Of a stretch of DNA of 64,000 bases, positions 1-64,000 are shown piece after piece. Below the pieces are notes generated by a model. It saw nothing but the letters and a program-made list of their open reading frames with translations, was not told the origin of the DNA and did no database searches. Position 1 is the stretch's first letter. Every line of letters starts with the position of its first letter. The stretch spans positions 4,379 through 68,378 of the forward strand of contig JAMOVK010000149.1 of the NCBI GenBank assembly GCA_027067775.1, in the 5' to 3' direction. The translations under genes were made by a program, and so were the position numbers. The DNA is from Deltaproteobacteria bacterium (lineage in GTDB: Bacteria; Desulfobacterota; Dissulfuribacteria; Dissulfuribacterales; QOAL01).

Positions 1-423
1 CTTGGCAACAGCCATGAAATGCTGATAGAGTCCTTCCTGGCTTGGCTTGTTGTAATACGGGGTAATAACCAGGGCAGCATCGGCTCCAGCCTTTTTGGCA
101 TGCTTTGTAAGCATGATGGTCTCTTCAGTCGAGTTGGAGCCTGTGCCTGCTATTACTGGCACACGACCTCTTACCTGATCTATTGTTACCTCCACAACCC
201 TCATATGTTCATCATGTGAAAGGGTGGCAGACTCTCCAGTGGTTCCGCAGGGCACTATGCAGTGGGTCCCTGCCTTCACATGCCATTCAACAAGGTTTCT
301 GAGGCCTTGCTCATCCACCTGACCGTCTTTAAAGGGGGTAACAATGGCAACAATGGCCCCCCTGATCTCCTTCTTTGCACTGGACTTTTTCTTTGTCTTT
401 TTGGCCCTGGATGCACATGCCAT
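1..423 (-). CDS. dapA: 4-hydroxy-tetrahydrodipicolinate synthase, N-terminal 141 codons (gene runs off the left edge)
   Basis: Not in the ORF track because there is no stop in the window. Own reverse translation from ATG 423..421 gives [102 protein letters not shown]. These are DapA hallmark motifs ([21 protein letters not shown]). GGGAGG lies ~9 nt upstream of the ATG. Confidence 0.85.
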
Positions 424-570
424 GACTCAAAACCTCCCTATCTCTATTTAAGTTTATAAGTATGGATAATTAATTTTTTTTCTCTTAAAGGGCAAGTAAC
501 AGGTAAAAATTTTCTTATGTAACCACAAACAGCTCTCCTGCCTGAAGCTTGCCGAAAACCAACAAGAACG

Positions 571-1125
571 TTACTTAAACCTCTTGTGACACGATTTTGT
601 CATCTGATCAATTTGTTTACAGAGCTCCAGTGCCTCCTCCACCCTGCCTTGACCTGAAAGCTCTATGGTCCTTCCTATCATGTCCGTACACTCTTTCCAC
701 TCATGTGCCCATTTCTTGTCTGCATCTTTTCCATAGGTGTCAAGAGCCTTTAGAAAACCCTCTTTATCCCTAAAGGTCTCACCAGTTTTAATACATCTCT
801 TAAGGGCCTTCCACATCATGCCTATGTCCTTTTTTAGCCTTTTGGCCTTGTATGGACGCTTAGACGATTTCTGCCTGTTGGTTGAAGGTGAATCCTTTTT
901 CTGCAAAGGCCTTTTTTGTTGCCTGTCTGCCCTGATCTTCAAGACAAGTTCAAAAGCAATCTCGTTTTTTTTGACCTTTAGTGACCTTTTCAAGAAAAAC
1001 TCGTCTGGCAACTCCGCCCTGGTTGACCCGATTTCTATGAATCCATCTGCCACCTGTCCAGAAAGACGTGCAAGCTCCTGCGCCGCCTCCATTCTTGCGA
1101 TCTTCTTTTCTTTTTTAGACCCCAT
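571..1125 (-). CDS. hypothetical Lys/Arg-rich protein (184 aa)
   Basis: Track ORF, 21 nt downstream of and co-oriented with the 1147..2196 gene. No motif recognised. The opposite-strand ORFs look like antisense artefacts. Confidence 0.5.
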   Translation of the reverse strand: MGSKKEKKIARMEAAQELARLSGQVADGFIEIGSTRAELPDEFFLKRSLKVKKNEIAFELVLKIRADRQQKRPLQKKDSPSTNRQKSSKRPYKAKRLKKDIGMMWKALKRCIKTGETFRDKEGFLKALDTYGKDADKKWAHEWKECTDMIGRTIELSGQGRVEEALELCKQIDQMTKSCHKRFK

Positions 1126-1146
1126 TTGGACTCGCTGTCTCCTGTC

Positions 1147-2196
1147 TTACTGACGAATTTTTTTAGACAACTGACTTGTAAAGTCAAGGGCCCTTTGGGC
1201 CTGTTCAATGGACAGCAGGCCTGTACCACAGCTTGGAGTAACAAGTGCCTGATCCAAAAGTTTTTCGTAGGGATACCCCAAGGCGTCTGTGCAATCCTTC
1301 CATTTTGAAAAGAGTGTATCTGCATCTTCCCGTTGAAGATCATCAGGATTCAGGGTAGGAACAAGCCCCCAGGCAACAATGTTTCCCTGATCCAAAAATT
1401 CCATAAGCCTTGCCTTATACAAGATCAGTTTGTCAAAATAACTGTAGGCATCAAAGCTAAGAACCGTAACACCGGTATCAATAACCAAAGACCAATCCGT
1501 GTTGGCACATACGTGTATGCCTGATACTGCCCCGGCCTGATTTACCTCGTCCACTACGGCCTTCAAATCGGCAAGGGCCTCTTCCCTTGTGATTCCAACC
1601 AGTGCAGATGAACCAAACCCTGCCAGAGCCGGCTCATCTAAAAACAGTATTACAGTATCACAGAGCTCTTTCATCTTTTTGATCTGATAAAGGGCCTTAA
1701 GAGAGATAGCCTTTACCACAGCATCCCTTAATATCGGATTGAAAAAGCTGAGCTTTCCATCCTGATCCTTTATCCCGGTAAGCATGGTAAATGGGCCAGT
1801 GATCTGCCCCTTTAGTGCCAACGGTTTATGCTCCATCCTTGAGATTTCGTCCAAAAATGCATCAAAGCCCCTGGAAGTAGAAGAAGAAAAGGCAAACCGT
1901 GAACTTTCAATCGGAGCGCCAGCCTCCTTTATGGCGAGATAATCCTCGAAAAAGGATAGAACCTCCTGATCAAATTGTGGTGAAGCGGTATCAAAGTAGA
2001 GCTTGTCATCTTTCTCAACTATTCCAGGAAGCCCCTCTGCAAATTGACTGAGCAACCTTTCCTCTTTGTAGTATGGAAGCTGGGGCCAAAGGGGTATCTG
2101 TGGGGTATATTTTAAGATGAGCTTTACCGCCTCGTAATGATCCTTCAACGGTATACTCCCTATAAGGGTAGGCAAAGCTTTTGGTTTAAAGGTCAT
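1147..2196 (-). CDS. uncharacterised protein, possibly URO-D / MetE-C-terminal-like (TIM-barrel) superfamily
   Basis: 349-aa ORF tightly packed between rng and the 571..1125 ORF. The overall pattern (..FLDEPALAG.., ..HVCANTDW.., ..PSCGTG..) resembles cobalamin-independent MetE-like/URO-D-like proteins. The family assignment is tentative. Confidence 0.55.
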   Translation of the reverse strand: MTFKPKALPTLIGSIPLKDHYEAVKLILKYTPQIPLWPQLPYYKEERLLSQFAEGLPGIVEKDDKLYFDTASPQFDQEVLSFFEDYLAIKEAGAPIESSRFAFSSSTSRGFDAFLDEISRMEHKPLALKGQITGPFTMLTGIKDQDGKLSFFNPILRDAVVKAISLKALYQIKKMKELCDTVILFLDEPALAGFGSSALVGITREEALADLKAVVDEVNQAGAVSGIHVCANTDWSLVIDTGVTVLSFDAYSYFDKLILYKARLMEFLDQGNIVAWGLVPTLNPDDLQREDADTLFSKWKDCTDALGYPYEKLLDQALVTPSCGTGLLSIEQAQRALDFTSQLSKKIRQ

Positions 2197-2223
2197 TTCA
2201 ATCTCCCTAAACTATTAGATTTC

Positions 2224-3801
2224 TCAACTGTGAGAATGTTTCTGCTCCTTGTCCAAGTGGATGTAACTTATTTCAAACTGTTCCAGATGAAACTCTGGTC
2301 TGGGAACTATCACTATCTCTTTGTCTAAGGCCTTTTCCAACATCTCCACAAAGGAAGACTCCTCCTTCAACAGCATATCTCCAATCCTTGGATGAACCGA
2401 CACCTGGATACCGTTGGTCATGTAGGAAGGGGCGTCCCTGTTGATCTTTCTGAAGATATCATAACAGATGGTCCGTCTGGATTTCAAAACGCCTGCACCC
2501 TCACAGTAAAAACAGCGTTCGGTAAGCAGTCTCTTGAGACTCTCACGGTTTCTCTTTCTGGTCATCTGAATGAGACCAAGCTCGGACATTCTAAGGATAT
2601 TGGTCTTGCACTTGTCCTTTTTAAGAGCATCCTTCAAGGTCTTAAAAACCTTTTCCCTGCTCGAGACATCAGACATGTCTATAAAATCTATTATTATCAG
2701 CCCACCTATGTTTCTGAGCCTAAGCTGATAGGCAATCTCTTTTGCTGCCTCCAGGTTGGTTTTTAGTATAGTGTCTTCCAGGTGCCGCTTTCCCACAAAC
2801 TTACCTGTATTGACATCAATTGCAGTAAGGGCCTCGGTACTTTCAATCACGATGTAACCACCAGATTTCAGCCACACCTTTTTCCCAAGGGCCCGAGACA
2901 TGTCCATCTCTATGCCAAAGGCATCAAAGATGGGAAGGGACTCGCTGTAAAGCTCCACCCTTGGCTTGAGATCAAAGGCAAAGGTATCAATGAAATGGAT
3001 TATTCTTTCATATGCCTGACGCGAGTCCACTACCAGCCTTTGCACATCACCGGTAAACAGGTCACGCACCGCCCGCAGGGTAATGTCAAGATCTTCGTAC
3101 ACAAGGCTTGGAATGGGAAGGGCGGTGGCCTTTTGCTGAATGCTCTTCCAGAGCCTCAAGAGAAAGTCCATCTCCGCCTGAAGGTCTGTCCTGTTGGCAC
3201 CTTCACTTGCAGTGCGCGCAATAAAGCCCATGCCCTTTGGCCTAAGCTCACTGATTATTTCCTTCAGCCGTACCCTTTCAGCATCATCCTCTATACGCCT
3301 TGATATGCCAACGTGATTCATGGTGGGCATAAGGACCAAATGCCTGCCTGGAAGAGATATGTGGGAAGTGACCCTTGCACCCTTGCTGCCAACCGGTTCC
3401 TTTGTGACCTGAACCAGTATTTCCTGACCCTCATGAAGGAGATCTTCTATCCTAAAAGGAGGTGGCGTGTAATGAAGCTTGGATTCATCCGCCTCGTCAT
3501 CGTGCATACATGGCAGTTCATCTGGCTCTTCGCTGCATTCAGCACGTCCTAGCATGTGTTCAAACTCTGTAAGGTGATCGTAAACATCCGTAACGTAAAG
3601 AAAGGCTGTACGGTCAAGCCCGATGTCAACAAAGGCTGCCTGCATGCCGGGAAGCACACGAACTACCTTGCCCTTATAGATGTTGCCCACATGCCCCGGA
3701 CGCCCTGCCCTTTCCACATGAAATTCCACAGCACTCCCGCTTTCAAGAAGGGCCACCCTTGTCTCCCAGGGAGCAACATTTATAATGAGTTCAGATGCCA
3801 T
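2224..3801 (-). CDS. rng: ribonuclease G/E family endoribonuclease
   Basis: 525 aa. The N-terminal S1 domain (GNIYKGKVVRVLPGMQAAFVDIGLDRTAFLYV) and the catalytic core (..TEALTAIDVNTGKF.., ..GGLIIIDFIDM..) are typical of RNase G/CafA. Confidence 0.85.
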   Translation of the reverse strand: MASELIINVAPWETRVALLESGSAVEFHVERAGRPGHVGNIYKGKVVRVLPGMQAAFVDIGLDRTAFLYVTDVYDHLTEFEHMLGRAECSEEPDELPCMHDDEADESKLHYTPPPFRIEDLLHEGQEILVQVTKEPVGSKGARVTSHISLPGRHLVLMPTMNHVGISRRIEDDAERVRLKEIISELRPKGMGFIARTASEGANRTDLQAEMDFLLRLWKSIQQKATALPIPSLVYEDLDITLRAVRDLFTGDVQRLVVDSRQAYERIIHFIDTFAFDLKPRVELYSESLPIFDAFGIEMDMSRALGKKVWLKSGGYIVIESTEALTAIDVNTGKFVGKRHLEDTILKTNLEAAKEIAYQLRLRNIGGLIIIDFIDMSDVSSREKVFKTLKDALKKDKCKTNILRMSELGLIQMTRKRNRESLKRLLTERCFYCEGAGVLKSRRTICYDIFRKINRDAPSYMTNGIQVSVHPRIGDMLLKEESSFVEMLEKALDKEIVIVPRPEFHLEQFEISYIHLDKEQKHSHS

Positions 3802-3881
3802 AATGGCTTAGACAATAAAGGCATATCCCACAAAGTACAAGTGGCTGTTTGGAGCGTTTTTACTTAAACTGGAGGTACTCG

Positions 3882-4331
3882 ATGAGGGCGGTTTGGCAAA
3901 GGGTAAAAGAGGCCAAGGTTTCGGTAGACGGCAGGGTGCATGGCTCCATTGGCCATGGGGCCCTTGTGTTTATAGGCATGGAATCTGGAGATACCACAAA
4001 GGATCTAGATTATATAGTTGACAAGTGTGTAAACCTGAGACTTTTTGAGGATGAACAGGGCAGGTTTAACCGTTCAATAGTTGACGTTGGGGGACAAATC
4101 CTTATGGTTTCGCAATTTACCCTTCTTGGAGATTGCCGAAAGGGAAGGCGTCCATCCTTTTCCAGGGCCATGGAGCCTGGAGAGGCAAAAAGAATGTACA
4201 AACTGGCCATCAAAAAGGTAAGAAGCCGCGGTATAAGATGCGAAGAAGGGGTATTCCAGGCACACATGGAGGTGAGTCTGATAAATGACGGACCTGTAAC
4301 CGTGCTGCTCGACAGCAGGAAGGTCTTCTGA
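3882..4331 (+). CDS. dtd: D-aminoacyl-tRNA deacylase
   Basis: MRAVWQRV..VSQFTLLGDCRKGRRPSF..INDGPVT is the Dtd signature. I moved the start to ATG 3882, which has GGAGG 7 nt upstream, instead of the track start 3849. Confidence 0.9.
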   Translation: MRAVWQRVKEAKVSVDGRVHGSIGHGALVFIGMESGDTTKDLDYIVDKCVNLRLFEDEQGRFNRSIVDVGGQILMVSQFTLLGDCRKGRRPSFSRAMEPGEAKRMYKLAIKKVRSRGIRCEEGVFQAHMEVSLINDGPVTVLLDSRKVF

Positions 4332-4806
4332 GCATCTCTTCTGATCCACGTAACGCCAGAACGCTTTTGCCTTTAAAGTAGCGATTTAAAACTATTGCAA
4401 ATCCTTAGAAATTTATTATAACATCTGTTTAAATCGTCATTTTTATGATAGTCAACAGGTCTGAGGCAGGACAGTTTCACATTATCCTGACTCCGATGAT
4501 TCTTCCTCTTCATCTGTTTAGAAGGCATATGGATTATCTCCGTCTCTTTTTTTGTCATCTTGTCTTCTCCACAAAGGTAGTTTTGCTCTTAAAATCCTCG
4601 TATCCATCTCCAGTTTTTCACCTTTAAAAACATCTGCGGTAGAGACGCATCATTCCCGTTTACCAGCCTGGCATGATTTGTTTTTTCCAAACGGGGAAGT
4701 TGCCTAGAGAAGCGGCCTTGGCTTAAGAAAGTTCAGTTGTAGACAGTATGACAACCTTGTTTATCTTATCGACCAGATCCTGTCTGCCATAAATTTTGAT
4801 CCCATG

Positions 4807-5277
4807 CTAAAAATTTAGCATCTCAAACCCCTTTGTAACCTGCCGGTAAGCTTCATAAACTACAATACCTGCTGCTGTGGAAAGATTCAGACTACGTGTG
4901 CTTCCCCACATGGGTATCTGGTAGCACCTGTTAGGAAACCTTTCAATCAACCAGTCTGGAAGGCCCAGGGTCTCTTTCCCAAAAACCAGATAGCTGTCTT
5001 TGCGAAAAGGGGCCTGAGTATAAACCATCTTTGCCTTTTTGGAAAAAAGAAGAAGCCTTTCGTGGGATACATGCTCAAGAAACTTCTCCAGACATTCATG
5101 ATATTCAACATGAAGATGCCTCCAGTAATCAAGCCCGGCCCTTTTCAGCGCCTTGTCGTCGGTACGAAAACCAAGGGGTTTTACCAGGTGAAGCCTTGAA
5201 TTTGTGGCCACGCAAAGCCTGGCTATATTTCCCGTATTTGGAGGTATCTCAGGTTCTACTAGGACTACATTGAGCAT
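4807..5277 (-). CDS. trmL: tRNA (cytidine/uridine-2'-O)-methyltransferase, SpoU/TrmL type
   Basis: 156 aa. MLNVVLVEPEIPPNTGNIARLC.. and the C-terminal ..IPM.GSTRSLNLSTAAGIVVYEA match TrmL (YibK) motifs. Confidence 0.85.
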   Translation of the reverse strand: MLNVVLVEPEIPPNTGNIARLCVATNSRLHLVKPLGFRTDDKALKRAGLDYWRHLHVEYHECLEKFLEHVSHERLLLFSKKAKMVYTQAPFRKDSYLVFGKETLGLPDWLIERFPNRCYQIPMWGSTRSLNLSTAAGIVVYEAYRQVTKGFEMLNF

Positions 5278-5315
5278 GACACTGTATCAAGATGTAAGCA
5301 AGCTGGCTTAGACAG

Positions 5316-5780
5316 CTAGATCTTTCCTGCCTTTTCCCGGCATTCTTTGCAAATGCCAATCACCTCCAACTTATGCCTGATGATTTTATAATCGAAACGT
5401 TTCCCTAGATCCTTTTCTATCTGGGCAATCCTGTTATCACTAAACTCCTCGATCTTTCTGCATGTCTGGCATCTCAAGTGACAGTGGTGCTCATGACCAA
5501 AGACATGCTCGTAGTGCATCTGGCCGTTTTCAAAAAAGACCTCTTCTATCAGGTCTGCCTTGATGAGAAGGGGTATCAGGCGGTATATAGAGGCCTTTGA
5601 AACCCTGAGCCCTTTCTGTCTGATGGATATATAAAGGGAGTCAACGTCAAAATGTTCCTGCGTAGAAATTATCTCCTTTATAATGGTTTCCCTCTCTGGA
5701 GTATACCTCATGCCCTGACGTTTGAGAAAATTCCTGAAAATCTCAAGCTCAGAGGATTTTTTATTCTTTTGGACACCCAT
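5316..5780 (-). CDS. fur: Fur family transcriptional regulator
   Basis: 154 aa. It has a winged-helix N-terminus and metal sites HEHHCHLRCQTCRKIEEF ... ICKEC. Confidence 0.85.
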   Translation of the reverse strand: MGVQKNKKSSELEIFRNFLKRQGMRYTPERETIIKEIISTQEHFDVDSLYISIRQKGLRVSKASIYRLIPLLIKADLIEEVFFENGQMHYEHVFGHEHHCHLRCQTCRKIEEFSDNRIAQIEKDLGKRFDYKIIRHKLEVIGICKECREKAGKI

Positions 5781-5978
5781 TTACTATGGCCTTTTAAGAC
5801 AAGAAGTTTCCTCTTTTCAAAAGCATCTTATCTTATTACCATACCCCGTCAAGGCTTATTGACACTGAATAGCAATCTCTTTAAGGCCACCACAGGACAG
5901 CCTTACCGTTTTAAAACAGATCGCAGTGATGGCATTAAATGCAGAAAACGCCTATTTTAAAAAGGGAGGGCCCATAGG

Positions 5979-6773
5979 GTGCTTCAAAAGCTTATTGGAA
6001 AGATAAAATCTGGATGCAGCACATGTGAAAATTGCAAGGATGATCCAGACTCCCCTTCAGATCTCCAGGTCAAAAGCCTCTGTTTTGAAAAACTGCATCA
6101 AAACGAAAAAGAACAGTTTTTAAACCTACTGAAACAGACCGGCAGGGTCCTGTCTAACAAAGAGATGGACGTTGTGGATGAATTCCTTTCCCATGAAGGC
6201 CATATGTCTGGGGACTTTATCAAAAAGAGGCTCTTCCAAAAGGGAAACGATCTTCCATTGGAAGAGGTGGAAGAAATTCTTGACCTTCTTTGCAGATACG
6301 GTCTGGCACAGAAGGTACAGTTGAACGGTACAGGGCCATGGTATGAACATCTGCACCTTGGTGAAAAACATGACCATCTCATGTGTACCAGATGCGGGAA
6401 GGTTATAGAGTTTGAGGATGAAGAATTTAAAAACCAGATGAAAAAATCCGCCAGCCTTCACGGATTCCAGCCCCTTTTTCAAAAAACCACCATCTACGGC
6501 ATTTGTCCTGCCTGCAAAAAAAGACACCGTGGCGCCATTCCCCTTTCAGCTCTAAGTCAGGGAGAAAAGGCCGTCATTGTGAGTTTCTCAGGAGGTTCCA
6601 ATCTCAAGAAAAAGCTCTCGGATATGGGCCTTTTGACAGATGAACCGGTGGAGGTACTCAGTAAAAGCGGGCCAGTAATCCTTGGGGTTAAAGGCTCACG
6701 GATAGCCATTGGAAAGGGAATCGCCCAAAAGATTCTTGTCTCCCCTATAGTTAATGACAAGGAGAACTCCTGA
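5979..6773 (+). CDS. Fur-like regulator fused to a C-terminal FeoA-like domain
   Basis: GTG start with GGGAGGG ~7 nt upstream. The middle part has a Fur-type metal motif (HDHLMCTRCGKVIEF ... GICPACKK). The last ~75 aa (GEKAVIVSFSGGSNLKKKLSDMGLLTDEPVEVLSKSGPVILGVKGSRIAIGKGIAQKILV) match the FeoA/DtxR SH3-like pattern. The N-terminus adds an extra CSTCENC motif. Confidence 0.7.
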   Translation: MLQKLIGKIKSGCSTCENCKDDPDSPSDLQVKSLCFEKLHQNEKEQFLNLLKQTGRVLSNKEMDVVDEFLSHEGHMSGDFIKKRLFQKGNDLPLEEVEEILDLLCRYGLAQKVQLNGTGPWYEHLHLGEKHDHLMCTRCGKVIEFEDEEFKNQMKKSASLHGFQPLFQKTTIYGICPACKKRHRGAIPLSALSQGEKAVIVSFSGGSNLKKKLSDMGLLTDEPVEVLSKSGPVILGVKGSRIAIGKGIAQKILVSPIVNDKENS

Positions 6774-6774
6774 A

Positions 6775-7611
6775 ATGACCGGCAGCATGAAAAGTGAAAA
6801 GAGGCTTGGAACCATATGCTTTATAGGTGGTGGCCAGATGGCAGAGGCACTTATAAAGGGCCTTTTGAAAAAACAGGTCTTTGAATCAAAGGACATCTAC
6901 TGTTCCGAACCTGTTGAAAAAAGAAGAAAATATCTTCAAGAACAGTACAGAATCACTACCTTTTCCAACAACCAAGAAGCTGTAAAGAACGCAGATATTG
7001 TTCTCCTTGCAGTAAAACCCCAGGTTATGGACTTGGTGCTTGAGGAACTGAAAGCCGCAGTTCAGGCGCATCACCTGGTCATATCCATAGCTGCAGGCGT
7101 AACCATTAAAAGACTTCAGGCACTTCTTGGCCAGGACAAAAGAATAATTAGGGTAATGCCCAATACCCCTGCGCTTGTCCTGGAGGGTGCTGCAGGCATT
7201 TCAAAAGGAGACAATGCCACCCAGGAAGACCTTGACACGGCCCTTTACATATTTAATGCAATAGGAAAGGCAGTAGAGGTGCCAGAATCCCTTATGGATG
7301 CAGTTACAGGCCTGAGCGGAAGCGGGCCTGCTTACTGTTTTCAGTTCATTGAGGCCCTTATCCAGGCAGGCATTAGGGAGGGTTTGCCCCAGCCCATAGC
7401 TTCAACCCTGGCAATACAGACTGTAATCGGCTCGGCCAAGATGTGTGAAAAGACACAAAGACACCCCATAGAGCTCTTATCCATGGTAACAAGCCCGGGT
7501 GGAACAACTATTCAAGGGGTTTACCAGCTTGAAAGGAGTGGCTTTTCTGGCATCGTCATGGATGCCGTTAACGCTGCAACCAGACGTTCAAAAGAGCTTG
7601 GTGAAGAGTAA
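6775..7611 (+). CDS. proC: pyrroline-5-carboxylate reductase
   Basis: ICFIGGGQMAEALIKGL (Rossmann fold), ..RVMPNTPALV.., ..SPGGTT... Start set to ATG 6775, which has AAGGAG upstream and lies just after the upstream stop at 6771-6773. The track start 6754 overlaps the previous gene. Confidence 0.9.
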   Translation: MTGSMKSEKRLGTICFIGGGQMAEALIKGLLKKQVFESKDIYCSEPVEKRRKYLQEQYRITTFSNNQEAVKNADIVLLAVKPQVMDLVLEELKAAVQAHHLVISIAAGVTIKRLQALLGQDKRIIRVMPNTPALVLEGAAGISKGDNATQEDLDTALYIFNAIGKAVEVPESLMDAVTGLSGSGPAYCFQFIEALIQAGIREGLPQPIASTLAIQTVIGSAKMCEKTQRHPIELLSMVTSPGGTTIQGVYQLERSGFSGIVMDAVNAATRRSKELGEE

Positions 7612-7629
7612 CTGACTGATTAAAACCAG

Positions 7630-8880
7630 TTGAAAAAAGAAACGGCTCCAATAAATACCAATCTTCACATCAGGATCCTTGTTGCAATATGTTTGGCCAT
7701 TCCAGCTGGCCTTCTTTTTCATGACCCCTGGTTTACAGAAGGGTGTAGCTTTACAGGGAACCTGTTTCTTAACGCCCTGAAGATGCTGATCGTCCCTATA
7801 ATCCTTTCATCCATTGTTGCTGGAATACTGAATCTTCCCGATGTAAAAGGCCTTGGCAGGATAGGTGCTGCCACCGCCTTGTACTATCTGTCAACCAGCA
7901 TACTTGCCGTAATAACAGGCTGCATGTTTGTATTTGTCATAAAACCAGGGCTTTCGCACTCCATCCCTGCAGGACAAATCCTTGGCCTTTCGAAACAGGC
8001 CCTTGCCGATACGGTAAATCTGACCTCGAGCTCGCTTTCAGACATGAAAGACATATTTATCAGGATGATTCCTCCAAATATCGTAGCCGCTGCCGCCAAG
8101 GGACAGATGCTTGGAATAATCTTTTTTGGAATCCTCTTTGGAATATCTGGCCAGCTAATCAATCCAGACAGAAAAAAAATACTTGCCACATTGGTGCAGG
8201 CCGTCTTTGAAACCACCATGAAGATGACAGAGATAGTGATGCATTTTGCACCTGTAGGAATATTTGCACTTGTAGCAAAAGTCTTTTCCCAAACAGGCAT
8301 TGAGGCCCTAAAACCCCTTATGATCTTTTTTCTTACTGTGGTTCTGGCCCTTGGCTTTCACTTCTTTGTTTCCCTTCCCTTGCTTTTGCGTCTTTTTAGA
8401 GTTTCAGGATTTAAGCATATGAAGAATATGGCGCCAGCACTCCTGACAGCATTTTCCACAGCCTCATCTTCTGCAACATTGCCAATAACCATGGAGTGTG
8501 TTGAAAAACGGGCGGGGATCCCGAACAGGATATCAGCCTTTGTTTTGCCCCTAGGAGCAACTGTCAACATGGACGGCACGGCACTTTATGAATGCGTTGC
8601 CGCCCTTTTTATAGCCCAGGCAATGGGAATAAAGATCGGACTGTTCAAGGCCTTTGTGGTGGCCTTTACTGCAGTAATTACCTCCATTGGTGTTGCTGGT
8701 ATCCCAGCGGCAAGCCTTGTTGCCATAGCGGTGATTTTAAAGATACTTGGCCTGCCTGTCGAGGCCATCGGACCAATATTGGCAGTGGACAGGATACTTG
8801 ACATGCTAAGGACCAGTGTGAATGTCTTCAGCGATTCATGTGGAGCTGTAATTGTGTCCAGAATTGAAAAAGATGGATAA
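7630..8880 (+). CDS. dicarboxylate/amino acid:cation symporter (DAACS family)
   Basis: 416 aa and polytopic. The motifs ..TASSSATLPITM.. and ..VNMDGTALYE.. are typical of the GltP/DctA family. TTG start as in the track. Confidence 0.85.
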   Translation: MKKETAPINTNLHIRILVAICLAIPAGLLFHDPWFTEGCSFTGNLFLNALKMLIVPIILSSIVAGILNLPDVKGLGRIGAATALYYLSTSILAVITGCMFVFVIKPGLSHSIPAGQILGLSKQALADTVNLTSSSLSDMKDIFIRMIPPNIVAAAAKGQMLGIIFFGILFGISGQLINPDRKKILATLVQAVFETTMKMTEIVMHFAPVGIFALVAKVFSQTGIEALKPLMIFFLTVVLALGFHFFVSLPLLLRLFRVSGFKHMKNMAPALLTAFSTASSSATLPITMECVEKRAGIPNRISAFVLPLGATVNMDGTALYECVAALFIAQAMGIKIGLFKAFVVAFTAVITSIGVAGIPAASLVAIAVILKILGLPVEAIGPILAVDRILDMLRTSVNVFSDSCGAVIVSRIEKDG

Positions 8881-10171
8881 AAAAAAGCATGAAAAGCCTG
8901 GCCTTTTGGTTGTTGGAGAATGGCAGGCAGTCAAAAAAAAGTGTCTTGAAAAGGCCTTCCAATTTCTTGGAGAAAACGAAAAGGACAACATAACCATACT
9001 GAGGGGAGAGGAGGTATCAGAGGCACAGGTAATCGAAGCACTAAAAACAAGGGGGCTGTTTGGCAACAGAAAGGTGGTGATCTACCAAAATCCTGACTTT
9101 CTGCTTGCTGGAAAGAAAAAGGACCCTGTCAAAAAACTCGTTGGTGCCCTTGAAAGGTCCCAGATGAAGAGGGCGGCAAGGCTTCTTGGATCTGTACTTG
9201 CCGAAAAGGGCCTCTATCCTGATACCATTTCGAACCATGAGCCTCATGAATTGCTTTCCTTGCTGGAAACAGATGCCATTAATATTGAACAGGTCCAGGA
9301 ACTTTTGGCCTACCATCTAAAGGAAGTACAAAAGGGACTTGAGACAAGAGGATCAGATGGGCATCTGCTTCTTAACTGGTTAAAAAAAAGAGACAAAGTA
9401 AACAGGCCAGGAAACAGCTTTGTCATAATATATCTGTCACAAAAGCCGCCTGCATCTACCATATTCAAAAAATTTGCTGAACTTTGTCATGTTGAAAATC
9501 TTACGCTTCCTACAGGCAAGGGACAGGAAGCAAAGGCACAGCTGCATCTTTTTGTCAGAGACATGCTGAAAGAACAGGGCAAGGAGATAGACAGCCCTGC
9601 CCTTGAACGCTTCCTGCAACTTGTTGGCACAGGATCTGTTTCTGCCATAAGAAATGAACTTTTAAAGCTTGTGCATCTTTGTGGCGAAAAGGGCAGAATC
9701 TCTGTCCAAGACGTGGAAAGCCTTGTTGTTCGTCACAAGGAAGAAGAAATCTTCAGGCTAACCGAAGCATTTCGGCAAAAAAGGCTTGGCCAGGCCCTTG
9801 AAAGCCTTGATCTTCTTATAGAACAAAACATCCATCCCCTTGCCCTTTTGTCAGCCATCAGAAACAGCGTGCTTAGAATCCTTGCCATAAAGGCTGCTGC
9901 AAATACACTTCAGATCAGCCCGGGATGTCCCTACAACCAGTTCAAAAATACGTGCTGGCCAGACATGAAAAAGACCCTCTCAAAATACAGTGCAACCTCC
10001 CTATCAAAAATGCATCCCTACAGTGCATTTATTCATCTTGGATCACCACACAAAATTCCTACCCTGTATGACATGATAGAAGAGATGGCAGAGCTTGACC
10101 TAGCCCTTAAGGGGAGTAAATTGGATCCTCGTGTCATAATAGAAAAATTTTTTTTCAAATATCTTTCTTGA
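8873..10171 (+). CDS. holA: DNA polymerase III delta subunit (long form)
   Basis: N-terminal ..TRGLFGNRKVVIY.. and C-terminal ..IRNELLKLV..GRISVQDVESLV..EEEIFRLTEAFRQKRLGQALESLDLLIEQNIHPLALLSAI.. follow the HolA layout. The ATG at 8873 overlaps the upstream stop. Confidence 0.65.
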   Translation: MDKKKHEKPGLLVVGEWQAVKKKCLEKAFQFLGENEKDNITILRGEEVSEAQVIEALKTRGLFGNRKVVIYQNPDFLLAGKKKDPVKKLVGALERSQMKRAARLLGSVLAEKGLYPDTISNHEPHELLSLLETDAINIEQVQELLAYHLKEVQKGLETRGSDGHLLLNWLKKRDKVNRPGNSFVIIYLSQKPPASTIFKKFAELCHVENLTLPTGKGQEAKAQLHLFVRDMLKEQGKEIDSPALERFLQLVGTGSVSAIRNELLKLVHLCGEKGRISVQDVESLVVRHKEEEIFRLTEAFRQKRLGQALESLDLLIEQNIHPLALLSAIRNSVLRILAIKAAANTLQISPGCPYNQFKNTCWPDMKKTLSKYSATSLSKMHPYSAFIHLGSPHKIPTLYDMIEEMAELDLALKGSKLDPRVIIEKFFFKYLS

Positions 10172-10210
10172 AGGTTTTTCTTTTTACTCTGCTAAAAAAG
10201 AGGTGAACAG

Positions 10211-10783
10211 TTGTCAGATAATATAAGGGCCATAGGCAAGCTCCTTTTTGAAGTAAGCATGCTCAAGCATACCATGAGAACTGGCTACGCCTTTCTTGGT
10301 AGTGGCAAGGAGAGTGCGGCAGCTCATAGTTTTAACACGGCCTTTATCGCCTATGTACTTGGAAGGATGAGCCCTGGCGTTGATGTCAACCGCATGGTGC
10401 TCATGGCGCTTATCCACGACATACCAGAGGCAAGGACAGGAGATGCCAACGCTGTACACAAAAGATATATAAAAAGAGACGAGGAAAGAGCCTTTGAAGA
10501 TGCAATCAAAGACACCTTTCTGTCAAAGGAACTCTTGGAACTCTACCAGGAATATGAACAGGCCGAGACCCGTGAGGCCATGCTTGTCCAGGATGCAGAC
10601 CAGATAGACATGCTCCTTTCTCTTAGGGAACAGGAAGACTGCGGTAACCCCAACGCCTCTATGTGGATTCCCTTTGTCAAAAACAGACTCAAGACAGAAC
10701 AGGCAAAGAGCCTTGCTGATACGATAATAAAGACCCACTGGGCCAGTTGGTGGATGGACGAATTCAAAAAGGACCCTTCATAG
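10211..10783 (+). CDS. HD-domain phosphohydrolase (YfbR-like 5'-deoxynucleotidase family)
   Basis: H..HSFNTAF.., LIHDIPEARTGD, DADQIDMLL. TTG start with GAGGTG upstream. Confidence 0.75.
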   Translation: MSDNIRAIGKLLFEVSMLKHTMRTGYAFLGSGKESAAAHSFNTAFIAYVLGRMSPGVDVNRMVLMALIHDIPEARTGDANAVHKRYIKRDEERAFEDAIKDTFLSKELLELYQEYEQAETREAMLVQDADQIDMLLSLREQEDCGNPNASMWIPFVKNRLKTEQAKSLADTIIKTHWASWWMDEFKKDPS

Positions 10784-10800
10784 ACTAGGAGGACAGCATC

Positions 10801-11703
10801 TTGAAAAAAACACTTTTTATTTTTTATGCCGCCCTTGCACTTGGTATCCTGTTTTTCACTTACCCTCAAAAGACGTTTGCCAAAGAGAAGACGCATGCAG
10901 ATCATTCAGTCACTCTGTACATAGCGTACACATGCAACACCTGGGGTCAGCTGCAGCCATGTCCTTCCTGAGGAGGCAAGAAAGTCGGGGGAATCACCCG
11001 CCGGGTCAGTTGGATCCGCCAACAAAAAGAACACCACAAGATAGACCTGCTACTTGATGGAGGAAGGACGCTTTTCATACCAGGTAAAAGGATACAACCC
11101 CATGATCAGAAAAAGGCAGAAAAACTTATCAAGTATTATGAAAAGATGGGTTATCAAAACATTTGTGTTTCAAGCACAGACCTTGGAGCAGGACCAGCCT
11201 TTTTGAAAAAACTGGACTACTCGGGAAGCCTCTTCCTGTCTGCCAATGTGCTTGACGAATCAGGCAAAGCCATCTTTGAACCTGGAAGGCTTTACACCGT
11301 CAAGGGTATTAAGATAGGCGTAATAGCCCTTACGGACAGAAGTCCCACAACAACTCTTAGTAAGGGTGAATCCACAATAGTGGCAGACACCATTTCATCC
11401 TTACAAAAAATCTGGAATGCTACTAAGAAAAATGCAGATCTCATCATCCTTCTTACCAGTCTTGATCAAAGAAGTATCAAGAGGCTGGTAAAAAAATTTC
11501 CTGACATAGACCTTGTCATATCAAGCGGCCTTGGAATCCCGACCTATTCACCCTTCAAAGCTGACAAGACCTTAATCGTATCCACCCATCCAAAGGGAAA
11601 ATCCGTTGGCCTTATTGCCCTTAAGATAAAAAAAGGCATCATCTATAAATACGATAACAGGCTTGTAATGCTTAAAGAGTCGCTATTGGAAATGAATTAC
11701 TGA
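10801..11703 (+). CDS. secreted UshA/5'-nucleotidase-like protein with in-frame TGA (candidate selenocysteine at 10969-10971)
   Basis: TTG 10801 is preceded by AGGAGG (10787-10792). The signal-like N-terminus is LKKTLFIFYAALALGILFF. A single in-frame TGA sits inside C-P-S-TGA-G-G. The same frame runs without further stops into track ORF 11146..11703. The joined product follows the UshA N-terminal domain layout (..LLLDGG.., MGYQNICVSSTDLG, LSANV, IKIGVIALTD, DLIILLTSL, DLVISSG). Confidence 0.55.
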
Positions 11704-11896
11704 GATCACCTGGACAAATCAGACTCTTCTTGTCAACAAATCACGGCCTCAACTAGTCTACTAAAAAATAATTTGACCACTCCTGTCCAAATAACGTCAG
11801 GGAAATTTGAAGTTTGAATAGAAAACTGACGAAAGGTCTAAAAGGTATCTGACTGTTTTTTTACAGAAGACTCTTTTAGGGAGGAAATAAAAAGAG

Positions 11897-12670
11897 ATGA
11901 TTAAAAATATAACCTTGGCCCTTTTCTTTTTTGTGACAGCAAGCCTTGGCAACTGTCTTGCCGACTACTCCGGCCTCTGGTGGGATCCATCAAAAGGCGG
12001 ACAAGGGGTGTCGATCTTTCAGAATCAGAATTCCATATGCGGTGCATGGTACCTTTATGATTCTTCTGGCAAAGACATGTGGCTTGTATTTACTGGCGTT
12101 TTGTCACCCGGCAGCACCTTTACTGCCCAGCTTTTGCAGTACACCGGACCGGCTCTTGGAACGCCCTGGGATATAAATCAGGTTAAAAGCAGCAACAAAG
12201 GAACCGTTACCTTGGCATTTAACACCGACACCAGCATCACAATGAACTACACGGTCAACGGTATTAGCGGCACCCTGAATCTGGAGCCTTTTGCAAATGA
12301 TATCGCCTCTATGTACTGGGATCCGGACCAGCCAGGACAAGGGGTGGGGGTATTTATGGAAGGCAAAAACGTGTATGTTGTCTGGTATCTCTATGACAAA
12401 GACGGCAAAGACATGTGGGTAACAACAGGAGCAGACCTGAGCTTGACATCCAGAAAGGCCAACCTCTATGAATTCACTGGCCCAATTTTGGGCAGTGTCT
12501 GGGATCCTTCCCAGGTGCGCCCTTCTGTAGCAGGAAATGCGTCATTGATACTTGGCAATTCTGGCAAAATCCAGATAGTTTATGAAATCCAGGGAATTAC
12601 CGGAACCATGAATCTCGTACCTTTTGTATGCAGCGTTTCCCAGCGGACAAGTGCTGCATCCGGGTCCTAA
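11897..12670 (+). CDS. secreted protein made of two copies of an uncharacterised ~110-aa 'WWDP..GQG' domain
   Basis: Signal peptide MIKNITLALFFFVTASLGNCLA. There is an internal duplication: YSGLWWDPSKGGQGVSIF..AWYLYDSSGKDMW..TG..GTLNLEPF versus ASMYWDPDQPGQGVGVF..VWYLYDKDGKDMW..TG..GTMNLVPF. Confidence 0.7.
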   Translation: MIKNITLALFFFVTASLGNCLADYSGLWWDPSKGGQGVSIFQNQNSICGAWYLYDSSGKDMWLVFTGVLSPGSTFTAQLLQYTGPALGTPWDINQVKSSNKGTVTLAFNTDTSITMNYTVNGISGTLNLEPFANDIASMYWDPDQPGQGVGVFMEGKNVYVVWYLYDKDGKDMWVTTGADLSLTSRKANLYEFTGPILGSVWDPSQVRPSVAGNASLILGNSGKIQIVYEIQGITGTMNLVPFVCSVSQRTSAASGS

Positions 12671-12813
12671 ACAGGCTTCGGCCTTTGAGCCAAATCAATA
12701 ATTCTGTCCTGATAAACAAAAATCGGCAGACTGGCTTATTCCAGCCAGCCTCCTTTTTGGCTGGACACTGATGCTCTTCGTGATTTTCATTTTTTCCCTA
12801 CACTGTTATTCTT

Positions 12814-15219
12814 ATGAGCATGAAATGCAAAAATCTGAAAAAAACCTGCTGGAAGGGATTTGTTTTATTAGCTATTGGCCTTTGGCTTCTTTCATATCCA
12901 AGGCCTAGTCAAGCAATGGCTAAAGGTGGTGATGAAAAAGCCCTGCTGGAACAGGCTGCCATTGATAAAGCAAAAGAACTTTCCATGAAAAAAGTACCAG
13001 ACATGGACTGGCGGCTTGCCGAAATGCTTCGCTCAGGCGTTCATCACCACGCCCAGTCCCGTGACGGTCAGCTTTTTACAGTTTCATTGACAGTAAAAGA
13101 TGATGATTTGAACAAGATCGTCAACAGGCTCAAATTTTTTGGGGTGCAAATCCAGTCCAAAAGAAAAAACAGGCTTCAGATTAAGGTGGACAAAGGCCGC
13201 CTGAGACAAATCGCTTCCTGGAAAGAAACGGCCTACGTCCGCATGCCTTCTGTTGCCAAGGCCCAGGAAATAATTTCAGAAGCCGTATCTGCAACCGGAG
13301 CCCAGGCTATGCAGCAGGCAGGTTTTAGTGGAAAAGGGGTAAAAATTGGCATAATTGATCTTGGTTTTTTTGGCTACAGCCTTCTTCTTGGCTTGGAACT
13401 GCCTGATTCTGTAAAAAAGAAAAATTTTCGTCACGATGCGTGTGAATTTTCGTTTTGTCCAAGCCAAAAACACGGGACAGCGGTAGCTGAGTTAATCCAT
13501 GACCTTGCTCCAGAGGCAGAGCTCTATATGGTTTCTGTTGCGACTGTAGATGAATTCATGGACGCGGTCGACTGGTTGGAACACAGGGGAGTTGACATCG
13601 TTAGCTGTTCACTTGGATACTGGTTATGCGGCCCTGTAGATGGTACCGGATGGTGCAGCAAAAAGGCTGGCGAAATGAGAGGTAAAGGCATACTACCCGT
13701 ATTTGCAGCAGGAAATGCCGCCAAAAGCCACTGGTTTGGCCCGAATAAGGACGAAGATGGTGACTCCTTGATAGAGGTTGATGAACAGGTCCAGGCTCTC
13801 TTTTTCTCCTCTTCTTCGTATCAGGAAGTAACTGTTGCAGCAAACTGGAATGACTGGGGAAAAGACCCAGAGGATGCCCATTCTGATCAAGACATAGATC
13901 TTCTTGTGCTAAGCCCTATTCCCTACAGTACGGAGGTTGAAACTGTCGGAGCCTCCTTTAATAACCAGTCTGGCAGACATGGACATATGCCCATAGAGGC
14001 TACAACCTTCAATGCAGAGCCTGGAAGGCAATACTACATTTTCCTGGTAAACTCAAACACCAACAGACAGGTAACCGTGCATGTTTATCTGGAATGCAAA
14101 TGGAACAGTGAGATTACTCCACATATTGAGGCCCAATCCATACTGCAGCCAGCAGACAGTCCTGATGTTCTTACTGTAGGTGCTGCGGATCTTTCAAATC
14201 ATCTCCTTGACTATTCAAGTCACGGGCCTACCTGGAACGGCGTTGTCAAACCAGATGTTACCGGCCTTTCCGGTCTTGCTACGCTTAGCATATGGGATTT
14301 TGCCGGCACAAGCGCTGCGACCCCCACTGTTGCAGGAGCGGCAGCATTGTTGAAAGAGGCACATCCAAAGTGGGGGCCAGATCAGCTTCAGGCCGCCCTT
14401 GAGCTTCTTTCTAAAGATATCTACAAACCCGGACAGGACAACGGCAGTGGCTGTGGGCTTATAGATGTCTCTAGGGCGGCAAATCTTGGACAAGGACCTG
14501 CTGCCGGCTTTTGGTGGAATCCTCAAAAGGACGGATCAGGTTTTAGTATGGAAAGAGCTGAAGGGACGGATTTTTTGGCTGTTTACACTTACAAGCCCCA
14601 GCAAAACGACTCCATACCGGTATGGTTTACTGGTTCTGGAAAGGCATTTTCATCCCTGACAGGGCCCCTTAATCTTCTTACATGGACAGGATGGCCTCTT
14701 GGCAGCGCTCCAGGTAACTTTGCATCCTCTTATGTGGCTGAGATATCTTTAATATATCTTGACGAAACACACGGGCTTTTGCAGGTGAGGGATACAGCCA
14801 CCAACACAGTAGAAAAACAGCCTGTTGAAAGATTTGTATTCGCAAAAGGGGCCAGCAGCAGTGACAGCCGGACCGGCTGGTGGTGGGACCCGGCCTTTCC
14901 AGGCAATGGCATATTCATGGATTTTCAGTCAGGCACACTCTTTGGCGCCTGGTATCATTACGATGAAAAGGGACTTCCGCGGTGGTGGACCTTTTCCGGA
15001 AGGTTACCAGACCAAGATCAAAAGACTCTAAAGGCCGACATAATCCAGTGGCACGGCGGCCCTTGTCTTTCGTGTCCCCAGATTAAACCCTCTGCTTCGA
15101 TTGTAGGTACTGTGGAAATTGCATTCAAAAATGGTTCACCATCCATCCTAAAATGGCACACAGCTGGAGGCCTATCTGGCAGGTATAATCTTGAACGGTT
15201 TCATTTTTATAAAAAATAG
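12814..15219 (+). CDS. S8 family (subtilisin-like) serine peptidase with two C-terminal 'WWxP..GxG' domains
   Basis: Signal peptide. The catalytic triad is in frame: Asp in GVKIGIIDLG (gat 13357), His in HGTAVAEL (cac 13471), Ser in GTSAATPTVAG (agc 14311), plus the oxyanion AAGN. The C-terminal ~240 aa repeat the domain of the upstream ORF. Confidence 0.85.
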   Translation: MSMKCKNLKKTCWKGFVLLAIGLWLLSYPRPSQAMAKGGDEKALLEQAAIDKAKELSMKKVPDMDWRLAEMLRSGVHHHAQSRDGQLFTVSLTVKDDDLNKIVNRLKFFGVQIQSKRKNRLQIKVDKGRLRQIASWKETAYVRMPSVAKAQEIISEAVSATGAQAMQQAGFSGKGVKIGIIDLGFFGYSLLLGLELPDSVKKKNFRHDACEFSFCPSQKHGTAVAELIHDLAPEAELYMVSVATVDEFMDAVDWLEHRGVDIVSCSLGYWLCGPVDGTGWCSKKAGEMRGKGILPVFAAGNAAKSHWFGPNKDEDGDSLIEVDEQVQALFFSSSSYQEVTVAANWNDWGKDPEDAHSDQDIDLLVLSPIPYSTEVETVGASFNNQSGRHGHMPIEATTFNAEPGRQYYIFLVNSNTNRQVTVHVYLECKWNSEITPHIEAQSILQPADSPDVLTVGAADLSNHLLDYSSHGPTWNGVVKPDVTGLSGLATLSIWDFAGTSAATPTVAGAAALLKEAHPKWGPDQLQAALELLSKDIYKPGQDNGSGCGLIDVSRAANLGQGPAAGFWWNPQKDGSGFSMERAEGTDFLAVYTYKPQQNDSIPVWFTGSGKAFSSLTGPLNLLTWTGWPLGSAPGNFASSYVAEISLIYLDETHGLLQVRDTATNTVEKQPVERFVFAKGASSSDSRTGWWWDPAFPGNGIFMDFQSGTLFGAWYHYDEKGLPRWWTFSGRLPDQDQKTLKADIIQWHGGPCLSCPQIKPSASIVGTVEIAFKNGSPSILKWHTAGGLSGRYNLERFHFYKK

Positions 15220-15291
15220 ATCATTATATATACCCGGATTCTGGATTGATAACATCTGGCGCAAATAAGGTCTAAAAATGGCAACAGAATC

Positions 15292-16257
15292 CTACAGTAC
15301 TACAGTCCTATTTCGGCCATCTTTCTTGGCCTTGTACAGGGCCTTGTCCACCCTATCAATAGAGTCCTGCACAGATTCATCTGGCCTGACCTGGGTTACT
15401 CCCAAGGACACGGTAATGGTGATAAATTTGTCTGGAGGCTCTACTACGAACCTGTAGGTACTTACCTTTTTTCTCAGCCTTTCAGCCAGCTTGAAACTGT
15501 CTTCCTTGGTTGTGTGTGGAGCAATTATCATGAACTCTTCGCCACCATAACGGTAGACCGAATCGGTCTCCCTCACGCTTTTTTTCCAAATAAGGGCCAT
15601 GTTTTTAAGTACCTTGTCTCCTATTCCATGACCATAGGTATCGTTTATTGTCTTGAAACGATCTATATCGCACATTATCAATGACAGAGGATAGTGATAT
15701 CTTTTTACCTTCGAGAGCTCTTTTTGAAGATCATTTTCAAGGGCACGCCTGTTAAGCAACCCGGTTAGACTGTCTATCCTTACTTTGGCCCTGAGATCCG
15801 CTATTATCTTTGCCTGTTCCCTAACCTTTTCCTCGGTCTGCCTTGCCTGCTCCTCAAGCTGTTTATTTTTCTGCCGAAGCTCTGCTATATCATCACGGAA
15901 TATCTTCTCTTCATCCTTTTTGTCCATGGACTTGAGAGAAAGTTTCACCTCATTCACATGGTCTTTGGTGACCTGAACAAACTCCTCGACTGTCTCTCGT
16001 ACTTCCCCAAGTATCTCATTGGTCTCGTCCATGAACTCTTGCAGTAGCTCTGGGGAGAGGTCAGGCTGATTGTGCCTGAAACTGCTAACTGCAGAAAAGC
16101 CCTCTGAAACTGCCACGTCCCAAAATTCCTTGCTATAGATCTGAGGCCAAGGAAGAAGCCCCTTGCCAACAAGGTTTTTAAGGGCAATCCTAGCAATAGA
16201 CGTAACCTGTTCAGCCAAAAACCGTTTTGAAGCTATATCTATCTCCATTAAACGCAT
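15292..16257 (-). CDS. diguanylate cyclase (GGDEF domain, active-site GGEEF) with coiled-coil N-terminal region
   Basis: ..DSLTGLLNRR.., ..DIDRFKTINDTYGH..GD.., RYGGEEFMII, ..ALYKAKKDGRNR... Confidence 0.85.
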   Translation of the reverse strand: MRLMEIDIASKRFLAEQVTSIARIALKNLVGKGLLPWPQIYSKEFWDVAVSEGFSAVSSFRHNQPDLSPELLQEFMDETNEILGEVRETVEEFVQVTKDHVNEVKLSLKSMDKKDEEKIFRDDIAELRQKNKQLEEQARQTEEKVREQAKIIADLRAKVRIDSLTGLLNRRALENDLQKELSKVKRYHYPLSLIMCDIDRFKTINDTYGHGIGDKVLKNMALIWKKSVRETDSVYRYGGEEFMIIAPHTTKEDSFKLAERLRKKVSTYRFVVEPPDKFITITVSLGVTQVRPDESVQDSIDRVDKALYKAKKDGRNRTVVL

Positions 16258-16324
16258 CTATCCTGGGAAAAAGTCAGAAACTTTTTTTTCTTATCGAACG
16301 TAATTGAAATTTATTAAAGAAAAA

Positions 16325-19300
16325 TTATATCATCTTTACTGTTACCAGTTTGGAAACCCCTTTTTCTTCCATAGTAACTCCGTAAAGACAATCTGCCATC
16401 TCCATAACCTGCTGGTTGTGAGTGACCAAAATAACCTGACAGGAGGCAGAAATTCTGCGCACCAGACTGTTGAATTTTAGGGTGTTAGCCTCATCAAGTG
16501 GGGCATCCACCTCATCCAGGAGACAAAATGGCGTAGGCTTTATAAGAAAAATAGCGAATATTAAGGCAAGGGCGGCAAGGGCCTTTTCACCACCAGAAAG
16601 GAGAGACAGGGTATTAATGCGTTTACCTGGCAGCCTAAGCCTGTATTCCACACCAGTTTCAAGAATGTTTTTCTCATCTAGTACAGACAACCAGGCCCTA
16701 CCACCATCAAACAGGAGGGAAAAGACCTTTTGAAGGCTGACATTGATATGTTCAAGGGCTGAAATAAACTTCTCCTTGCATTCTTTGTCTATCTTTGTGA
16801 TGGCATCCTTTATGTCAGCCAGTGATTTTTTTACATCTTCCCTTTGCTGAAGAAGATATTGAAGACGTTGGTCAAGCTGATTGAACTCCTCCATAGCCAT
16901 CAAGTTTACAGGTCCAAAGGACTCGACCTTTTCTGCCAGCCGGTTAAGACGCCTTTCAAGATCAGAAATACCGGCCTCTGAATCAAGGGCTTCGTCTGTC
17001 AGCACCTCATCAATGGACCTTCTAAACTGTTTTAAACACAGCTCTGTCATGTACTTCTTGCCACGAACAGATTCAGAAATATCCATCTCCAACTTATTGA
17101 TTTCCACATTAACTTGAGAGAGCTCTTTTTGGATAGCAGCCCTCTTTTTCTCAACAACAAATCTCTTTTCCCTCAAAGCGTCCATATCCAATTCGATGGC
17201 TTTCAGATCCTTTTCAATATCTTCGATTGTTTTGGTCAGAGATTCGAGCTCCTTTTTCTTGCCATCAAGCTCACCGTGAAGGGTCCTTAATCTGTCTGCG
17301 AGTCTTTTTAAGCCGGCTTGATTTTTTGCAAATTCCTTTTTTGCCCTGTCAATGGCTGCTTCCATACGCTCAAGCTCCGCCTGTCCAGATCCTATTCGTG
17401 CTTTTAGCTCCTGGAACTCAAGGGTCCATCTGTTCTTGTCAGCTGTGGCCTGCTGCAGCCCTTTCTCCCCGTCTGAAAGTTCGGCCTCTAACTTGCCAAG
17501 CCTGGCTTTTAGCTCAACTTCCTGCCTGACAACGTCATCAAGAGCTGTTTCAAGGATTGAGATGGCTGGTAGCAGATCGTCAAGTTCCCTTTTGGCCTCA
17601 TCCAACTCGAATTCCATGAGCTCTAGCCTGTCCTCTATCCCTTGAAGATTTGAGCTGGCCCTGTAAAGTGCCTTTTCAAGATCCCCTTTCTTTTTTTTAA
17701 GATTTCTTAAACCCTGCTCTGCAATTTCAACCTGTTTTTGGGCATCATTCTCCAGCTCTAAATATTCCGCCTCTTTTTCCGTTATTGACTGAAGAGACTG
17801 CAAAATCAAGCCCCTTTCTTCCTCTAATCTCTTTATTTCCTTCTTTCTGGCAATAAGTCCCGCATCCTTTGACCTTTCTCCAAAAACAAAACGCAGCTCC
17901 CTCCATGGAGTAAAGACAAGGCCGTCTTTTGAAATAATATGGAATCTGCCTGAAAAAAAGGCCGTCAAATCCAAGGACAAAACCTCTGACATTTGATCCA
18001 CAACGATCCAGGATGAAAGGAGATCCCTTACCTTCTGGGCTACAGGATCCTGACCAATCACCTTGTCTTTAAGAAACTCAAAGCTGTTGTTGTCAATGCG
18101 AGGCCCTGTCTGGCTGTCGTTCATTAAGCCTTTCGACAAGATCATACTGGCCCCTTTCAGCCTCTGGCCATCCCTTGCCACCTTTTCCAAGATCTTGACC
18201 ATCTCCCTTTTTTCATCAAGGACCACGGACTGAATGGTCTGGCCAAGAGCAGCCTCTACAAGTTCTTCATATTCATCTTCGACTTCAATAAGATCTGCAA
18301 CTATCCTGGCTTTGCTTCCAGATATTGTTTTCAAAAGCCTTGTTGTTTCCAAAAGGCCTGCTCCTTCTTCTTCTATCTGAATAAGCGCCTGAAGACGTGC
18401 ATCTGTTTCTGAAAGACGGCTGTTCCATTTCTGTTTTTCCCTTTTGACCCTTTCAATGGAAATCCTTGCTGAAAAAAGGCCCTTTTCCTTTTCCTGCAAA
18501 CCCTTCTGAGCCTCTCTCATTTCATCTTTACAACTGCTCAAGGCCTTTTTTATCCTAAGGATTTCCTCTTCGATCCTTTCCTTTTGAAGGAAAATTTCAT
18601 GCCTCTTTTCATTCATTATCTCGAGCCTGTCTTCGAGATGGGATTTCCTGTTTTTTCCAGATGTAAGTCTTTCAAGAACCTGTGCCTTTCTAGAAGCAAC
18701 GACCACAAACTGATCCTTTGTGTCCTCACGCCTCATCTTGAGTCTAGAAACCTTCCGGGAACATTCCCTGATCTTTTCCTCAAGACCCTTTGCCTGTTCC
18801 TTCAAAAGGGAAAGGCCCTGGCGATCTTCATCAAGCCCGGACCTGCGCCTGGAGATACTGTCTGAAAGCCCGTGAATCTTGCTTTCAAGCGCATTCTGGG
18901 CCTGTTTCAGGACATTATCTTCATGATGTATCAGAGCAATTTCCTTTTCCAGGGATGAAAGAATCTTAAAGACCCTGTTTTTTTGAGCTATGAGACCTTC
19001 AAGATTTTGCCGTTTAACCCTTTGCCTGTCTAAAAGCCCCTGAAGTTCCATATCCAGCCTTGAAATCTCTAGATCAATACCTGAAATCTCCGTCTCAAGA
19101 GCTATGCTTTTTTGATTCCATTTTTCAAGACAGGCCTTCAGATTCTGTTCCTTTTCATCAAGCTCCAGGTACCGGACCTTTAATATCATGAGACCCAGCG
19201 TGTCTTCTTCCTTTCTGAGCCTGGTAAAACGTTCTGCTTTCCTTGCCTGTCTCTGCAGGGTCCTGGCCTGTCTTTTGACCTCGGCAATTACATCTTCTAG

Positions 19301-19876
19301 CCGTTCAAGATTCTCAAGGGTGTTTTTCATCCTTGACAGGGCCTGGATACGCCTCTGCCTGTATCTGGCAATGCCGGCAGCCTCTTCTATTATGAGCCTC
19401 CTTTCATCCGGGGTCATGGTGACAAACTGCCCTACCCTGCCCTGGTCTATTATGGAGTAGGCCCTGGCTCCCGTGCCAGTATCGAGAAAAAGATATCTTA
19501 TTTCTTTAAGCCTGCAGTTCTTGCCATTTAACAGGAACCTGGAGGTACCATCTTTGAAAAGTATCCTTTCTATGTCTATCTGAGAAAAATCCTTTAGTTC
19601 TGGAGGGGCCATGTCCTGGCACTCAACCAGGCGCAGCTTTACCCTGGCTGAATCTACCATGCCCTTAGAGTTGCCACAAAAAAGCAGCTCCTCCATCCTT
19701 TCTGCCCTGAGAAATCGTGGATTTTGCTCTCCCAGAACCCAGCGTATTGCATCGACTATGTTGGACTTTCCAGAGCCGTTTGGTCCAACAATGGCGCTGA
19801 CCCCTTGGGAAAAATTTATTATCGTACGTTTTGGAAATGACTTGAAACCAGAAATAACAAGACTATGGAGCTTCAT
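16325..19876 (-). CDS. smc: chromosome segregation protein SMC
   Basis: 1183 aa. Walker A GPNGSGKSN, long coiled coils, a hinge, the signature LSGGEKALAALALIF and Walker B CLLDEVDAPLD. Confidence 0.95.
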   Translation of the reverse strand: MKLHSLVISGFKSFPKRTIINFSQGVSAIVGPNGSGKSNIVDAIRWVLGEQNPRFLRAERMEELLFCGNSKGMVDSARVKLRLVECQDMAPPELKDFSQIDIERILFKDGTSRFLLNGKNCRLKEIRYLFLDTGTGARAYSIIDQGRVGQFVTMTPDERRLIIEEAAGIARYRQRRIQALSRMKNTLENLERLEDVIAEVKRQARTLQRQARKAERFTRLRKEEDTLGLMILKVRYLELDEKEQNLKACLEKWNQKSIALETEISGIDLEISRLDMELQGLLDRQRVKRQNLEGLIAQKNRVFKILSSLEKEIALIHHEDNVLKQAQNALESKIHGLSDSISRRRSGLDEDRQGLSLLKEQAKGLEEKIRECSRKVSRLKMRREDTKDQFVVVASRKAQVLERLTSGKNRKSHLEDRLEIMNEKRHEIFLQKERIEEEILRIKKALSSCKDEMREAQKGLQEKEKGLFSARISIERVKREKQKWNSRLSETDARLQALIQIEEEGAGLLETTRLLKTISGSKARIVADLIEVEDEYEELVEAALGQTIQSVVLDEKREMVKILEKVARDGQRLKGASMILSKGLMNDSQTGPRIDNNSFEFLKDKVIGQDPVAQKVRDLLSSWIVVDQMSEVLSLDLTAFFSGRFHIISKDGLVFTPWRELRFVFGERSKDAGLIARKKEIKRLEEERGLILQSLQSITEKEAEYLELENDAQKQVEIAEQGLRNLKKKKGDLEKALYRASSNLQGIEDRLELMEFELDEAKRELDDLLPAISILETALDDVVRQEVELKARLGKLEAELSDGEKGLQQATADKNRWTLEFQELKARIGSGQAELERMEAAIDRAKKEFAKNQAGLKRLADRLRTLHGELDGKKKELESLTKTIEDIEKDLKAIELDMDALREKRFVVEKKRAAIQKELSQVNVEINKLEMDISESVRGKKYMTELCLKQFRRSIDEVLTDEALDSEAGISDLERRLNRLAEKVESFGPVNLMAMEEFNQLDQRLQYLLQQREDVKKSLADIKDAITKIDKECKEKFISALEHINVSLQKVFSLLFDGGRAWLSVLDEKNILETGVEYRLRLPGKRINTLSLLSGGEKALAALALIFAIFLIKPTPFCLLDEVDAPLDEANTLKFNSLVRRISASCQVILVTHNQQVMEMADCLYGVTMEEKGVSKLVTVKMI

Positions 19877-21615
19877 TGTTTGAAAGACGGGCTCTTTCTA
19901 GCATCCTTCAGGATGAGCTGAACGCTTTTTCTACCGTTCCACCTGTTTATACTGGGTGTAAAAGCTAGCTCAATACCATTCCATGAGATATCCACCTTGT
20001 CCCCATGACCCCAAGCAAGAAGTTCCAGGCAGGGGTTCCCATCAGCCGGTTCTACAGGTTGGATAGACATCTTGAGATGGTTCTGGCCCACAACCTTGGC
20101 CCCGTTAATGACGAAATCTCTGGCTGAAAACAAAGGAGGCTCATACCCTGGCCCGAACGGTTCAAGCTGTTCAAGAATCTGCAGATAGGACCCTGTTGTC
20201 AACTCCGCAAGATCAACTTCGGCATCAATTTTTAGATCAACAGGCTGAATACCGCGAGAAAGTTGCTCAAGAACCGCTTTTTCAAACCTCTTGATAAACT
20301 CGTCTATTTTCTCAAAGGGTAACTTGACCCCGGCAGCACCCCGATGTCCTCCAAAACGAAGGAAAAGGTCGTAACAGGAACCAATTGCTGAAAAAAGATC
20401 CACCTCTTCCGGGGCTCGTCCCGAACCGGTAAGCGTATCTCCATCCCTTGCCAGCAAGATTACAGGACAGTTTGCATACTCTACGGCCTTTGACGCCACA
20501 AGACCAAGGATCCCCTTTCTCCAACCACTGCCATAGAGGACATGAGCTGGCCTTTCTCCCTTGTGCTTTATGACTTCCAGTACCTCTGACAGCAGCTGGC
20601 GTTCCTGTCTTTGACGTTCCTGATTGTACTGATGAAGTTCTTTGGCAAGTTCCAAGGCCCTTGAATGCTCTTTTCCGACAAGGAGATGAAAGGCTGTGTC
20701 TGCATGATGGACCCTGCCTGCAGCGTTGAGCCTAGGACCAATCCGAAAAGCCAGATCAAAGGATGAAACCGAGCCGGACAGGCCTGCCGCTTCCATCAAG
20801 GCCTTCATGCCAGGACGGGGATCGTGGGAAAGGACTTGCAGCCCAGCAGATACGAGAATCCTGTTCTCCTTGTAAAGCGGCATCATATCGGCAACGGTTC
20901 CTACTGCTACCAGATCCAGATACTTTTTGAGATTGGGAGGGGAACCTCTGAAAAAGCCACTGGAATGCAGGTTTCTCCTCAAGGCCCATGACAGGTAAAA
21001 GGCCACACCAACTCCTGAAAGCTCCTTAAAGGGAAAGGCACAGTCTGCCCTTTTGGGATCGATGCAAGCAATCGCCTTTGGCAAAAACTCATGTGGCTGA
21101 TGATGATCAGTAACGATGACGTCCATACCGAGAGAAGCTGCATAATTAACCTCTTCCACATTTGTTATTCCACAGTCAACACTCACCATCAGCTTGCAGC
21201 CCTTTGAGGCAAACCAGTCTATACCGCTTTGGTTCAGCCCATAACCTTCATTTTCCCTGTGGGGAATGTAATGAAAGGTCTCCAGACCAAGTTCCTGTAA
21301 GAAAAGGCTGACAAGCGCACAGGCCGTAACACCATCTGCATCAAAGTCTCCAAATATGCCAACCTTTTCTTTATTTACCACCGCCCTTGCCAACCGGTCC
21401 ACTGCCCGGTCCATATCTTTCATAGAAAAGGGATCAGTCAGTCGGGACAGGGTTGGCGTAAGATGGTCCTCTATGGCCTCCCTTGATTCAAGCCCGCGGT
21501 TCACCAAAAAGGCAGTCAGGCTTCTTGGGAAGGAGAGCGTGCGGGAAAGCTCGCTAATCAGGTTCTCTTTTGGCTTTCTAAAAGACCAGGGACGTTTTAA
21601 AATGAGGGACGACAT
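19873..21615 (-). CDS. recJ: single-stranded-DNA-specific exonuclease RecJ
   Basis: 580 aa. DHH motifs (IFGDFDADGV, VTDHH) and DHHA1 (GGHRGAAG). There is a 4-nt overlap with the smc start. Confidence 0.9.
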   Translation of the reverse strand: MSSLILKRPWSFRKPKENLISELSRTLSFPRSLTAFLVNRGLESREAIEDHLTPTLSRLTDPFSMKDMDRAVDRLARAVVNKEKVGIFGDFDADGVTACALVSLFLQELGLETFHYIPHRENEGYGLNQSGIDWFASKGCKLMVSVDCGITNVEEVNYAASLGMDVIVTDHHQPHEFLPKAIACIDPKRADCAFPFKELSGVGVAFYLSWALRRNLHSSGFFRGSPPNLKKYLDLVAVGTVADMMPLYKENRILVSAGLQVLSHDPRPGMKALMEAAGLSGSVSSFDLAFRIGPRLNAAGRVHHADTAFHLLVGKEHSRALELAKELHQYNQERQRQERQLLSEVLEVIKHKGERPAHVLYGSGWRKGILGLVASKAVEYANCPVILLARDGDTLTGSGRAPEEVDLFSAIGSCYDLFLRFGGHRGAAGVKLPFEKIDEFIKRFEKAVLEQLSRGIQPVDLKIDAEVDLAELTTGSYLQILEQLEPFGPGYEPPLFSARDFVINGAKVVGQNHLKMSIQPVEPADGNPCLELLAWGHGDKVDISWNGIELAFTPSINRWNGRKSVQLILKDARKSPSFKQ

Positions 21616-21643
21616 GGCGCAAAACTAATAGGCGGTAAAATCT

Positions 21644-21845
21644 ATGTCAATCAGGAGGTTGACCCTCAACATAAAGCCTTCAATGGTCTTTCTTCTAAGG
21701 TTCATTCTGGAAGGTTATGACAACATGTTTGTTCTGACCACGCTTGACAAGAAAGCCGGCCTGGTAGAGATTCAGTACTGCCAGTGCATGGAAAAGGAGC
21801 TTGCGACAATCCTTAAAGAGATAGGAGATGAAATTGGCATTAAAG

Positions 21846-21859
<14 letters not shown>
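21644..21859 (+). CDS. small conserved hypothetical protein (71 aa; possibly DUF4911-like)
   Basis: Track ORF. Its stop overlaps the ATG of the next gene, which suggests translational coupling. The family assignment is from memory of similar ~70-aa deltaproteobacterial proteins and is tentative. Confidence 0.45.
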
Positions 21860-24814
<2,955 letters not shown>

Positions 24815-24848
24815 TAAATGAGTATAAATTGAATGTAAAAATAGGCAA

Positions 24849-25535
24849 TCAGTCAAGACCAAGCTCTGCCATGAGATCGCCTATATCTTCCTGGGAATTC
24901 TCCTTTTTTACAGAGCCCTTATCAAGGCCGTTTTCAAGCACGTCATCCACATGATCCTGAATGGCCTTGGACTGGCTCGATGCCTGGGGCTCCAGAAGAA
25001 TAAACTCTGTCTTTTCCAGGTTCATCTCCACATAAAAGGGGTTTCTATCGTCAGTCCGAAAGGCAATCTTTCTACACTCTGGTTTGTCCAACATGGTTGC
25101 TACAGAAAGGGTAATGGCAGAGGATATGGTAATGGCCTTGGGTTGGTTGTTGTTGGCAGAAAGTCCATATCTTGTCTCGATTTTCTGCCTGGCCTTTCCT
25201 ATAACCTGATTGATGATTTCACCAATATAATTTACAACCTCGTCCGAATCGAAATCCTTAGAGATATCCTCTTCGGGGAGCCCCATAAAGGACATTGCCT
25301 TTGTATAAATCTCAAGGGATGCCTCCCTGGACAAATTCATAATGAAAAGGCCAGAATAATCTCCTGTAAACTGTACAAAACAGCCGAGATCTGGCTTAAG
25401 ACTGATGGATGGAACGTCCTGAATGGTGGGTGCATATCCCACTGACATGCCTGTGGAGGCATCTATCACCTCCTTTACTGCCGCACAAAATATCTTTGCC
25501 ACCTTGTCAACTGTCTTGAGAGATTGTTCCTGCAT
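24849..25535 (-). CDS. CheX-like fold protein (DUF3334-like), function unknown
   Basis: 228 aa. The pattern ..FCAAVKEVIDASTGMSV..FTGDYSGLFIMNLS..EVVNYIGEIINQVIGKA.. resembles CheX/CheC-type phosphatase folds. This is tentative. Confidence 0.5.
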   Translation of the reverse strand: MQEQSLKTVDKVAKIFCAAVKEVIDASTGMSVGYAPTIQDVPSISLKPDLGCFVQFTGDYSGLFIMNLSREASLEIYTKAMSFMGLPEEDISKDFDSDEVVNYIGEIINQVIGKARQKIETRYGLSANNNQPKAITISSAITLSVATMLDKPECRKIAFRTDDRNPFYVEMNLEKTEFILLEPQASSQSKAIQDHVDDVLENGLDKGSVKKENSQEDIGDLMAELGLD

Positions 25536-25592
25536 TCTTGCCCCCTTGAAAGAACCTTTTTAGACAGGCGGCTGCAAAATATCTTTGGGCGA

Positions 25593-25847
25593 TCAGTCAC
25601 AGGAGTCTTGATCTTCCTTGAACTCCACCTCTTCTGTGTCTGCCTCCCACCGCCGTCTTTCATTTACATAGCCAAGCCCAAGGGCTGCTGCTGCTCCAAC
25701 AAAAAGGCCCATAAAGCCTGCAAAAACCCAAAGAGAGGAGCCGCAGTTGCCGTTTTGTGATGGGTCAAGCTCTTTATGACAGTATCGGCAGATGAGAGCA
25801 TCTTTCTTAATGCGTTCTTTGCAATAGGGACAGATTTTTCCAAACAT
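25593..25847 (-). CDS. small zinc-ribbon membrane protein
   Basis: CPYC..(x13)..CRYC zinc-ribbon followed by one hydrophobic helix (LWVFAGFMGLFVGAAAALGLGYV). Confidence 0.5.
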   Translation of the reverse strand: MFGKICPYCKERIKKDALICRYCHKELDPSQNGNCGSSLWVFAGFMGLFVGAAAALGLGYVNERRRWEADTEEVEFKEDQDSCD

Positions 25848-25870
25848 ATCCTTCCTCCATGAGCAAATTT

Positions 25871-26584
25871 CTATTTACTGCAGATGGCTATCTCTTTTAT
25901 ATACCAGATAAAACCGTCTTTGTATTCAAGACCAACAGGATATACCTCAACTCCCTGTTCAATAACATGATAAAAGGTCTCATAAAAGAGAGGATCCGTC
26001 TGGTTATTGGCATCAAAACAGCCTGCTCCTGGGCATAAGATCAGAAACATCACGCAGGCCCGATAACCTTTTTTTCGCAAGGCCAAGAGCTCCAGAAGAT
26101 GCTTTCTGCCCCTTTTGGTAGGGGCATCGGGGAACAACGCTGTACCCTCCTTAACAAGGGTGCATCCTTTGACTTCCATGTATATCTTTTCGTTATTTTC
26201 AATATCAATCAAAAAATCAAGCCTGCTATGTCCAACCCTAACCTCAGGCTGGATTTTCCTTGCCTTTCCAAAAGGTGAAAGCTGACTGTCTAATAGTATG
26301 GATGTGGCTATGGCAGAATGGAAACCGGAATTTACCAACACCCACCTGCCAGAAGAGGCCTTGGCTGCAACAAGATCCCAGTGCGTCTTTCTTGTCTGGC
26401 CCTTTGCCCTTTTTAAAAGCACTGTATTGCCAGGATACAAAAGTTCTTTAAGTCTGCCAGGGTCACGAACATGAACCATTAACTCCCCGCCCTCTTCAGT
26501 GTCAGAACAGATGGCAAGAAATCTGTTTGGTCTACTGATGAAAATGGCCCTTTTATCCCAAGGCACTTCAATCAGCCTCTTCAT
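25871..26584 (-). CDS. sfsA: sugar fermentation stimulation protein SfsA (DNA-binding/nuclease-like)
   Basis: ..FISRPNRFLA..VHVRDPGRLKELL..SRLDFL..EVKGCTL.. is the SfsA pattern. Confidence 0.85.
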   Translation of the reverse strand: MKRLIEVPWDKRAIFISRPNRFLAICSDTEEGGELMVHVRDPGRLKELLYPGNTVLLKRAKGQTRKTHWDLVAAKASSGRWVLVNSGFHSAIATSILLDSQLSPFGKARKIQPEVRVGHSRLDFLIDIENNEKIYMEVKGCTLVKEGTALFPDAPTKRGRKHLLELLALRKKGYRACVMFLILCPGAGCFDANNQTDPLFYETFYHVIEQGVEVYPVGLEYKDGFIWYIKEIAICSK

Positions 26585-27281
26585 TGGCCTTCTTCTTCTC
26601 TTCAGCCTCGGACAACCTGAGATAAAGGGGAGAAAGTGTAACAGGATCCTGAGGCCCCTGCCCGGCCTTTATCATTTCCTTCCCCATGTTTGCACACAAA
26701 AAGGGGCGCGGATACCACAGATGTTTTGGGGCTATCACAGCCCTGTTACCAAAAAGCTCTGCAATAGTCTGTTTGTAAGGCGCAAGACCAGTACCAAGAA
26801 ACACTATTTGACAAGTTTCTGATACCTTGCCTACAAGCTCCCGAGGGTTAATCACCAAGTAATCAGAGATCCGCCTTGCCAATCCCTGGCCGGGCCTGTA
26901 AAGGGCACAGTAGATTTGGCCCCTCCTTGCGTCAATGACCGGACAGATAAGGCTGTCCTTTGGGGCAAGGGCCGCATTCTGTGCAAGTATGTCAAGGGTT
27001 GGTACACCTACTATTGCGGCACCTGTTGCAAGACACAATCCCTTGGCAGTAGAAAGACCAATTCTCAAACCAGTGAAACTGCCAGGGCCAAGGCTAACGG
27101 CCACTGTATCGATATCTTTCCAGCCCAGACCTGTCTCTTCAAGGATGAATATGATGGCCCTCATGAGCCTTCTGGAATAGGTGCTTTTTGAGCCAACCGT
27201 CAACTCGGCCCACGGGCCTCCTTCTTCTGAGACTGCCACGCCTCCGGTAAAACCAGATGTCTCTATTGACAAGACAGCCAT
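26568..27281 (-). CDS. tsaB: tRNA threonylcarbamoyladenosine (t6A) biosynthesis protein TsaB
   Basis: LSIETSG..GGVAV.., ..VSLGPGSFTGLRIGLSTAKGL... Confidence 0.85.
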   Translation of the reverse strand: MAVLSIETSGFTGGVAVSEEGGPWAELTVGSKSTYSRRLMRAIIFILEETGLGWKDIDTVAVSLGPGSFTGLRIGLSTAKGLCLATGAAIVGVPTLDILAQNAALAPKDSLICPVIDARRGQIYCALYRPGQGLARRISDYLVINPRELVGKVSETCQIVFLGTGLAPYKQTIAELFGNRAVIAPKHLWYPRPFLCANMGKEMIKAGQGPQDPVTLSPLYLRLSEAEEKKKANEEAD

Positions 27282-27284
27282 AAA

Positions 27285-28370
27285 TCAAGGCGTTGGAACC
27301 GATGGAATAAGCCCAAGGAGCCTTGCTATGTCGTTGTAAAACACCAACAGCATTAAAGAGCCCAAGATAAAAAGACCAATTTGTTGGGCAAGTTGCATCT
27401 GCCTAGCAGTAAGAGGGCTTCCTTTAATGGCCTCTATGGCAAAAAAGAGCAGATGTCCTCCGTCTAGCACGGGTATAGGCAGCAGATTCAGGATCCCAAG
27501 ATTTACCGACAGTACGGCCATGAAATAGAATAGGTTTACCAATCCCTGCTGGGCCTGCTGACCAGCCATCTGGGCAATCATGATGGGGCCGCCAAGAGTG
27601 GTAAGCGGAACAACCCGTTCAATAATCTTTACAAAGCCCTCCCATGTGAGCTTTGTAATCTCCCATGTCCTTTGAAAGGACATGAAAAACGCCCTTATGG
27701 GATCGACCTTTTCAATTTTTATGTTTCCCGAGGCTGTAACCCCAATAAGAGGAACCTTAACCTTCTCGCCGAATATATTCTTGATGGTGCTGACCTTTGG
27801 CCTGACTTTCACGGCAAGCACCTTCTGGCCCCGTTTGATCTTTAAGAAAATCTCCTGCCCTTTACTGGCCTTTATGGCTTTTGAAACATCGTCCCACGTT
27901 CTGACCTTTATATGATTAACCTCCAAAAAGACATCGCCTTTCTGAAGGCCGGCCTGGGCAGCGGGAGAGTCCGGCTTCACAGAGCCTATCTCGGGAAGAA
28001 GTATCGGATTTCCATAGATAAGAAGGATGAAAAAAAAGATTACCTGGGCCAGAAGAAAGTTGGCAAAAGGACCTGCCGCCACAACCAGGGCCCTCTGATA
28101 GACTGGTCTGTGAGAGAATGAAAGATGACGTTCTTCAGGAGGAACCTCCTCATTTGGAAGCTCACCTAGCATCTTTACAAAGCCACCCAGCGGAATGGCT
28201 GAGATACAGTAGTCTGTGCCATTTTTTACAATACCCCAGATCCTTGGACCAAAACCGATGGAGAATTTGAGAACCCGTATGCCAAAGAGACGGGCCACTG
28301 TAAAATGGCCAAGTTCATGAAAAAATATGAGTCCACTTAGAACTAGTAAGAAGGACCAAATTGTCGTCAT
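27285..28370 (-). CDS. rseP: RIP (site-2) zinc metalloprotease RseP
   Basis: HELGHF, a PDZ region (AAQAGLQKGDV) and NLLPIPVLDGGHLL. Confidence 0.9.
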   Translation of the reverse strand: MTTIWSFLLVLSGLIFFHELGHFTVARLFGIRVLKFSIGFGPRIWGIVKNGTDYCISAIPLGGFVKMLGELPNEEVPPEERHLSFSHRPVYQRALVVAAGPFANFLLAQVIFFFILLIYGNPILLPEIGSVKPDSPAAQAGLQKGDVFLEVNHIKVRTWDDVSKAIKASKGQEIFLKIKRGQKVLAVKVRPKVSTIKNIFGEKVKVPLIGVTASGNIKIEKVDPIRAFFMSFQRTWEITKLTWEGFVKIIERVVPLTTLGGPIMIAQMAGQQAQQGLVNLFYFMAVLSVNLGILNLLPIPVLDGGHLLFFAIEAIKGSPLTARQMQLAQQIGLFILGSLMLLVFYNDIARLLGLIPSVPTP

Positions 28371-28380
28371 GTCTGATTCC

Positions 28381-29547
28381 TCAATCCAGCAGGCCTGCCA
28401 GAAGCTGGGCCTTTAGTCTTGCCATGGCATCGGCCTGAAGCACATCGTCCAGACTGTTCATTTCCTGGGCTCCGACCTGTGAAAGCACCTCTGAAATGAT
28501 CTCTGGGATCTTCAGATACGGTATCTTGCCCTGGAGAAAGGCCTCCACAGCCACCTCGTTTGCCGCATTCAATACAGTAGTGGCAGTACCTCCCATTTCC
28601 AGGGCCTTAAAGGCCAGACCAAGACAAGGGAATTTGTCCATTTGTGGAGATTCAAAGGTCAAAGGACCCATGTTTACCAGATCAAGAGAAGGCAGGTCCA
28701 GCTCCATCCTGTCTGGCCAGTAAAGGGCATAGGATATGGGTACCCTCATGTCAGGGATTCCCATTTGGGCAATTATGGAGCCATCCACATATTCAACCAT
28801 GGAGTGGATTATAGACTGCGGGTGCACCACCACATCTATTTTTTCAGGAGGCACTGAAAAAAGCCATTTTGCCTCTATCACCTCAAGTCCTTTGTTCATC
28901 AAGGTGGATGAATCAACGGAAATCTTTGCTCCCATGGACCAATTAGGATGTGCCACTGCCTCATCTGGGGTAATGGAGGCCAGCTCTTCCACTGGCTTTT
29001 GCCTGAAAGGGCCGCCAGAGGCAGTAAGTATGATCTTTTTCACCATGGAATCCCGATAACCTTGCAGACACTGGAAAATGGCAGAATGCTCACTGTCTAT
29101 AGGAAGCAGGTTGACCCTGTATTTCTCAACCAGGCGCATGACAAGGGGACCGGCAGCCACCAGGGTCTCCTTGTTGGCAAGGGCCACATCTTTTCCCGCC
29201 TCAATCGCTGTAACAGTAGGAATGAGCCCGGCAGCTCCAACCATAGACGAAACCACAAGGTCTGCCGCAGCCATGGAGGCCAGCTCATTGTATCCCTCTT
29301 TTCCCCATAATACCTTTACACTCTTGTTACCCAAAAGGTCTTTTAAATCTTGCGCCAGATCCCTGGTCATGACGGCAACCTTTTGGGGAGCAAACTCGTC
29401 TATCTGCTGTGCCAGAAGCTCAAGATTTTTTCCAGCGGCAAGTCCAACTATGTTGAGCCTGCCCCCGGATCTCCTAACGATGTCTGCTACACTTGTTCCA
29501 ATGGAACCTGTGGAACCAAGGACTACTATATTTTTTTGTTGATTCAT
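28381..29547 (-). CDS. dxr: 1-deoxy-D-xylulose 5-phosphate reductoisomerase
   Basis: VLGSTGSIGTS, LANKE(T)LV, IDSEHSAIFQCL, HPNWSMG. Confidence 0.95.
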   Translation of the reverse strand: MNQQKNIVVLGSTGSIGTSVADIVRRSGGRLNIVGLAAGKNLELLAQQIDEFAPQKVAVMTRDLAQDLKDLLGNKSVKVLWGKEGYNELASMAAADLVVSSMVGAAGLIPTVTAIEAGKDVALANKETLVAAGPLVMRLVEKYRVNLLPIDSEHSAIFQCLQGYRDSMVKKIILTASGGPFRQKPVEELASITPDEAVAHPNWSMGAKISVDSSTLMNKGLEVIEAKWLFSVPPEKIDVVVHPQSIIHSMVEYVDGSIIAQMGIPDMRVPISYALYWPDRMELDLPSLDLVNMGPLTFESPQMDKFPCLGLAFKALEMGGTATTVLNAANEVAVEAFLQGKIPYLKIPEIISEVLSQVGAQEMNSLDDVLQADAMARLKAQLLAGLLD

Positions 29548-29561
29548 AAAGATCAGCCTTT

Positions 29562-30377
29562 CTACCCAATATAAAAGTTGCCCTCACTAAAATAGAGAAC
29601 CCAAAACAGAACAGGACCAGCAAGAAGCAGCGCATCAACCCTGTCAAAGATACCGCCATGACCTGGAAGAATACTGCCTGAATCCTTAAATCCGTATGCC
29701 CGTTTCACTATAGATTCCACAAGGTCCCCTGCCTGACTAACAAGGGCAAGGAGTATTGCAAGGGGTACGAGCAGTCTCAGGTCAAAAAAATTGAAAAAAA
29801 GGGCCCATGAAAAAAGGGCACCCATAGCGCTAAAAAACAGGCCTCCCAGGGCTCCTTCTACTGTCTTTCCCTTGCTTATGGACGGACAAAGTTTTCTTTT
29901 ACCTATGGTTTTACCAATGTAGTAGGCTCCTGTATCCGCTGCAAAAACAACTATCAGCAGAAAAAGTATCCACAGCCTTCCATATGGCATGAACCTGACA
30001 AGGGCAATGAGACCAGAACATATTCCAATATAGGCTGCCCCAAACAAAAAAGACAAAAGTGCCTCAAAGGGCCTCTCATGGGAACCGTATGAGAAGAGGA
30101 TGGTTAGGGACGAGATAAAAAAGACCAAAAAAATTCCAAAAAGGACATAGATTTCCTGCTTGAAATATATGGTAAGCAGTGGGGTGCCAATACCAGTTAT
30201 TATTCCCCATGCCACGAGAGCCGGACGATTTTGAAAGGCCATGTGATAGTATTCATACAGACAGAGCCCTGCGACCAACAGCACAAGTCCACTGAAAAAG
30301 GACTCTCCTCCCCATACAAGCCCGCTTACAAGTACCGGGAGAAGAATAAGGGCTGTCAGGACTCGCTGCCTGTGCAT
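29562..30377 (-). CDS. cdsA: phosphatidate cytidylyltransferase
   Basis: Polytopic. C-terminal signature S..KRAYGFKDSGSILPGHGGIFDRVDALL. Confidence 0.85.
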   Translation of the reverse strand: MHRQRVLTALILLPVLVSGLVWGGESFFSGLVLLVAGLCLYEYYHMAFQNRPALVAWGIITGIGTPLLTIYFKQEIYVLFGIFLVFFISSLTILFSYGSHERPFEALLSFLFGAAYIGICSGLIALVRFMPYGRLWILFLLIVVFAADTGAYYIGKTIGKRKLCPSISKGKTVEGALGGLFFSAMGALFSWALFFNFFDLRLLVPLAILLALVSQAGDLVESIVKRAYGFKDSGSILPGHGGIFDRVDALLLAGPVLFWVLYFSEGNFYIG

Positions 30378-31123
30378 CTTAAAAGTATCTGTTCGCTGGT
30401 CTTGCCAAAACGGCGCTCGCGTCTGGAATAGTCGTGAAGGGCCTTTAAAAGTTCTTTCCTGTCAAAATCCGGCCACAGGGTCTGTGTAATATAAAACTCG
30501 CTGTAGGCTGCCTGATAGAGAAGAAAGTTACTAAGCCTCTGTTCGCCACTTGTGCGAATGATGAGATCCGGATCTGGTATGTCTGAGGTATAAAGATAAG
30601 AGGCAAAAAGCTCCTCATCAATCTGGGAAGGGGTCAACTCACCATCAACACACTTTTGGGCAATCTTTCTTGCCGCTTCTGTTATCTCGCTTCTGCTGCC
30701 ATAACTTAGTGCGAGGATCAGCTGCATCTCAAAGTTCTTGGATGTCTTTTCCATTGTGTCAAAAAGAAGAGTTTTTACCCTGGGAGGCAGCCTGTCAAGC
30801 TCTCCAATAGCCCTGAGCCTTATCCTGTTTCCTAAGAGTTCGTCCACCTCCTTTTGAAGATAATCGTAAAGAAGGTCCATAAGAGCATCCACTTCTTCCC
30901 TTGGCCTGGACCAATTCTCCTTGGAAAATGCATAAAGGGTGAGGTATGGAATATCAAGTTCCCGAACAGCCGTAACTATCTCCTTTACGGTTTTGGCGCC
31001 CTGCCTATGCCCCATTATCCTGGGCATGAATCTGCGCTTGGCCCACCGTCCGTTTCCATCCATGATAATGGCAAGATGGCGCGGGAGATTGTCAGGCCTT
31101 TCAATGGATACGGTCTTGGTCAT
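30356..31123 (-). CDS. uppS: isoprenyl transferase (undecaprenyl-diphosphate synthase)
   Basis: HLAIIMDGNGRWA, YLTLYAFSKENW.R, IRTSGEQRLSNFLLYQ. Confidence 0.9.
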   Translation of the reverse strand: MTKTVSIERPDNLPRHLAIIMDGNGRWAKRRFMPRIMGHRQGAKTVKEIVTAVRELDIPYLTLYAFSKENWSRPREEVDALMDLLYDYLQKEVDELLGNRIRLRAIGELDRLPPRVKTLLFDTMEKTSKNFEMQLILALSYGSRSEITEAARKIAQKCVDGELTPSQIDEELFASYLYTSDIPDPDLIIRTSGEQRLSNFLLYQAAYSEFYITQTLWPDFDRKELLKALHDYSRRERRFGKTSEQILLRCTGSES

Positions 31124-31128
31124 CCGAT

Positions 31129-31686
31129 CTAAAACTCCATGATCTCCTTTTCCTTTGCCCCGAGAACTTCCTCCACCTTCTTTATATGATTGTCAGTAAG
31201 TTTTTGGACCTCGTCTTGAAGCTTGTACATCTCGTCTTCTGAAATGGCCTTGTCCTTCTTTTGGGTCTTGAGTTTCTCTATGGCATCCCTTCTGATGTTC
31301 CTTATTGCAACCCTGCAGTCTTCTGCCATCTTTTTAACCAGTTTGACTAGTTCCTTTCTTCTTTCCTCGGTTAGAGGAGGAACACTGACCCTGATTATCT
31401 TGCCGTCGTTGGAGGGCGTCAGTCCCAGGTCGGAAGAGAGAATCGCCTTTTCTATGTCGCCAAGGATGTTGCTATCCCAAGGTTGCACGGTAATAAGACG
31501 GCTTTCTGGCACAGAAATAGAAGCAACCTGGTTAAGTGGCATGCTGGTGCCGTAGTAATCCACAGTTATGCCCTCAAGCAGGGCTGCAGATGCCCTGCCA
31601 GTTCTTACATGTGAAAGTTCCTTTTCAAAGGCAGCAATGGCCTTGTCCATTCTTTTATCTGCATCCTTTATCACCTGGTTGGTCAT
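31129..31686 (-). CDS. frr: ribosome recycling factor
   Basis: 185 aa. ..[27 protein letters not shown]... Confidence 0.95.
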
Positions 31687-31714
31687 AATATCCTACCTCC
31701 TTAGAACAGGAACT

Positions 31715-32431
31715 TTATTCGGCCACAATCAGGCTTCCAATATCCTGGCCGGCAACTGCCTTTTGTATGTTTCCCTCTTTAAGCATATTGAACACCATAA
31801 CAGGAAGCTTTGCATCCTTTGCCAGGGCAATGGCAGCGGCATCCATAACCCTAAGCCCTTTTTCAAGAACCTGGGAATATGTAATCTTAGGGATTCTGAC
31901 TGCATCTTTATGTTTGTAAGGGTCCTTGTCATAGACCCCATCGACCCTTGTGGCCTTAAAAAGTATCTCAGCACCTATTTCCAGGGCCCTGAGGGCTGCA
32001 GCCGTATCGGTAGTAAAATAGGGATTACCGGTTCCAGCAGCAAAAATGACCACCCTTCCCCGTTCAAGGTGCCTTATGGCCCTTGGACGTGCAAAGGGTT
32101 CTGCCATTGTGCCTACTTCTATGGCCGAAAGCACCCTGGCTGGAATGTCCTTTCTCAAAAAGGCATCCTGCAGGGCAAGACTGTTGATGACCGTAGCGAG
32201 CATTCCCATCTGATCTGCAGATGCCCGGTTCATCCCCTTTGCAGCACCAGAGACCCCACGAAATATGTTTCCACCACCTACAACTATACCAAGTTCGACA
32301 CCTTGTGCCCTGGCCTTTGCCAGTTCATCAACCACCTTGTCCATGAACTGGGGACTTATGCCATAGGGCTCCTCACCCATAAGGGCCTCGCCACTAAGCT
32401 TAATAAGAACCCTTTTGTACTTGGCAGACAT
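31715..32431 (-). CDS. pyrH: UMP kinase
   Basis: [43 protein letters not shown]. Confidence 0.95.
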
Positions 32432-32437
32432 TTGCTC

Positions 32438-33037
32438 TTACTTTTCCCCTACCTGATAACGAACAAAACGACGTATGGAGATGTTCTCTCCCATCTTTGC
32501 CACAAGCTCGTTAAGAAGATCCTGAATGGTCAGGTCTGGATCTTTTACATAAGGCTGCTCAAGCAGGCAGATTTCCTTAAGATATTTTTCAATCCTTCCC
32601 TCAACTATCTTATCAACTATATGCTCGGGCTTGCCAGATTCAAGGGCCTGCTGCCTGTAAATCTCCCTTTCCTTGTCCAGTACATCCTGTGGGGCATCCT
32701 CCCTCTTGATGCAAAGGGGATTTGTGGCAGCAATATGCATGGCAACATTCCTGGCAAACTCAACAAACTGGTCTGTCTTTGCCACAAAGTCGGTCTCACA
32801 GTTTACCTCCACCATAACGCCAAGCTTGTTGCCGGCATGAATATAGCTTTGCACCACGCCTTCGCTGGTAGCCCTTCCAGCCCTCTTTGCAGCAACTGCA
32901 AGACCCTTCTGACGCAGGTAATCCACAGCCTTGTCCATGTCTCCGTCACACTCCTGCAGGGCCTTTTTACAATCCATCATACCAGCATTGGTCCTTTCCC
33001 TAAGCTCCTTGACCATTGCAGCTGTTATCTTTGCCAT
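32438..33037 (-). CDS. tsf: translation elongation factor Ts (short form)
   Basis: [28 protein letters not shown]...LR.KG. Confidence 0.9.
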
Positions 33038-33175
33038 GATATCTCTACCTCCGTATCTTCATCATTGTGGGATAAAAATGTTTAAATGGCCGTTTAAGCC
33101 AACCTTAATGCAAAAACGGCATCTGATACACCATCACCTGGATGGCACTCTAAAAATCTGGATTACTCCAAACGG

Positions 33176-34018
33176 TTAAGCGGTTGTTTCTTTGACAACC
33201 TCTTGGGTAGCAGGTTCCTCACTGCGCACTGGCTCGGTATTGGACTGTGCTTCTGCCTGATCCACAGCCTGGCCCTGATCTTCAACGGCCTCTTCTTCCA
33301 CCTCTTTGTCAGTTGCGGCCTGAACTGCCTCTTCGTAAAGTTCCTTGCCCTTCAACACGGCATTGGCAATGAGAGAGGTGAGCAGCCTGATAGCCCTGAT
33401 TGCATCGTCGTTTCCCGGGATGATGTAATCTATTCCGTCTGGATCACAGTTGGTATCGACGATGGCAACAACAGGGATTCCTAGCTTGTTGGCCTCTTTA
33501 ATGGCAATCTGTTCATATCTAGAATCCACTACATAGAGTGCTGAAGGAAGGCCGTCCATGTCTTTGATACCACCAAGATTTCGCTCAAGTTTCTGCTTTC
33601 TCTTTTCAAGCTTAAGGATTTCCTTTTTGGGAAACCTTTCAATGGAGCCATCCTCAAACATGGATTCTATTCTCTTGAGCTTGTCTATGCTTTTGCTGAT
33701 GGTATGAAAATTTGTAAGCATGCCGCCTAACCACCTGTGGTTTACATATGGCATGCCGCATCTTGTGGACTCTTCATAGATGGACTCTTGCGCCTGCTTT
33801 TTTGTGCCAACAAAGAGAATGTTGCCTCCATTGGCAACCGTGTCCACTACAAACTCATAGGCGATCTTGAAAAGCCTGACCGTCTTTTGCAGGTCAATGA
33901 TGTAGATTCCATTTCTTGCTCCGAAGATATAGGGTTTCATCTTCGGGTTCCAGCGGCGGGTTTGATGACCAAAATGAACGCCAGCCTCAAGAAGCTGCTT
34001 CATAGTTACGTAAGCCAT
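33176..34018 (-). CDS. rpsB: 30S ribosomal protein S2 (with acidic C-terminal tail)
   Basis: [27 protein letters not shown]..; start placed at this Met (34018) rather than the track start 34093. The last ~50 aa are Glu/Asp/Gln-rich. Confidence 0.95.
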
Positions 34019-34356
34019 AAAAAATCTCCTTTCTGTGGTTTGTTCTTCCGCCCCAAAACATAGCTTGCCTTTTAACCGAGCCAACGGCACCACAAGGCAA
34101 CTGGAGCGTGTTTTATCTGGATAAAGTGGCGTCTTTCTAACATCTTAAAACCGTTTTGACAAGTAAGTTGCCAACAAATCTCATAAAATCGTGAAAACCA
34201 TGAAATACAGACTGGCAAACTGACGCGACATCACGGGCCCGAAAGCAACGAATCATGCGCTGATTTGAAAGAAATCCGCCTTTGCATTCAAAAGGTATTG
34301 ACATTTTTAAAAGGAGGTTTATCTTAAATCAAACTTATAAGATAAATAGGATTAAA

Positions 34357-34575
34357 ATGGTAGAAAATATTTTAGTCGCTGGAACGGTAATAACTGCCTT
34401 TTACTTTATAGTCAGATTTATACTCAAGCGGCTTGCAGGAGGCAACCAGGCAAATCCTTGCCAAGGTTGCAGCAGCTGCGGCCTGGGATCAAGAAATCAT
34501 ACGGATGGTTGTCCAGGTGCGAATCTTGAACCAAAAGATGGCGTAAAGGCACCCAGTTCCAGGATAGATAATTAA
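34357..34575 (+). CDS. small Cys-rich membrane protein (72 aa; resembles FeoB-associated Cys-rich membrane proteins)
   Basis: MVENILVAGTVITAFYFIVRFILKRL (one TM helix) followed by CQGCSSCG..GC. Start chosen at the Met preceding the helix. The family resemblance is tentative. Confidence 0.4.
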   Translation: MVENILVAGTVITAFYFIVRFILKRLAGGNQANPCQGCSSCGLGSRNHTDGCPGANLEPKDGVKAPSSRIDN

Positions 34576-34771
34576 AGATTTTCCTAACTTACAAAAGGAC
34601 AGTAAAAAATGAAAAACCAAAGACCTAGAGTATGCATAAAGACTGGCCGTCCGGTTGTGCATGAGGTCATATGCAAGATGTGTCATCGCAGATGCCCCCA
34701 TGCGGGGAAACAGGGCAGAAGACGCAGCTCTTCCCCAAGGAGGGCATAGGACTGTTGGCTTATTTTTTTTC

Positions 34772-35710
34772 CTAAGAGCTCTTGACCCACTCAAGAATGA
34801 AGGTCGGCCTCTTGCGAACGGCCTGAAATATACGGCCTATATACTCTCCAAGCAGTCCCAAAGCAAAAAACTGACACCCCACAAGGAAAAAAAGCGCTGC
34901 GAAAAGGGTGAATACCCCCTCTGCAGCCCATCCTGGCCCATAGTAAAGTCTCAACCCAATAATTACTACAGCAGCGACCATTCCAAATAGGGCCATGAAC
35001 AGTCCCACAAAAAAAAGAATGCGAAGGGGCCACATGGAAAACCCTGTCATAAGATCAAGCTGAAGACCAAACAGTTTCAACAAGGAATACTTGGAACTAC
35101 CCCCAGCCCTTTCTTCATGACGAACGTAAATCTCTATGGGATTTCTTGCAAAAAACGTGGCAAGGGCAGGTATAAAGGTGCGATACTCGGGATTTTCAAG
35201 TATCCCCTTTACCACTTCCCTGCTGTAACCTCTCAGCATGCATCCAAAGTCATGAAGCGAGATACCAGATATCCTTGCAACGAGCCTGTTTGTGATTCTA
35301 GAGGCAATTTTTCTGAAACGGCTGTCTTGTCTTCCTTCCCTGATAGTACCAATAAGATCGTGCCCATTTTCAAACTGCTCAACAAGTTTGGGTATCTCTT
35401 CTGGAGGATTTTGAAGGTCGGCATCCATGGTTATGAGCCAGTCACCCCTTGCCCTTGAAAAACCGGCCATAACTGCTGCATGTTGGCCAAAATTTCTTGC
35501 AAGGTTGACAATTACAAGTCCTGACCTTCTTTTCAGCTCGCTTTCAAGGATTTCCAGGGTCTTGTCTGTTGACCCATCATTGATGCAGATGACCTCAAAG
35601 GGCATGTCAAGGCCCTGAAGCACAGGAAACAGCCTGTCAAAAAGAGGACAGATGTTATCCTCTTCGTTGTACATGGGAATTATTACAGAAAGAAGCCTTT
35701 TCTTTACCAT
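34772..35710 (-). CDS. family 2 glycosyltransferase, polyprenyl-phosphate sugar transferase type (GtrB/ArnC/DPM1-like)
   Basis: LSVIIPMYNEE.., ..INDGSTD.., ..MDADLQNPPEEI.. and two C-terminal TM helices. Confidence 0.85.
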   Translation of the reverse strand: MVKKRLLSVIIPMYNEEDNICPLFDRLFPVLQGLDMPFEVICINDGSTDKTLEILESELKRRSGLVIVNLARNFGQHAAVMAGFSRARGDWLITMDADLQNPPEEIPKLVEQFENGHDLIGTIREGRQDSRFRKIASRITNRLVARISGISLHDFGCMLRGYSREVVKGILENPEYRTFIPALATFFARNPIEIYVRHEERAGGSSKYSLLKLFGLQLDLMTGFSMWPLRILFFVGLFMALFGMVAAVVIIGLRLYYGPGWAAEGVFTLFAALFFLVGCQFFALGLLGEYIGRIFQAVRKRPTFILEWVKSS

Positions 35711-36711
35711 TTCTTTACAACAAGGAGGGATTCAAAGGCCTCCTTAAGTCTGATAAAGGATTCATGTTCTCCGCCCTTGTCGGGATGAAGTCTCTGGGCC
35801 TGTTTTTTGTAAAAACGCACAAACTCCCTTTCACTCATGCTGTCAAATTCTCTTTTTGACATTCCCATAACCCTGAGATTGTCTTCTTGAGTGTAAGAAG
35901 GTGTCTCTGATGAGGCGGCAGAAACATATTCCCTTCCCCAGGCTGTACCAGCCCCCTTGAATGCCACATCAAAGTAACGAATGGCATAGCGCCTGAGATA
36001 AGGGTGAAGGCCCACAAAAGAAACCGGACGCGCACCGGCGTCTAAATAAGAGGGGTCGGAATTCATGCGACAAAGCTCTTCTATGAAATAGTCATCCATA
36101 AGGCCCTGGTCTTGGGCATCAGGCACGAACCTGGAGAGCCTGCTGGAAAAACGTCCAGGAAGGGCAAAAATGGCATATACATATGCCTTTAGCTCCCATG
36201 GCCTAAGATCCATTTCCATGAACTTAAAATTTTGCTCCAACTCGTCTCTTGACTTGTTAAGGAGCCTGTTTAGAAAGACAAGGGGCTCGCCCATTAAAGG
36301 TTCTATATTTATTTGGAGAAACTTCAAAAAAAGCATCCTGCGCCTGTCAAAGGGGTGAATGGAACCCTGCATCTGCCTCAGTTCTTCCCTTGAAAAACGG
36401 CTTTTTTTACGCGAACCCCTGCCCCGGATGCCACCAAAGTCATCTATCCTCTGTCTAATCACCGGATCTATAAATGGCCAGAATATCTCTTCCAAGTCCG
36501 CATAATCGTATTTGATCCCCCTTTCATAAAGGGCATCCTCGATCTGGGAAGAGATAAGAAAGACCCGTTCGTCAATATACTCCACATACTCTTCTGGATC
36601 GCTTCCAAGATCAAACACGTCTGTACTTATCCAGACACCGTCCTTGTTCTTGGAGGAATGGCGAAGAAAGAATCGCACCCCTTCAGACTCTCTTTCCATT
36701 GCAAGATACAT
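35704..36711 (-). CDS. C-terminal J-domain protein with uncharacterised ~270-aa N-terminal region
   Basis: C-terminus ..FYKKQAQRLHPDKGGEHESFIRLKEAFESLL carries the HPD tripeptide of J domains. The stop overlaps the GT2 start (ATGGTAA). Confidence 0.7.
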   Translation of the reverse strand: MYLAMERESEGVRFFLRHSSKNKDGVWISTDVFDLGSDPEEYVEYIDERVFLISSQIEDALYERGIKYDYADLEEIFWPFIDPVIRQRIDDFGGIRGRGSRKKSRFSREELRQMQGSIHPFDRRRMLFLKFLQINIEPLMGEPLVFLNRLLNKSRDELEQNFKFMEMDLRPWELKAYVYAIFALPGRFSSRLSRFVPDAQDQGLMDDYFIEELCRMNSDPSYLDAGARPVSFVGLHPYLRRYAIRYFDVAFKGAGTAWGREYVSAASSETPSYTQEDNLRVMGMSKREFDSMSEREFVRFYKKQAQRLHPDKGGEHESFIRLKEAFESLLVVKKW

Positions 36712-36842
36712 AGACTATTTTTGTTGAGATCAAAAAGGTTTTATAATTAAATCGAATCAAGGTCCTTGGCACATTTAAGCTGCCTGACAAAATATATTCT
36801 GGCCTGGCAAAAGTAAAGCCAAAGGAAGGAGAGACAGCTACA

Positions 36843-37415
36843 ATGAAGGTAATAGCATTTAATGGAAGTGCAAGAAAAAACGGAAACACCCACACTCTTC
36901 TAGTCTCTGTACTGGAAAGGATCGAGGCTGCCTCCATTAAGACCGAACTGGTTTGGCTTGGAAACAAGCCGATTGGTGGTTGCGTGGCCTGCTACAAGTG
37001 CCTAAAAAACAAAGATGCTAGGTGTGCCCAGAATGATATAATAAACCACTACCTTCAATTGATGCTTGATGCAGACGGAATAATACTCGGGTCTCCAACC
37101 TATTTTGCCGATGTCTCCTCAAATATGAAGGCACTGATTGAAAGATGTGGCATGGTCAGCCGGGTAAACGGAGACCTGCTTAAAAGAAAGGTTGGAGCAG
37201 CAGTGGTTGCAGTGCGAAGAGCAGGAGCCTATCATGTCTTTAGCTCGCTTAACAGCTTTTTCCTGATTGGCCAGATGATTGTGGTCGGGTCTTCATACTG
37301 GAACCTCGGAAGAGGAAAGGATCCAGGTGAGGTAAGAGACGATCCCGAGGGCATGAAGACTATGAAGGACCTTGGCGATAACATGGCCTGGCTGATAAAA
37401 AGACTAAAAAAATGA
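36843..37415 (+). CDS. NADPH-dependent FMN reductase / iron-sulfur flavoprotein (Isf)-like protein
   Basis: MKVIAFNGSARKNGNT (flavodoxin-like fold), the compact Cys cluster GGCVACYKCLKNKDARC and GSPTYF. Confidence 0.75.
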   Translation: MKVIAFNGSARKNGNTHTLLVSVLERIEAASIKTELVWLGNKPIGGCVACYKCLKNKDARCAQNDIINHYLQLMLDADGIILGSPTYFADVSSNMKALIERCGMVSRVNGDLLKRKVGAAVVAVRRAGAYHVFSSLNSFFLIGQMIVVGSSYWNLGRGKDPGEVRDDPEGMKTMKDLGDNMAWLIKRLKK

Positions 37416-37684
37416 AGGCCAAAAGGTCAGTCATAATATTGAACAGGCTTGGCCTTCATGCAAGGCCAGCGTCTCGTTTTGCCAAGACTGCAAGTAATTT
37501 CGAGTCTGATATCTGGGTGGAAAAGGATGGCATTAGCGTGGACGGAAAGAGCATACTCGAGGTCCTTACGGTGTCATGTCCTTCTGGTAGCCAGATAACC
37601 ATAATGGCAGAAGGGCCGGACGCCACGGAAGCAGTAGAGGTACTTGCTGCCCTGGTAGCAGACAGGTTTGGAGAGATAGACTAG
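37412..37684 (+). CDS. ptsH: phosphocarrier protein HPr
   Basis: 90 aa. NRLGLHARPAS contains the active-site His. The ATG overlaps the upstream stop (ATGA). Confidence 0.9.
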   Translation: MKAKRSVIILNRLGLHARPASRFAKTASNFESDIWVEKDGISVDGKSILEVLTVSCPSGSQITIMAEGPDATEAVEVLAALVADRFGEID

Positions 37685-37764
37685 ATAGGCTGAAAAGATC
37701 CAAGATAAAAATTCTTTTACAGATTAACCTCTAACCTTAACTCTCAACAGGTAATATTCAAAAA

Positions 37765-39540
37765 GTGGACACATTTAAGGCAATAGCAGCGTCACCAGGC
37801 ATAGCCATTGGACAGGTCTTTCTTCTCAATCCGAAACGGATAAAGACCGTAAAGAGAAGGATCGGCCAGGAACAGGTCCAAAAAGAACAGGAACGTTTCC
37901 GGCAGGCTGTCTTGGCTGTAGAAGAACAGCTCAAGAAACTCATATCCGAGCTTCCGGAAGAAATTAAGGAGCACAGCAACATACTCAAGTCCCACATCCT
38001 GATGCTCAGGGACAAGATGGTCCACGACAGATGTCTGAGGCTCATTGAAAAAAGACAGGTCAATGCGGAATGGGCCCTTGAGCTTGCCATGGATGAGATC
38101 CAACAGCTATTTCGCACGGTTAAAGATACATACATCAGGGAAAGGCTAGAGGACATAGGGTTTGTGGTTAACAGGGTAAAGGCTGTTCTTGCAGGAACTG
38201 AAACAAGGCTGGATCTTTCATCCATAGAAGAACCTGTCATTATAGTGGCACGAAACCTTTCCCCAGCAGATACATTGCACATAAGCAAGGAAAAGGTGCT
38301 CGGCTTTGTGACAGAGCTTGGAAGCCGCACCTCTCATACAGCCATTCTGGCCAGATCCCTGGGCATCCCTGCGGTGGTTGGTCTTGATGACATCACCTCG
38401 AAATGCCTGTCCGGCGAGATGATGATAGTGGACGGGCTGAAGGGCCAGGTGGTTGTAGAACCAGACGAACAAACCCTCTCTGATTACAGGCTTAAACATG
38501 AAAAATACCTCAAGTACAGACTAGAGGTTATCCACAACAGCAATCTGCCGGCAGAGACAACAGATGGCTACAGGATAAAGGTAAAGGCCAATATGGAACT
38601 AGTGGAGGAAATACCCATTGTCATCCAACATGGTGCAGAAGGAGTGGGCCTTTTTAGAACCGAATTCCTCTACATGACCTCAAGGACCCTGCCCACCGAA
38701 GACCAGCTATTTTTTGCGTATAAGGAAGTTGTAGAGCGGCTCAAGCCATATCCTGTTACGATCAGGACACTGGATATAGGAGGAGACAAATTGGCCTCTG
38801 GTCTTAACTGTGAAGAGGAGATCAACCCTGCCCTTGGCCTCAGGGCCATCAGGTTCTGTCTGCGTGAAAAGGGCCTTTTCAGGGCCCAGCTTAGGGCTAT
38901 ACTAAGGGCTAGTGTCTTTGGAGATCTGAGGCTCTTGTTTCCAATGGTTTCTGGAAAACACGAGATGGTCCAGGTAAAAAGACTCCTTGGCCAGATAATG
39001 GACGAGCTTAAGGCCGAAGGCAAGCCCTTTAATAAAGACATCAAAATAGGCATAATGATAGAGGTGCCAACCGCGGTCCTTACCTCTGACATACTTGCCA
39101 AGGAGACAGACTTTTTCAGTATTGGAACAAACGACCTAATTCAGTACTCGCTGGCGATCGACAGGGTAAACGAGGCCGTGTGTCACCTGTACGAGCCGCT
39201 TCACCCAGGGGTGTTGAGGATGATCAAGATGACCGTTGATTCAGGTCACAAAGAGGGCATAGAGGTGGGCATGTGCGGTGAAATGGCAGGTGAACCCCTC
39301 TATGTGCCCATACTGCTTGGAATGGGTCTTGATGAGCTGTCCATGAACGCCATGGCCATTCCCAAAACAAAAAAAATAATAAGGCAGAGCAACCAGGAAG
39401 AATGTGCAGACTTTGTGCAGGAACTGCTAAGCCTGGATTCTGCCAGGATGGTTAGGGAAAAGGCCATTGAGTTTTTCAGGCAAAACTATTCTCCTGATAT
39501 GGAAACCATGGACCTTCTGGAACTCGGACTAAATATATAA
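37765..39540 (+). CDS. ptsI: phosphoenolpyruvate-protein phosphotransferase (PTS enzyme I)
   Basis: 591 aa. ..GSRTSHTAILARSLGIPAVVG.. holds the phospho-His. ..GLFRTEFL.., ..FFSIGTNDLIQY.., ..CGEMAG... Confidence 0.95.
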   Translation: MDTFKAIAASPGIAIGQVFLLNPKRIKTVKRRIGQEQVQKEQERFRQAVLAVEEQLKKLISELPEEIKEHSNILKSHILMLRDKMVHDRCLRLIEKRQVNAEWALELAMDEIQQLFRTVKDTYIRERLEDIGFVVNRVKAVLAGTETRLDLSSIEEPVIIVARNLSPADTLHISKEKVLGFVTELGSRTSHTAILARSLGIPAVVGLDDITSKCLSGEMMIVDGLKGQVVVEPDEQTLSDYRLKHEKYLKYRLEVIHNSNLPAETTDGYRIKVKANMELVEEIPIVIQHGAEGVGLFRTEFLYMTSRTLPTEDQLFFAYKEVVERLKPYPVTIRTLDIGGDKLASGLNCEEEINPALGLRAIRFCLREKGLFRAQLRAILRASVFGDLRLLFPMVSGKHEMVQVKRLLGQIMDELKAEGKPFNKDIKIGIMIEVPTAVLTSDILAKETDFFSIGTNDLIQYSLAIDRVNEAVCHLYEPLHPGVLRMIKMTVDSGHKEGIEVGMCGEMAGEPLYVPILLGMGLDELSMNAMAIPKTKKIIRQSNQEECADFVQELLSLDSARMVREKAIEFFRQNYSPDMETMDLLELGLNI

Positions 39541-39558
39541 AAATTGAATAGAGATATT

Positions 39559-40578
39559 ATGAATAATAAAAAGATACTTGTCACAGGTGGTTGCGGATTC
39601 ATAGGAACAAACTTCATTCGTCTGTTAATGAAAGAACGTGACTATCATGTCACAAATCTCGACGCCCTGACCTACGCAGGAAACCTTGAAAATCTGGCCG
39701 ACCTGGAAAAAAATCCTCGATACAGGTTTGTAAAAGGCCGCATAGAAGACGAAGGGCTTGTAGAATCTCTCATGAAAGAAGCAGAGGCGGTGGTGAACTT
39801 TGCTGCTGAAAGCCATGTTGACAGGTCTATAAAAAGCGCAAGGCCCTTCATAACGACAAATGTTATGGGCACCCAGGTCCTTCTTGACTGTTTCCGCAAG
39901 GCTGGCTGCCATGGTCCGTTTGTTCATGTATCCACCGACGAGGTTTATGGCAGCCTACAAAAGGAAGACCCTCCCTTTAGAGAAAACAACCATCTGCGTC
40001 CAAACAGCCCCTATTCTGCCTCAAAGGCCTCATCTGATCTTCTTTGCCGGGCGGCATGGAAGACCTTTCAGGTGCCGGTTATTATAACACGATGCTCCAA
40101 CAACTACGGCCCGTATCAGTTTCCTGAAAAACTGATACCCCTGATGATAATAAACTGTCTCCAGGGCAGGAAACTGCCCGTCTACGGAGACGGCCTCAAT
40201 ATCAGGGACTGGATATTTGTCAAAGACCACTGCAAGGGCGTGCTTTGTGCCCTTGAGAAAGGACGTCCTGGAGCCATTTACAATCTTGGTGGAAATTGTG
40301 AACTGACAAACCTTCAGGTGGTTGAGACCATATTGAGACTTCTTGGAAAGCCAAAGGACTTGATAGAGTTTGTTAATGACAGACCTGGCCATGACAGACG
40401 CTATGCCATGGATATCCGTTTGGCCCAAAGGGAACTGGACTGGAATCCTGAGACAGACTTTGAAACAGGAATGGAAAAAACCGTTAAGTGGTACATGGAC
40501 AATCAGAGCTGGTGGGAAAACATACTGTCAGGCCAGTACCGTTCCTACTATAAAGACCACTATGGCAGGGACTTATGA
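39559..40578 (+). CDS. rfbB: dTDP-glucose 4,6-dehydratase
   Basis: ILVTGGCGFIGTNF, ..STDEVYG.., ..YSASKA..D. Start taken at ATG 39559. Confidence 0.95.
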   Translation: MNNKKILVTGGCGFIGTNFIRLLMKERDYHVTNLDALTYAGNLENLADLEKNPRYRFVKGRIEDEGLVESLMKEAEAVVNFAAESHVDRSIKSARPFITTNVMGTQVLLDCFRKAGCHGPFVHVSTDEVYGSLQKEDPPFRENNHLRPNSPYSASKASSDLLCRAAWKTFQVPVIITRCSNNYGPYQFPEKLIPLMIINCLQGRKLPVYGDGLNIRDWIFVKDHCKGVLCALEKGRPGAIYNLGGNCELTNLQVVETILRLLGKPKDLIEFVNDRPGHDRRYAMDIRLAQRELDWNPETDFETGMEKTVKWYMDNQSWWENILSGQYRSYYKDHYGRDL

Positions 40579-41459
40579 GACCCAAGGCGGTTGTCACAGG
40601 TGCATCTGGCATGCTTGGAAAAGACCTTTCCAGGTCTTTAGAAAGGGATTTCCATGTAATTCCCCTTTCAAGGGCAGAGCTTGACATCACAGACATGGAT
40701 CAGGTGATGCATGTGCTTGGAGACACAACACCGGCTGTTGTTGTTAACTGTGCAGCCTTTACAAATGTGGACCTGTGTGAAAAAAAAAGAGAAAAGGCAT
40801 TTCTTGTAAATGCAAAAGGACCTGAAAACCTGGCTAAGGCGTGCAGTGCTATTGGTGCAAAACTTGTTCATATAAGTACCGATTACGTATTTGATGGCAT
40901 GTCCCAAAGACCGTACAGGGAAGAGGACCCAACAAACCCCATCAATGTTTATGGCCAGTCCAAGCTTAAGGGAGAGAATACCATTCAAAAACATAGTAAA
41001 GACTATTTGATTGTCAGAACCTCATGGCTGTTTGGCAAGGAAGGCCCTAACTTCATCAAAACCATGCTGGAGCTTTCCAAGGAAAGAAAAGAACTCCAGG
41101 TGGTTCATGACCAAAGAGGGCGACCAACATCTACAAAGGACCTTTCCAAGCATGTCTGCCAGCTTATAAGATATAATGCAACAGGGACTGTACACTGTGC
41201 TAACATCGGTACATGCACCTGGTTTGACCTGTGCTGTTTTGCCCTTGAAAAGGCCGGCATAGGAAATGTAAAAGTCACACCTGTAACATCCGACTGTTTT
41301 AAAAGGCCTGCAAGAAGGCCTGCCTATTCCGTCCTTGACCTCAAAAGATTCAAAAAGATCACAGGCGAATTACCACGGCCTTGGCAAGATGCAGTGCTTT
41401 CATACCTTAACGACACAGACAACCTTTGCCACAGCACTAAAGCCCCTGATGTTCAGTAA
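40575..41459 (+). CDS. rfbD: dTDP-4-dehydrorhamnose reductase
   Basis: VVTGASGMLG.., ..ISTDYVFDG.., ..YGQSKL.GE... 4-nt overlap with rfbB. Confidence 0.9.
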   Translation: MRPKAVVTGASGMLGKDLSRSLERDFHVIPLSRAELDITDMDQVMHVLGDTTPAVVVNCAAFTNVDLCEKKREKAFLVNAKGPENLAKACSAIGAKLVHISTDYVFDGMSQRPYREEDPTNPINVYGQSKLKGENTIQKHSKDYLIVRTSWLFGKEGPNFIKTMLELSKERKELQVVHDQRGRPTSTKDLSKHVCQLIRYNATGTVHCANIGTCTWFDLCCFALEKAGIGNVKVTPVTSDCFKRPARRPAYSVLDLKRFKKITGELPRPWQDAVLSYLNDTDNLCHSTKAPDVQ

Positions 41460-42555
41460 CATTGTCACAAAGATGATTCTCAAGGAGGTTGCCCTGCCCT
41501 TTTTCTTTTGCCTCGGGGCCATGAGCCTTCTTTTCCTCGTAGGAAAACTATTTACCCATCTTGAGCCCTTGCTTGCAGCAGGCATAAGCCTGAAAGAATT
41601 TGTAAAACTCAACCTGCTTATGCTGCCCATATTTCTGTACATTCTCATCCCCATATGCACCCTTCTAGGTGTCCTGATTGCCTTTATAAGGCTTTCCAGG
41701 GACAGCGAGATCATAGCCCTGTATGCATGTGGAACTGGCCCTTCAAGGCTCCTAACACCTGTGGCCCTGATAAGTGTCTTTGCCTTTGTTGCAGGTCTTT
41801 TCATATCTGGCATGGTGGTGCCACAGGCCAAAAGACAGACAAGCAGGTTTATGGATGACATAACTGAAAAGGCCCTGATGAGAGGGCTGCCTGAAAAACA
41901 GTTTTTCACCCCGATAAAGGGCCTCACCTTTTTTGTGGACAAGGCCGTGAAAGGCACGAGAAGATATCAGGGAATTTACATAAGAGATGCACGAAGCAAG
42001 GGCATGACATATTCCATATTGGCCAAAAGAGGAAGCCTGTCTACAGACATCAAGTCTGGAAGGATGGCCCTTGAACTTACAGATGGAGAATTGGTCAGAG
42101 TTGATCAGAATTACAATCTGTCTGATACCATAACATTTGCCAGGTATATCCTTTCCCTTACTGCAGCATCACAAGCCAACAAGAAAAGACGGGGCGAGAT
42201 GACGACATTTGAACTCTACACGGCTGCCAGGACGCCGGGAATATCGCCAAGGGACCAGATAAAATATCTCATAGAATTCCACAAACGCATAGGAGTGCCC
42301 TTTGGGGCGCTGCTCCTTGGAATGCTTGCAGCTCCCCTTGGCATTTATTTTGGAAGAGGTGGAGTATCGGCAGGAATCTGCGCTGGACTGAGCGCCTTTC
42401 TCGTCTATTATCTTTCTATACTCTTTGGCACAACCATGGCAGAAGAAAGGATCCTAAGCCCAGGCCTTGGCGTGTGGCTTCCAAACCTGGCCTTTTCCAT
42501 ACTTGTTGCCTACTGTGTAAGTCTTCTCTATAAAAGAGGACCCATATTCAGATAA
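41449..42555 (+). CDS. lptF: LPS export ABC transporter permease LptF (YjgP/YjgQ family)
   Basis: MFSNIVTKMILKEVALPFFF.. The six-TM layout with a large periplasmic loop is typical of the family. Start at ATG 41449, overlapping the rfbD end. Confidence 0.8.
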   Translation: MFSNIVTKMILKEVALPFFFCLGAMSLLFLVGKLFTHLEPLLAAGISLKEFVKLNLLMLPIFLYILIPICTLLGVLIAFIRLSRDSEIIALYACGTGPSRLLTPVALISVFAFVAGLFISGMVVPQAKRQTSRFMDDITEKALMRGLPEKQFFTPIKGLTFFVDKAVKGTRRYQGIYIRDARSKGMTYSILAKRGSLSTDIKSGRMALELTDGELVRVDQNYNLSDTITFARYILSLTAASQANKKRRGEMTTFELYTAARTPGISPRDQIKYLIEFHKRIGVPFGALLLGMLAAPLGIYFGRGGVSAGICAGLSAFLVYYLSILFGTTMAEERILSPGLGVWLPNLAFSILVAYCVSLLYKRGPIFR

Positions 42556-42558
42556 GCC

Positions 42559-43620
42559 ATGATAATCCAACGATATATAGCAAGGAGATACTGTGCCTAT
42601 CTGGGAATATTGTTTTTTGGCCTCACGGGTCTTTATCTTCTAATAGAGGCATTTGAAAGGCTTCCAGACTTCCTTGGAAAGGGAGTCAGTTTTCTCACAA
42701 TACTGGTCTACTTTGCACTGTTATGCCCTAAGATCATATATCAACTCTGTCCCCTTGCCATACTCCTGGCTGGCCTTCTTACCATGGTCACCCTTGGAAA
42801 AAGCAAAGAGATAATGGCCATGCGTTCGGTGGGCATCTCACCGAGGCGGATTTTCATGCCCGTAATGGCCTCTGCCACATCTTTTGCCGTTCTCTTTATG
42901 GCAATGAACCTCTTTTTGGTGCCAAAGGCACAAGAGGCAGCGGGGTTTATTCTCCAGATGGAACTTGGAGCGGGCAAGAAAAAAGGGATTATGGTTCGAG
43001 GAGGACAACTGTTTTACAGGGGCAAGGATTCCATCCTGTCTGCAGAGCTTATTGTACCAGATGCACAGGAGCTTTCTGGCATCCAGTGGCTGTTTTTTGA
43101 TCCAGACTACTCCTTGAGGGAGTTCATTGCAGCCCCAGCTGCAAAATTTCTTAAAGGAAAATGGTATTTTTTTAATGGCCTTCATCAGACCAAAAATCAG
43201 GTGAACTTTTTCAAGACCCTAGAAAAGATACTGCCAGTGTCTCCAAAAGATCTTGCAGCCATTGAGACTCCTGTGGAAGAAGCCAGTCCGTGGCTCCTGC
43301 TGAGGGCTGTAAAAAGACTAAAAAGACTGGGCCTGCCTGCCTACAGCCAAGAGATGGTTCTTTTAAGCTACTTTTTTTATCCTTTCCTTGGCGTCTCCTT
43401 ACTATTTTTCTGCCTGCCAGTGGCCTTTTACAGGCTCCAGGGAGGGGCTGCCTTTGGCCTGATACTCGGGACCCTGGTGGCCTTTTCAGTATGGGCGCTA
43501 TGGAATATGCTTGTATCAATGGGAAAAACAGGAACGATTCCACCCGTGGCCTCAGCCATGCTTCCCCACGCCTTTCTTATAGGTAGCGGGATATGGCTAA
43601 GAAAAAAAATGAAATTTTAG
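42559..43620 (+). CDS. lptG: LPS export ABC transporter permease LptG
   Basis: MIIQRYIARRY.. Same YjgP/YjgQ architecture, immediately after lptF. Confidence 0.8.
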   Translation: MIIQRYIARRYCAYLGILFFGLTGLYLLIEAFERLPDFLGKGVSFLTILVYFALLCPKIIYQLCPLAILLAGLLTMVTLGKSKEIMAMRSVGISPRRIFMPVMASATSFAVLFMAMNLFLVPKAQEAAGFILQMELGAGKKKGIMVRGGQLFYRGKDSILSAELIVPDAQELSGIQWLFFDPDYSLREFIAAPAAKFLKGKWYFFNGLHQTKNQVNFFKTLEKILPVSPKDLAAIETPVEEASPWLLLRAVKRLKRLGLPAYSQEMVLLSYFFYPFLGVSLLFFCLPVAFYRLQGGAAFGLILGTLVAFSVWALWNMLVSMGKTGTIPPVASAMLPHAFLIGSGIWLRKKMKF

Positions 43621-43631
43621 GGGATGTGACA

Positions 43632-44264
43632 ATGGACAAAAAAACACTTGTAGAAGAGATAATAAGGCGGCTTGAAAAAGAGTACGGCCAGGTCCGTACT
43701 GCCCTCAAGTTTAACAACCCCTTTGAGCTCCTTGTTGCCGTTGTACTTTCTGCCCAGTGCACAGACGAAAGGGTCAATGCCATAACGCCACAACTTTTCA
43801 AACGATTTCCAGGCCCAAGGGAAATGGCCCAGGCGGACCTTTCGGAGATCGAACAACTCGTGCGGTCCTGCAGCTTCTTCAGGAACAAGGCAAAAAACAT
43901 ACACGAGGCAGCCAAAATGATTGTTGGTGAGTTTGGAGGCAAGGTGCCGGATACCATGGAGGACCTCATCAGACTTCCTGGAGTTGCCAGGAAAACCGCC
44001 AACGTGGTTCTTTACAACGCCTTTGGGAAAAACGAGGGGATTGCAGTAGACACCCATGTAAAAAGATTGGTGAACAGGCTTGGCATTACAGAGCAGACCA
44101 ATCCGGTAAAGATTGAACAGGAACTGATGAAACTTGTACCAAGAAAATACTGGGGCCTTTTTACATATCTTTTGATCGAGCATGGCAGAAAGGTCTGCAG
44201 GGCCAAAAGGCCTGATTGCAAAAGATGCGTATTGAAAGACATCTGCCCGATGGGAAAGTCTTGA
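43632..44264 (+). CDS. nth: endonuclease III
   Basis: ..NPFELLVAVVLSAQCTDERVN.., HhH-GPD (..LPGVARKTANVVL..) and the 4Fe-4S cluster CRAKRPDCKRCVLKDIC. Start 43632 preferred; 43593 is possible. Confidence 0.9.
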   Translation: MDKKTLVEEIIRRLEKEYGQVRTALKFNNPFELLVAVVLSAQCTDERVNAITPQLFKRFPGPREMAQADLSEIEQLVRSCSFFRNKAKNIHEAAKMIVGEFGGKVPDTMEDLIRLPGVARKTANVVLYNAFGKNEGIAVDTHVKRLVNRLGITEQTNPVKIEQELMKLVPRKYWGLFTYLLIEHGRKVCRAKRPDCKRCVLKDICPMGKS

Positions 44265-44270
44265 GGAAGG

Positions 44271-45110
44271 TTGAAAATGAAAGATTACGTCCTTCAGGTT
44301 CAGGATGCTGTTGAATTTCTGAAAGAAAAACTACCCTTTGTCCCCACTGTAACACTTATAGTAGGAACAGGCCTGGGAGAACTGGTCCAGGCCATGGAGA
44401 CAGAGGTTGTAATGGATTATGGCGAGATTCCAAACTTTCCGGTATCAACGGCCCCTGACCATGCAGGAAGGCTTCACGTAGGCAGAATAGGCGGTACAAG
44501 ATGTGCCCTTTTCCAAGGCCGTTTTCATTTTTATGAAGGCTATTCAACAAAACAGCTGGCCCTTCCTGTAAGGGCTATGTCTCTTTTTGGCTCCAGGGTG
44601 CTCATTGCATGTAATGCAGCAGGGGGGCTAAATCTGGACTTTGAATCAGGCGACCTCATGCTCATAAAAGACCATATAAATCTCATTCCAGAAAGTCCAT
44701 TAAGGGGAGAAAACGTGGATGAATGGGGTCCGCGTTTCCCTGACATGTCCAGGGCCTACAGCAAAAGTCTGAGAGAGCTTGCAAGACGAGTTGGGGCAAG
44801 CAGTGGAGTACTTCTCAGGGAAGGGGTGTTTGTTGCAGTGCCTGGCCCTCAGCTTGAGACACCGGCAGAGACTAGATACCTGAGGCTTATAGGTGCTGAC
44901 GCCGTAGCCATGTCCCTTGTACCCGAGGTCATTACAGCGGTTCATGGAGGCATGAAGGTGCTAGGGATCTCCGTTATTGCCAATGTCAACAATCCAGATG
45001 ATTTCACACCTATATTCATAGAAGATGTAATAGCCCAGGCCAAGAAGGCCGAAGTCAGGCTTGAACGACTGCTAATAGGAATTCTGACAGAGTTTGAAGA
45101 CCATGAATGA
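44271..45110 (+). CDS. purine (or methylthioinosine) nucleoside phosphorylase, trimeric PunA/MTAP class
   Basis: ..GTGLG.., ..HAGRL..G.., ..FQGRFHFYEGY.., ..NAAGGLN.., ..GPQLETPAE... Confidence 0.85.
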   Translation: MKMKDYVLQVQDAVEFLKEKLPFVPTVTLIVGTGLGELVQAMETEVVMDYGEIPNFPVSTAPDHAGRLHVGRIGGTRCALFQGRFHFYEGYSTKQLALPVRAMSLFGSRVLIACNAAGGLNLDFESGDLMLIKDHINLIPESPLRGENVDEWGPRFPDMSRAYSKSLRELARRVGASSGVLLREGVFVAVPGPQLETPAETRYLRLIGADAVAMSLVPEVITAVHGGMKVLGISVIANVNNPDDFTPIFIEDVIAQAKKAEVRLERLLIGILTEFEDHE

Positions 45111-46431
45111 AACCAAGGAAGAGTTGATCCTTAGAGGAGAGTTCGTTCTTGCCTCTCCCTTTGAAGAGCCCATAAAAGGCGGGGCGGTAGTAATAAAGAA
45201 AGACCGCATTGTTGAATGCGGCCCATGGACAGATATTGAATCAAAATACCCTGGGGCAAGGCTTTTAGAACGCTCCAGCGGACTGATAGCACCAGGTCTG
45301 ATAAACTGTCATACCCATGCACCCATGGTGCTTCTAAGGGGCATGGCTGACGACCTGCCGCTCAAGACCTGGCTCGAGAAATACATATTTCCTGCAGAGG
45401 CCTGTCTCACCAAAGAAATCGTAAAGACTGCCACCCTTCTTGCCTGTGCTGAAATGATAAGGAGTGGCACCACTACCTTTGTGGACATGTACTTCTTTGA
45501 AAGACAGATGGCCCAGGTTGTTGAACAGGTAGGCCTTAGAGCCTACCTTGGTGAAGGAATATTTGACTTTCCCTCCCCTGCCTTTGAAAACGCAGAAAAG
45601 GTAATGGAGGAGACCAGGGATCTTGTTGTCCATTACAAAGACAATCCACTCATAAACTTTACCGTTGATCCCCACACCCCATACACCTGCAGCTCAAACA
45701 TCCTCGTTGCATCGGCAGAGTTTGCCAGGGCCCACAGGCTTCCCATTGTAACCCATCTTTCCGAGACAAGGTGGGAGTTTGACGAAACCCGCTCCATTCA
45801 CTCAAAAACCCCGGTAAAATACCTTGACGAGCTTGGGCTTCTTGGCCCTGACCTTGTCGCTGTGCACTGTGTGTGGCTTGAAGAGTCTGACATAGACCTT
45901 CTGGCCCAGAAAAATGTAAACGTTGTCCACTGTCCTGAAAGCAACCTGAAGCTAGGCTCTGGCATAAGCCCGCTGGCAAGGCTTCTTGACGCCAGGGTAA
46001 ACGTGGCCCTTGGAACCGACGGGGCTGCAAGTAACAACAATCTTGATATGCTTGGCGAGATGGATGTTGCGGCAAAGTTGCCCAAGGGGATCCTGCAGGA
46101 CCCGTCTGTTGTTACTGCTGAACAGGCAATGTATATGGCAACCGAGGCCGGCGCCAAGGCAATGGGAGCAAAAGATCTTGGAAGGCTTGAACCTGGATTT
46201 CAGGCGGATCTTATTGTCATCGATCTTGATCGGCCACATCTGAGACCTTGCTACAATCCTGTATCACAAATGGTTTACTCTGCCACTGGTGGCGATGTAT
46301 CAGATGTAATGGTGGCTGGAAAGTTCGTAATGGAAAAGGGCAGACTTGTCACGATAGACGAAGAAAAACTGCTGTCACAGATCAGATCTTTCCAGAATCA
46401 GCCATTTTGGCAAGAAGGGCCTTGTAGCTGA
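45094..46431 (+). CDS. mtaD: amidohydrolase, 5-methylthioadenosine/S-adenosylhomocysteine deaminase-like
   Basis: ..PGLINCHTHAPM.LLRG.ADD.PL..WL.. and ..HLSET.., ..VHCV.., ..LGTDGAASNN.. match the MtaD/guanine-deaminase-class layout. Confidence 0.8.
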   Translation: MKTMNETKEELILRGEFVLASPFEEPIKGGAVVIKKDRIVECGPWTDIESKYPGARLLERSSGLIAPGLINCHTHAPMVLLRGMADDLPLKTWLEKYIFPAEACLTKEIVKTATLLACAEMIRSGTTTFVDMYFFERQMAQVVEQVGLRAYLGEGIFDFPSPAFENAEKVMEETRDLVVHYKDNPLINFTVDPHTPYTCSSNILVASAEFARAHRLPIVTHLSETRWEFDETRSIHSKTPVKYLDELGLLGPDLVAVHCVWLEESDIDLLAQKNVNVVHCPESNLKLGSGISPLARLLDARVNVALGTDGAASNNNLDMLGEMDVAAKLPKGILQDPSVVTAEQAMYMATEAGAKAMGAKDLGRLEPGFQADLIVIDLDRPHLRPCYNPVSQMVYSATGGDVSDVMVAGKFVMEKGRLVTIDEEKLLSQIRSFQNQPFWQEGPCS

Positions 46432-47176
46432 TACCGGCCTGCTTAAAACCCTGCCGTCCAAAGTGTATATTTGCCTCAAAGATCAGGGGCCCCCTGTCTG
46501 ACATACAGATATCAAAACCAGCATGATCAATGGAACAGCGTTCTGCTGCCAATAGGGCAAGATCTACAGCCTGCCCTGGCACATTATGAAAATCAATGCA
46601 TGCACCTTGGGCCACGTTTGTTTTGAACTCGTCTCCTGCAGCCTTCTTCCAATAAGAGAGAACCGCCTCCCTGCCTATAACTACTACACGGATATCTTTG
46701 TCCACAGGGATATACTCCTGGATATAGGCAACAGATACCAGATCTAAATAGCTCTCAAGGACCTGCTCGTTCCTAATCAGGTACACCCCCTGCCCCCTTG
46801 ATGAACCAACAGGGATCTTTGCCACAAAGGGAAAGGAAAAGTGGTCAAGGATCTCTTCCTTTTTATCAGGACCTGTAAAGAGCCTGGTGCAAGGTATAGA
46901 AATGGAGGCTGCCTCAAAGGTCTGGAGTTGGCGGATCTTGTTTCCAAGAAGCAGGTAGCTTGAAAGGCTTGGAAAAATCTCTTTTCCTGTACATGAAAAA
47001 ACAGGGGCGTAGTGTAGGGTTGGGAAATAGATCCTCTTTGCATCTCTTATCAAGCATCTTTCTTCTTCGAGATAATCAGACCAGTTATATCTAAGCGGAA
47101 TACAGCGTACAGAAGAGGCCTTTAGAAGTTTTGAACCAAGGCAGACTTTATTATTATCGGATCGGGGTTCTGTCAT
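46382..47176 (-). CDS. ATP-grasp domain protein (RimK-like ligase family)
   Basis: 264 aa. ..FPFVAKIPVGSSRGQGVYLI.., ..YIQEYIP..KDIRVVVIG.., ..GFDI......PLIFEAN.. is the ATP-grasp pattern. Last gene of the 51817->46382 operon. Confidence 0.7.
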   Translation of the reverse strand: MTEPRSDNNKVCLGSKLLKASSVRCIPLRYNWSDYLEEERCLIRDAKRIYFPTLHYAPVFSCTGKEIFPSLSSYLLLGNKIRQLQTFEAASISIPCTRLFTGPDKKEEILDHFSFPFVAKIPVGSSRGQGVYLIRNEQVLESYLDLVSVAYIQEYIPVDKDIRVVVIGREAVLSYWKKAAGDEFKTNVAQGACIDFHNVPGQAVDLALLAAERCSIDHAGFDICMSDRGPLIFEANIHFGRQGFKQAGISYKALLAKMADSGKI

Positions 47177-47211
47177 TTAATCTGTTAAAACCATTAACTT
47201 TCTCTACTTAA

Positions 47212-49497
47212 TCAAAGAAGTCTTTCAAGCTCCACCTTCACCTGTTGAATTACATTATTGGTTGTATTTGACGTGGACAATCTAAAAATTTTGGCTGTTG
47301 GATACCAGGATGATTCAGAGCCGTGAACAGGCCAGCACCAATGACTTTGACCCTTGATCAGGATCCATACAGGTATTCCCAAGCCCCCAGCCAGATGTAC
47401 TACAGGACAATCAATAGTGATTACCAGATCAAGCTGCGTAATAAAGGCCGCCATATGCGCAAGATTGACCATTTTACGATCTAGAGGTTCCATTCCACAT
47501 TCTCCAGCCATCTTCTCGTGGACAGGATTTGACAGGCTTTGAAGACCAAAAAAATCGATCCCTTCTAAACTTGTTAATGGAATAAAATCTTCTAGACCAA
47601 ATGGCTGGAATAATGAACTTTCATTAGACCAAAAAAGTCCGACCTTCAATTCCCCATGTCCTTTAATAGGGGAAACCGCCACCTCTGATGGCACCTTTAG
47701 GTAAGGTGGTCTTTCTCCTGCATCTGGAACCAAAGGGTCAAATATAGATTTAAGACATGGAAGTCTCAACAAAGGACAGTAAACATCAAACTCATGGTCA
47801 TGAATATTAAACGGCAACCGGGCCAAAGAAACTCCAGGAACCTCTTCCATAAGAACCTGGAGCGGTTCTGGTGATGCTATTATCAAATGTTCACAAAGTT
47901 GAGATACAACAGAAAAAAGCCTGGCTAAAACTATGGCGTCTTGAATGCTTTGCTCCAGATGGATCAGCAGTTTCTTCCTGCCAAGGGCCTCACCAGACCA
48001 GATGGGATTCAAAGAATTAAATGCCTGAAAACCGGCCGTTTTTCTCCGCCACTGATATTCTTTCCAGCCCTGGCGGAACCTTCCAAGGCGCAGTAAAAGC
48101 CTGCCTTTGGCATAGTGGGCTGCAGCATAACCCCTGTCTGCCTCTAGAGCCCTGTCATAAAATTCAAGTGCCCTGTTATACTGTTCAAGCTCTACAAAAC
48201 AGTTTCCAAGAAGCAGACAGGCACTGGCATTTTCTGGATTATCTCTGTAGACCTTTTCCAAGATGTCAACAGCCTCTTCCCAATTGCCAAGGGCTGCTAA
48301 CGTATCTCCAAGAATATATGCGGCCCTGGTGTTATGAGGAGCCATCTTGAGTAACACCTTTAGCTTCTCTGCAGCATCCCGCAGCTTTCCATCCCTACGA
48401 AGAACAATGGCCTCATTAATCCTTGCCTCATCCGGGTCCTGTTGGGCCAAATCCTTGAGAGCCTCCTTTGGCAAAGAATATGACGTTCTTACAAGTGGAT
48501 CAGCAACATCTAAAATTACAGGGTTCTTCCATGGCAAAATCTCAACTGCAAAAATCTCATGAACCCCTGCATCAAACTGCAACCACCCAAGAACATTGCC
48601 CTTTCTCAAATCTACCAACCAAATACCACAAAAACGTTCTGAAAAACGTTTTGTCAGCGGAAGTCCTGAAAATACTGCAGTCTCTCTGACCCTAGAAAGT
48701 CCAATCAGGGCATAAGGCCCTACGAATGATATCCCCCTGCAGAAACCAGGAACTTCAGCAACAGTTTCTGATTTGCCATCTTCAGGATTTACAGTGATGA
48801 TCTTGCCTGTACCAGACTCAAGTACATAGAGCTTACCATTATACCATCGGGGAGAATGTGGCATGGAAAGACCTCTGCGGATTATTCGACCAGTTTCTAT
48901 ATCCACCAGGATTCCTCCAGAGGTCTTTGTCTCTCTCCATCCTCCAGGTGTATCAGCCTCTCCAAGGGCTGTAACGTAAGCAGGCCTCCCATCTCGCATG
49001 GCTATACCATTTAGATGGCACCTGTCACTCAAGTCATAGGCGCTAATGAAAGGAGGCCTCCATCGTGGCACTACACTATGTTCATGGTCTAAAGTACACA
49101 GACAGGACATTCGCGTATTTAAAAACCACAGTTCCCCTTCACTATCAAAAGCCATTTCGTGAATATCTATGTCTCCAGTTATATGTAACCTTCGGGGAAT
49201 AAAACATGCATCGTGACAGGTGGCAGAATCTACCTTAGAGGCCACATCTGGCATATTAAAATAGTCCCAGATCTGATATCCGGTCCCTACGGATAGTCTT
49301 GCTCCATTTGCTGCCATGCCCATTGGTTTTGACATGGCCACAAAATGGGTATTAAGCACCCTACCAGGCCTGAGAAGTATTAGCCTGCCTGCCTGATATG
49401 TGGAAATCAAGACAGAAACCCCTGCCTTAAGCAGAAATTCATTAAAGACAGGGGTATATTTGCTAGAAAAATTTGCTTGAGAGGGATGATTAGCCAT
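47212..49497 (-). CDS. three-part fusion: TIGR03032/DUF4915-like N-terminal domain + TPR repeats + GT9-like (heptosyltransferase-fold) C-terminal domain
   Basis: The N-terminal ~340 aa (..ISTYQAGRL..., ..HEMAFD..G.LWF.NT..SCL.., ..DRCHLNG.A...G.P.YVTA.., ..[19 protein letters not shown]..) match my memory of the uncharacterised TIGR03032 family. The middle has TPR-like repeats (..[14 protein letters not shown]...). The C-terminus ..[28 protein letters not shown]....[10 protein letters not shown] has the GT9-like pattern. The ATG overlaps the stop of the upstream surface-protein gene (gATGGCTAA). Confidence 0.7.
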
Positions 49498-51817
49498 CCT
49501 CAGACATTTTCTTTTTCTGTCTGAAAAAGACTGCTCCCAGCAACATAAGGCCTATCATTGATATCTTTTTACCCAGACCAGATACGGTTGGCACGCCAAT
49601 AATTGCATTTGCCTCTGTTCTGTCCTCATTGCCTGGAGCCGTCGGGTCATCGCTCAGAACACTATGTTGTCGATCATCTGAGCCAATATTCCCATCGTCA
49701 TCCGCGTCCCAGTATCCTGTTGCCTGATTGTAGACCGATGTTACACCATCTCTTACTGTGGTTTTAAATGTAATAACTACTTCATTAGAGGCACTGTTTT
49801 CATCTGTTGCACCAGGATCGGGAGCTATTCTGCCCTCCCAGACAACCATATTGTTTGCAGCATCATATTCACACCGGGACGTAACCGACGCTCCCTGCGG
49901 AATGCATTGTAAACTTCCGCTAATATAAGTTAATTCTGGTTGGACAGGATCTTCTACAAGAACATGTTCAGCATCTGCGTTGCTGTTATTTATCCATACC
50001 ATTTTCCATTCTATTTCTGGCCAACCGGCAGGATCAACCACCTTGATTGCAAAAGGCGGATCAAATACCCGGGGTGCTCGATTGATTGTCAGGCTCACAC
50101 GGGCCGTATCGCAGTCTCCATTGGAATCACAGATCTGGTATTCTAGCTTGTCATCGCCAAAGTAGTCGGGATCAGGGGTGTATTCTATATAATCGTCAGT
50201 AGGATCGTCTGGCGTACCACTGTCTTTTACTTCTGCCGTACCGTGTTGAGGACCCGCGGTGATTGTAATGGTCCCGTTGGAAGCTCCATCTCCTCCAAAA
50301 TCATCGTTGGCCGTTACAGGTATATCTACAGGGGTATCCTCATCGGTAGACGCCACATCGTCGCTGGCAGAAGGCAGATCATTGATTGGCCTGATCGTCA
50401 GGCTCACATGGGCCGTATCGCAGTCTCCATTGGAATCACACAATCTATACTCAAAAACATCTTTGCCATTATAGTTGGCATCTGGCGTATAAGTGATGGT
50501 ATCGTCAGTAGGATCATCTGGTGTGCCTTTATCATTTACTACTGCCGTACCATGAGACGGGTTGGTGGTCACGCTGAGTTTCCCTCGTGGGCCATCCCCT
50601 GTAAAATCATTATTGAGGACGCTCACCTCAACTGGGGTATCCTCATCCGTCTGAGCAGTATCATCAGCAGCATTAGGTAGCTGGTTTTCAAAGGCTCCGA
50701 TATCACATGCAACCGTACCGTCTCCATTTCCATCTATCGGTCTTAAAACATCTCTCTGGTCTGTTGTTACACTAACAGGAGCCTTGGTACAGTTTCCTGC
50801 AGCGTCAATTGCATCAGAGCCAGGAAGAAGGGCATGAGTTTTAGTAAGACCTCCGTTGTCTCTAAGATTGGTATCAAGGTTTAGATTGCCACTTGTAGCT
50901 ACTCCATTGCAACTGGCGTCTCCAAACCAGTTATTGCCCATATCATAAATAGAATTATAATTCACGGGAGCACAGTTTCCAACTCCACCCGTATTTTCAG
51001 CTACTATCGAATTCCATATCTTTAGATAGTCTTCATTATATACACCACTTGCACTTTTTGAATCATTCCCGTTTGATTTATTATGGGTAATGGTTGAATG
51101 TATTATATAACCATAAACATCGTAGCCATTACTGACGCCTCCACCTTTTTGTGCCGTATTGCCTGAAACAGTGGAATTTATAAGCTTGAATAATCCAAAG
51201 GTATCTGTACCAATACCTCCTCCCGTCTGGGCCTCATTTCCAGTAATGGTTGAGCTAATGATAGTTAAAGAACTTCCATCATAATGACCAACACCTCCTC
51301 CAATCCAGTGTGCCGTATTACCGGTTACAGTACAATTTATTATTGTGGTGTTGCTCGAACCAGTATTCACAACACCACCACCTATATGGGCTGCACCACC
51401 TTTAATTGTCATATTGTCAAGTATAAGGTCTCCATTACTTTTGGTCGTAAAAATACGAAATTCTGACGCATTTGAATCTCTTTCTACAGTAGCCCCATTT
51501 CCCTGAATGGTGATCTGCGATGTAATGGCAGGAAGTTCGGAAGTAAGGGTAATTGTACTGTATCCTGGCAATACTATGGTGTCTGCACCATTACCGGCGA
51601 CACATCCTCCTGTGGCAGTATCGCTGTTGGCTGATGTAATTGCATCCGCCAAGGTACAGCTGGCATTGTCTACGGTAATAGTTGCAGCTGTTGTTGTGTT
51701 TGCCGCTGCCAGAGAAAAAGCCGCTGCTGCAAGCATTCCTTTGCCAACCTTGCCTAAAGATCTTCTCTTTTTTCTTCTTTTGACCTTTTTGCGCTTTAGC
51801 GACTCCCTTTTAGTCAT
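49490..51817 (-). CDS. large secreted surface protein: right-handed beta-helix (Pmp-repeat/choice-of-anchor-type) + 2 cadherin/Ig-like repeats + DUF11-like domain + C-terminal TM/basic sorting tail
   Basis: Start taken at ATG 51817, which has AAGGAG upstream; the track TTG start is at 51847. Signal peptide ..[17 protein letters not shown](V/I)..N beta-helix repeats (..[14 protein letters not shown].., ..[16 protein letters not shown].., ..[16 protein letters not shown]..). Two 103-aa repeats [27 protein letters not shown]-terminus [29 protein letters not shown]. Confidence 0.75.
50080..50700 (-). repeat. tandem ~309-bp (103-codon) intragenic repeat, two units
   Basis: tcaggctcaca(c/t)gggccgtatcgcagtctccattggaatcaca occurs at 50089 and again at 50398 (period 309 bp). 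The encoded units are the cadherin/Ig-like repeats of the surface protein. Confidence 0.85.
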
Positions 51818-52133
51818 TACTCCTTCTCCCTTCGTCCTGGCAAACAACGACCCAAAGGAGGTTGGTTTTTCAGAATTGCTGTCCCCTGAAAAGAAACAAT
51901 GTAGTACCCAAAAAGTAGTCGTTTTTGCCGTGAATAAAGCTATAGATCTTTATGTTACTTGCCCATCACTAAAATACCCACCGAGTTCTTTAAAAATAAA
52001 CAGCTCCTTTTTATGCGCAGCAAGAGCTTCATTCCTTAATATTCAAGGGTACCATTGTCAATATATAAATGGGAAAGGGGAAAATACAGCCATCTCCAAA
52101 GCAAACAATCCCAATAACAGTGAATAGAACTTT

Positions 52134-53426
52134 CTAAGCGTTTCTGAGTATCTTGGAAGGATCTATGCTGGCTGCCTGTCTTGCCGGATATATGGTTGCA
52201 AGTATACAGATAACAAGGGCAGAGGCAGCAATTATAACAACGTCTGAACTGTAAAGAAGAATTGGTATACTGTCTGTATAGTAAACCTCTTTTGGAATTT
52301 TAATAAACTTATACCTCTTTAACAGCCAGCAAAGTCCTATTCCACCACAAACACCCAGAAAAGTGCCCATTATTCCTATCATGGTGCCGTTTAACATGAA
52401 GATTCGTAATATTTGGCTATTGGTAGCGCCCATGGCCTTAAGTATGGCTATATCCGCTTTTTTCTCCATCACCATCATTGAAAGGGTACTAATGATGTTA
52501 AAGGCTGCAACCAGGACTATGAGTGTAAGAACAACAAACATGGCAAACTTCTCTAGCTCCATTGCAGAAAAAAGATTCCTGCTCATCTGCTGCCAGTCCA
52601 TTATCCAGAAAGGATAGCCAAGAAGTCTCTGAAGAGCCTTTACAAAACGGTCTGCCGCATAGATGTCAGATATCTTCACCTCAAAGGCATGCACCTTGTT
52701 ACCAATGCCAAGAAGCCTTTGGGCAGCCCCTATTGGCATGAATGCCAGGGACATGTCATACTCATACATGCCCATTGTCTGAACACCAATAACCTTTACG
52801 GTCCTGATCTTGGGCATCATGCCAACAGGAGTTATGGTTCCGCTTGGCATTACTATACGAATGTAATCTCCTGCCTGAACTCCAAGGGTGAGGGCAAGCT
52901 CCTTGCCTATAAGGATGGGGGCAGGCCCATCTGAAGGATATTCAGAAAAGCCCTCCACGCCCTTTCCTTGCAGCACCTTGCCAAAGGTTATCACCTTTTT
53001 GACGCTTTCAGGGTCCACTCCCCTTATGGCCACACCGCTGACTGCCCTGCCTGAGCTTAAAAGGGCCTGAATGTAAACTACTGGCGTGGCTGCGACCACA
53101 TGAGGCCTGGAGCCTTGACCCCTAAGCCTGGATAGAATCCCGGAAATCCCTCCCTCTGGCTCTACAATGGTCCCTTCTATCTGCCTTTTTAGCTGCTTCA
53201 CGGAGTCAAAAGGCCCTTCATAACTCCTAATAAGCAGATGGGCATTCACCCCAAGAATTTTTTCCTTGAGATGGTTTTCAAAACCTGCCATCACCGCAAT
53301 GACGACAATAAGGGCCATTACCCCTACGGCAACACCACCAGTTGATATTACAGAGATGAGAGAGATGAACTTGTGCTGTTTTTTTGCCCTCAGATACCTG
53401 AGGGCCATGTAGAGTTCATATCTCAT
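52134..53426 (-). CDS. lipoprotein-releasing ABC transporter permease (LolC/LolE family)
   Basis: MRYELYMALRYLRAKK..FISLISVIS..GVAVGV.ALIVV..VM.GF is the FtsX-like LolC/E N-terminus. There are four TM helices and a large periplasmic loop. Confidence 0.85.
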   Translation of the reverse strand: MRYELYMALRYLRAKKQHKFISLISVISTGGVAVGVMALIVVIAVMAGFENHLKEKILGVNAHLLIRSYEGPFDSVKQLKRQIEGTIVEPEGGISGILSRLRGQGSRPHVVAATPVVYIQALLSSGRAVSGVAIRGVDPESVKKVITFGKVLQGKGVEGFSEYPSDGPAPILIGKELALTLGVQAGDYIRIVMPSGTITPVGMMPKIRTVKVIGVQTMGMYEYDMSLAFMPIGAAQRLLGIGNKVHAFEVKISDIYAADRFVKALQRLLGYPFWIMDWQQMSRNLFSAMELEKFAMFVVLTLIVLVAAFNIISTLSMMVMEKKADIAILKAMGATNSQILRIFMLNGTMIGIMGTFLGVCGGIGLCWLLKRYKFIKIPKEVYYTDSIPILLYSSDVVIIAASALVICILATIYPARQAASIDPSKILRNA

Positions 53427-53443
53427 CTAAAGAAAAACTCCCT

Positions 53444-54943
53444 CTAAGATGCAGTACGCCTGCCACTTTCTGGACGAAGCTGTGGGAAAAAGATGACATC
53501 CCTAATGGAAGGCGAATCTGTAAACAGCATAACAAGCCTGTCAACGCCTATACCTTCACCCGCCGCCGGAGGCATGCCTATTTCCAAGGCCCTGACATAG
53601 TCGTAATCCACCTCTGGTGGAATCTCTTCGTCATCTCCCCTCTTGGCAACCTGCTCTTCAAAGCGCGCCCGTTGATCCCGGGGATCGTTGAGTTCTGAAA
53701 ATGCGTTTGCTATTTCCCTGCCGCTGATAAAAAGCTCAAACCTGTCCGTTACGCTCGGGTCCTCAGCGTTTCTTCTTGCAAGCGGGGATATGTCCGTAGG
53801 ATAGTGGGTTATAAAGGTTGGCTGTATAAGCTTTGGCTCAACCAGTAGATCAAAAAGCTTGGTGAGATACTTGCCAAGAACAAGGTCCTTTCCCATCTCC
53901 ACTCCAAGCTCTTCCAGCCTTTTGTTAAGGGCCTCCCTGTTGTCAAGCTCCTCCTCTGGAATGCCACCCACCTCTACCAAAGACTGTCTAAGGGTCATTC
54001 TTTTCCACGGGGGAGTCATGTCTATTTCATGCCCTTGATACTCAAACCTGGTGTCATCCTTTATGTCCAGGGCTATCTGGGCGAAAAGCTCCTCTGTGCG
54101 AACCATAAGGTCTTCGTAGGTTGCATAGGCCTCGTAGAACTCCAGCATCGTGAACTCGGGATTGTGCTGCAGAGAGATACCCTCGTTCCTGAAGTTTCTG
54201 TTTAGTTCAAAGACCCGGTCAAAGCCTCCAACCAAAAGCCTTTTTAGATAAAGCTCGGGGGCGATTCTCATGTAAAGATCTATTCCCAGGGCATTGTGAT
54301 GGGTTACAAAGGGCCTTGCCGTCGCCCCTCCCACAATTGACTGCATCATGGGAGTCTCAACCTCCAGAAAACCGTTGGAGGTAAAATAGTGTCTCAGCAT
54401 CTGGATAATTCTCGCTCTGGCACGAAAGGTCTCTGCCACCTCATCGTTCATGATCAGGTCTTCGTAACGCCTTCTGTAACGAAGTTCCTTGTCTTTGATA
54501 CCGTGGTATTTTTCCGGAAGCGGTCTCATGGACTTGGTGACAAGCCTTATCCTATCCGCCTCTATGGTAAGCTCGTTGGTCTTGGTGCGAAAAAGGCGGC
54601 CCTCCACCTCTACAATGTCCCCAATGTCAAACTTTTTAAAGATCTTATAGGCATCTTTTCCTATACGGTCCCGCATTACATGAACCTGGATGGAACCGGA
54701 GCTGTCCTTGAGACTGAAAAAGGCCGCCTTGCCAAACCGTCTAAGGGCCATTATCCGGCCTGCCACCCTAAAGGTATCTTCTACCTTTTTAAGGGCTTCT
54801 GCATCATAATCTTCGTATACCTTTTTTATTGCTCCGGCCTTTTCCGGGGTGCTCACATCGTTTGGAAAAAGGTTTATTCCCAGCCTTTCAAGTTCCTCAG
54901 CCTTTTGCCTGCGCTGTCTGATTATCTGACTTTCTTCACTCAA
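53444..54943 (-). CDS. lysS: lysine--tRNA ligase (class II)
   Basis: ..FRNEG.S..HNPEFT.LE.Y.., ..GG.GIG.DRLVM... Start proposed at TTG 54943 (M/LSEESQIIRQRRQKAEEL..), which has GAGGAG 9 nt upstream and gives ~499 aa. ATG 54997 and the track start 55051 are alternatives. Confidence 0.9.
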   Translation of the reverse strand: MSEESQIIRQRRQKAEELERLGINLFPNDVSTPEKAGAIKKVYEDYDAEALKKVEDTFRVAGRIMALRRFGKAAFFSLKDSSGSIQVHVMRDRIGKDAYKIFKKFDIGDIVEVEGRLFRTKTNELTIEADRIRLVTKSMRPLPEKYHGIKDKELRYRRRYEDLIMNDEVAETFRARARIIQMLRHYFTSNGFLEVETPMMQSIVGGATARPFVTHHNALGIDLYMRIAPELYLKRLLVGGFDRVFELNRNFRNEGISLQHNPEFTMLEFYEAYATYEDLMVRTEELFAQIALDIKDDTRFEYQGHEIDMTPPWKRMTLRQSLVEVGGIPEEELDNREALNKRLEELGVEMGKDLVLGKYLTKLFDLLVEPKLIQPTFITHYPTDISPLARRNAEDPSVTDRFELFISGREIANAFSELNDPRDQRARFEEQVAKRGDDEEIPPEVDYDYVRALEIGMPPAAGEGIGVDRLVMLFTDSPSIRDVIFFPQLRPESGRRTAS

Positions 54944-55080
54944 TTTGCAAAACTCCTCAAATATTTCTATGTGCTTGAAACATGCATCAAAATCCATCTG
55001 TGACAGCTTGCAATTCTTAGTGTACTCTTTAAATGGAGTCAAGTTTCCCAAAATATAAGGACAACAGTTTGAGTCTTAGA

Positions 55081-55476
55081 ATGACAAATAAGAGGGGTAT
55101 ATGGGTGCTAGTATGGATGACGATCATCTTCATAGGCTCATCCATACCAGGGGACGACATCCCTAGCGAGATGCCTCCGGACTATCTTATGCACTTTACA
55201 GAGTACACAATCCTTGGAGGATTGATATACTGGTGGTGCATAGAAAAGATATTGGTGTCCAGGGCCTCTATGTCCATTCTCTTCTCTTCGATACTCAGTT
55301 CAGGCTACGGGCTGTTTGATGAATTCCATCAATATTTTGTGCCAGGAAGATCTCCAGATATGGCAGACTGGATGGCAGACACCATGGGTGGGCTGTGTGG
55401 GGCAGCTATTAACATGGTCCTGTTATCGATCCTGAAAAGACGACGCTCATGGACAGAGAAATCATACGGGGGCTAA
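55081..55476 (+). CDS. VanZ family membrane protein
   Basis: Small four-helix membrane protein. ..DE.HQ.FVPGR......D...D..G.. is typical of VanZ-like proteins. The start is uncertain (55033 or 55081). Confidence 0.65.
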   Translation: MTNKRGIWVLVWMTIIFIGSSIPGDDIPSEMPPDYLMHFTEYTILGGLIYWWCIEKILVSRASMSILFSSILSSGYGLFDEFHQYFVPGRSPDMADWMADTMGGLCGAAINMVLLSILKRRRSWTEKSYGG

Positions 55477-56201
55477 AAAACATAATGTTTCTCCTCAAAG
55501 GCATGTCTGCCCTGGGGGTAAAGCATGTTCCAAGACATTATATGGACAGGATTAAAAAAATAGAAAAGAAAATACAAGGTTCCAAGGCCGCACGTGCAAA
55601 CTCTGCCATGTTGGTTTCAGACCTGTCTGAGCTAGAACAAATGGTACGAAACTGCACCCTTTGCGATCTTGCAAGAACCAGAAAGAACGTGGTTTTTGGT
55701 GAAGGTGCCAGGAATCCCATCTTGATGCTTGTTGGAGAGGCGCCTGGCCGGGAAGAAGACAAGCAGGGCAGACCCTTTGTAGGCCGATCTGGTGAACTTC
55801 TGACAAAGATGCTAAGGGCAATAAACCTTGAGCGGTCGGAAGTCTTTATTACAAGCGTTATCAAGTGCAGACCTCCCGGAAACCGTACTCCCAAAAAGGA
55901 GGAGATAGAGGCGTGCCTTCCCTACCTTCTCAAACAGATAGAACTCCTTGACCCTAGACTGATACTGTGCCTTGGTTCAACTGCAGCAAAAACCCTCCTG
56001 AATACAGACGGCCCGCTATCTGGCCTTAGAGGGAAATTCCACAACTTTAATGGAAGAAAACTTTTGGTTACTTATCATCCTGCCTACCTCCTCAGGTTTG
56101 GAGGGGCAAAACTTCTTAACCTCAAAAGACAGGCCTGGCATGATCTTCAAATGCTTCAGAAAGAGTATGACAAAATCAGGAAAGAGATGGAAACCCATTA
56201 G
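55449..56201 (+). CDS. uracil-DNA glycosylase, family 4
   Basis: ..C..C.L...R...VFGEG......M.VGEAPG..ED..G.PFVG.SG.LL.. and the C-terminal ..HP..LLR.. are family-4 UDG motifs. Confidence 0.85.
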   Translation: MDREIIRGLKNIMFLLKGMSALGVKHVPRHYMDRIKKIEKKIQGSKAARANSAMLVSDLSELEQMVRNCTLCDLARTRKNVVFGEGARNPILMLVGEAPGREEDKQGRPFVGRSGELLTKMLRAINLERSEVFITSVIKCRPPGNRTPKKEEIEACLPYLLKQIELLDPRLILCLGSTAAKTLLNTDGPLSGLRGKFHNFNGRKLLVTYHPAYLLRFGGAKLLNLKRQAWHDLQMLQKEYDKIRKEMETH

Positions 56202-57528
56202 GCTTTTGGTATTAACCGTGGCCTTTCTTGCCCTAACTCTTGTCAGTGGGCAAGGAGTGGACGCCAAAAACCCAACTGACACCTTGGAAAAACCAGAGGT
56301 CAGGACAGGGCCCGTTGTGGCAATCAAACTGGATGTATCTATTAATCCAGCCACCTACGAGCTACTAAAAAGGGCACTAAATGAAGCCCAGAAAAGGGAG
56401 GCCTCCCTGTTTGTCATTGTCCTTGATACACCAGGAGGGCTTGTAACCTCTGTGCGAAAGATGGTCCAGCTTATAATGTCTTCCAAGATTCCAGTAGCAG
56501 TGTTTGTATATCCGCCAGGGGCAAGGGCTGCTTCAGCCGGAGCCATCCTTACCCTGGCAGCAGATATTGCAGCCATGGCCCCGGGCACTAACATTGGAGC
56601 AGCCCATCCAGTCGGATTAGGTGGAGATATGGAAGAAAACAGCACCATGGCCTCCAAGGTTGAGAACGACCTGGCGGCTCTTGCTATCAGCATTGCCGAA
56701 AAAAGGGGCAGAAACTCCAGGTGGGCAGAGGATGCGGTAAGAAAAAGTCTGTCTTCTTCAGCACAAGAGGCGTTAAAGCTTCATGTAATAGACCTGATGG
56801 CCAAAGACGTGGAAGACCTTGTCTCCAAGCTCAGGGGCAAGGTTATTACCCTTGCCAATGGACACAAGGTGATGATTGCTCCCAAGGACCCAAGGCCCAT
56901 TTATATAAAAAGGGACCTGAGGGAAAAGATTCTTGGGATCATAGCTGACCCAAACGTGGCCTATATCCTCATGATGCTTGGCATGGTGGGGCTCTACTTT
57001 GAGCTTGCCCATCCAGGCGTCATATTTCCTGGAACTGTAGGGGCCCTGTGCCTGCTACTTTCCCTCTACGCCCTGCACACACTGTCAGCAAGTGCAACGG
57101 CAATACTTCTCATACTGCTTGCCTTTCTGCTCTTTGTTCTGGAACTCTTTATAACAAGCCACGGAATACTGGCACTGTCTGGCACCGTGTCCCTAATCAT
57201 GGGTTCCCTGATGCTCTTTGATTCAGACAGTGCCCTTTCGATCTCCACGTCCGTACTCTGGTCAACGCTGGTAACAGTCAGCCTGTTTTTCCTCATTGTT
57301 GCCTTTGTCGCTGCCAGGGCCGCCCTTTCAAAGCCAAAAACCGGTATGGAGGCCCTTATAGGCAGCACAGGTACCATCAAGGAGGTTACAGGCCCTGGAA
57401 ACTACCTGGTCTTTGTACATGGGGAACTTTGGAAGGCCTTTGGGCCAAAAGGTTTGCACAAAGCTCAGCAGATAAGAGTTGTAGGGGTTGAAGGACTCAA
57501 ACTTAAAATAGAATCAAAGGAGGAATAA
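56167..57528 (+). CDS. NfeD family membrane-bound ClpP-class serine protease
   Basis: Signal/TM, a ClpP-like domain (..VIVLDTPGGLV..), a multi-TM block and a C-terminal NfeD OB-fold. It lies immediately upstream of an SPFH gene, the classic pairing. Start at ATG 56167. Confidence 0.8.
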   Translation: MTKSGKRWKPIRLLVLTVAFLALTLVSGQGVDAKNPTDTLEKPEVRTGPVVAIKLDVSINPATYELLKRALNEAQKREASLFVIVLDTPGGLVTSVRKMVQLIMSSKIPVAVFVYPPGARAASAGAILTLAADIAAMAPGTNIGAAHPVGLGGDMEENSTMASKVENDLAALAISIAEKRGRNSRWAEDAVRKSLSSSAQEALKLHVIDLMAKDVEDLVSKLRGKVITLANGHKVMIAPKDPRPIYIKRDLREKILGIIADPNVAYILMMLGMVGLYFELAHPGVIFPGTVGALCLLLSLYALHTLSASATAILLILLAFLLFVLELFITSHGILALSGTVSLIMGSLMLFDSDSALSISTSVLWSTLVTVSLFFLIVAFVAARAALSKPKTGMEALIGSTGTIKEVTGPGNYLVFVHGELWKAFGPKGLHKAQQIRVVGVEGLKLKIESKEE

Positions 57529-57531
57529 GAC

Positions 57532-58296
57532 ATGCCCTTTGCACTAATTCCAATAGTCTTTTTCTTGATCGTGTTTCTTGCCTCGTCCATAAGAATCCTC
57601 AAGGAATATGAAAGAGGTGTAATCTTCAGGCTTGGAAGGGTCCTCAAGGCAAAAGGACCAGGGTTAATCATTCTGATACCAATTATCGATAAGATGAAAA
57701 AGGTGGACTTGAGGACCATCACCCTTGACGTGCCACCCCAAGACATAATTACCAAGGACAATGTTTCTGTGAAGGTAAGCGCGGTGGTTTACTTCAGGGT
57801 AATAGATCCCGTAGCAGCGGTAATAGAGGTGGAAAACTTCTATTTTGCAACCTCCCAGTTGGCCCAGACCACCTTGAGAAGCGTATGCGGGCAGGAGGAA
57901 CTTGACAGCCTCCTGTCAGAAAGAGAACAGATAAATGCCAAGATACAAAGCATTCTTGATCAGGATACTGAACCTTGGGGGGTAAAGGTCAGCAAGGTTG
58001 AGGTCAAGGAGATAGACCTGCCAGATGAGATGAAAAGGGCAATGGCAAAACAGGCAGAGGCTGAAAGGGAGAGACGCTCAAAAATCATAAATGCTGAAGG
58101 CGAATATCAAGCAGCCCAGAAGCTTGCAGACGCCGCCAGGATAATAGAAAGCGTGCCTGCAGCCCTGCAACTCAGATATCTCCAGACTCTGCGTGAGGTC
58201 TCGCAGGAAAACAGCTCCACTATCCTGTTCCCAATCCCAATTGACCTTGTAAGACCTTTTGTCGAAAAGGAAATAATAAAAGATTCGTCAAGTTAA
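57532..58296 (+). CDS. SPFH/band-7 (stomatin-like, slipin) protein
   Basis: ..[23 protein letters not shown]....VDLR......PQ..ITKDN V.V.V.AVVYFRV.DP... Confidence 0.9.
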
Positions 58297-58323
58297 AGAG
58301 TATAATATAAAAGGATCTAAACC

Positions 58324-59202
58324 ATGAATCCGGAGACACGGCCTGAGATAAAACGGCAGCCACTTCTTCCCATTGACTGGAACAGTTCAGAGCTTCCTAC
58401 CATGCCTTCTATTGCCCAAAAGCTCATAACTCTACTTTGTCAGGAAGAGGTTGAAACCCAGCAGCTATGTGATCTTATAGCCAGTGATCCTGCCCTTACT
58501 GCAAGGCTTTTACAGATCTCAAACAGTGCCCTTTACTCCTTAAGCGCAGAGGTCACCTCTATCAGACAGGCCGTGGTTCTCCTTGGTCAGCAAGAGGTTA
58601 TACAGCTTGCCATAAGTAGCCTCCTTGCCAAGAGACTCCTTACCGTACCGGAGGCGATAAAATCCCATGCAGAAAAGCTTTGGAAACATCTTATGACAAC
58701 GGCTGTGCTTGCACAGGATTTTGAATTCGATGTGGAAGAACCCGATCTTTACACCCTGTCCATGCTTCACGATGTAGGCTGGCTGGTCCTGATGTCTCAG
58801 GCGCCTACCCTGTTTGTCTCTCTTTTTGAAGACAAAGGCCGGACGCTTAACGAACTTGAGGCAAGCTGGGGGGTTGATCATGAACTTTGGGGAGCAAAGC
58901 TGCTTGAAAAGTGGGGCCTTCCAGAGCCGTTTCAGATCACTGCCTACAGACATCACCATCCCTTTGCAGATACCGCTCCTCCCAAATACCTGCTGATTGT
59001 AAGCCTGGCAAACTTTCTTGCAAATTCCATGGGAAATTGTCTGTTAGACACTGAAGAACCAGAACCGTCTGATGCCCTTCTGGAACGGCTTGGCCTTGAC
59101 AGGCAGGCCCTTTACGAGATGGTCCAGTGGGCTATTTCTGAAAAAGACAAGATAGATATGAAGTGCGCGCTTGTTTCTGATATTACCCGCACATCAAGAT
59201 AG
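58324..59202 (+). CDS. HDOD domain-containing signalling protein
   Basis: ..LPTMPSIAQKLI.L......DLIASDPALTARLLQISNSALY.. and ..LHDVG.. form the HDOD pattern. Confidence 0.8.
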   Translation: MNPETRPEIKRQPLLPIDWNSSELPTMPSIAQKLITLLCQEEVETQQLCDLIASDPALTARLLQISNSALYSLSAEVTSIRQAVVLLGQQEVIQLAISSLLAKRLLTVPEAIKSHAEKLWKHLMTTAVLAQDFEFDVEEPDLYTLSMLHDVGWLVLMSQAPTLFVSLFEDKGRTLNELEASWGVDHELWGAKLLEKWGLPEPFQITAYRHHHPFADTAPPKYLLIVSLANFLANSMGNCLLDTEEPEPSDALLERLGLDRQALYEMVQWAISEKDKIDMKCALVSDITRTSR

Positions 59203-59373
59203 CCAATACCATATTAGAGGCCCTTTCCAACAGTCGTCATTCTTCACGATGAGCATGGAGAAAAAATGAAGAAGAATCTGGCAGACATGACTGCAACAAC
59301 CCATGCCATAAATGAATCACAAAAAGCCTTCTTCCTTCTCAAGGAATGCAGATTGGCAGGAGGTGACTTTCAC

Positions 59374-59504
59374 AGACTGGAAAGCAGGCCCAAGAGCTTC
59401 TAAGGTTCGCTTCGCTGAAACGCTCCAAAACCGCTCGCTCACGCTCGCTAAATGGAGGTTTCAGCCGCTTCGCTTCACCAAGAATCTCTAGGCCCTGTTC
59501 CCAA
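59374..59504. repeat. 131-bp inverted repeat, left copy (IR-L)
   Basis: The reverse complement of 59374-59504 equals 60440-60570 at 129/131 positions. The mismatches are at 59442/60502 and 59389/60555. Confidence 0.95.
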
Positions 59505-60439
59505 CGCCTGATGAAAAGCCACCATCCTGGCCAATCTGCAACCGATCTAGAACCTTTCTCCTGTAACATACAGCTAGAACCAGAAAATCAATGTGGGACA
59601 TCCGGTGCGGGCTTCAGAAATAACGGCCTTAATAACAACGCAATTTTAAGGCGCCACCTTTCACCCTCGATTGCATAAAACGGAGGCATTCTGGAAAGTA
59701 CAAGTAGTAACGGGCTGGTCCTCACCCCTAAATCACAATTTAACGGTATTGCTAAGACATTTAATAAAATCAAAAACATGGAACGGCAGGGTTAAGCCGC
59801 CGGCTTGAACCCATTGTTGGGCCTCTTAATTTTCTACCGTTTGTTTTGACAAGTTCCTTAATTCCCTTTGCACCCTTTCTGCCAAAAATTTGAGCTCATT
59901 CAATAGAGTCTCTGGCAACCTCAATGATATGGTCTTCACAGACGGCTTCAAATTGGGCAATACTAACCTCTCTCCACTGCTCCAATCTATGTACTCGGTG
60001 GAATCGTTTGATGACCAGAACTCTCTTTCTTGATCTCGTTGTCAAATATTGGTATCTCTTTTTTCCTCATCATAGTTTTCTGTATATCTCTCGTTCTTTT
60101 CGGCTCATTTCTCTTGCTGAAATAATCCGGATTTTTGTACCCCTGATGGTAAATACAATGAAAAGCGGCCTATTAAAAAATATCTGTTCACACTCGAAAT
60201 TACCGACCCGATGCCTTAACCGCATCGTCTATGTATTAAGTATATGCTCTATATACTTGACGCAAGAAAAGATTTATCCCTTTTAACTCAACTGCTCCAA
60301 CCTACTAAATTTTAAAGAATTATGCTGATTCACCACCATTTTAGGTCCAACTTGGGTAGTTGCCAGTTTTTAAAGGTAATGGTCTGAACCAACAGAATTA
60401 TCAGGTGGATAGGGCAAGGATAGGGGTTTGATTAGACAT

Positions 60440-60570
60440 TTGGGAACAGGGCCTAGAGATTCTTGGTGAAGCGAAGCGGCTGAAACCTCCATTTAGCGAG
60501 CATGAGCGAGCGGTTTTGGAGCGTTTCAGCGAAGCGAACCTTAGAAGCTCTTGGCCCTGCTTTCCAGTCT
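60440..60570. repeat. 131-bp inverted repeat, right copy (IR-R)
   Basis: ttgggaacagggcctagagattcttggtgaagcgaagcggctgaaacctccatttagcgagcatgagcgagcggttttggagcgtttcagcgaagcgaaccttagaagctcttggccctgctttccagtct. See IR-L. The unit is itself an imperfect palindrome. Confidence 0.95.
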
Positions 60571-61066
60571 AGTCAAGGCCCTTCCTTGCCCTTCCTTTTA
60601 CCCCGAAAAGACTGGGTGAACAGGATGTTATCCTGTCTGTCGTTTTCCTCTTAAATCATGTCATGCAGAAAGATTGTCTCTTGGTGAAGTCTCTTTATTG
60701 AAACAGGTCCAGGCCTAGGTCTAGTATTTCATTACGGAGTTACAGTAACAAGTTGAATCCACAAGTTCGTCATCTCTTTCATGTTCCCAGTTACAACCCC
60801 GACTAGACTATTTTGTTAGCCGTTTTCGATTTTACTTAATATCCTCAATATTCATATGAACCAGCAATCCAAGGCAGCCATTTTTTTAAAAAAATTCCTT
60901 TGATATGATCTTTTTTATTTAAGTATAAAACCAGTTTAACCGATGAATTACTTAACTTATGGGTCGTTAATAACATTATGATATTTTTGTATATTTATCC
61001 TTCACCCTGGCTGCAAGAGACGTGGGTATTGAAAACAGAAGAGGTCTTTTAGGAGGAAATTGGAAG

Positions 61067-63340
61067 ATGAGAAAAAAAAGAGCCCGATCAGCCTCATTGT
61101 CACTGTCACATCGACTTGCAATGGGCATTTCGTTTTTGATTATAATCATTTTAGGCATACAAGGCTTCTTTTCCTATAAAACTGCACTGGATAAAAAACA
61201 GGAAGAAATTGCAAAGGCACTTAAGGGAAAAGACGCTTTCATGATAGAAGCTGGAGACTTGTCCTCGGTACTCTTAAAGCAGGCAATTATAATTGCCAGC
61301 ATTCCTGAAATCAAGGAAGCACTACTTGATCGGGACAGACAGGGTCTCCTGTCCCTTGTAAACTCTATTGAGAATAAACTGGTAAAGGAAACCAAGGAAT
61401 CCATTAAAATTCACTTCCACATCCCTCCGGCAACATCCTTTTTGAGAAGCTGGAAACCTGATAAATTTGGAGACGATCTGTCATCCTTTCGTCCATCGGT
61501 AGTAAAAGTCCTGCAGACAGGACAACCGGTGAAAGGAATCGACTCCGGAAAAAACGGGCTTTCTATAAGAGGTATCGCCCCTATAAGAGCAGATGGCAAG
61601 ATAGTTGGAAGCGTAGAAATCATCAAAAATTGTGCCCAGGTAGCAGAAAAATTGGGCAAAATAAATGGAATAATCAATCACATTTTTATTCTCAAGAATC
61701 CTGGACGAAACGGAGGTAGCAAGAGGTTTACAGCTATCACAGACATAAATGAAGACCTTTTAAAACAGATAGACGAGGATTTCCTTGAAAAGGCCCTGAA
61801 GCAGGGCTGGGCCAAAAAAATGACAGGACGTCATGTCATAACTGCCGCTGCTATCTCTGACTTTTCTGGCAAACCGGTGGCAGTATACACGAGATATATT
61901 GATTTTACAAAGATAAACCAGGAATTGAGAAACAACCTGATTGAGCTTGGCCTTGTCCTGATCGCATTTCTGACAATTTCATTGATCACAGCAGTTGTTT
62001 TTTTAAGGAAAACACTGTCAAATCCGTTAACTAACTGTATTCAGACATTAATTTCGGCTTCGGAAGGGAACCTAAACAAAGCCGCAGTCCCCAAGGGAGC
62101 ACCGGAAATAAAAAACATTGCCACCGCCACCAATAACATTATTTACAACACCGGAATGTTACTAGAAACTCTCAAGTCACAGAGCGACAGTCTTAACATA
62201 CTAGGGGAACAGCTTAAAACCATCGTTAACAAAATCCATGATGGGGCAAAAGCCATAGACCATGCTGCCAATGCCATGGTGGACTCCTCTGCCAAAGCCT
62301 CTTCAACACTTTCCACTGTTGCCAGCGCATCCAATGAACTGAATGCCGCCACCAGTGAAATAGCTCAGAATGTTTCAGAGACAGCCAGGATAGCAAATGA
62401 GGCATCCGAAGAGGCGGAGAATACCAATGAACTGATGAAACATCTTGGAGAACAGTCCGAAAAGATCAAAGACATCATAACAGTCATAAACTCTATTGCT
62501 GAACAGACAAACCTGTTGGCACTCAATGCCACAATAGAGGCAGCCCGAGCTGGAGAGGCAGGAAAAGGTTTTGCCGTTGTAGCTAACGAGGTCAAAGAGC
62601 TTGCCAAGCAGACCGCCTCTGCAACCGATGAAATTACCGATATCATAAGCTCGTTAACAGATGGAATCTCAAATGCAGTCCTGGCTGTCGGCAACATCAC
62701 AGAGACAATAAACAAGGTCAATGACCTTGCAAACACCATAGCCAGTGCTGCTGAGGAACAAACTGCTACGGTTTCCGAAATAGATAACAGTATTACCGAT
62801 GGTGCAAGCAGCGTAGAAAATCTGGAACAAGAAGCAAGAACTCTTGCAAAAAGATCCAACGATTTCCTAACCTACTCTGGACGGATCAGGTTTGCTGAGG
62901 AATCCATAATTGATATTGGTAAAAGACTGGATTCTGTTACTGGTATGTACTCTGTAGAAAGACATGCCCTTGAACAGGCTGCAAAGGATGCTACAGACAA
63001 GGTTAAACTGATAGTAGCTTTCCTGGCTCACTTCAAATGGCTTGAGAATTACCGTGTGGCAATATTTACACGAAAAAAACCGGAAATCGAAAGAGACCCC
63101 AACAAATGCCTGCTTGGGCAATTCCTCAATGAACAGGCAGACCTTCTAAATGTCATTACAAGTTCAGAACTGACAGAAGCCCGAACCATTCATAATGAAA
63201 TCCATAAAAGTATTGACTACATGGAAAAAATGATAGACAGCGATGCTGAAGACCTGGAACTGGTTAACGAATTTGATTCAAGGGTGACAAGCAAATTGCA
63301 TCGACTTATAGAACTCATAGGCAAGGCTATAAACAACTAG
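61067..63340 (+). CDS. methyl-accepting chemotaxis protein: periplasmic Cache-type sensor + MA signalling domain + C-terminal CZB (zinc-binding) domain
   Basis: Start at ATG 61067 with GGAGGA upstream; the track GTG start is at 61022. Cache_3/Cache_2-like motif [30 protein letters not shown] domain [36 protein letters not shown]-terminal AHFKW..(x)..[17 protein letters not shown] is the CZB pattern. Confidence 0.9.
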
Positions 63341-63425
63341 GCCGCTGACAACGATATTAAAGGCCTACCCAAAGGCCTTGACAAGCCCCACTGGCCACCT
63401 TATTATTGGCTCTGGATTTGACGGG

Positions 63426-63500
<75 letters not shown>

Positions 63501-63521
63501 CTGTATGTCTGGTATCAATCA

Positions 63522-63551
63522 GGGCAGCATGAAAGCTGCCCTTTTCTTTTT
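63522..63551 (+). terminator. rho-independent terminator after tRNA-Gly
   Basis: GGGCAGC-atgaaa-GCTGCCC followed by TTTTCTTTTT. Confidence 0.7.
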
Positions 63552-63556
63552 CACTT

Positions 63557-64000
63557 ATGATTAAACTCTCCTTTTTCATCTATTTGCCAGTAAAATCTTT
63601 GATAAGAGCCTCCTTTATCTTCCTTGCCTCCATGATTTATACATGTTTCCCATGCTGTACCCTAACCACTGCCATAGCAGGGACAAAACCTGCCCAAAAG
63701 GCCAGGATGGTTACAAGAACCCTTGCTGGACAGATCGACATGTGTCTTTCATGCCATCCAGAAAGGCCAGACAGGGCCCATGGAAGGAGGGTTATGGGCT
63801 GCTTTTCATGTCACCTTGGCAATCCTCTTGCCGGAACACCTGAGGAGGCACACAGGGGCATGGTACTTAATCCGGGAGACCTGAGGGTGGCACAGAAGAC
63901 ATGCGGTCAAGAAGGCTGTCATGTTGAGCAGGTAAAACATGTGAAAAATACCCTAATGGCCACAAACCGGGGCATCATTAGCACCCTGCAGTACTACTGG
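63557..64000 (+). CDS. multihaem c-type cytochrome, N-terminal part (runs off the right edge)
   Basis: Not in the ORF track because there is no stop. The frame is open from 63533 to 64000. Own translation: MIKLSFFIYLPVKSLIRASFIFLASMIYTCFPCC..QIDMCLSCHPERPDRAHGRRVMGCFSCHLGNPLAGTPEEAHRGMVLNPGDLRVAQKTCGQEGCHVEQVKH... Haem motifs are CLSCH (63743-63757), CFSCH (63800-63814) and CGQEGCH (CX4CH, 63902-63922). The start is uncertain: ATG 63557, TTG 63599 or ATG 63632. Confidence 0.75.
   Translation, partial: MIKLSFFIYLPVKSLIRASFIFLASMIYTCFPCCTLTTAIAGTKPAQKARMVTRTLAGQIDMCLSCHPERPDRAHGRRVMGCFSCHLGNPLAGTPEEAHRGMVLNPGDLRVAQKTCGQEGCHVEQVKHVKNTLMATNRGIISTLQYYW

What the first reader, a model, noticed from the sequence alone, without database searches (positions are those of the whole stretch)
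10801..11703. Candidate new selenoprotein: secreted UshA/5'-nucleotidase-like protein with UGA in a C-P-S-U motif
Seen in sequence. A TTG start with a strong AGGAGG SD opens an ORF encoding a signal peptide and the first third of a UshA-like metallophosphoesterase-fold domain. That ORF hits a single TGA (10969-10971) and continues in the same frame, with no further stop, into the annotated ORF 11146..11703. The context is ..LQPCPS-TGA-GGKKVGGITRR.., a CxxU arrangement like redox-active selenoproteins. The UGA sits where this family normally has its first metal/active-site loop, and the canonical D.H.. metal ligands look replaced (LYIAYTCNTWG). A possible bacterial SECIS-type hairpin lies 15 nt downstream: CGGGGG-AAUCA-CCCgCCG at 10986-11003, with the apical loop ~22 nt from the UGA. 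If the top pair opens, the loop starts with G. The alternative reading is an 56-codon signal-peptide stub plus a leaderless C-terminal fragment starting at 11146, which makes little biological sense. I vaguely recall 'UshA-like' being listed among metagenome-predicted selenoprotein families but cannot verify that here.
Basis: partly seen in the sequence, partly recalled or inferred. Interest (0 to 1): 0.75.

Follow-up and report, generated by a model that had tools for sequence, protein, structure and literature searches.

The report
Mis-annotated UshA-like periplasmic selenoprotein gene
The in-frame TGA is almost certainly a selenocysteine codon in a secreted, metal-free relative of 5'-nucleotidase/SoxB; this kind of selenoprotein is already known, but this particular branch is truncated by gene callers and missed by the curated models.

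Summary
TTG 10801, with a Shine-Dalgarno site at 10787-10792, opens a 300-codon frame. The frame holds a single in-frame TGA (10969-10971) and ends at TGA 11701-11703.

All 13 orthologues recovered (52-65% identical among the eight aligned, all from Desulfobacterota metagenome-assembled genomes) keep TGA at the same codon, in AYTCNTWGQxxPCPS-TGA-GGKxVGGITRR. Purifying selection is as strong or stronger around the TGA than in the annotated part: pN/pS is 0.10 just upstream, 0.33 downstream and 0.38 in the annotated part. Distant homologues have Cys at this position (QPCPYC, PCGC). Every orthologue has a hairpin that meets the bacterial SECIS rules, against about 4-6% of control positions. TGA is otherwise a normal stop in this window.

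The protein has the SoxB/5'-nucleotidase N-domain fold, but every metal ligand is replaced, so it is not a phosphoesterase. It most likely works as a periplasmic Cys-x-x-Sec redox protein. The substrate is unknown.

It is not a new kind. UshA-like selenoproteins have been listed since 2008 and NCBIfam has two models. This branch scores below both cut-offs (179 vs 275; 95 vs 140) and lacks the cytochrome domain of family 1, so it is an uncurated, systematically truncated branch of a known kind. Sec machinery and selenium incorporation could not be tested.

The parts
10787..10792 (+). Shine-Dalgarno AGGAGG, 8 nt before the TTG start
   Evidence: Read from the sequence. The upstream HD-domain gene ends at 10783, so the two genes are probably co-transcribed (inference).
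10801..11703 (+). Full selenoprotein CDS: 300 codons plus the stop, with UGA57 read as Sec
   Evidence: Frame is open apart from one TGA. 13 of 13 orthologues have the same structure. pN/pS is well below 1 on both sides of the TGA. NCBIfam hits: UshA-like (seleno)protein models at E = 1e-52 and 5e-27.
10801..10881 (+). Sec-pathway signal peptide MKKTLFIFYAALALGILFFTYPQKTFA, with predicted cleavage after TFA
   Evidence: The sequence has the n-region (KK), h-region and c-region pattern (TFA) and no twin-arginine motif. All orthologues have a hydrophobic N-terminus at the same place that evolves freely (pN/pS 0.82). The cleavage site is inferred; no signal-peptide predictor was available.
10927..10947 (+). 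Degenerate metal motif I: Y43-T-C45-N46-T-W48-G49 in place of T-N-D-x-H-G
   Evidence: In the alignment with homologues, P0042 GDVHG and L018 HTNDTWG fall on these columns. All residues are invariant in the 8 aligned orthologues.
10960..10971 (+). C54-P55-S56-U57 motif; Sec codon TGA at 10969-10971
   Evidence: TGT CCT TCC TGA. Invariant in 13 of 13 orthologues. The Sec column holds Cys in P0051 (CPYC), P0042, P0043 and P0015 (CGC).
10985..11004 (+). Hairpin 1, a candidate SECIS: UCGG(G)GG-AAUCAC-CC(G)CCGG. An alternative register is CGGG[GGAAUCA]CCCG at 10986-11000.
   Evidence: RNAalifold. Energies of -9 to -15 kcal/mol in the orthologues. 96% of cells are paired but there is no covariation. 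Arg codon bias CGC/CGG is 16/16 here against 11% elsewhere in the same genes. The loop starts 18-20 nt after the UGA.
11002..11018 (+). Hairpin 2, a candidate SECIS: CGGGUC[AGUUG]GAUCCG, loop 36 nt after the UGA with G at loop position 2
   Evidence: Present in 11 of 13 orthologues. One pair covaries (C-G x6, U-A x4, U-G x2). The two sequences that lack it (L007, L013) instead have a perfect 8-bp hairpin with a G(U/G)AU loop 19 nt after the UGA.
11065..11067 (+). Arg89 codon, in DGGR in place of the metal-bridging Asp of motif II (GD)
   Evidence: PDB profile alignments DAGD/DGGR. Invariant in the orthologues.
11146..11703 (+). The truncated ORF that public annotation reports (185 aa)
   Evidence: P0001 is identical to this ORF. 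All 12 other clade members in the protein database (P0002-P0013) are likewise called from a start downstream of the TGA.
11701..11703 (+). True stop codon, also TGA
   Evidence: TGA ends 20 of the 50 long ORFs in the window, so the genetic code is standard.
10211..10783 (+). Upstream neighbour: HD-domain YfbR-like protein, 17 nt before the start (context only)
   Evidence: Pfam HD/YfbR-like. Adjacent in all loci checked, but the whole neighbourhood is syntenic, so this says little about function.

Best explanation
Positions 10801-11703 are one gene for a roughly 30-kDa exported selenoprotein.

How the UGA is decoded. The ribosome reads UGA57 (10969-10971) as selenocysteine. SelB carrying Sec-tRNA(Sec) is recruited by a stem-loop in the next ~50 nt of coding sequence (hairpin 1 at 10985-11004 and/or hairpin 2 at 11002-11018). 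The second TGA, at 11701, has no such element and terminates translation.

What the protein is. An N-terminal Sec-pathway signal peptide sends it to the periplasm. The mature protein keeps the alpha/beta sandwich of the N-terminal domain of 5'-nucleotidase/SoxB. It has lost all dimetal ligands: D-x-H to N46/W48, GD to GR89, GNH to S125/T126, H to S220, and GHxH to G243/G245. It also lacks the C-terminal substrate-binding domain, so it is not a phosphoesterase.

How it probably works. The functional centre is the invariant loop C54-P-S-U57 that follows strand beta-1. I propose that U57 is the nucleophile and cycles with C54 through a selenenylsulfide. Clade-specific invariant C45 and C122 may join a relay. 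Invariant basic residues (R89, K60, H263, K265, K267) may replace the metal ions in holding an anionic substrate, such as a sulfur, selenium or arsenic oxyanion or a sulfane.

Shown: the gene structure, conservation of the UGA, Cys/Sec pairing in homologues, the hairpins, the fold and the loss of ligands. Inferred: SelB use, periplasmic location, redox chemistry and the anionic substrate.

Where it belongs. It is part of the known UshA-like selenoprotein superfamily, as an uncurated single-domain CxxU branch.
For: Gene structure.

Conserved UGA:
- All seven loci from a scan of 185,579 species genomes, plus five more contigs, have TGA at the same codon inside AYTCNTWGQxxPCPS*GGKxVGGI(T/S)(R/H)R.
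- Selection by region: pN/pS is 0.10 for codons 39-56, 0.33 for 58-115 and 0.38 for 116-300, with pS of 0.63-0.75.
- Cys at the Sec column in homologues P0051 (QPCPYC), P0042 (QCGC), P0043 and P0015 (PCGC).

Standard genetic code: TGA ends 20 of 50 long ORFs, including this gene.

SECIS:
- Hairpins are conserved.
- A hairpin that meets the published rules (PMC13188914, Fig. 2 legend, read) at -7.4 kcal/mol or better occurs in 13 of 13 orthologues, against 3.5-6% of other in-frame positions.
- GC-rich Arg codons in the 3' arm in 16 of 16 cases, against 11% elsewhere in the same genes.
- One covarying pair in hairpin 2.

Family: NF041198 at E = 1e-52 and NF049981 at E = 5e-27. The literature lists UshA-like selenoproteins with CxU and CxxU motifs.

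Fold: an AlphaFold model of residues 58-300 (pLDDT 79.7, pTM 0.82) matches SoxB (TM 0.77) and 5'-nucleotidases.

Ligand loss. No Pfam Metallophos hit.
Against: - No selA, selB, selC or selD, and no second selenoprotein gene, was found in the 64-kb window. Sec decoding in this genome is therefore assumed from the taxon and from the gene itself.
[quoted passage not shown] The coding constraint of VGGITRR could explain part of its conservation.
- The one covarying pair in hairpin 2 involves amino-acid-changing positions (V69/I72 versus A69/V72), three residues apart in the protein, so co-variation at the protein level could be an alternative cause.
- No Cys-containing orthologue exists inside the clade; Cys forms occur only at 23-31% identity.
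- No full-length structure model could be obtained, so the geometry of C45, C54, U57, C122 and R89 is unknown.
- The proposed chemistry has no direct evidence. No member of the superfamily has a published function.
Confidence: 0.82

Rival explanations
1. It is simply a member of the already curated 'UshA-like (seleno)protein family 2' (NF049981, CxxU). Nothing about it would then be new except a missed annotation.
For: The motif type is the same (CxxU; PMC13188914). It is a single domain. The 262-position profile starts at residue 39, and residues 39-300 number exactly 262. Among all homologues scanned, this clade has the highest NF049981 score.
Against: All 8 orthologues scanned score about 95 bits against a curated cut-off of 140, and the last 40 profile positions are unmatched. 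The clade scores higher on the N-terminal half of NF041198 (179 bits). I could not obtain a true NF049981 member for direct comparison.
Confidence: 0.2
2. The TGA is a real stop. The locus is either a pseudogene or two products: a 56-residue secreted stub and a leaderless 185-aa fragment starting at ATG 11146.
For: This is how every gene caller annotated it. A single-sequence fold of the region is no better than shuffles. No Sec machinery is seen in the window.
Against: The TGA is kept in 13 of 13 orthologues whose synonymous sites are near saturation. Codons 58-115, which neither product would contain, are under purifying selection in this frame (pN/pS 0.33) and encode helix alpha-1 and the DGGR strand of the fold. 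The most conserved segment of the whole protein abuts the TGA (pN/pS 0.10). The fragment would lack the signal peptide that all orthologues keep.
Confidence: 0.04
3. UGA is read through as a standard amino acid (Trp, Gly or Cys), through an altered genetic code or near-cognate suppression, and not as Sec.
For: Selenium incorporation was not measured. No tRNA-Sec was found in the window.
Against: TGA terminates 20 of 50 long ORFs in the window, including this gene. Two same-frame ORF pairs split by a TGA are plainly separate genes. The position aligns with Cys in homologues, and with TGA in curated UshA-like selenoprotein relatives. SECIS-rule hairpins follow the TGA in 13 of 13 orthologues.
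Confidence: 0.04
4. The Cys/Sec cluster (C45, C54, U57, C122) binds a metal or metalloid in place of the lost dimetal site. The protein would then be a periplasmic binding protein or chaperone (for example for Cu, Hg, As or Ni) rather than a redox enzyme.
For: There are four invariant chalcogen residues, two of them at former metal-motif positions. Relatives have vicinal CGC, CGU, UGU or UU motifs. One relative lies next to an ArsP-type permease gene.
Against: Family 1 fuses the same domain to c-type cytochromes, which fits electron transfer better. No geometry is available. The neighbouring genes in the window are housekeeping genes.
Confidence: 0.12

Closest known systems
UshA-like (seleno)protein family 2, NCBIfam NF049981 (CxxU; listed as 'GenBank annotated' in PMC13188914)
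   Same: Single UshA-like domain, CxxU motif and one Sec. The profile covers the mature protein from residue 39. Match at E = 5e-27.
   Different: All 8 orthologues scanned score about 95 bits, below the 140-bit cut-off, and the C-terminal 40 profile positions are unmatched. No true member could be retrieved for direct comparison.
UshA-like (seleno)protein, NCBIfam NF041198 'UshA_like_PCGU' (COG0737 UshA-like selenoprotein of the GOS study, PMC2398784)
   Same: Best sequence match (179 bits, E = 1e-52) over profile positions 5-269. Sec is at the same loop position, followed by GG(I/L)xRR. Exported protein with a degenerate metal site.
   Different: Below the 275-bit cut-off. The motif is C-P-S-U rather than P-C-G-U (one extra residue). 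The window protein lacks the C-terminal c554-like cytochrome half (profile positions 270-519; no CxxCH motif) that true members P0043 and P0056 carry.
Thiosulfohydrolase SoxB (PDB 2WDC, 4UWQ)
   Same: Closest solved fold for residues 58-300 (Foldseek E = 1e-13, TM 0.77, 23-24% identity). Periplasmic. Acts on an anionic sulfur substrate.
   Different: SoxB is a dimanganese hydrolase with a second domain. Here all metal ligands are replaced and the protein is a single domain. TIGR04486 scores 44 bits against a cut-off of 550.
UshA / 5'-nucleotidase (metallophosphoesterase plus 5'-nucleotidase C domain; PDB 1USH, 2Z1A, CD73)
   Same: N-domain fold (TM about 0.7). Shared GG(V/I)(A/T)RR...LLLD(A/G)G framework.
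   Different: No Pfam Metallophos or 5_nucleotid_C hit. The D-x-H, GD, GNH, H and GHxH ligands are all replaced. No C-terminal domain.
Arsenate reductase ArsC of the LMW-phosphatase type (functional analogy only, from my own knowledge)
   Same: A phosphatase fold that binds an oxyanion and reduces it through a cysteine relay. This is the kind of re-tooling proposed here.
   Different: Unrelated fold and no Sec. The analogy is a hypothesis and was not tested.

Membership tests
Bacterial selenoprotein (general criteria) | In-frame UGA conserved in orthologues, with coding conservation on both sides | tested here: met
   TGA at the same codon in 13 of 13 orthologues. pN/pS is 0.10 upstream and 0.33 downstream.
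Bacterial selenoprotein (general criteria) | Homologues with Cys aligned to the Sec | tested here: met
   P0051 CPYC, and P0042, P0043 and P0015 CGC, align at the Sec column. These share only 23-31% identity; there is no Cys orthologue within the clade.
Bacterial selenoprotein (general criteria) | [quoted passage not shown] 2) | tested here: inconclusive
   Geometry and loop rules are met in 13 of 13 orthologues, against 3.5-6% of control positions. In the window the rule-satisfying hairpin alone is -7.4 kcal/mol, just short of -7.5; the local region folds at -16.7. Which register is functional is unresolved. Covariation is limited to one pair. No Rfam family matched.
Bacterial selenoprotein (general criteria) | selA, selB, selC and selD in the same genome | not testable with these tools
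   Only tRNA-Gly was found in the window. None of the 20 window ORFs scanned was a sel gene.
Bacterial selenoprotein (general criteria) | Selenium in the polypeptide (75Se labelling or mass spectrometry) | not testable with these tools
   Requires an experiment.
NF041198 UshA_like_PCGU | HMM score at or above the curated cut-off of 275 bits | tested here: not met
   179.3 bits, which is also the best of the 8 orthologues.
NF041198 UshA_like_PCGU | P-C-G-U (CxU) motif | tested here: not met
   The motif is P-C-P-S-U, with one extra residue.
NF041198 UshA_like_PCGU | C-terminal c-type cytochrome half (profile positions 270-519) | tested here: not met
   The match covers profile positions 5-269 only. 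The protein ends at residue 300 and has no CxxCH motif. True members P0043 and P0056 match positions 7-518 and hit the Cyt554 model.
NF049981 UshA_like_Sel_2 | HMM score at or above the curated cut-off of 140 bits | tested here: not met
   94.9 bits. The best E-value among the 8 orthologues is 3.8e-27.
NF049981 UshA_like_Sel_2 | CxxU motif, single domain of about 260 residues | tested here: met
   C54-P-S-U57. The mature region 39-300 is 262 residues.
5'-nucleotidase / UshA metallophosphoesterase | Dimetal ligand motifs D-x-H, GD, GNH(D/E), H, GHxH | tested here: not met
   The ligands are replaced by N46/W48, R89, S125/T126, S220 and G243/G245. No Pfam hit at E of 1 or below.
5'-nucleotidase / UshA metallophosphoesterase | C-terminal 5'-nucleotidase substrate-binding domain | tested here: not met
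   The protein ends at residue 300, and matches cover only the N-domain of the ~500-residue targets.
5'-nucleotidase / UshA metallophosphoesterase | N-domain alpha/beta sandwich fold | tested here: met
   Model of residues 58-300 has pTM 0.82. Foldseek TM is 0.70-0.77 to SoxB, UshA and CD73.
SoxB thiosulfohydrolase (TIGR04486) | HMM score at or above 550 bits, with a dimanganese site | tested here: not met
   44.2 bits. Ligands absent.

The most novel reading that the evidence does not exclude
This clade, together with the other uncurated branches seen here, would show that the SoxB/5'-nucleotidase fold has been repeatedly stripped of its metals and rebuilt as a periplasmic chalcogen-based catalyst. 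In that reading Arg89 and a Cys45/Cys54/Sec57/Cys122 relay replace the dimetal centre and reduce or transfer an anionic sulfur, selenium or arsenic species. The clade would be a third UshA-like selenoprotein family, found only as Sec forms. Relatives would push the same loop to two selenocysteines (U-G-U and U-U).
Probability: 0.15. Interest if true: 0.55.

Novelty: new member of a known kind. Interest (0 to 1): 0.3.

Why it matters
For annotation: every public copy of this gene found is truncated to the 180-240 residues after the Sec codon. Many of the listed relatives in a 1.8-billion-protein library start at 'MGG(I/L)ARR', that is, just after a Sec codon. A dedicated model for this branch, and for the short PCGU forms, would repair a systematic error in Desulfobacterota and Chloroflexi-like metagenome-assembled genomes.

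For biology: no UshA-like selenoprotein has a known function. This branch is the simplest form, with a single domain, no haem and no metal ligands. That makes it a convenient entry point for asking what a Cys-x-x-Sec site is doing on a phosphoesterase scaffold in the periplasm of sulfur-cycling anaerobes.

It does not change any general principle.

Tried and rejected
- Rfam, whole window at gathering threshold and 10900-11100 at E of 10 or below: no SECIS family and nothing meaningful.
- Pfam: no hit at all.
The version with 'X' was accepted, but I submitted it without an alignment.
- The afdb50 fold library was unavailable.
- Search for other selenoprotein genes in the window: two same-frame ORF pairs split by a TGA (43587-45110 on the + strand; 28412-26568 on the - strand) are just adjacent genes, nth|PNP-like and rseP|tsaB-like. 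A scan for C..U / U..C contexts gave only out-of-frame noise.
- Twenty large ORFs scanned with NCBIfam: housekeeping genes, no sel genes.
- Source names for clade proteins: none apart from one 'hypothetical protein'.
- Literature search for a function of UshA-like selenoproteins: only family listings.
- Promoter and terminator scan of 9900-12100: no more sites than in shuffles.
- Genomic context: the whole neighbourhood (spoU, fur, proC, SDF transporter, holA-like, HD) is syntenic in all orthologues, so adjacency gives no functional clue.
- Alternative genetic code: rejected.
Full report
**Observation.** The sequence is as described.
- AGGAGG (10787-10792) precedes a TTG at 10801.
- The frame encodes MKKTLFIFYAALALGILFFTYPQKTFA|KEK..., reaches TGA at 10969-10971 after ...LQPCPS, and stays open for another 243 codons to TGA 11701-11703.
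- Public gene callers report only ATG 11146-11703 (P0001, 185 aa, identical).
On this sequence alone it folds no better than shuffles (z = -0.22), so everything depends on comparison with other sequences.

**Is the TGA decoded?** A pattern scan of one genome per species (185,579 species) found seven loci that encode relatives. All are metagenome-assembled genomes labelled Desulfobacterales, Deltaproteobacteria or Thermodesulfobacteriota. Five more orthologues were fetched through their truncated protein records.
- All 13 sequences have TGA at the same codon, inside the nearly invariant string AYTCNTWGQxxPCPS-TGA-GGK(K/S/R)VGGI(T/S)(R/H)R. Each is preceded by its own divergent signal peptide.
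- The eight aligned proteins are 52-65% identical, and their synonymous sites are close to saturation (pS 0.63-0.75).
- pN/pS by region: 0.82 in the signal peptide, 0.10 in codons 39-56 just before the TGA, 0.33 in codons 58-115, and 0.38 in the annotated part. Codons 58-115 lie between the TGA and the annotated ATG, so neither a stub nor a fragment would contain them.
- One polypeptide is therefore selected across the TGA, and the residues next to the TGA are the most constrained in the protein.
- TGA is an ordinary stop in this genome. It ends 20 of 50 long ORFs and this gene itself. Two other same-frame ORF pairs split by a TGA are plainly separate genes.
- In an alignment with distant homologues, the Sec column holds Cys: QPCPYC in P0051, QCGC in P0042, PCGC in P0043 and P0015. 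This is the classical Sec/Cys pairing. It appears only at 23-31% identity; no Cys orthologue exists within the clade.

**SECIS.** The published bacterial model asks for a 4-16 bp stem, a 3-9 nt loop with G in one of its first two positions, 16-37 nt between the UGA and the loop, and an MFE of -7.5 kcal/mol or lower (PMC13188914, Fig. 2 legend).
- Hairpin 1 (10985-11004, UCGG(G)GG-AAUCAC-CC(G)CCGG) is the most stable element, at -9 to -15 kcal/mol in the orthologues. It is paired in 96% of cells but barely varies, so it offers no covariation.
- The best register of hairpin 1 lacks the loop G. The register CGGG[GGAAUCA]CCCG (spacing 18 nt) has it.
- With 13 sequences, RNAalifold adds hairpin 2 (11002-11018, CGGGUC[AGUUG]GAUCCG, spacing 36 nt). 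One of its pairs covaries: C-G x6, U-A x4, U-G x2.
- The two sequences that lack hairpin 2 (L007, L013) instead have a perfect 8-bp stem with a G(U/G)AU tetraloop 19 nt after the UGA.
- A perfect hairpin meeting the geometry and loop rules, at -7.4 kcal/mol or better, follows the UGA in 13 of 13 sequences. The same test at other in-frame positions of the same genes passes in 3.5-6% of cases. The window's own hairpin 2 is -7.4 kcal/mol, just short of the -7.5 rule on its own.
- The two Arg codons in the 3' arm of hairpin 1 are CGC/CGG in 16 of 16 cases. Those codons make up 11% of Arg codons elsewhere in the same genes and 14% in the window.
- I conclude that an RNA element is under selection there. 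I cannot say which register binds SelB.
- The covarying pair changes amino acids (V69/I72 versus A69/V72), three residues apart in the protein. Co-variation at the protein level could therefore be an alternative cause.

**What the protein is.**
- Pfam finds nothing.
- NCBIfam finds NF041198 'UshA-like (seleno)protein' (179 bits, profile positions 5-269 of 519), NF049981 'UshA-like (seleno)protein family 2' (95 bits, positions 1-222 of 262) and SoxB (44 bits).
- An AlphaFold model of residues 58-300, built with 13 sequences, has pLDDT 79.7 and pTM 0.82. Its best solved neighbours are SoxB (TM 0.77) and the N-domains of bacterial and human 5'-nucleotidases.
- Profile alignments to solved 5'-nucleotidases, and the family alignment, place replaced residues at every ligand position:
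  - D-x-H becomes N46/W48.
  - The bridging Asp of GD becomes R89.
  - GNH becomes S124-S125-T126.
  - The motif-IV His becomes S220.
  - GHxH becomes S242-G243-L244-G245.
- The C-terminal substrate-binding domain of 5'-nucleotidases is absent.
- This is therefore a metallophosphoesterase fold without its metals.
- The invariant features are the C54-P-S-U57 loop, two clade-specific cysteines (C45 at the old motif I, C122 just before the old motif III) and several basic residues (K60, R67, R68, R89, H263, K265, K267).
- The signal peptide has no twin-arginine motif. That fits export of an unfolded, cofactor-free protein (inference).

**Mechanism (inferred).**
- Across the superfamily, the loop after strand beta-1 always carries two neighbouring chalcogen residues: CGC, CGU, CPYC or CPSU, and in two relatives UGU or UU.
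- In true NF041198 members, the same domain is fused to a c554-like cytochrome.
- This points to a redox-active thiol/selenol couple that exchanges electrons with periplasmic carriers.
- In the window protein I propose that U57 attacks the substrate and is resolved by C54.
- The replacement of the metal-bridging Asp by Arg suggests that the pocket still binds an anion.
- The substrate is unknown. A sulfur, selenium or arsenic oxyanion or a sulfane is a reasonable guess, given the SoxB relationship and the host lineage, but nothing tests it.
- A metal- or metalloid-binding role for the four chalcogen residues is a live alternative.

**Relation to what is known.** UshA-like (COG0737) selenoproteins were reported from the GOS metagenomes with a CxU motif (PMC2398784). 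Reviews list them (PMC9312934), and the 2026 review lists NF041198 (CxU) and 'family 2' NF049981 (CxxU) (PMC13188914). The kind is therefore known.

Membership in either curated family fails.
- All eight orthologues scanned are below both cut-offs.
- Against NF041198, the window protein also has the wrong motif spacing and lacks the cytochrome half.
- Against NF049981, it shares the motif type and size but scores 95 bits against a cut-off of 140.
- Of 20 other homologues scanned, none reached NF049981, and this clade scored highest. It is probably the nearest uncurated neighbour of family 2.

The exhaustive representative search found 3,965 relatives at E of 1e-3 or below, but only 8 at 1e-30 or below, so the clade is small. 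Many of the listed hits start at MGG(I/L)ARR, which is the signature of truncation after a Sec codon.

**Verdict.** This is a real, mis-annotated selenoprotein gene. It is a new, uncurated member of a known kind, and its function is unknown. Confidence that it is a selenoprotein of the UshA-like superfamily is about 0.8. The remaining doubt is the untested Sec machinery and the absence of direct evidence for selenium in the protein.

Noticed in passing
L010:1483-1488; L011:1483-1491 (L012 carries the same sequence from another sample): Distant single-domain relatives (the 'MGGLARRA...' clade, 24-27% identical) have two in-frame TGA codons in the same loop. L010 reads ...VDT-TGA-TGA-VPVQMGGLARR (U-U) and L011 reads ...ATN-TGA-GGC-TGA-GLAMGGLARR (U-G-U), where other family members have C-G-C or C-G-U. 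Each has a lipoprotein-like leader and a beta-1 strand upstream in the same frame. Both lie just downstream of an aldehyde:ferredoxin oxidoreductase (AFOR) gene. The review lists only one Sec for UshA-like families, so di-Sec forms may be unreported.
   Followed up: partly
L018:536-1297 and L019:601-1371, with about 50 nt upstream of each: Other short, cytochrome-less relatives carry the classical P-C-G-U motif (L018 HTNDTWGHYTPCG-TGA; L019 LPCG-TGA). Their truncated protein records score only 118-126 bits on NF041198 (cut-off 275). Single-domain PCGU forms are probably missed by the curated model too.
   Followed up: partly
Proteins P0036, P0040, P0045, P0047, P0056, P0058, P0060, P0166, P0168-P0176 (not in the window): Many database entries of this superfamily begin 'MGG(I/L)(A/S)(R/K)(R/K)'. 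Gene callers appear to start them at the V/M codon a few residues after a Sec codon, so truncation looks systematic across the family.
   Followed up: partly
window 11897-12670 (+) and 12814-15219 (+): The 257-aa secreted protein just downstream consists of two copies of a ~120-aa module (GxWWDPxxxGxG ... WYxYDxxGxxxW). The same module occurs twice at the C-terminus of the adjacent 801-aa S8 subtilisin-like peptidase (37% identity, E = 2e-16). No family was assigned. The pair is conserved in L001.
   Followed up: partly
window 44262-44264 (+) and 27285-27287 (-): Two places where consecutive genes share a frame and are separated by a single TGA: endonuclease III-like | purine nucleoside phosphorylase-like, and RseP-like | TsaB-like. 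They mimic the selenoprotein signature but each half is a complete, unrelated protein.
   Followed up: yes
window 10211-10783 (+): An HD-domain YfbR-like (5'-deoxynucleotidase family) gene ends 17 nt before the selenoprotein start in the window. It is adjacent in all loci checked (L001-L007, L013, L014). A nucleotidase-family gene next to a nucleotidase-fold protein is curious, but the whole region is syntenic, so this may mean nothing.
   Followed up: partly
window 47215-49497 (-) and 49493-51847 (-): A TIGR03032-family protein fused to TPR repeats lies next to a 785-aa protein with 'choice-of-anchor Q' and tandem-95 repeat domains. Two further large ORFs (56050-57525 and 35707-36711) have no NCBIfam match.
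   Followed up: no

Follow-up and report, generated by a model that had tools for sequence, protein, structure and literature searches.

A very large, unnamed family of predicted tandem barrel modules found on a secreted S8 protease and on its module-only neighbour

Introduction

Two adjacent genes, ORF A and ORF B, raise the question of what a domain that recurs four times does in a pair of neighbouring, seemingly exported proteins, one of which carries little else. Both genes lie in the window, by which we mean the whole 64-kb stretch of DNA that was analysed, and their host is an uncultured sulfate-reducer-type bacterium. The original prediction held that the domain is present twice in a small stand-alone protein and twice more, in diverged form, behind the catalytic domain of an S8 protease, that no named family was known for it, and that the small protein could act as a partner, competitor or anchor for the protease. 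Here we ask whether the four copies are related, how widespread the module is, which fold it is likely to adopt, and how the two proteins may be connected.

Results

The four units are homologous

HMM envelopes delimited four units (Table 1) and agreed with the coordinates of the original prediction to a few codons, while an HMM scan detected no fifth copy in the 64-kb window. In a MAFFT alignment of the four units, the other units shared 26-41% identity with A1, and 12 columns were invariant (W7, P9, G13, G15, Y30, Y32, W40, G45, G62, L65, S77 and F110). BLASTP connected A1 to A2 (E 5e-31) and to B2 (E 1e-19), B1 to B2 (E 5e-10), and A1 to B1 (E 1e-6). Furthermore, hhalign comparison of the family alignments of A1, A2, B1 and B2 joined six of six pairs with probabilities of 98.2-100% and E-values of 3e-14 to 7e-42; the profile-profile self-alignment on which the original prediction had staked its repeats therefore never fell below a probability of 98.2%. 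Independent family HMMs, which were built from unrelated members only and left out the ORF A family and the window protease, also matched all four units (A1, 3e-44; A2, 2e-32; B2, 1.5e-24; B1, 6e-14). These results confirm that the four units are homologous.

The family is defined by the landmarks WW[DN]P, GxG, WYxYD..G..W, TGPxxG and a terminal F, and by two units lying about 10 aa apart. Both window proteins have two units, the shared landmarks and matches to the independent HMMs, with linkers of 1 aa between A1 and A2 and 9-10 aa between B1 and B2. In B1, 'TGWPLG' replaces 'TGPxLG', and B2 contains a Cys pair, 'GGPCLSCP'. The same features as in B2 were found in the propeller protein of locus L011.

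Table 1. Features of ORF A, ORF B and the intervening region, in window coordinates.
Feature	Position	Strand	Description	Basis
ORF A	11897..12670	+	257 aa: signal peptide, 2 barrel units (predicted fold), short tail	ORF list
ORF A predicted Sec signal peptide	11897..11962	+	residues 1-22, cleavage after C-L-A	read by eye
Unit A1	11963..12295	+		HMM envelope, BLASTP, hhalign, AF2 single-unit model
Unit A2	12299..12628	+		HMM envelope, BLASTP, hhalign, AF2 two-unit model
Terminator-like hairpin + T-run	12731..12758	+	between ORF A and ORF B; putative	consensus scan only
ORF B	12814..15219	+	801-aa S8 subtilase, probably exported, with C-terminal tandem pair	ORF list, Pfam
ORF B S8 catalytic region	13322..14493	+		motif location, Pfam match
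ORF B D182	13357-13359	+		motif IIDLG
ORF B H220	13471-13473	+		motif HGTAV
ORF B N301			oxyanion Asn	motif AAGNA
ORF B S500	14311-14313	+		motif GTSAATP
Unit B1	14500..14838	+	most diverged copy	HMM envelope, BLASTP, hhalign
Unit B2	14869..15204	+		HMM envelope, BLASTP, hhalign

ORF A is a module-only protein and ORF B an S8 protease bearing the same pair

The ORF list and the HMM envelopes showed that ORF A consists, as had been proposed, of a signal peptide and two copies of the unit, to which a 13-aa tail after A2 must be added. Its N-terminus, MIKNITLALFFFVTASLGNCLA followed by DYSG, looks signal-like by inspection, with K3, a hydrophobic core and an AxA-like site, and ORF A homologs keep the cleavage region as xxA before D/E-Y-S-G. 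An SD-like GGGAGG lies 12-17 nt 5' of the ATG. An identical protein was found on public contigs, and stand-alone proteins of the ORF A type share 54-80% identity between genomes.

ORF B passed the Pfam threshold of Peptidase_S8 (PF00082; E 4.2e-28, 98.9 bits against a cut-off of 21.8) and gave weak NCBIfam matches to mycosin and CspBA. Motif location revealed a complete Asp-His-Ser catalytic triad and oxyanion Asn in the order D-H-N-S; a long insertion separates the His/Asn motifs from the Ser motif, and the Pfam match falls in two separate stretches. HMM, BLASTP and hhalign searches all upheld the presence of two further, diverged copies in this protease. PPC (PF04151) had no Pfam match in ORF B or in the four units. 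Judging from their sequences, ORF A and ORF B are probably both exported.

The ORF upstream of ORF A had been described as UshA-like and grouped with ORF A and ORF B as three consecutive exported proteins. Neither description was supported: its product matched neither UshA nor any other Pfam family, and the three-protein unit fails because histidine-kinase genes split the upstream ORF from the ORF A homolog in the related loci L003 and L012. The SECIS-like fold located 3' of the TGA of this ORF had an MFE z of 0.

The module belongs to a very large family without a name

An exhaustive profile search retrieved 8,164 cluster representatives at E<=1e-3, and 3,868 at E<=1e-10, a representative standing for a cluster at 50% identity. 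Pfam and NCBIfam returned nothing meaningful on the four units at E<=10, the sole match being ATS3 on one unit (E 0.16), and no Pfam or NCBIfam family was common to 80 full-length members at E<=1e-3. No PDB sequence covered the unit. The Pfam check thus did not place the repeat in any characterised binding domain, and the claim that the domain has no named family held in Pfam, NCBIfam, the PDB sequences, and Foldseek searches of PDB and BFVD. A tblastn search of PLSDB plasmids with the family-consensus pair found no match, a word-indexed search returned short fragments only for the unit profile and nothing for the B1-B2 region, and a literature search turned up no relevant account of the WWNP/WWDP motif or of subtilases with tandem barrels. 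Two candidates were set aside: L026 (Paenibacillus) as a GH16 false positive, and a 22-residue, sub-threshold CBM_56 match in L025 as a chance occurrence. The module is not rare; its ~110-aa, probably extracytoplasmic domains make up a very large family that is nameless in the libraries searched and, in the proteins examined, is inherited as a tandem pair.

Across the family, conservation falls mainly on an aromatic core, on Gly turns and on a single Asp, with loop Cys pairs conserved in one subfamily. Such a pattern speaks for a structural signature more than for a defined ligand site.

The pair moves as one piece between unrelated exported proteins

Exactly two units were present in 172 of 185 proteins, with a modal linker of ~10 aa. 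The pair is C-terminal in 110 of the 185 proteins, stand-alone in 35, N-terminal in 33 and internal in 7, and the tail that follows a C-terminal pair is mostly 0-2 aa long. Phe is the C-terminal residue of 81 members, and many members finish in ...ITRQLF. In 316 of 334 cases, a unit found its best match in a unit of the same position, unit 1 in unit 1 and unit 2 in unit 2, indicating that the pair moves as a single piece. An ancient differentiation of the two units was also considered, but u1 and u2 HMMs built across the whole family give the window units nearly the same scores and thus leave unit 1 and unit 2 indistinguishable at that level.

The survey of fused catalytic domains called for by the original prediction uncovered several peptidase classes and also many non-protease partners. 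Among 80 members, the partners were Sortilin/BNR (11/80), Trypsin_2 (6), RCC1 (5), YVTN/lactonase propellers (5) and S8 (2), in addition to M4, pro-kumamolisin, GSDH, PhoPQ_related, Kelch and FG-GAP. These classes are unrelated exported proteins, namely S1, S8, M4 and S53 peptidases and BNR/sortilin, RCC1, YVTN, Kelch and FG-GAP propellers. Furthermore, a signal-peptide-like N-terminus was found in 115 of 169 complete-looking members.

Models predict a small eight-stranded barrel for the unit

Structure prediction and Foldseek comparison produced a confident barrel without a specific solved relative. The AF2 model of a single unit (A1; pLDDT 95, pTM 0.83) has eight meander strands of only 7-10 residues and, according to DSSP, no helix after strand 8; the two-unit model of the ORF A pair reached a pLDDT of 83.8 and a pTM of 0.77. 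The models therefore predict that the unit forms a compact up-and-down beta-barrel with eight strands, of the calycin/streptavidin type. Its best Foldseek matches in PDB were designed eight-stranded barrels, anticalin/lipocalin, avidins and FABP (TMq 0.5-0.62, probability up to 1.0), the anticalin and avidin matches being listed at TMq 0.45-0.54, and further matches included a bile-acid-binding protein and VtrC. None was a specific relative, as E-values against PDB were at least 0.016 and identity did not exceed 13%. The whole ORF A model had no Foldseek match at E<=0.001, its matches being either poor in TM-score or to single barrels (UL44/PCNA, TbpB, nitrophorin), and the viral structure library BFVD gave none.

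The unit shares with lipocalins, avidins, FABPs and designed barrels its eight meander strands, its size of ~110 aa and a probable extracytoplasmic location. Unlike lipocalins and avidins, it has no Pfam Lipocalin or Avidin match and lacks the lipocalin C-terminal helix, and unlike calycins it comes as a tandem pair that looks obligate and is joined to large exported proteins. Chains of the quinohemoprotein amine dehydrogenase alpha subunit (QHNDH) were also among the matches (1jmx_A for the single unit, TMq 0.59; 1jju_A for the whole of ORF A), and in this protein small antiparallel barrels follow the cofactor domain, much as the pair follows its cargo. Domains B and C of the D-aminopeptidase DAP are likewise small antiparallel barrels after a catalytic domain. 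However, neither protein has any sequence relationship to the module, and their barrels are integral to one enzyme instead of forming a mobile cassette.

Module-only genes recur beside module-bearing genes

A gene for a stand-alone pair adjoins the gene of a larger pair-bearing protein at 7 of 15 species-level loci, which span three genomic contexts, two head domains (S8 and beta-propeller) and both gene orders. An ORF A homolog followed by S8 plus pair, with a GGDEF-SMC flank, was found in the window and in L003/L013, L012/L018 and L019; the same arrangement occurs with a different flank in L005/L015, whereas in L011/L023 and L024 a beta-propeller plus pair precedes the A-like gene. Since the head domain of the partner varies while the pair is kept, ORF A appears tied to the pair, not to the protease. 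The remaining 8 of the 15 stand-alone loci have no pair-bearing neighbour, so the partnership between A and B is not obligatory. In the neighbourhoods of the broad-family loci L027, L028 and L029, we found no conserved partner or secretion genes. The idea of a partner, competitor or anchor is thus consistent with the recurrent adjacency but must be weighed against its restriction to 7 of 15 loci. ORF A is best explained as a module-only paralog that was probably co-inherited with the S8 protease of the window.

Discussion

We consider it somewhat better than an even bet that the pair serves binding or targeting without a catalytic role of its own, and that ORF A is its module-only partner or competitor. 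In the window, the pair would serve as a non-catalytic accessory cassette of the secreted S8 protease, and the double barrel would keep its cargo on a common extracytoplasmic ligand or partner. ORF A may associate with the pair of the protease through barrel-barrel contact or, alternatively, sit on the ligand that the pair occupies, either as a competitor or as an adaptor. Both binding and the relationship between A and B are what we infer from these patterns; charge complementarity between the A pair and the B pair is absent, and the terminator-like hairpin between the two genes counts against a partnership.

We regard two other uses of the same module as unlikely. In the first, the pair would be a docking module that recognises itself. 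ORF A-like proteins and the module-bearing protease and propellers might then come together as an enzyme scaffold outside the cell or in the periplasm, comparable to cohesin-dockerin but built with a single domain and spread across Desulfobacterota and Proteobacteria. In the second, the pair would mark its carriers for sorting or retention by a pathway not described before.

The predicted fold itself suggests that the barrels could, like calycins, carry a small ligand that is hydrophobic or a cofactor (lipid, quinone, siderophore or vitamin), ORF A being a soluble periplasmic or extracellular carrier. The top structural matches are indeed ligand-binding barrels, and the conserved loops would, by topology, all lie at one barrel end. 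We nonetheless find this doubtful because the TM-scores are modest (<= 0.62) and the low identity comes without family membership, because there is no obvious reason for fusing a carrier to so many protease and propeller classes, and because units of 110 aa are small and their conserved aromatics may just fill the core.

It is also improbable that the pair is a C-terminal pro-domain or an export or folding aid, removed or irrelevant after secretion. The many pairs at the extreme C-terminus agree with such a role, as do the S1, S8 and M4 peptidases to which the nearest relatives are fused, this being the usual site of PPC domains, and a weak PPC match in the relative P0018 (E 0.0043), which lies upstream of the pair without overlap. 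PPC is a ~70-aa beta-sandwich, and together with PKD and the P-domain it occupies the same slot as the pair, the non-catalytic C-terminus of secreted S8, M4 and S1 peptidases. Unlike PPC, however, the module is also common on non-peptidases and as stand-alone proteins; the N-terminal, internal and stand-alone pairs do not fit a pro-domain, many partners are non-enzymes or enzymes with no need of one, and the conservation of the stand-alone versions across genomes implies a function of their own.

Proximity to a protease gene raises the question of whether ORF A could be a dedicated inhibitor or chaperone of the adjoining S8 protease, by analogy with Inh/AprI. Inh, AprI and SmaPI are Sec-exported, eight-stranded antiparallel barrels of ~10 kDa, periplasmic inhibitors encoded beside the genes of the secreted proteases known as serralysins (PMC3034196). 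ORF A is likewise small, predicted to be Sec-exported and modelled as barrels, 5 species-level loci keep it next to the protease, and divergence of the two genes proceeds at a similar pace. In contrast, Inh, AprI and SmaPI are single barrels that inhibit via an N-terminal trunk and target serralysins, not S8 proteases, whereas the module of the window is also part of the protease itself and of thousands of non-protease proteins. Furthermore, the partner of the A-like gene is a beta-propeller in L011/L023/L024, many ORF A homologs lack a protease neighbour, Pfam gave no Inh match, and neither Inh nor staphostatin was among the top 50 Foldseek matches. We therefore hold an inhibitory role to be quite improbable.

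Finally, we rejected as very improbable that the units are outer-membrane mini-barrels (8 + 8 strands with a C-terminal Phe) acting as autotransporter-like anchors: the module is often C-terminal and ends in Phe, and its cargo domains resemble passengers, but that Phe is invariant in the last strand of every unit, unit 1 included, the strands are short at 7-10 residues, Foldseek finds soluble barrels and not OmpX, OmpA or NspA, N-terminal and internal pairs exist, and the units are acidic and polar-rich, with conserved loop Cys pairs in one subfamily.

The preferred reading, a non-catalytic binding or targeting cassette, makes the module one more accessory domain. The domain family that we describe is new and deserves a Pfam entry, but it is of a familiar kind and does not amount to a new type of system. 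More than 8,000 representatives are without a model in the searched copies of Pfam and NCBIfam and without a solved structure, and in environmental Proteobacteria and Desulfobacterota they are carried by secreted proteases and by propeller proteins. A name for the family would help to annotate thousands of C-terminal regions now labelled 'hypothetical', and the strict pair, together with the recurring association of module-only and module-bearing proteins, offers a hypothesis for how exported enzymes may be positioned.

Four homologous units in two adjacent proteins predicted to be exported

Alignment of the four ~110-aa units, A1 and A2 in the putatively exported protein of ORF A and B1 and B2 in the S8 protease of ORF B, revealed 12 invariant columns and 26-41% identity to A1. 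BLASTP paired A1/A2 (E = 5e-31), A1/B2 (1e-19), B1/B2 (5e-10) and A1/B1 (1e-6). Furthermore, hhalign comparison of alignments of orthologous A1, A2, B1 and B2 units gave probabilities of 98.2-100% (E <= 3e-14) for all six pairs, and HMMs whose input was restricted to unrelated family members, without the ORF A family or the window protease, matched all four units (E = 6e-14 to 3e-44). Judged by sequence comparison, the four units are homologous. The original prediction of a four-copy repeat, which had named profile-profile alignment beforehand as the check, is thus borne out, and its unit coordinates agree with the HMM envelopes to within a few codons. HMM scanning of the window revealed no fifth copy.

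Features of the ORF A-ORF B region and related genes (window positions unless a locus is named)
Feature	Position	Strand	Remarks
Upstream ORF	10801-11703	+	in-frame TGA at 10969-10971 within YTCNTWGQLQPCPS-TGA-GGKKVGG
ORF A	11897-12670	+	257 aa; same strand as ORF B
C48 codon	12038-12040		unit 1, strand 3
C245 codon	12629-12631		just past unit 2
ORF A stop (TAA)	12668-12670		aligned with L003 Tyr codon TAT
Terminator-like hairpin	12731-12758	+	CTGGCTTATTCCAGCCAG, then T-run; in 143-nt ORF A-ORF B gap
ORF B	12814-15219	+	801 aa
Long S8-domain insertion	13705-14310	+	ORF B residues ~300-500, between Asn301 and Ser500 motifs; splits Pfam match into two stretches
GGDEF-domain gene	15292-16257	-	downstream of protease
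550-aa exported propeller-like protein gene	L011 2074-3726; L023 2699-4369; L024 3242-4915

The N-terminus of ORF A resembles a signal peptide, with K3 and a hydrophobic core followed by C-L-A|D-Y-S-G, where cleavage would be expected; the mature protein would then start precisely with unit 1 and stop 13 residues past unit 2. This layout agrees with the earlier description of ORF A as a signal peptide plus two copies. Word-indexed searching with ORF A retrieved no more than 14 close homologs. Each consists of a signal peptide and two units, and some have an extra third domain. The closest, P0002-P0004 (70-80% identity), run on into this ~110-aa Cys-containing domain, which matched no family. 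The window stop codon is aligned with a Tyr codon in L003, a locus carrying homologs of ORF A and ORF B, and similarity stops there (window 12629-12813 versus L003 6760-7176), indicating that the third domain was lost or replaced in the window. C48 and C245 are near-invariant across the ORF A family, and a disulfide between them may staple both barrels together.

ORF B encodes, in order, a signal-like N-terminus, ~130 aa without a family match, the S8 catalytic region (Pfam E = 4e-28), B1 and B2. D182, H220, N301 and S500 are all present, so the protease is probably active. Weak NCBIfam similarity to mycosin and CspBA-type subtilases was also seen.

A unit missing from the family libraries searched, with a predicted small-barrel fold

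The window units matched no Pfam or NCBIfam family, and neither library had a family common to the module in the 80 full-length members scanned; all families matched in these proteins were N-terminal partner domains. Profile searches of PDB sequences gave no match to the unit, and literature searches for its motif found nothing. NCBI titles for family members refer to the rest of the protein ('M4 family metallopeptidase', 'PPC domain-containing protein', 'Ig-like domain repeat protein'). The view that the unit has no named family therefore stands for the resources searched.

AlphaFold2 produced confident models of a single unit (pLDDT 95, pTM 0.83) and of two units (pLDDT 83.8, pTM 0.77). The single-unit model is a meander of eight strands whose strand 5-6 loop contains one short helix. 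Foldseek returned nothing from the PDB at E <= 0.001, and searches with the whole protein and against a viral library added nothing. The top matches (TMq 0.5-0.62, identity <= 13%) were de novo 8-stranded barrels, anticalin/lipocalin, avidins, FABPs and a barrel domain of quinohemoprotein amine dehydrogenase. On these results the unit is predicted to be a small calycin/streptavidin-like barrel of a generic kind, for which no specific characterised relative emerged; it does not map cleanly onto a characterised binding domain, an outcome that would have counted against the original claim.

Family-wide conservation falls mainly on an aromatic core (W6, W7, W29, Y30, Y32, W40, F86, Y96), Gly turns and D33. 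The conserved loops (DPxxxGxG, YDxxG, TGPxLGxxW, NG) would, by up-and-down topology, all lie at the barrel end away from the N- and C-termini, a pattern compatible with a functional face, though no proof of one. That the barrels carry a small ligand seems unlikely to us.

A widespread pair fused to diverse exported domains

Exhaustive profile search of cluster representatives retrieved 8,164 sequences at E <= 1e-3, 3,868 at E <= 1e-10 and 243 at E <= 1e-30, revealing a real, widespread domain family without a model in the libraries searched. Among 185 proteins looked at in detail, 172 contain exactly two units, with a linker most commonly of ~10 aa. The pair is C-terminal in 110 (tail mostly 0-2 aa), stand-alone in 35, N-terminal in 33 and internal in 7. 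In 316 of 334 cases the best match of unit 1 was another unit 1 and that of unit 2 another unit 2, indicating that the pair moves as one piece; family-wide profiles of the two positions did not discriminate among the window units.

Fusion partners are diverse exported domains, including peptidases (trypsin-like, S8, M4, pro-kumamolisin), Sortilin/BNR, RCC1, YVTN/lactonase propellers, GSDH, PhoPQ-related proteins, Kelch and FG-GAP, and 115 of the 169 members starting with Met have a signal-like N-terminus. Named sources of the ORF A clade are Desulfobacterales, 'Thermodesulfatator' and Deltaproteobacteria MAGs; those of the wider family include Usitatibacter, Gammaproteobacteria and Lysobacterales MAGs. 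A tblastn search of PLSDB with the family-consensus pair found no module on plasmids.

Two subtypes are visible family-wide (P0015-P0162): that of the window, 'WWDP..GQG ... LNLxPF', and 'WWNPxESGWG ... ITRQLF', whose strand 4-5 loop contains a conserved Cys pair and whose proteins end exactly in ...ITRQLF. A C-terminal Phe occurs in 81 of ~125 C-terminal-pair proteins. A C-terminal pro-domain or export aid is a reading of the pair to which we likewise give little credence. The best-supported reading, which we hold slightly above even chances, is that the double barrel would serve exported proteins as a non-catalytic accessory cassette with a putative binding or targeting role, in the architectural slot taken by PPC, PKD and P-domains on other secreted peptidases.

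Gene context links the module-only protein to the pair rather than the protease

The ORF A-S8 pair and its downstream GGDEF and SMC flank are kept in L003/L013 (ORF A 80%, S8 69% identity to the window proteins), L012/L018 (59%, 55%) and L019 (56%, 56%). In L005/L015 (64%, 58%) the two genes recur in a different setting, flanked by genes for a rhomboid protein and an ABC transporter. The rates at which the two proteins diverge are similar across the four loci. The GGDEF-domain gene is the best conserved of the syntenic block (70-91% identity in L003, L012 and L019), exceeding ORF A, the protease and SMC. A terminator-like hairpin (12731-12748, ahead of the T-run) between ORF A and ORF B suggests that they may be separate transcription units; the minus strand carries a mirror-image site.

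L011/L023 and L024 present a second kind of two-gene arrangement, in which the gene for a 550-aa protein is followed directly by a more distant stand-alone pair gene, 35% identical to ORF A. The 550-aa protein comprises a signal peptide, repeats resembling a beta-propeller (weak match to TIGR04275) and, at its C-terminus, a B-type pair. This pair aligns collinearly with B1-B2 (30% identity across 242 aa, E = 2e-26), and 'TGWPxG' and 'GGxCxxCP' occur in both. Here the neighbour's head is a propeller instead of a protease and gene order is reversed, yet the association of module-only and module-bearing genes persists, which links ORF A to the pair more than to the protease. This weakens the proposal that ORF A is a dedicated inhibitor or chaperone, which we regard as quite improbable; an outer-membrane mini-barrel is more improbable by far. 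Under the accessory-cassette reading, ORF A would be a module-only partner that either docks onto the pair of the protease or sits on the ligand they would share; we hold docking with less confidence than the cassette itself. The charges of the A and B pairs are not complementary, and the association is not obligatory: in 8 of 15 species-level stand-alone loci (L014, L016, L017, L020, L021, L022, L028, L029) no gene for a pair-bearing protein lies within 5-6 kb.

The upstream ORF lies outside any fixed cassette, as histidine-kinase genes separate it from the ORF A homolog in L003 and L012, contrary to its originally proposed membership. The label 'UshA-like' is not supported either, since Pfam assigned no family to the read-through product. 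The TGA keeps its position, with both flanks conserved, in L003/L013 (61% identity) and L012/L018 (73%), giving good comparative support for putative selenocysteine read-through; MFE folding gave no convincing SECIS-like hairpin (z = 0).

The double barrel does not amount to a new kind of system: its predicted general fold, that of calycin/streptavidin-type barrels, and its architectural role are familiar, and it is the domain family itself that is without a model in the libraries searched. This family deserves a curated model and structural and biochemical follow-up.

Follow-up and report, generated by a model that had tools for sequence, protein, structure and literature searches.

The stretch of DNA analysed here (64,000 nucleotides, referred to as the window) contains three neighboring genes that encode an adhesin-like surface protein, a fusion protein with DUF4915, TPR and glycosyltransferase-like parts, and an ATP-grasp enzyme (Table 1), and the question they raise is whether they form one dedicated system. 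The sequence-only reading proposed that they do, with the fusion glycosylating the adhesin and the ATP-grasp enzyme ligating amino acids or peptides onto it. The layout on which it relied, i.e. three minus-strand ORFs, the stop/start overlap ATGGCTAA and a 35-nt spacer, was found in the sequence. The ATG of the surface protein gene is preceded by a Shine-Dalgarno-like GGAGAAGGAG, its stop overlaps the start of the fusion gene by 8 nt (gaggATGGCTAAtc, positions 49490–49497), and the spacer (47177–47211) lies between the fusion gene and the ATG of the ATP-grasp gene. The 286-bp gap upstream of the surface protein ORF is also present and has no Rfam match, but its description as promoter-like is unproven because the promoter/terminator scan of the region gave nothing that exceeded the shuffled background.

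Table 1. Features of the locus (positions refer to the window)
Feature	Position	Strand	Length	Remark
Surface protein gene	ORF 49490–51847, start ATG at 51817	(-)	775 aa	
Fusion gene (DUF4915-TPR-GT-B)	47212–49497	(-)	761 aa	
ATP-grasp gene	46382–47176	(-)	264 aa	
Non-coding leader of the inserted pair	51848–52133	(-)	286 bp	permease stop to adhesin ORF
Beta-helix and choice-of-anchor Q part of surface protein	50684–51676	(-)		about residues 48–378
DUF4915/TIGR03032 domain of fusion	48463–49497	(-)		residues 1–345
TPR segment of fusion	48043–48462	(-)		residues 346–485, eight helices
C-terminal GT-B domain of fusion	47215–48042	(-)		residues 486–761
Lysyl-tRNA synthetase (lysS)	53444–55051	(-)		upstream of insertion, ancestral operon
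FtsX/MacB_PCD permease	52134–53426	(-)		upstream of insertion, ancestral operon

The ATP-grasp assignment agreed with the profile search, in which the protein matched PF08443 (RimK type) with 86.4 bits against 21. The nearest NCBIfam models are RimK, LysX and MptN, and since its TIGR00768 score (93.9 bits) is under the 143.4 cutoff, it belongs to the RimK family at the family level only. The co-orientation of the genes and the gap of just 35 nt speak for a single three-gene system, and this gap, together with the lack of a terminator-like site between the fusion and ATP-grasp genes, makes their co-transcription likely. However, when the synteny of the ATP-grasp gene was compared (loci L084–L086, L170 and L171), its orthologues (71, 65, 55 and 48% identical) were located directly after lysS and an FtsX/MacB-type permease gene in four related lineages, in loci that contain neither the adhesin nor the fusion gene. 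The distance between the permease and ATP-grasp genes in these relatives is 2–50 bp, and the 286-bp leader is missing. The occurrence of this gene order without the pair in four lineages indicates that the adhesin and fusion genes (47177–52133) are an insertion into the operon. No ATP-grasp gene was found among the conserved neighbors of 79 DUF4915 loci (the exceptions are weak matches in two cyanobacteria, at a distance of about 6 kb) or in 80 loci with choice-of-anchor Q (CAQ) beta-helix genes, and the closest fusion homologues with an adjoining beta-helix gene have none there. A system of all three genes is thus highly improbable, and is in effect refuted by the synteny of the ATP-grasp gene with lysS and the permease gene. 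The linkage that had been proposed is not kept in other genomes. Judged by gene order, the ATP-grasp gene is the final gene of an older lysS-permease-ATP-grasp operon and lies outside the adhesin-fusion module; transcription that continues from the insert may now reach it, but it would play no dedicated part in the module. It shares the PF08443 match with RimK-family ligases and differs from them in being short, in being kept after lysS and the permease gene, and in not being kept with any substrate seen at the locus. The locus illustrates the risk of reading operons from a single genome, as its neat-looking third gene is a bystander produced by insertion.

The neighborhoods of the other two genes gave a different result. 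Residues 1–385 of the adhesin were compared by BLAST/jackhmmer with the 79 DUF4915 loci, and CAQ beta-helix homologues were found in 41 of them, which makes this the sole recurrent neighbor of DUF4915 genes. The CAQ gene is adjacent to the DUF4915 gene in about 32–34 loci (34 within 400 bp, 24 co-oriented), and 39/64 CAQ ORFs sit ≤400 bp from a DUF4915 gene. The pairing occurs in Gammaproteobacteria, Cyanobacteria, Chloroflexota, Planctomycetota, Binatia and others, and NF041518 scored above its cutoff in all nine DUF4915 neighbors tested. Two fusion homologues, P0005 (56% identical) and P0006 (55%), have a CAQ gene 5–8 bp upstream, the product of which starts, like the adhesin, with MTKRES(I/L)K and ends in a tail of the same type. 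Adjacency by chance would fit the observation that the closest homologues of either gene are unlinked: the closest fusion homologue (66%) is placed between purA and a ferredoxin gene, and no fusion gene adjoins either of the two adhesin homologues that are closest (68% and 62%). Of the 39 CAQ loci with a length of 6 kb or more, only 3 carry DUF4915. Nevertheless, we assign chance a negligible probability in view of the CAQ density, which falls from 0.645 per kb at distances of up to 400 bp from DUF4915 to 0.008 per kb at 4–10 kb (an excess of about 80-fold, seen across phyla), and of the 8-nt overlap in the window and the 5–8 bp gaps in relatives. The tight coupling of the surface protein and fusion genes, noted initially from their overlap, is therefore borne out by pairing across phyla. 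As far as sequence comparison indicates, the conserved unit is the two-gene pair of DUF4915 and CAQ beta-helix genes, which is frequent but not universal.

The N-terminal part of the fusion is DUF4915 (PF16261; E = 1.4e-118, 396 bits against 35), with residues 18–328 covering positions 3–315 of the 316-position profile, and TIGR03032 scored 388.7 bits (cutoff 251.5), so the proposed TIGR03032/DUF4915 and TPR composition held in the profile search. The AF2 model of the DUF4915 domain is a six-bladed beta-propeller (pLDDT 91.4, pTM 0.90). A PDB search with this model returned generic propellers alone (TM about 0.5) and no specific solved relative, and in fold it comes closest to Kelch and YWTD propellers, which bind proteins. 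No signal peptide is present in the fusion, the N-terminus of which forms part of the propeller in the AF2 model, and the protein is probably cytoplasmic. The model of the TPR segment and C-terminal domain (pLDDT 93.5) shows a TPR array followed by a two-lobed, Rossmann-like GT-B domain, which is a GT41-type layout, and its top Foldseek matches are SPINDLY (7y4i), bacterial OGT (5djs) and human OGT (E = 1e-11 to 1e-9). No match to GT41 (PF13844) was found in the fusion, hhalign of its C-domain profile with the GT41 domain of the DUF4915 protein P0313 gave a probability of 0.1%, and the same profile, compared with the PDB up to E = 10, matched none of its chains, TibC (4RAP/4RB4) included. Alignment with E. 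coli WaaC and WaaF was weak (hhalign probabilities of 64% and 69%), with the GT9 C-lobe donor motif (V-D-T/S-x-x-x-H-L-x-x-A-L-x-x-P) aligned. PF01075 (GT9) reached 14 bits, below its gathering cutoff of 22 (E = 0.032); some homologues pass this cutoff, e.g. the one at locus L017 with 23.5 bits, and several others list PF01075. The label GT9-like is thus partly supported: the GT-B fold comes from a high-confidence model, the WaaC/WaaF-like C-lobe motif is weak, and the PF01075 threshold is not reached. The invariant Asp520, Asp690 and His701 of the GT domain are retained in the window protein. The motif INHHRSCP, which opens the C-lobe in most homologues, is missing from its clade, which may have changed or abolished donor binding there.

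The TIGR03032/DUF4915 family comprises 1,048 clusters at 50% identity with E ≤ 1e-30, and no mention of it was found in the literature searched. Among 60 multidomain representatives, DUF4915 is combined with Sulfotransfer_3 (21), TPR (about 18), Asp_Arg_Hydrox (12), GT41 (8, best E = 6e-103), GT2 (4) and GNAT (3), and GT4 is also found among its partners elsewhere; DUF4915-TPR-GT41 proteins parallel the architecture of the window fusion. CAQ linkage was found for 24 of the 38 stand-alone DUF4915 genes (without a transferase domain) and for 15 of the 41 others. Since stand-alone genes are linked at least as often, glycosylation cannot be the common function of the family. This linkage, the protein-binding propellers among the fold matches, the TPRs, which are typical of secretion chaperones, and a GT domain without the conserved C-lobe motif and under the PF01075 threshold would all suit a cytoplasmic protein without catalytic activity that serves CAQ precursors as a chaperone or targeting factor; in the window clade the GT would be degenerate, and the protein would only hold or pilot the adhesin. 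We regard such a role as quite unlikely. Identity of ~60% across phyla and dozens of invariant His, Asp, Cys, Arg and Glu residues resemble an active site more than a binding surface, the invariant GT residues are still present in the window protein, and repeated fusion to active-looking enzymes points to a catalytic pathway.

The surface protein has a very basic, signal-like N-terminus and a CSLREA-like motif, downstream of which lies the beta-helix. Its choice-of-anchor Q domain (residues 317–378) scored 61.6 bits against the NF041518 cutoff of 25, by which the protein is classed, at the level of sequence, with the choice-of-anchor Q beta-helix proteins. Two Big_9/cadherin-like repeats (residues 378–590) and a DUF11-like region are also present, the gene contains a 309-nt tandem repeat, and no autotransporter beta-barrel or translocator domain was found in the domain search. 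The C-terminus shows, by eye, a motif, a hydrophobic TM helix and a basic cluster. None of the sorting-signal models (PEP-, VPLPA-, IPTL- and GlyGly-CTERM, LPXTG) matched it, LPXTG_anchor being the sole model to touch it (E = 0.12–0.29, below cutoff), and the same was true for the tails of relatives in loci L168 and L083. The description as a CTERM-tailed beta-helix/cadherin protein is correct in its domains and three-part tail, but not in assignment to a known CTERM model. The profile of the beta-helix family matched the solved beta-helix of Rhombotarget A (RbtA) from Acinetobacter baumannii (9CDU, E = 5e-16). RbtA (PDB 9CDU/9CDV; PMC12643943) shares the beta-helix, a Cys motif at the N-terminus and a tail of sorting type at the C-terminus. 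This tail is GlyGly-CTERM in RbtA, whereas the window tail fits no known class, and the literature searched did not connect RbtA-type proteins with DUF4915.

Alternatively, the pair could target a polysaccharide, with the beta-helix binding or cleaving a glycan in the manner of a lyase or epimerase, and the GT and propeller building or tailoring the matching glycan. Beta-helices of the PbH1 type are a typical feature of polysaccharide lyases, and the family profile weakly touched an alginate lyase (E = 0.02). GT9, GT2, GT4 and sulfotransferase domains commonly act on glycans or LPS, and PF05118 covers lipid-A hydroxylases too. However, no polysaccharide-synthesis or export genes recur near DUF4915 in the 79 loci, the beta-helix partners bear adhesin-like Ig/cadherin modules and surface sorting tails, the TPR/GT-B layout and GT41 fusions are hallmarks of protein glycosyltransferases, and the best solved relative, RbtA, is a surface protein and not an enzyme. 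We consider this explanation unlikely.

The explanation that we prefer, and to which we give an even chance, is that two unrelated units were joined by insertion and that the putative cytoplasmic fusion modifies, probably by glycosylation, the co-encoded surface protein. The idea of a dedicated modifier, plausibly a glycosyltransferase, came from the initial reading and gained from the pairing in about half of the 79 loci and from proteins elsewhere in which DUF4915 is joined to genuine protein-modifying domains, GT41 among them. Beta-helix proteins are frequently glycan-active enzymes rather than substrates, which counts against it. The module (47212–52133) would comprise a Sec-type exported, C-terminally anchored CAQ beta-helix protein, extended at this locus by two cadherin-like Ig repeats, and a translationally coupled TIGR03032 protein. 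The latter would dock onto the newly made precursor in the cytoplasm via the TPRs and/or propeller, and a sugar from a nucleotide-sugar donor would be transferred to residues of the beta-helix before export. The propeller would be the constant part of the family, responsible for substrate recognition or a second catalytic step, and the appended enzyme domain would differ by lineage (GT9-like here; GT41, GT2, GT4, sulfotransferase, Asp/Asn hydroxylase or GNAT elsewhere). A wider and more tentative proposal, which we rate as somewhat less than probable, is that DUF4915 forms the centre of a widespread system, so far undescribed, that modifies CAQ beta-helix surface proteins after translation and recruits interchangeable tailoring domains. 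If so, the propeller would either recognise something conserved in the precursor, such as its CAQ domain or N-terminal extension, or run a new reaction on it, and sugars, sulfate, hydroxyl or acetyl groups would be attached to one kind of surface protein, depending on the lineage. A highly conserved orphan family thereby gains a candidate substrate class, a predicted fold and a functional context in its fusions to protein- and glycan-tailoring enzymes, and with them a directly testable hypothesis on the decoration of surface adhesins in environmental bacteria.

By analogy, the pair in the window would be comparable to TibC/TibA or HMW1C/HMW1, to which it adds a propeller that is so far undescribed. 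TibC and Aah are bacterial autotransporter heptosyltransferases (BAHT) that glycosylate AIDA-type autotransporters before export (PMC4358343), and in both TibC/TibA and Aah/AIDA-I the gene of the beta-helix adhesin lies beside that of the enzyme that modifies it, a dedicated cytoplasmic GT-B protein with WaaC-like features. In contrast to these systems, the C-domain profile of the window fusion has no sequence match to TibC, its partner is not an autotransporter and ends in a C-terminal TM tail with a basic cluster, and only the window enzyme carries TPRs and the DUF4915 propeller. The TPR-then-GT-B layout is shared with OGT, SPINDLY and FlmG, of which SPINDLY and OGT are the best structural matches of the model and FlmG glycosylates flagellins that are bound by its TPR part (PMC7591256). 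The window fusion differs in its additional N-terminal beta-propeller, in a donor lobe that is GT9-like instead of GT41, and in its candidate substrate, which is a secreted beta-helix protein and not flagellin or nucleocytoplasmic proteins. HMW1C glycosylates the HMW1 adhesin in the cytoplasm before secretion (PMC2877744, PMC4550697), and HMW1C/NGT (GT41) enzymes are likewise cytoplasmic glycosyltransferases encoded with a beta-helix adhesin substrate (PMC2877744, PMC3983070, PMC4550697). The window GT domain lacks sequence similarity to GT41, the secretion route is different and HMW1C has no propeller, but GT41 domains do occur on other DUF4915 proteins.

The gene for the 775-aa beta-helix surface protein (hereafter the adhesin), the gene for the 761-aa DUF4915-TPR-GT-B protein (the fusion) and the ATP-grasp gene are arranged head to tail on one strand. 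The adhesin stop overlaps the fusion start (ATGGCTAA), a spacer of 35 nt separates the fusion gene from the ATG of the ATP-grasp gene, and a gap of 286 bp lies between the upstream permease gene and the adhesin ORF. This layout is in agreement with the sequence-only reading in every element. That reading had also called the gap promoter-like, which stays a guess, as promoter and terminator consensus scans of the region did not exceed shuffled controls. Rfam gave no match in the region of the pair; its sole match in the window is a tRNA gene away from the locus (63426–63497). The 3′ end of the ATP-grasp gene overlaps a convergent amidohydrolase gene by ~50 nt (46382–46431), and a similar overlap (~38–50 nt) is found in relatives (e.g. 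locus L084, 6725–6774).

Open reading frames of the adhesin, fusion and ATP-grasp genes
ORF	Position in window	Strand	Start	Product
Adhesin	49490–51847	minus	ATG at 51817, preceded by GGAGAAGGAG	775 aa
Fusion	47212–49497	minus		761 aa
ATP-grasp	46382–47176	minus		264 aa

The ATP-grasp protein was correctly recognized from the sequence and is a short member of the RimK family (PF08443, 86 bits; under the TIGR00768 cutoff). Its orthologues (71, 65, 55 and 48% identity) are encoded 2–50 bp after an FtsX/MacB_PCD permease gene, which itself follows lysS. The operon frame in the window is identical to that of the relatives: NfeD-UDG-VanZ genes upstream are common to the window and the relatives' lysS-permease-ATP-grasp loci, and the convergent amidohydrolase-MTAP-nth-lptFG-rmlDB block downstream is kept in the two closest relatives. 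In the junction alignment, an extra 4,957 bp (47177–52133) is placed between the stop of the permease gene and the start of the ATP-grasp gene, and it contains the leader, the adhesin gene and the fusion gene and nothing else. No direct or inverted repeats were found at its ends, so a mobile-element mechanism cannot be named. The three genes had been proposed to form one system, with ATP-grasp genes expected to co-occur with DUF4915 genes. This does not hold for the third gene, since its orthologues follow lysS and the permease in four lineages and ATP-grasp genes do not recur at 79 loci with a DUF4915 gene, where only two weak matches ~6 kb away were found. Judging from this synteny, the ATP-grasp gene is a resident of an older operon and not a partner of the pair, and it may be read through from the insert. 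The frame could also have arisen by loss of the pair from the relatives, but the pair is missing in all four lineages across the 71–48% range of ATP-grasp identity and the nearest homologues of the fusion occupy unrelated contexts, which favors insertion, i.e. gain of the pair in the window lineage. Under gain or loss alike, lysS and the permease are the conserved partners of the ATP-grasp gene. The order lysS, FtsX/MacB_PCD permease, short RimK-like ATP-grasp was observed in at least five related genomes (L084, L085, L086, L170 and L171); the ATP-grasp proteins in these operons have 257–265 residues and are encoded beside a Lol/MacB-type permease (window 46382–55051).

The pairing of the adhesin and fusion genes recurs elsewhere. 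All-against-all clustering of the neighbors at the 79 loci, which cover Gammaproteobacteria, Cyanobacteria, Chloroflexota, Planctomycetota, Binatia and others, yielded, apart from DUF4915 itself, a single family that truly recurs, namely homologues of adhesin residues 1–385, present at 41 loci. The suggested co-occurrence of TIGR03032 homologues with beta-helix proteins was thus confirmed. Among 64 such ORFs, 39 have the DUF4915 gene no more than 400 bp away; they represent 34 loci, 24 of them co-oriented, and two cases of overlap are doubtful. The flank-corrected density of the homologues reaches 0.645 per kb in this 400-bp zone and drops to 0.008 per kb at 4–10 kb. The choice-of-anchor Q (CAQ) model NF041518 matched all nine neighbors tested, and CSLREA N-termini or PEP-CTERM tails occur in some. 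Two close homologues of the fusion (P0005 and P0006; 56 and 55% identity) have a CAQ gene 5–8 bp upstream, whose product begins with the same MTKRES(I/L)K sequence and ends in a GVPAPAMSLGG-TM-RRRK tail. The link between DUF4915 and CAQ genes is frequent, not obligatory. The closest homologue of the fusion (66%) is located between purA and a ferredoxin gene, the two closest homologues of the adhesin (68 and 62%; one metagenome) have no adjoining fusion gene, and of the 39 metagenomic CAQ loci with a length of 6 kb or more, only 3 carry DUF4915. The metagenomic loci come from a pattern scan with the CAQ-domain alignment A7, used since the sequences in the broader beta-helix alignment A6 diverge too far. 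On this evidence, DUF4915 seems to be an accessory factor for some members of a far larger beta-helix family.

Several individual loci have other arrangements. In two MAGs (L023 and L026; Proteobacteria and Binatia; 6.5–17 kb), a DUF4915-TPR-GT gene lies amid five co-oriented CAQ paralogues, two upstream and three downstream, as if a single modifier served the whole array of paralogues. A 574-aa ORF in a Wenzhouxiangella MAG (L045:1205–2929) comprises DUF4915 followed in frame by CAQ (…LADNGGLTLTHLPQPGSPAIDAAGDC…DQRGATRPQEDACDMGAVE); either the two partners are fused here in the Rosetta-stone manner, or adjacent genes were joined by a deletion or an assembly error. Upstream of the fusion homologue P0003, a 180-aa secreted protein with a PEP-CTERM-like tail (VPVPGASVLLLSGLVGLVAMGTRRNK) is encoded (L167:668–1210); it is not a beta-helix.

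The adhesin contains a CAQ domain (NF041518, 61.6 bits versus 25) and two Big_9/cadherin-like repeats, visible in the DNA as a tandem duplication of 309 nt. When the first 385 residues of the adhesin and their relatives were made into a profile, it matched 9CDU at E 5e-16, the solved beta-helix domain of the Acinetobacter baumannii surface protein RbtA (rhombotarget A; PMC12643943). The C-terminus consists of a motif, a hydrophobic helix and a basic cluster, so the CTERM-type layout described from the sequence is real, but the tail matched no known CTERM sorting model. For the adhesin and its relatives alike, the Tat-signal and CTERM models gave no match, and Tat export, considered because of the RR-rich N-termini, was dropped for this reason. 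Similar tails (GVP-x-x-x-SLGG, ~17 hydrophobic residues and an R/K cluster) are located at window 49493–49612, L168:159–1628 and L083:4654–5271, the latter two in the CAQ partners of the window fusion's two close relatives. None of the three matched the PEP-CTERM, VPLPA, IPTL, GlyGly or LPXTG models, and their sorting-signal layout may represent an unclassified CTERM class. Many CAQ neighbors of DUF4915 genes (L039, L065, L023, L026, L051, L053 and L046; A6 columns about 100–290) have a conserved N-terminal extension of 60–80 residues ahead of the hydrophobic signal segment, with the consensus '..LAAW..' and 'RFA..Y..L..LPRR.RR.L.R.L..SLAGAALLLAL...A.AATITV', which could be a leader read by a cytoplasmic partner. 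The window adhesin has instead an unusually basic n-region.

In the fusion, the DUF4915/TIGR03032 domain (PF16261; E 1.4e-118; 388.7 bits versus a cutoff of 251.5) is followed by TPRs, as had been proposed. The domain was modeled as a six-bladed beta-propeller (pLDDT 91.4, pTM 0.90) with only generic PDB neighbors (Kelch, YWTD; TM about 0.5). The N-terminus of the fusion sits inside the propeller fold, so there is no signal peptide. Dozens of His, Asp, Cys, Arg and Glu residues are invariant across homologues, among them H113, E114, H161, H214 and R217 in the propeller; D520 in the GT domain is a candidate base. CAQ genes are linked to 24 of 38 stand-alone DUF4915 genes versus 15 of 41 fusions; as the stand-alone genes are linked at least as often, this comparison implies that the propeller itself must bear the specific relationship, as a recognition module or an enzyme.

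The AlphaFold2 model of the TPR and C-terminal part (pLDDT 93.5) comprises eight TPR helices and two Rossmann-like lobes. Among solved structures it most closely resembles SPINDLY, bacterial OGTs and human OGT (E 1e-11 to 1e-9), all protein glycosyltransferases of the TPR+GT-B type. In profile comparisons, a C-lobe motif aligned to Escherichia coli WaaC (probability 64%, E 6.7e-5) and WaaF (probability 69%, E 4.5e-5). The GT9 family model PF01075 scored 14 bits on the last 276 residues, below its cutoff of 22, which several homologues of the fusion pass. The C-domain profile did not align with a GT41 domain (probability 0.1%), a PDB search with this profile alone found nothing, and in a search with the full-length profile TPR matches drowned all else. 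From the model and the motif, it is fair to call this a GT-B domain of GT9-like character, arranged with the TPRs as in OGT. This partly supports the earlier GT9-like label but falls short of established GT9 membership. The stretch INHHRSCP, after GLVWAGS at the start of the C-lobe, is present in the gammaproteobacterial and cyanobacterial majority of fusion homologues and absent in the window fusion, P0002, P0003, P0004 and P0006 (alignment A4; window 47600–47660, fusion residues about 615–635). In WaaC, a lysine that binds the donor phosphate lies in this region, so donor use in the window clade may be altered or activity lost.

The ~760-aa DUF4915-TPR-GT layout is widespread: of 1,495 matches at E≤1e-10, the best 120 are near full length (query coverage 94–100%, identity 43–66%). 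The DUF4915 domain family comprises 1,048 clusters (50% identity) at E≤1e-30. Among 60 multidomain representatives, we found Sulfotransfer_3 (21), TPR (about 18), Asp/Asn beta-hydroxylase (12), GT41 (8; best E 6e-103), GT2 (4) and GNAT (3) domains, in architectures such as hydroxylase-sulfotransferase-DUF4915, DUF4915-GT2-TPR, DUF4915-TPR-GT9like-GT4 and DUF4915-TPR-GT41. By these domain assignments, a constant propeller is combined with interchangeable group-transfer enzymes, several from families that act on proteins. Since a secreted protein is the sole conserved neighbor, the pattern suggests that this protein is tailored post-translationally.

In such a scheme, the cytoplasmic TIGR03032 protein would bind the adhesin precursor through its TPRs and/or propeller, and the GT-B domain would then add a sugar to the beta-helix before export. 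There are three precedents: TibC/Aah with AIDA-type autotransporters combines a WaaC-like GT-B enzyme with a beta-helix substrate (PMC4358343), HMW1C is a cytoplasmic enzyme encoded alongside its substrate HMW1 (PMC2877744, PMC4550697), and FlmG binds flagellins by its TPR half and transfers sugar by its GT-B half (PMC7591256). The module would work like these adhesin/dedicated-glycosyltransferase pairs but is a member of none: its C-domain has no sequence relationship to TibC or GT41, the adhesin is not an autotransporter, unlike TibC/Aah substrates, and the enzyme contains an extra uncharacterized propeller. A polysaccharide-centered reading of the pair is kept alive by the fact that beta-helix proteins can be glycan-active enzymes themselves. 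In agreement with the earlier statement that no described system of this composition was known, the literature searched contained no mention of DUF4915 or TIGR03032, and titles and opening abstract lines of the choice-of-anchor, CSLREA and rhombotarget literature suggested no DUF4915 link. Of the dedicated three-gene system first proposed, recurrent pairing upholds a two-gene core, a genuine and apparently undescribed association, and operon synteny removes the ATP-grasp gene.

At four loci (L049, L054, L056 and L078), proteins of ~1,000 residues combine an Asp/Asn beta-hydroxylase, a sulfotransferase and DUF4915, and at three of them (L049, L054 and L056) very large CAQ proteins (869–1,941 aa) are encoded within about 0.1–0.9 kb. 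A hydroxylate-then-sulfate pathway on CAQ-type substrates is conceivable.

What the first reader, a model, noticed from the sequence alone, without database searches (positions are those of the whole stretch)
59374..60570. Two 131-bp near-identical inverted repeats bracket a 935-bp gene-less segment in the window's only large intergenic gap
Seen in sequence. 59374-59504 and 60440-60570 are reverse complements at 129/131 positions. Degenerate similarity continues ~20 nt outward and ~40 nt inward (e.g. atcctggccaatc versus atccttgccctatc), so an older, longer duplication has a sharply conserved core. The repeats lie in a 1.86-kb stretch (59203-61066) without any convincing gene, between an HDOD gene and an MCP gene, whereas the rest of the window is tightly packed. 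I see three possible readings. (a) A decayed IS or composite element with unusually long terminal inverted repeats, although I found no clear target-site duplication. (b) A recombination-invertible cassette upstream of the chemoreceptor gene. (c) Two copies of a dispersed hairpin element or sRNA gene. There is no recombinase, transposase or reverse transcriptase anywhere in the window, so whatever acts on it would act in trans. I cannot place it in any repeat family I know.
Basis: seen in the sequence. Interest (0 to 1): 0.8.

Follow-up and report, generated by a model that had tools for sequence, protein, structure and literature searches.

The report
Hairpin-ended dispersed repeat carrying integron cassette
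The two inverted repeats are the folded ends of one copy of a selfish, non-coding DNA repeat scattered through the genomes of a group of sulfate-reducer-like bacteria, and this copy later received a now-decayed toxin-antitoxin gene cassette; it is a newly seen repeat family but an ordinary kind of thing.

Summary
Arms 59374-59504 and 60440-60570 are reverse complements at 129/131 positions, and nothing else like them exists in the window. The interpretation needs revising in three ways.

1. The pair is one copy (59341-60601) of a dispersed, non-coding intergenic element. A related MAG has at least 7 loci and a window-like metagenome population has at least 4 more. Canonical copies are about 640 bp: two inverted ~130-nt hairpin modules (A and B, only 75-85% alike) around a ~300-bp interior. 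Orthologous HDOD-MCP spacers in relatives (133 and 379 bp) lack it.

2. The near-identity is specific to this copy. The left arm has B-type flanks but an A-type core, which indicates gene conversion from the right arm.

3. The interior is not gene-less. Positions 59784-60350 are an integron-type gene cassette carrying decayed brnT-brnA and an attC. It was inserted at G|TT of a site that is uninterrupted in other copies. This is a "SALIN" at an attG-type site, a known phenomenon.

The hairpin is supported by covariation, folds best on one strand, and carries three conserved GCGNAGC/GCGNNAGC mini-hairpin motifs. No target-site duplication, transposase or known RNA family was found, so what mobilises the element is unknown. 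I found no evidence for an invertible switch.

The parts
59233..59340 (.). Left outer flank ('LO'), itself repeated. A partial paralog lies next to the paralog of the right outer flank at L001:18100-18180, where there are no hairpins.
   Evidence: absent from orthologous spacers of relatives
59341..60601 (.). The whole copy of the dispersed hairpin-ended element (1261 bp; canonical copies are about 640 bp).
   Evidence: Colinear with L016:746-1381 and L017:1765-2509 apart from the cassette; boundaries are taken from where the flanks of different copies diverge
59341..59373 (.). B-side outer terminus (AAGGAATGCAGATTGGCAGGAGGTGACTTTCAC).
   Evidence: 100% and 94% identical to the B sides of L016 and L017, but 64% to the window's own A side
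59374..59504 (-). Left hairpin module. The folding (G-rich) strand is the minus strand. The core is A-type, converted from the right arm.
   Evidence: CM R1 147.6 bits on the minus strand against 21 bits on the plus strand; RNA fold -59.8 kcal/mol, z = -4.3; apical core 98.6% to the right arm against 65-72% to B arms
59505..59783 (.). B-side interior of the canonical element.
   Evidence: 78% identical overall to L016/L017; the first 56 nt are 96% and 89% identical; alignment
59784..60350 (-). Integron-type gene cassette (567 bp) inserted at G|TT. It begins TTGGAC... and ends ...CTGCCG on the minus strand.
   Evidence: Junctions CCCAAG|TTGGAC and CTGCCG|TTCCATG, against the uninterrupted CCCAAG|TTCCATG in L016; 74-87% DNA identity to the brnTA cassette in arrays L026-L028
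59778..59822 (-). attC site of the cassette. R'' is GCCCAAC (59816-59822). The L boxes are GGGTTCAAGCC / GGCTTAACCC, with one extrahelical base. The R' box is a hybrid, G|TTCCAT.
   Evidence: the reconstituted site folds at -11.3 kcal/mol, z = -2.3, with attC geometry; homologous to the 72-73-nt attCs of L026-L028
59826..60073 (-). brnA (CopG/RHH antitoxin) pseudogene, with a 1-nt frameshift after about 13 codons and a 48-nt in-frame deletion.
   Evidence: PF12441, E = 6e-7; 81% identity to intact 97-98-aa BrnA proteins; alignment to L026/L029
60070..60225 (-). brnT (ribonuclease toxin) remnant. Only the C-terminal 51 codons remain open, and there are two internal deletions relative to the intact 102-aa gene.
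   Evidence: PF04365, E = 1.8e-8, profile positions 51-77 of 77; alignment
60226..60350 (-). 5' part of the cassette (upstream region of brnT).
   Evidence: 74% identity to L026:723-854 and L028:766-894
60351..60439 (.). A-side interior of the canonical element.
   Evidence: 91% identity to L016 and 87% to L017
60440..60570 (+). Right hairpin module (A-type). The folding strand is the plus strand.
   Evidence: CM R1 151 bits on the plus strand against 28.6 bits on the minus strand; RNA fold -63.4 kcal/mol, z = -5.7
60571..60601 (.). A-side outer terminus (AGTCAAGGCCCTTCCTTGCCCTTCC...).
   Evidence: Shared with L014-L017
60602..60688 (.). Right outer flank ('RO'), an optional module. It is also next to the A arm in L014 (85%) and occurs without hairpins at L001:18007-18100 (92%).

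Best explanation
Window 59341-60601 is one copy of a dispersed, non-autonomous intergenic repeat element found in a group of Thermodesulfobacteriota-like genomes. The canonical element is about 640 bp. It has two long terminal modules in inverted orientation (types A and B, 75-85% identical) around a ~300-bp AT-rich interior. Each module folds on one specific strand into a ~130-nt imperfect hairpin, and in both modules that strand reads outward from the element. Each hairpin displays three GCGNAGC/GCGNNAGC mini-hairpin motifs. Three events shaped the window's copy. (i) The element arrived between the HDOD and MCP genes after this lineage split from relatives whose HDOD proteins are 76-81% identical. 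(ii) A circular integron gene cassette carrying brnT-brnA and an attC was inserted by an integron integrase acting in trans. The crossover was at G|TT in a small central hairpin of the element. The toxin-antitoxin genes then decayed. (iii) The hairpin core of the left (B) arm was overwritten by the right (A) arm through intramolecular gene conversion. This produced the 129/131 identity with sharp edges. Shown: the dispersal, the empty orthologous sites, the conserved strand-specific fold, the cassette junctions and the mosaic arm. Inferred: that the element is, or was, mobilised in trans by an unlinked enzyme that recognises the folded ends, probably as single-stranded DNA. Also inferred: that the copy is now an inert relic with no role in regulating the chemoreceptor gene.
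For: Dispersal: an exact 20-mer from the core hits 8 contigs of one MAG, and a family-level pattern hits 8 contigs from two metagenomes; several hits lie at contig ends. All complete copies have the same minus-then-plus pair architecture. Whole units are 83-89% identical between loci. Every copy is intergenic between unrelated housekeeping genes. Empty sites: the HDOD-MCP gap is 379 bp in L021 and 133 bp in L024/L025, with no homology to the element. Fold: 35 pairs, 98.1% of cells paired, 10 pairs with two-sided changes, and slid controls at 24-55%. The folding strand scores about 150 bits against 20-28 bits for the opposite strand. Mini-hairpin motif: 53 occurrences on the folding strand, 0 on the other, and about 1.5 expected. 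Cassette: DNA homology to brnTA cassettes in arrays with 72-73-nt attCs; the shared homology starts exactly at G|TTGGGC behind different upstream cassettes; the window junctions compare with the uninterrupted L016 site. Isolated cassettes at 5'-GWT-3' attG sites are documented (bioRxiv 10.1101/2022.09.11.507474). Conversion: segment identities are given.
Against: No target-site duplication was found, and the outer ends are ragged with optional modules, which is unlike a clean cut-and-paste transposon. No autonomous partner or transposase was identified, and none lies near any copy. The copy number in the window's own genome is unknown, because its genome was not returned by the scan. The relatives with empty sites are too diverged for base-level definition of the insertion. 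Strong purifying-type conservation of the hairpin would also fit a host function, as RNA or as a DNA structure. The direction of the cassette event (insertion, or a deletion shared by L016 and L017) rests on the G|TT junction logic, not on a phylogeny.
Confidence: 0.7

Rival explanations
1. The hairpin modules are primarily functional RNA or DNA-structure elements that were spread secondarily. Candidates are outward-transcribed structured sRNAs or leaders, RNA-stabilising or terminating hairpins like ERIC/REP, or single-strand initiation or other ssDNA sites. On this view they are more than the cis-acting ends of a selfish element.
For: There is covariation, and G-U pairs make one strand fold much better. 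Motifs in the unpaired loops are conserved. The A modules are intact in every copy and 95-100% identical, while interiors drift and B arms often decay. The canonical interior has a bidirectional terminator-like hairpin and more promoter-like hexamers than shuffles, 5 against 1.2.
Against: No Rfam family matches. No expression data are available. The modules always come as a pair with an interior, in unrelated intergenic contexts, and the site is absent in relatives. That pattern is typical of selfish spread. The promoter scan is weak evidence. GCGNAGC is best documented as a DNA motif, not an RNA motif (PMC13037366).
Confidence: 0.15
2. It is a composite structure. Two independent 131-bp hairpin elements (MITE- or ERIC-like) inserted separately, or as a pair, and happen to bracket captured DNA that includes the TA genes.
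For: Each arm is a self-contained hairpin. Enterobacterial ERIC and Neisseria Correia elements are single hairpin units of similar size (own knowledge).
Against: No intact solo module was found away from a contig end. All 8 complete or near-complete units are pairs with a homologous interior. The sequences flanking the window's left core are B-arm sequences, so the left arm was a B arm from the start. The TA block has its own integron-type boundaries inside the element.
Confidence: 0.07
3. It is a recombination-invertible cassette (phase-variation switch) upstream of the chemoreceptor gene.
For: Near-perfect 131-bp inverted repeats are good substrates for RecA-dependent inversion. The gene conversion shows that the arms have recombined at least once.
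Against: There is no recombinase in the window. Two independent assemblies have the same orientation. The interior has the same orientation as in the canonical copies L016 and L017. It contains only pseudogenes and no evident outward promoter aimed at the MCP gene, whose start lies more than 450 bp beyond the right arm. Other copies have diverged arms and unrelated neighbours.
Confidence: 0.04
4. It is a remnant of an integron array (CALIN) in which the 131-nt hairpins are giant attC sites.
For: A genuine attC and cassette lie between the arms. attC sites can reach about 140 nt and fold strand-specifically (own knowledge).
Against: The hairpins lack the R''/R' boxes at their base. Their only AAC...GTT pair is in the apical stem, without the two-box and spacer geometry. 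They are in inverted orientation, not direct. They flank a conserved non-cassette interior and occur between housekeeping genes with no cassettes. The hairpin model finds nothing in the true arrays L026-L029.
Confidence: 0.02

Closest known systems
MITEs, and mobile insertion cassettes (MICs: transposase-less elements with IS-type ends that carry passenger genes)
   Same: The element is small and non-coding, has terminal inverted repeats, has multiple dispersed intergenic copies, is present or absent at orthologous sites, and can carry a passenger (the TA cassette in the window's copy).
   Different: The terminal repeats are very long (about 130-190 nt) and are themselves conserved strand-specific hairpins. 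No target-site duplication was found, the outer ends are ragged or mosaic, and no matching autonomous IS is known. The passenger arrived by integron-type recombination and was not captured between IS ends.
ERIC/IRU elements of enterobacteria and Correia elements of Neisseria (about 100-150-bp imperfect palindromic intergenic repeats)
   Same: Each module is an imperfect palindrome of similar size, is intergenic, is dispersed, and can fold in transcripts.
   Different: Here two different modules, A and B, always come as an inverted pair around a ~300-bp interior. The organisms belong to a different phylum and there is no sequence similarity. Correia elements have TA duplications.
REP / BIME / REPIN repeats mobilised by RAYT (HUH Y1) transposases
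   Same: They are intergenic, form hairpins, act strand-specifically as single-stranded DNA, leave no target duplication, and have a mosaic organisation with optional motifs. This is the closest analogy for how the element may work.
   Different: REP units are 20-40 nt and carry a GTAG or CGTC tag (PMC3733652). These modules are about 130 nt and have no conserved tag. No RAYT could be searched for.
SALIN: an isolated integron cassette inserted at a genomic attG site (Loot et al., bioRxiv 10.1101/2022.09.11.507474)
   Same: The brnTA block has a single attC, no integrase nearby, boundaries at G|TT, and an insertion point that fits 5'-GWT-3'. An uninterrupted allele of the target is available (L016).
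   Different: The target lies inside another repeat element, in the arm of a small hairpin. The cassette carries a TA pair that has since decayed. The attC is short (about 45 nt).
Intramolecular gene conversion between inverted repeats, as seen in IS or transposon ends and rRNA or tuf paralogs
   Same: A sharply bounded tract of near-identity lies inside older, diverged repeats.
   Different: Nothing unusual. The tract coincides with the hairpin core.

Membership tests
MITE / non-autonomous TIR element | Short, non-coding, no transposase gene | tested here: met
   Canonical copies are about 600-745 bp and contain no conserved ORF. No transposase is present in the window.
MITE / non-autonomous TIR element | Terminal inverted repeats | tested here: met
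   The A and B arms are 75-85% identical in canonical copies and 98.5% in the window.
MITE / non-autonomous TIR element | Multiple dispersed copies with different flanks | tested here: met
   At least 7 loci in MAG CAYZJS01. The window locus plus L014-L017 make up the window-type population.
MITE / non-autonomous TIR element | Target-site duplication at the ends | tested here: not met
   The flanks of 8 copies show no direct duplication, and the outer ends are ragged. Boundaries could not be fixed to the base because no close empty site was available.
MITE / non-autonomous TIR element | A related autonomous IS with matching ends | not testable with these tools
   No whole genomes could be scanned. 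Annotated plasmids and phages give no match, and the viral contig scans were empty.
MITE / non-autonomous TIR element | Presence/absence at orthologous sites | tested here: met
   The HDOD-MCP spacer is 133-379 bp and lacks the element in L021, L024 and L025.
REP / REPIN / BIME | 20-40-nt palindromic units with a conserved GTAG or CGTC tag | tested here: not met
   The modules are about 130 nt. GTAG is present only in the MAG A-type.
REP / REPIN / BIME | An associated RAYT gene in the genome | not testable with these tools
   The genome was not available. No RAYT is present in the window or in the fetched loci.
Integron gene cassette / SALIN (brnTA block) | A 3' attC with R''(..AAC)/L''/L'/R'(GTT..) boxes, an unpaired spacer and extrahelical base(s) | tested here: met
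   The sequence is GCCCAAC-AAT-GGGTTCAAGCC-GGC-GGCTTAACCC-TGCC-G|TT. The reconstituted bottom strand folds with that geometry.
Integron gene cassette / SALIN (brnTA block) | Cassette boundaries at G|TTRRRY | tested here: met
   The 5' junction is AAG|TTGGAC and the 3' junction is CCG|TTCCAT. The same boundary, G|TTGGGC, is seen in L026 and L028.
Integron gene cassette / SALIN (brnTA block) | The same cassette found in arrays with different neighbours and repeated attCs | tested here: met
   L026/L027 and L028 have different upstream cassettes, and there are three homologous 72-73-nt attCs per contig.
Integron gene cassette / SALIN (brnTA block) | A single attC with no integron integrase nearby | tested here: met
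   There is no integrase in the 64 kb and only one attC-like site in 59300-60700.
Integron gene cassette / SALIN (brnTA block) | Recognition by the curated attC covariance model (IntegronFinder) | not tested
Integron gene cassette / SALIN (brnTA block) | The arrays L026-L028 belong to an integron with intI and attI | not testable with these tools
   These contigs are only about 3 kb long.
BrnT/BrnA type II toxin-antitoxin system | Intact toxin (about 100 aa) and antitoxin (about 97 aa) genes | tested here: not met
   Both genes carry deletions and brnA has a frameshift. They are pseudogenes.
Invertible DNA switch (inverton) | Both orientations present, with a dedicated recombinase | tested here: not met
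   There is no recombinase, and two assemblies show a single orientation. Read-level data were not available.
attC site (for the 131-nt hairpins themselves) | R''/R' boxes at the base of the stem and direct orientation in arrays | tested here: not met

The most novel reading that the evidence does not exclude
The ~130-nt module may be a new class of structured single-strand recognition element. It consists of a 35-bp covarying scaffold that presents three GCGNAGC/GCGNNAGC mini-hairpins on one strand only. It might be the substrate of a still unidentified enzyme that mobilises the ~640-bp element without target duplication, such as a HUH-type or other ssDNA-acting transposase or recombinase. 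Alternatively it might be an RNA device. A more speculative extension concerns the element's central GGAAC-N7-GTTCC hairpin, which received the cassette. It might be a preferred integrase site, which would make the repeat a dispersed landing pad for integron cassettes.
Probability: 0.2. Interest if true: 0.7.

Novelty: new variant of a known kind. Interest (0 to 1): 0.42.

Why it matters
The finding explains an odd-looking 1.9-kb gap as three ordinary processes stacked on one another: spread of a selfish repeat, integron-cassette insertion outside an integron, and gene conversion.

Two points have some wider value. First, it defines a previously undescribed structured repeat family in poorly studied Thermodesulfobacteriota-like genomes. 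The repeat breaks metagenome assemblies, and its strand-specific hairpin with conserved mini-hairpin motifs points to a single-strand mechanism that could be tested.

Second, it provides a natural before-and-after example of a toxin-antitoxin integron cassette inserted at a genomic G|TT (attG-type) site in an uncultured lineage. Both the uninterrupted target and the donor-type cassette array were recovered. This supports the recently proposed route for cassette dissemination.

Tried and rejected
- **Known RNA families.** Rfam at E ≤ 1 on the window region and on canonical copies gave only a tRNA at 63426-63497 and noise.
- **Viral contigs.** Scans with the core 21-mer and with the family pattern gave 0 hits.
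- **Annotated plasmids and phages.** blastn in distant mode with a canonical copy gave no match.
- **Further copies.** The hairpin covariance model found no diverged copies elsewhere in the window, in the relatives' HDOD loci, or in the brnTA loci.
- **Target-site duplication and target motif.** Comparison of flanks found nothing convincing. A TGCAG-containing motif recurs near some outer ends, but in inconsistent orientation.
- **Base-level empty site.** The relatives' HDOD-MCP spacers cannot be aligned with the window beyond about 30 nt near the MCP promoter.
- **One look-up failed.** The BrnA relative P0056 is not on record.
- **brnTA as ancestral cargo.** I considered that brnTA was carried by the element and lost by deletion in compact copies. 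I rejected this in favour of insertion, because the block has exact integron-cassette boundaries at G|TT and its own attC.
- **Hairpins as attC sites, CRISPR repeats or retron msd.** I rejected these. The hairpins have no R boxes, there is no array, and there is no reverse transcriptase.
- **Assembly artefact.** This is rejected by the independent assembly L001.
Full report
**1. Observation.** The repeat finder reports arms 59358-59504 and 60440-60586 (147 nt, 94% complementary, 935 nt apart). Direct comparison gives 129/131 matches for 59374-59504 against 60440-60570, with weak similarity continuing about 16 nt outward and a little inward. It is the only long repeat of any kind in the 64-kb window. 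The next inverted pairs are 30-32 nt at 70-81%. An independent metagenome contig (L001, ENA ERZ27262658, 20 SNPs in 15,677 nt) has the same structure in the same orientation. The repeat is therefore real and not an assembly artefact. The HDOD gene (58324-59202) and the MCP gene (about 61067-63340) flank it as stated.

**2. The arms are hairpins with a preferred strand.** Each 131-nt arm folds on its own into a long imperfect hairpin. The strand that begins TTGGGAACAGGGCC folds much better than its complement: -59.8 and -63.4 kcal/mol (z = -4.3 and -5.7) against -45.2 and -53.1 kcal/mol. The same asymmetry appears with DNA parameters. That strand is the minus strand of the left arm and the plus strand of the right arm, so in both arms it reads outward from the interior.

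**3. The pair belongs to a dispersed family.**
- An exact 20-mer from the core found 8 contigs in the GTDB species-representative collection. All belong to one MAG (CAYZJS01, labelled uncultured Thermodesulfatator sp.), and several hits lie at contig ends.
- A family-level gapped pattern found 8 contigs in two JGI metagenomes.
- Only the repeat matches the window (88-97%), so these are other loci or other genomes.
- In every locus where both sides are assembled, there are two modules in inverted orientation with the folding strands pointing outward, 300-400 bp apart.
- Whole units of about 600-745 bp are 83-89% identical between loci of the MAG.
- Within a unit, the two modules (here called A and B) are only 75-85% identical.
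- All copies lie in spacers between unrelated housekeeping genes (ndk/tig-clpP-clpX, ftsA-ftsZ, ffh-rimM-trmD and others), and no transposase is nearby.
- Allowing for contigs that are two sides of one locus, the MAG has at least 7 loci. The window-like population (Ga0256835) has at least 4 in addition to the window's.

**4. The fold is conserved by covariation.** I aligned 17 distinct modules (window, window-type A and B, MAG A and B). RNAalifold gave a 35-pair hairpin. Ten pairs show compensatory two-sided changes and almost none are broken. Counting on that structure gives 98.1% of cells paired. Sliding the 3' partners by 1-3 columns drops this to 24-55%, and no shuffle out of 500 reaches the observed covariation score. 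The lineages are few, so the number of independent events is small. A covariance model scores the folding strand at 114-154 bits for intact modules and the opposite strand at 18-29 bits. It finds no further copies in the window or in the relatives' loci. The stretches predicted to be unpaired are not random. Every module carries GCGNAGC or GCGNNAGC at three fixed positions: both internal loops and the apex. The total is 53 occurrences on the folding strand, none on the other, and about 1.5 expected. The N positions vary (GCGAAGC, GCGGAGC, GCGTAAGC, GCGCAAGC, GCGTGAGC, GCGCTAGC). These are the sequences of the 'extraordinarily stable mini-hairpin DNA' motif (PMC13037366). I read this as a hint that the module acts as folded single-stranded DNA, but an RNA role is not excluded.

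**5. The site is empty in relatives.** Orthologs of the HDOD protein exist at 76-86% identity. Synteny is conserved in three loci (VanZ-UDG-NfeD-Band_7-HDOD-MCP-cytochrome-EamA). There the HDOD-MCP spacer is 379 bp (L021, from the same sample as L001) or 133 bp (L024, L025), against about 1.9 kb in the window. These spacers have no similarity to the element or to its outer flanks. Only about 30 nt near the MCP promoter align. The element, and the about 0.4 kb of extra flanking sequence, are therefore lineage-specific additions.

**6. Why the two cores are nearly identical.** L016 and L017 are compact copies from a window-like population and are colinear with the window's copy. Segment by segment, the window's left arm compares as follows:

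| Segment | vs L016 B side | vs L017 B side | vs window's own right arm (A) |
|---|---|---|---|
| Outer flank 59341-59373 | 100% | 94% | 64% |
| Apical core 59407-59478 | 65% | 72% | 98.6% |
| Inner flank 59505-59560 | 96% | 89% | 61% |

The left arm was therefore a B arm whose hairpin core was overwritten by the A arm of the same element. This is gene conversion between inverted repeats.

**7. The interior is not gene-less.** Relative to L016, the window has an extra block that coincides with remnants of a BrnT toxin (PF04365) and a BrnA/CopG antitoxin (PF12441) on the minus strand. Intact relatives of BrnA (97-98 aa, up to 81% identity) exist. In contigs L026-L028 the brnT-brnA pair sits in tandem arrays of toxin-antitoxin modules (Phd/ParE, BrnT/BrnA, Zeta-like, MazE). 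The window's block is 74-87% identical at the DNA level to that module over its whole length. It differs by two deletions in brnT, a 1-nt frameshift in brnA, and a 48-nt in-frame deletion in brnA.

The arrays have the hallmarks of integron cassette arrays. Each module is followed by a homologous 72-73-nt site of the form ..AAC-spacer-stem with extrahelical bases-spacer-GTT... L026 and L028 have different upstream modules and become identical exactly at G|TTGGGC.

On the window's minus strand the sequence reads ...ACTACCCAAG|TTGGACCTAAAATGG...[brnT, brnA]...TAAGAG-GCCCAAC-AAT-GGGTTCAAGCC-GGC-GGCTTAACCC-TGCC-G|TTCCATG.... L016 reads ...ACCACCCAAG|TTCCATG... without interruption. The block 59784-60350 therefore starts with TTRRRY, ends with an attC, and interrupts a G|TT. 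This is what recombination between a circular cassette's attC and a secondary site would produce. Rejoining the two ends gives a 45-nt attC that folds with the expected geometry.

From memory, the left half (AACAAT..GTTCAAGCCG) also resembles the classical 59-base-element consensus. I did not test this. Isolated cassettes ('SALIN') and genomic 'attG' sites with a 5'-GWT-3' consensus have been described experimentally (bioRxiv 10.1101/2022.09.11.507474). The target lies in the 3' arm of a small hairpin (GGAAC-CACCCAA-GTTCC) flanked by T-runs on both strands. This is a bidirectional terminator-like structure at the centre of the canonical element.

**8. What remains unknown.** I could not find a target-site duplication. 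The outer ends of different copies diverge at slightly different points and carry optional modules. One such module is the window's right outer flank, 60602-60688. It is also next to an A arm in L014. It also occurs, together with a partial copy of the left outer flank and 16 nt of the B terminus but no hairpins, 5.8 kb downstream at L001:18007-18180. This mosaic, duplication-free behaviour resembles REP/BIME/REPIN repeats more than classical MITEs. However, the modules are far larger than REPs and lack their tags. No transposase, integrase, reverse transcriptase or HUH enzyme is encoded in the window or next to any copy. No known RNA family matches, and nothing similar exists in annotated plasmids, phages or viral contigs.

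**9. Verdict.** The structure is a relic copy of a new family of dispersed, hairpin-ended, non-autonomous intergenic repeats. It was modified by an integron-cassette insertion and by gene conversion. The kind of object is known, but the family and its module architecture are not. I find no support for a regulatory inversion switch at the chemoreceptor gene. I cannot exclude RecA-mediated inversion without read-level data.

Noticed in passing
window 47212-51847: Two genes lie between the RimK-like gene and the MacB/FtsX gene: a DUF4915 + TPR protein and a cadherin/Big_9 repeat protein. In four relatives (L019, L021, L023, L024) RimK and MacB/FtsX are directly adjacent, so this is a lineage-specific insertion of about 4.9 kb.
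   Followed up: partly
window 50083-50554: There is a tandem duplication with a 309-bp period (49 nt at 96% and 95 nt at 73%) inside the cadherin/Big_9 gene. It probably reflects repeated Ig-like domains.
   Followed up: no
L001:18007-18180 (about 5.8 kb beyond the window's end, between the EamA and ScpB genes): This is a hairpin-less paralog of the sequences that flank the element in the window. It has the right outer flank (92%), 28 unrelated nt, 16 nt of the B terminus, and part of the left outer flank. It is either a deletion derivative of an element or a separate small repeat that the element associates with.
   Followed up: partly
L016:985-1001 (equivalent to the window site split at 59783/59784 and 60350/60351): The centre of the canonical element is a small hairpin, GGAAC-CACCCAA-GTTCC, with T-runs on both strands, like a bidirectional terminator. 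The integron cassette was inserted in its 3' arm.
   Followed up: partly
L026, L027, L028 (whole contigs, about 3 kb each): These are arrays made only of toxin-antitoxin modules (Phd/ParE, BrnT/BrnA, Zeta-like, MazE). The modules are separated by highly similar 72-73-nt attC-type sites, which suggests a chromosomal integron. L026 comes from an ENA sample whose accession number (ERZ27262694) is close to that of L001's sample (ERZ27262658).
   Followed up: partly
L003:5173-5275, L016:1255-1348, L009:4277-4324: B-type hairpin modules are often damaged, by internal deletions or reduction to a 34-43-nt remnant. A-type modules are intact and 95-100% identical in every copy. This suggests that the A module is the more constrained end.
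   Followed up: partly
L019 and L020 (HDOD ortholog, 86% identity): In this closest relative, the HDOD gene is followed by an unannotated 283-aa gene and a cytochrome/Ni_hydr_CYTB gene on the opposite strand instead of the MCP gene. The region downstream of HDOD is therefore a rearrangement hotspot in this clade.
   Followed up: no
window 31568-33085 (+): A 505-aa ORF with no Pfam match lies between the ribosome-recycling-factor and ribosomal protein S2 genes, which are on the minus strand. It is probably a spurious antisense ORF over the genes expected there. I did not examine it.
   Followed up: no
window 63426-63497 (+): A tRNA gene lies just downstream of the MCP gene (Rfam RF00005, 71.9 bits).
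   Followed up: no
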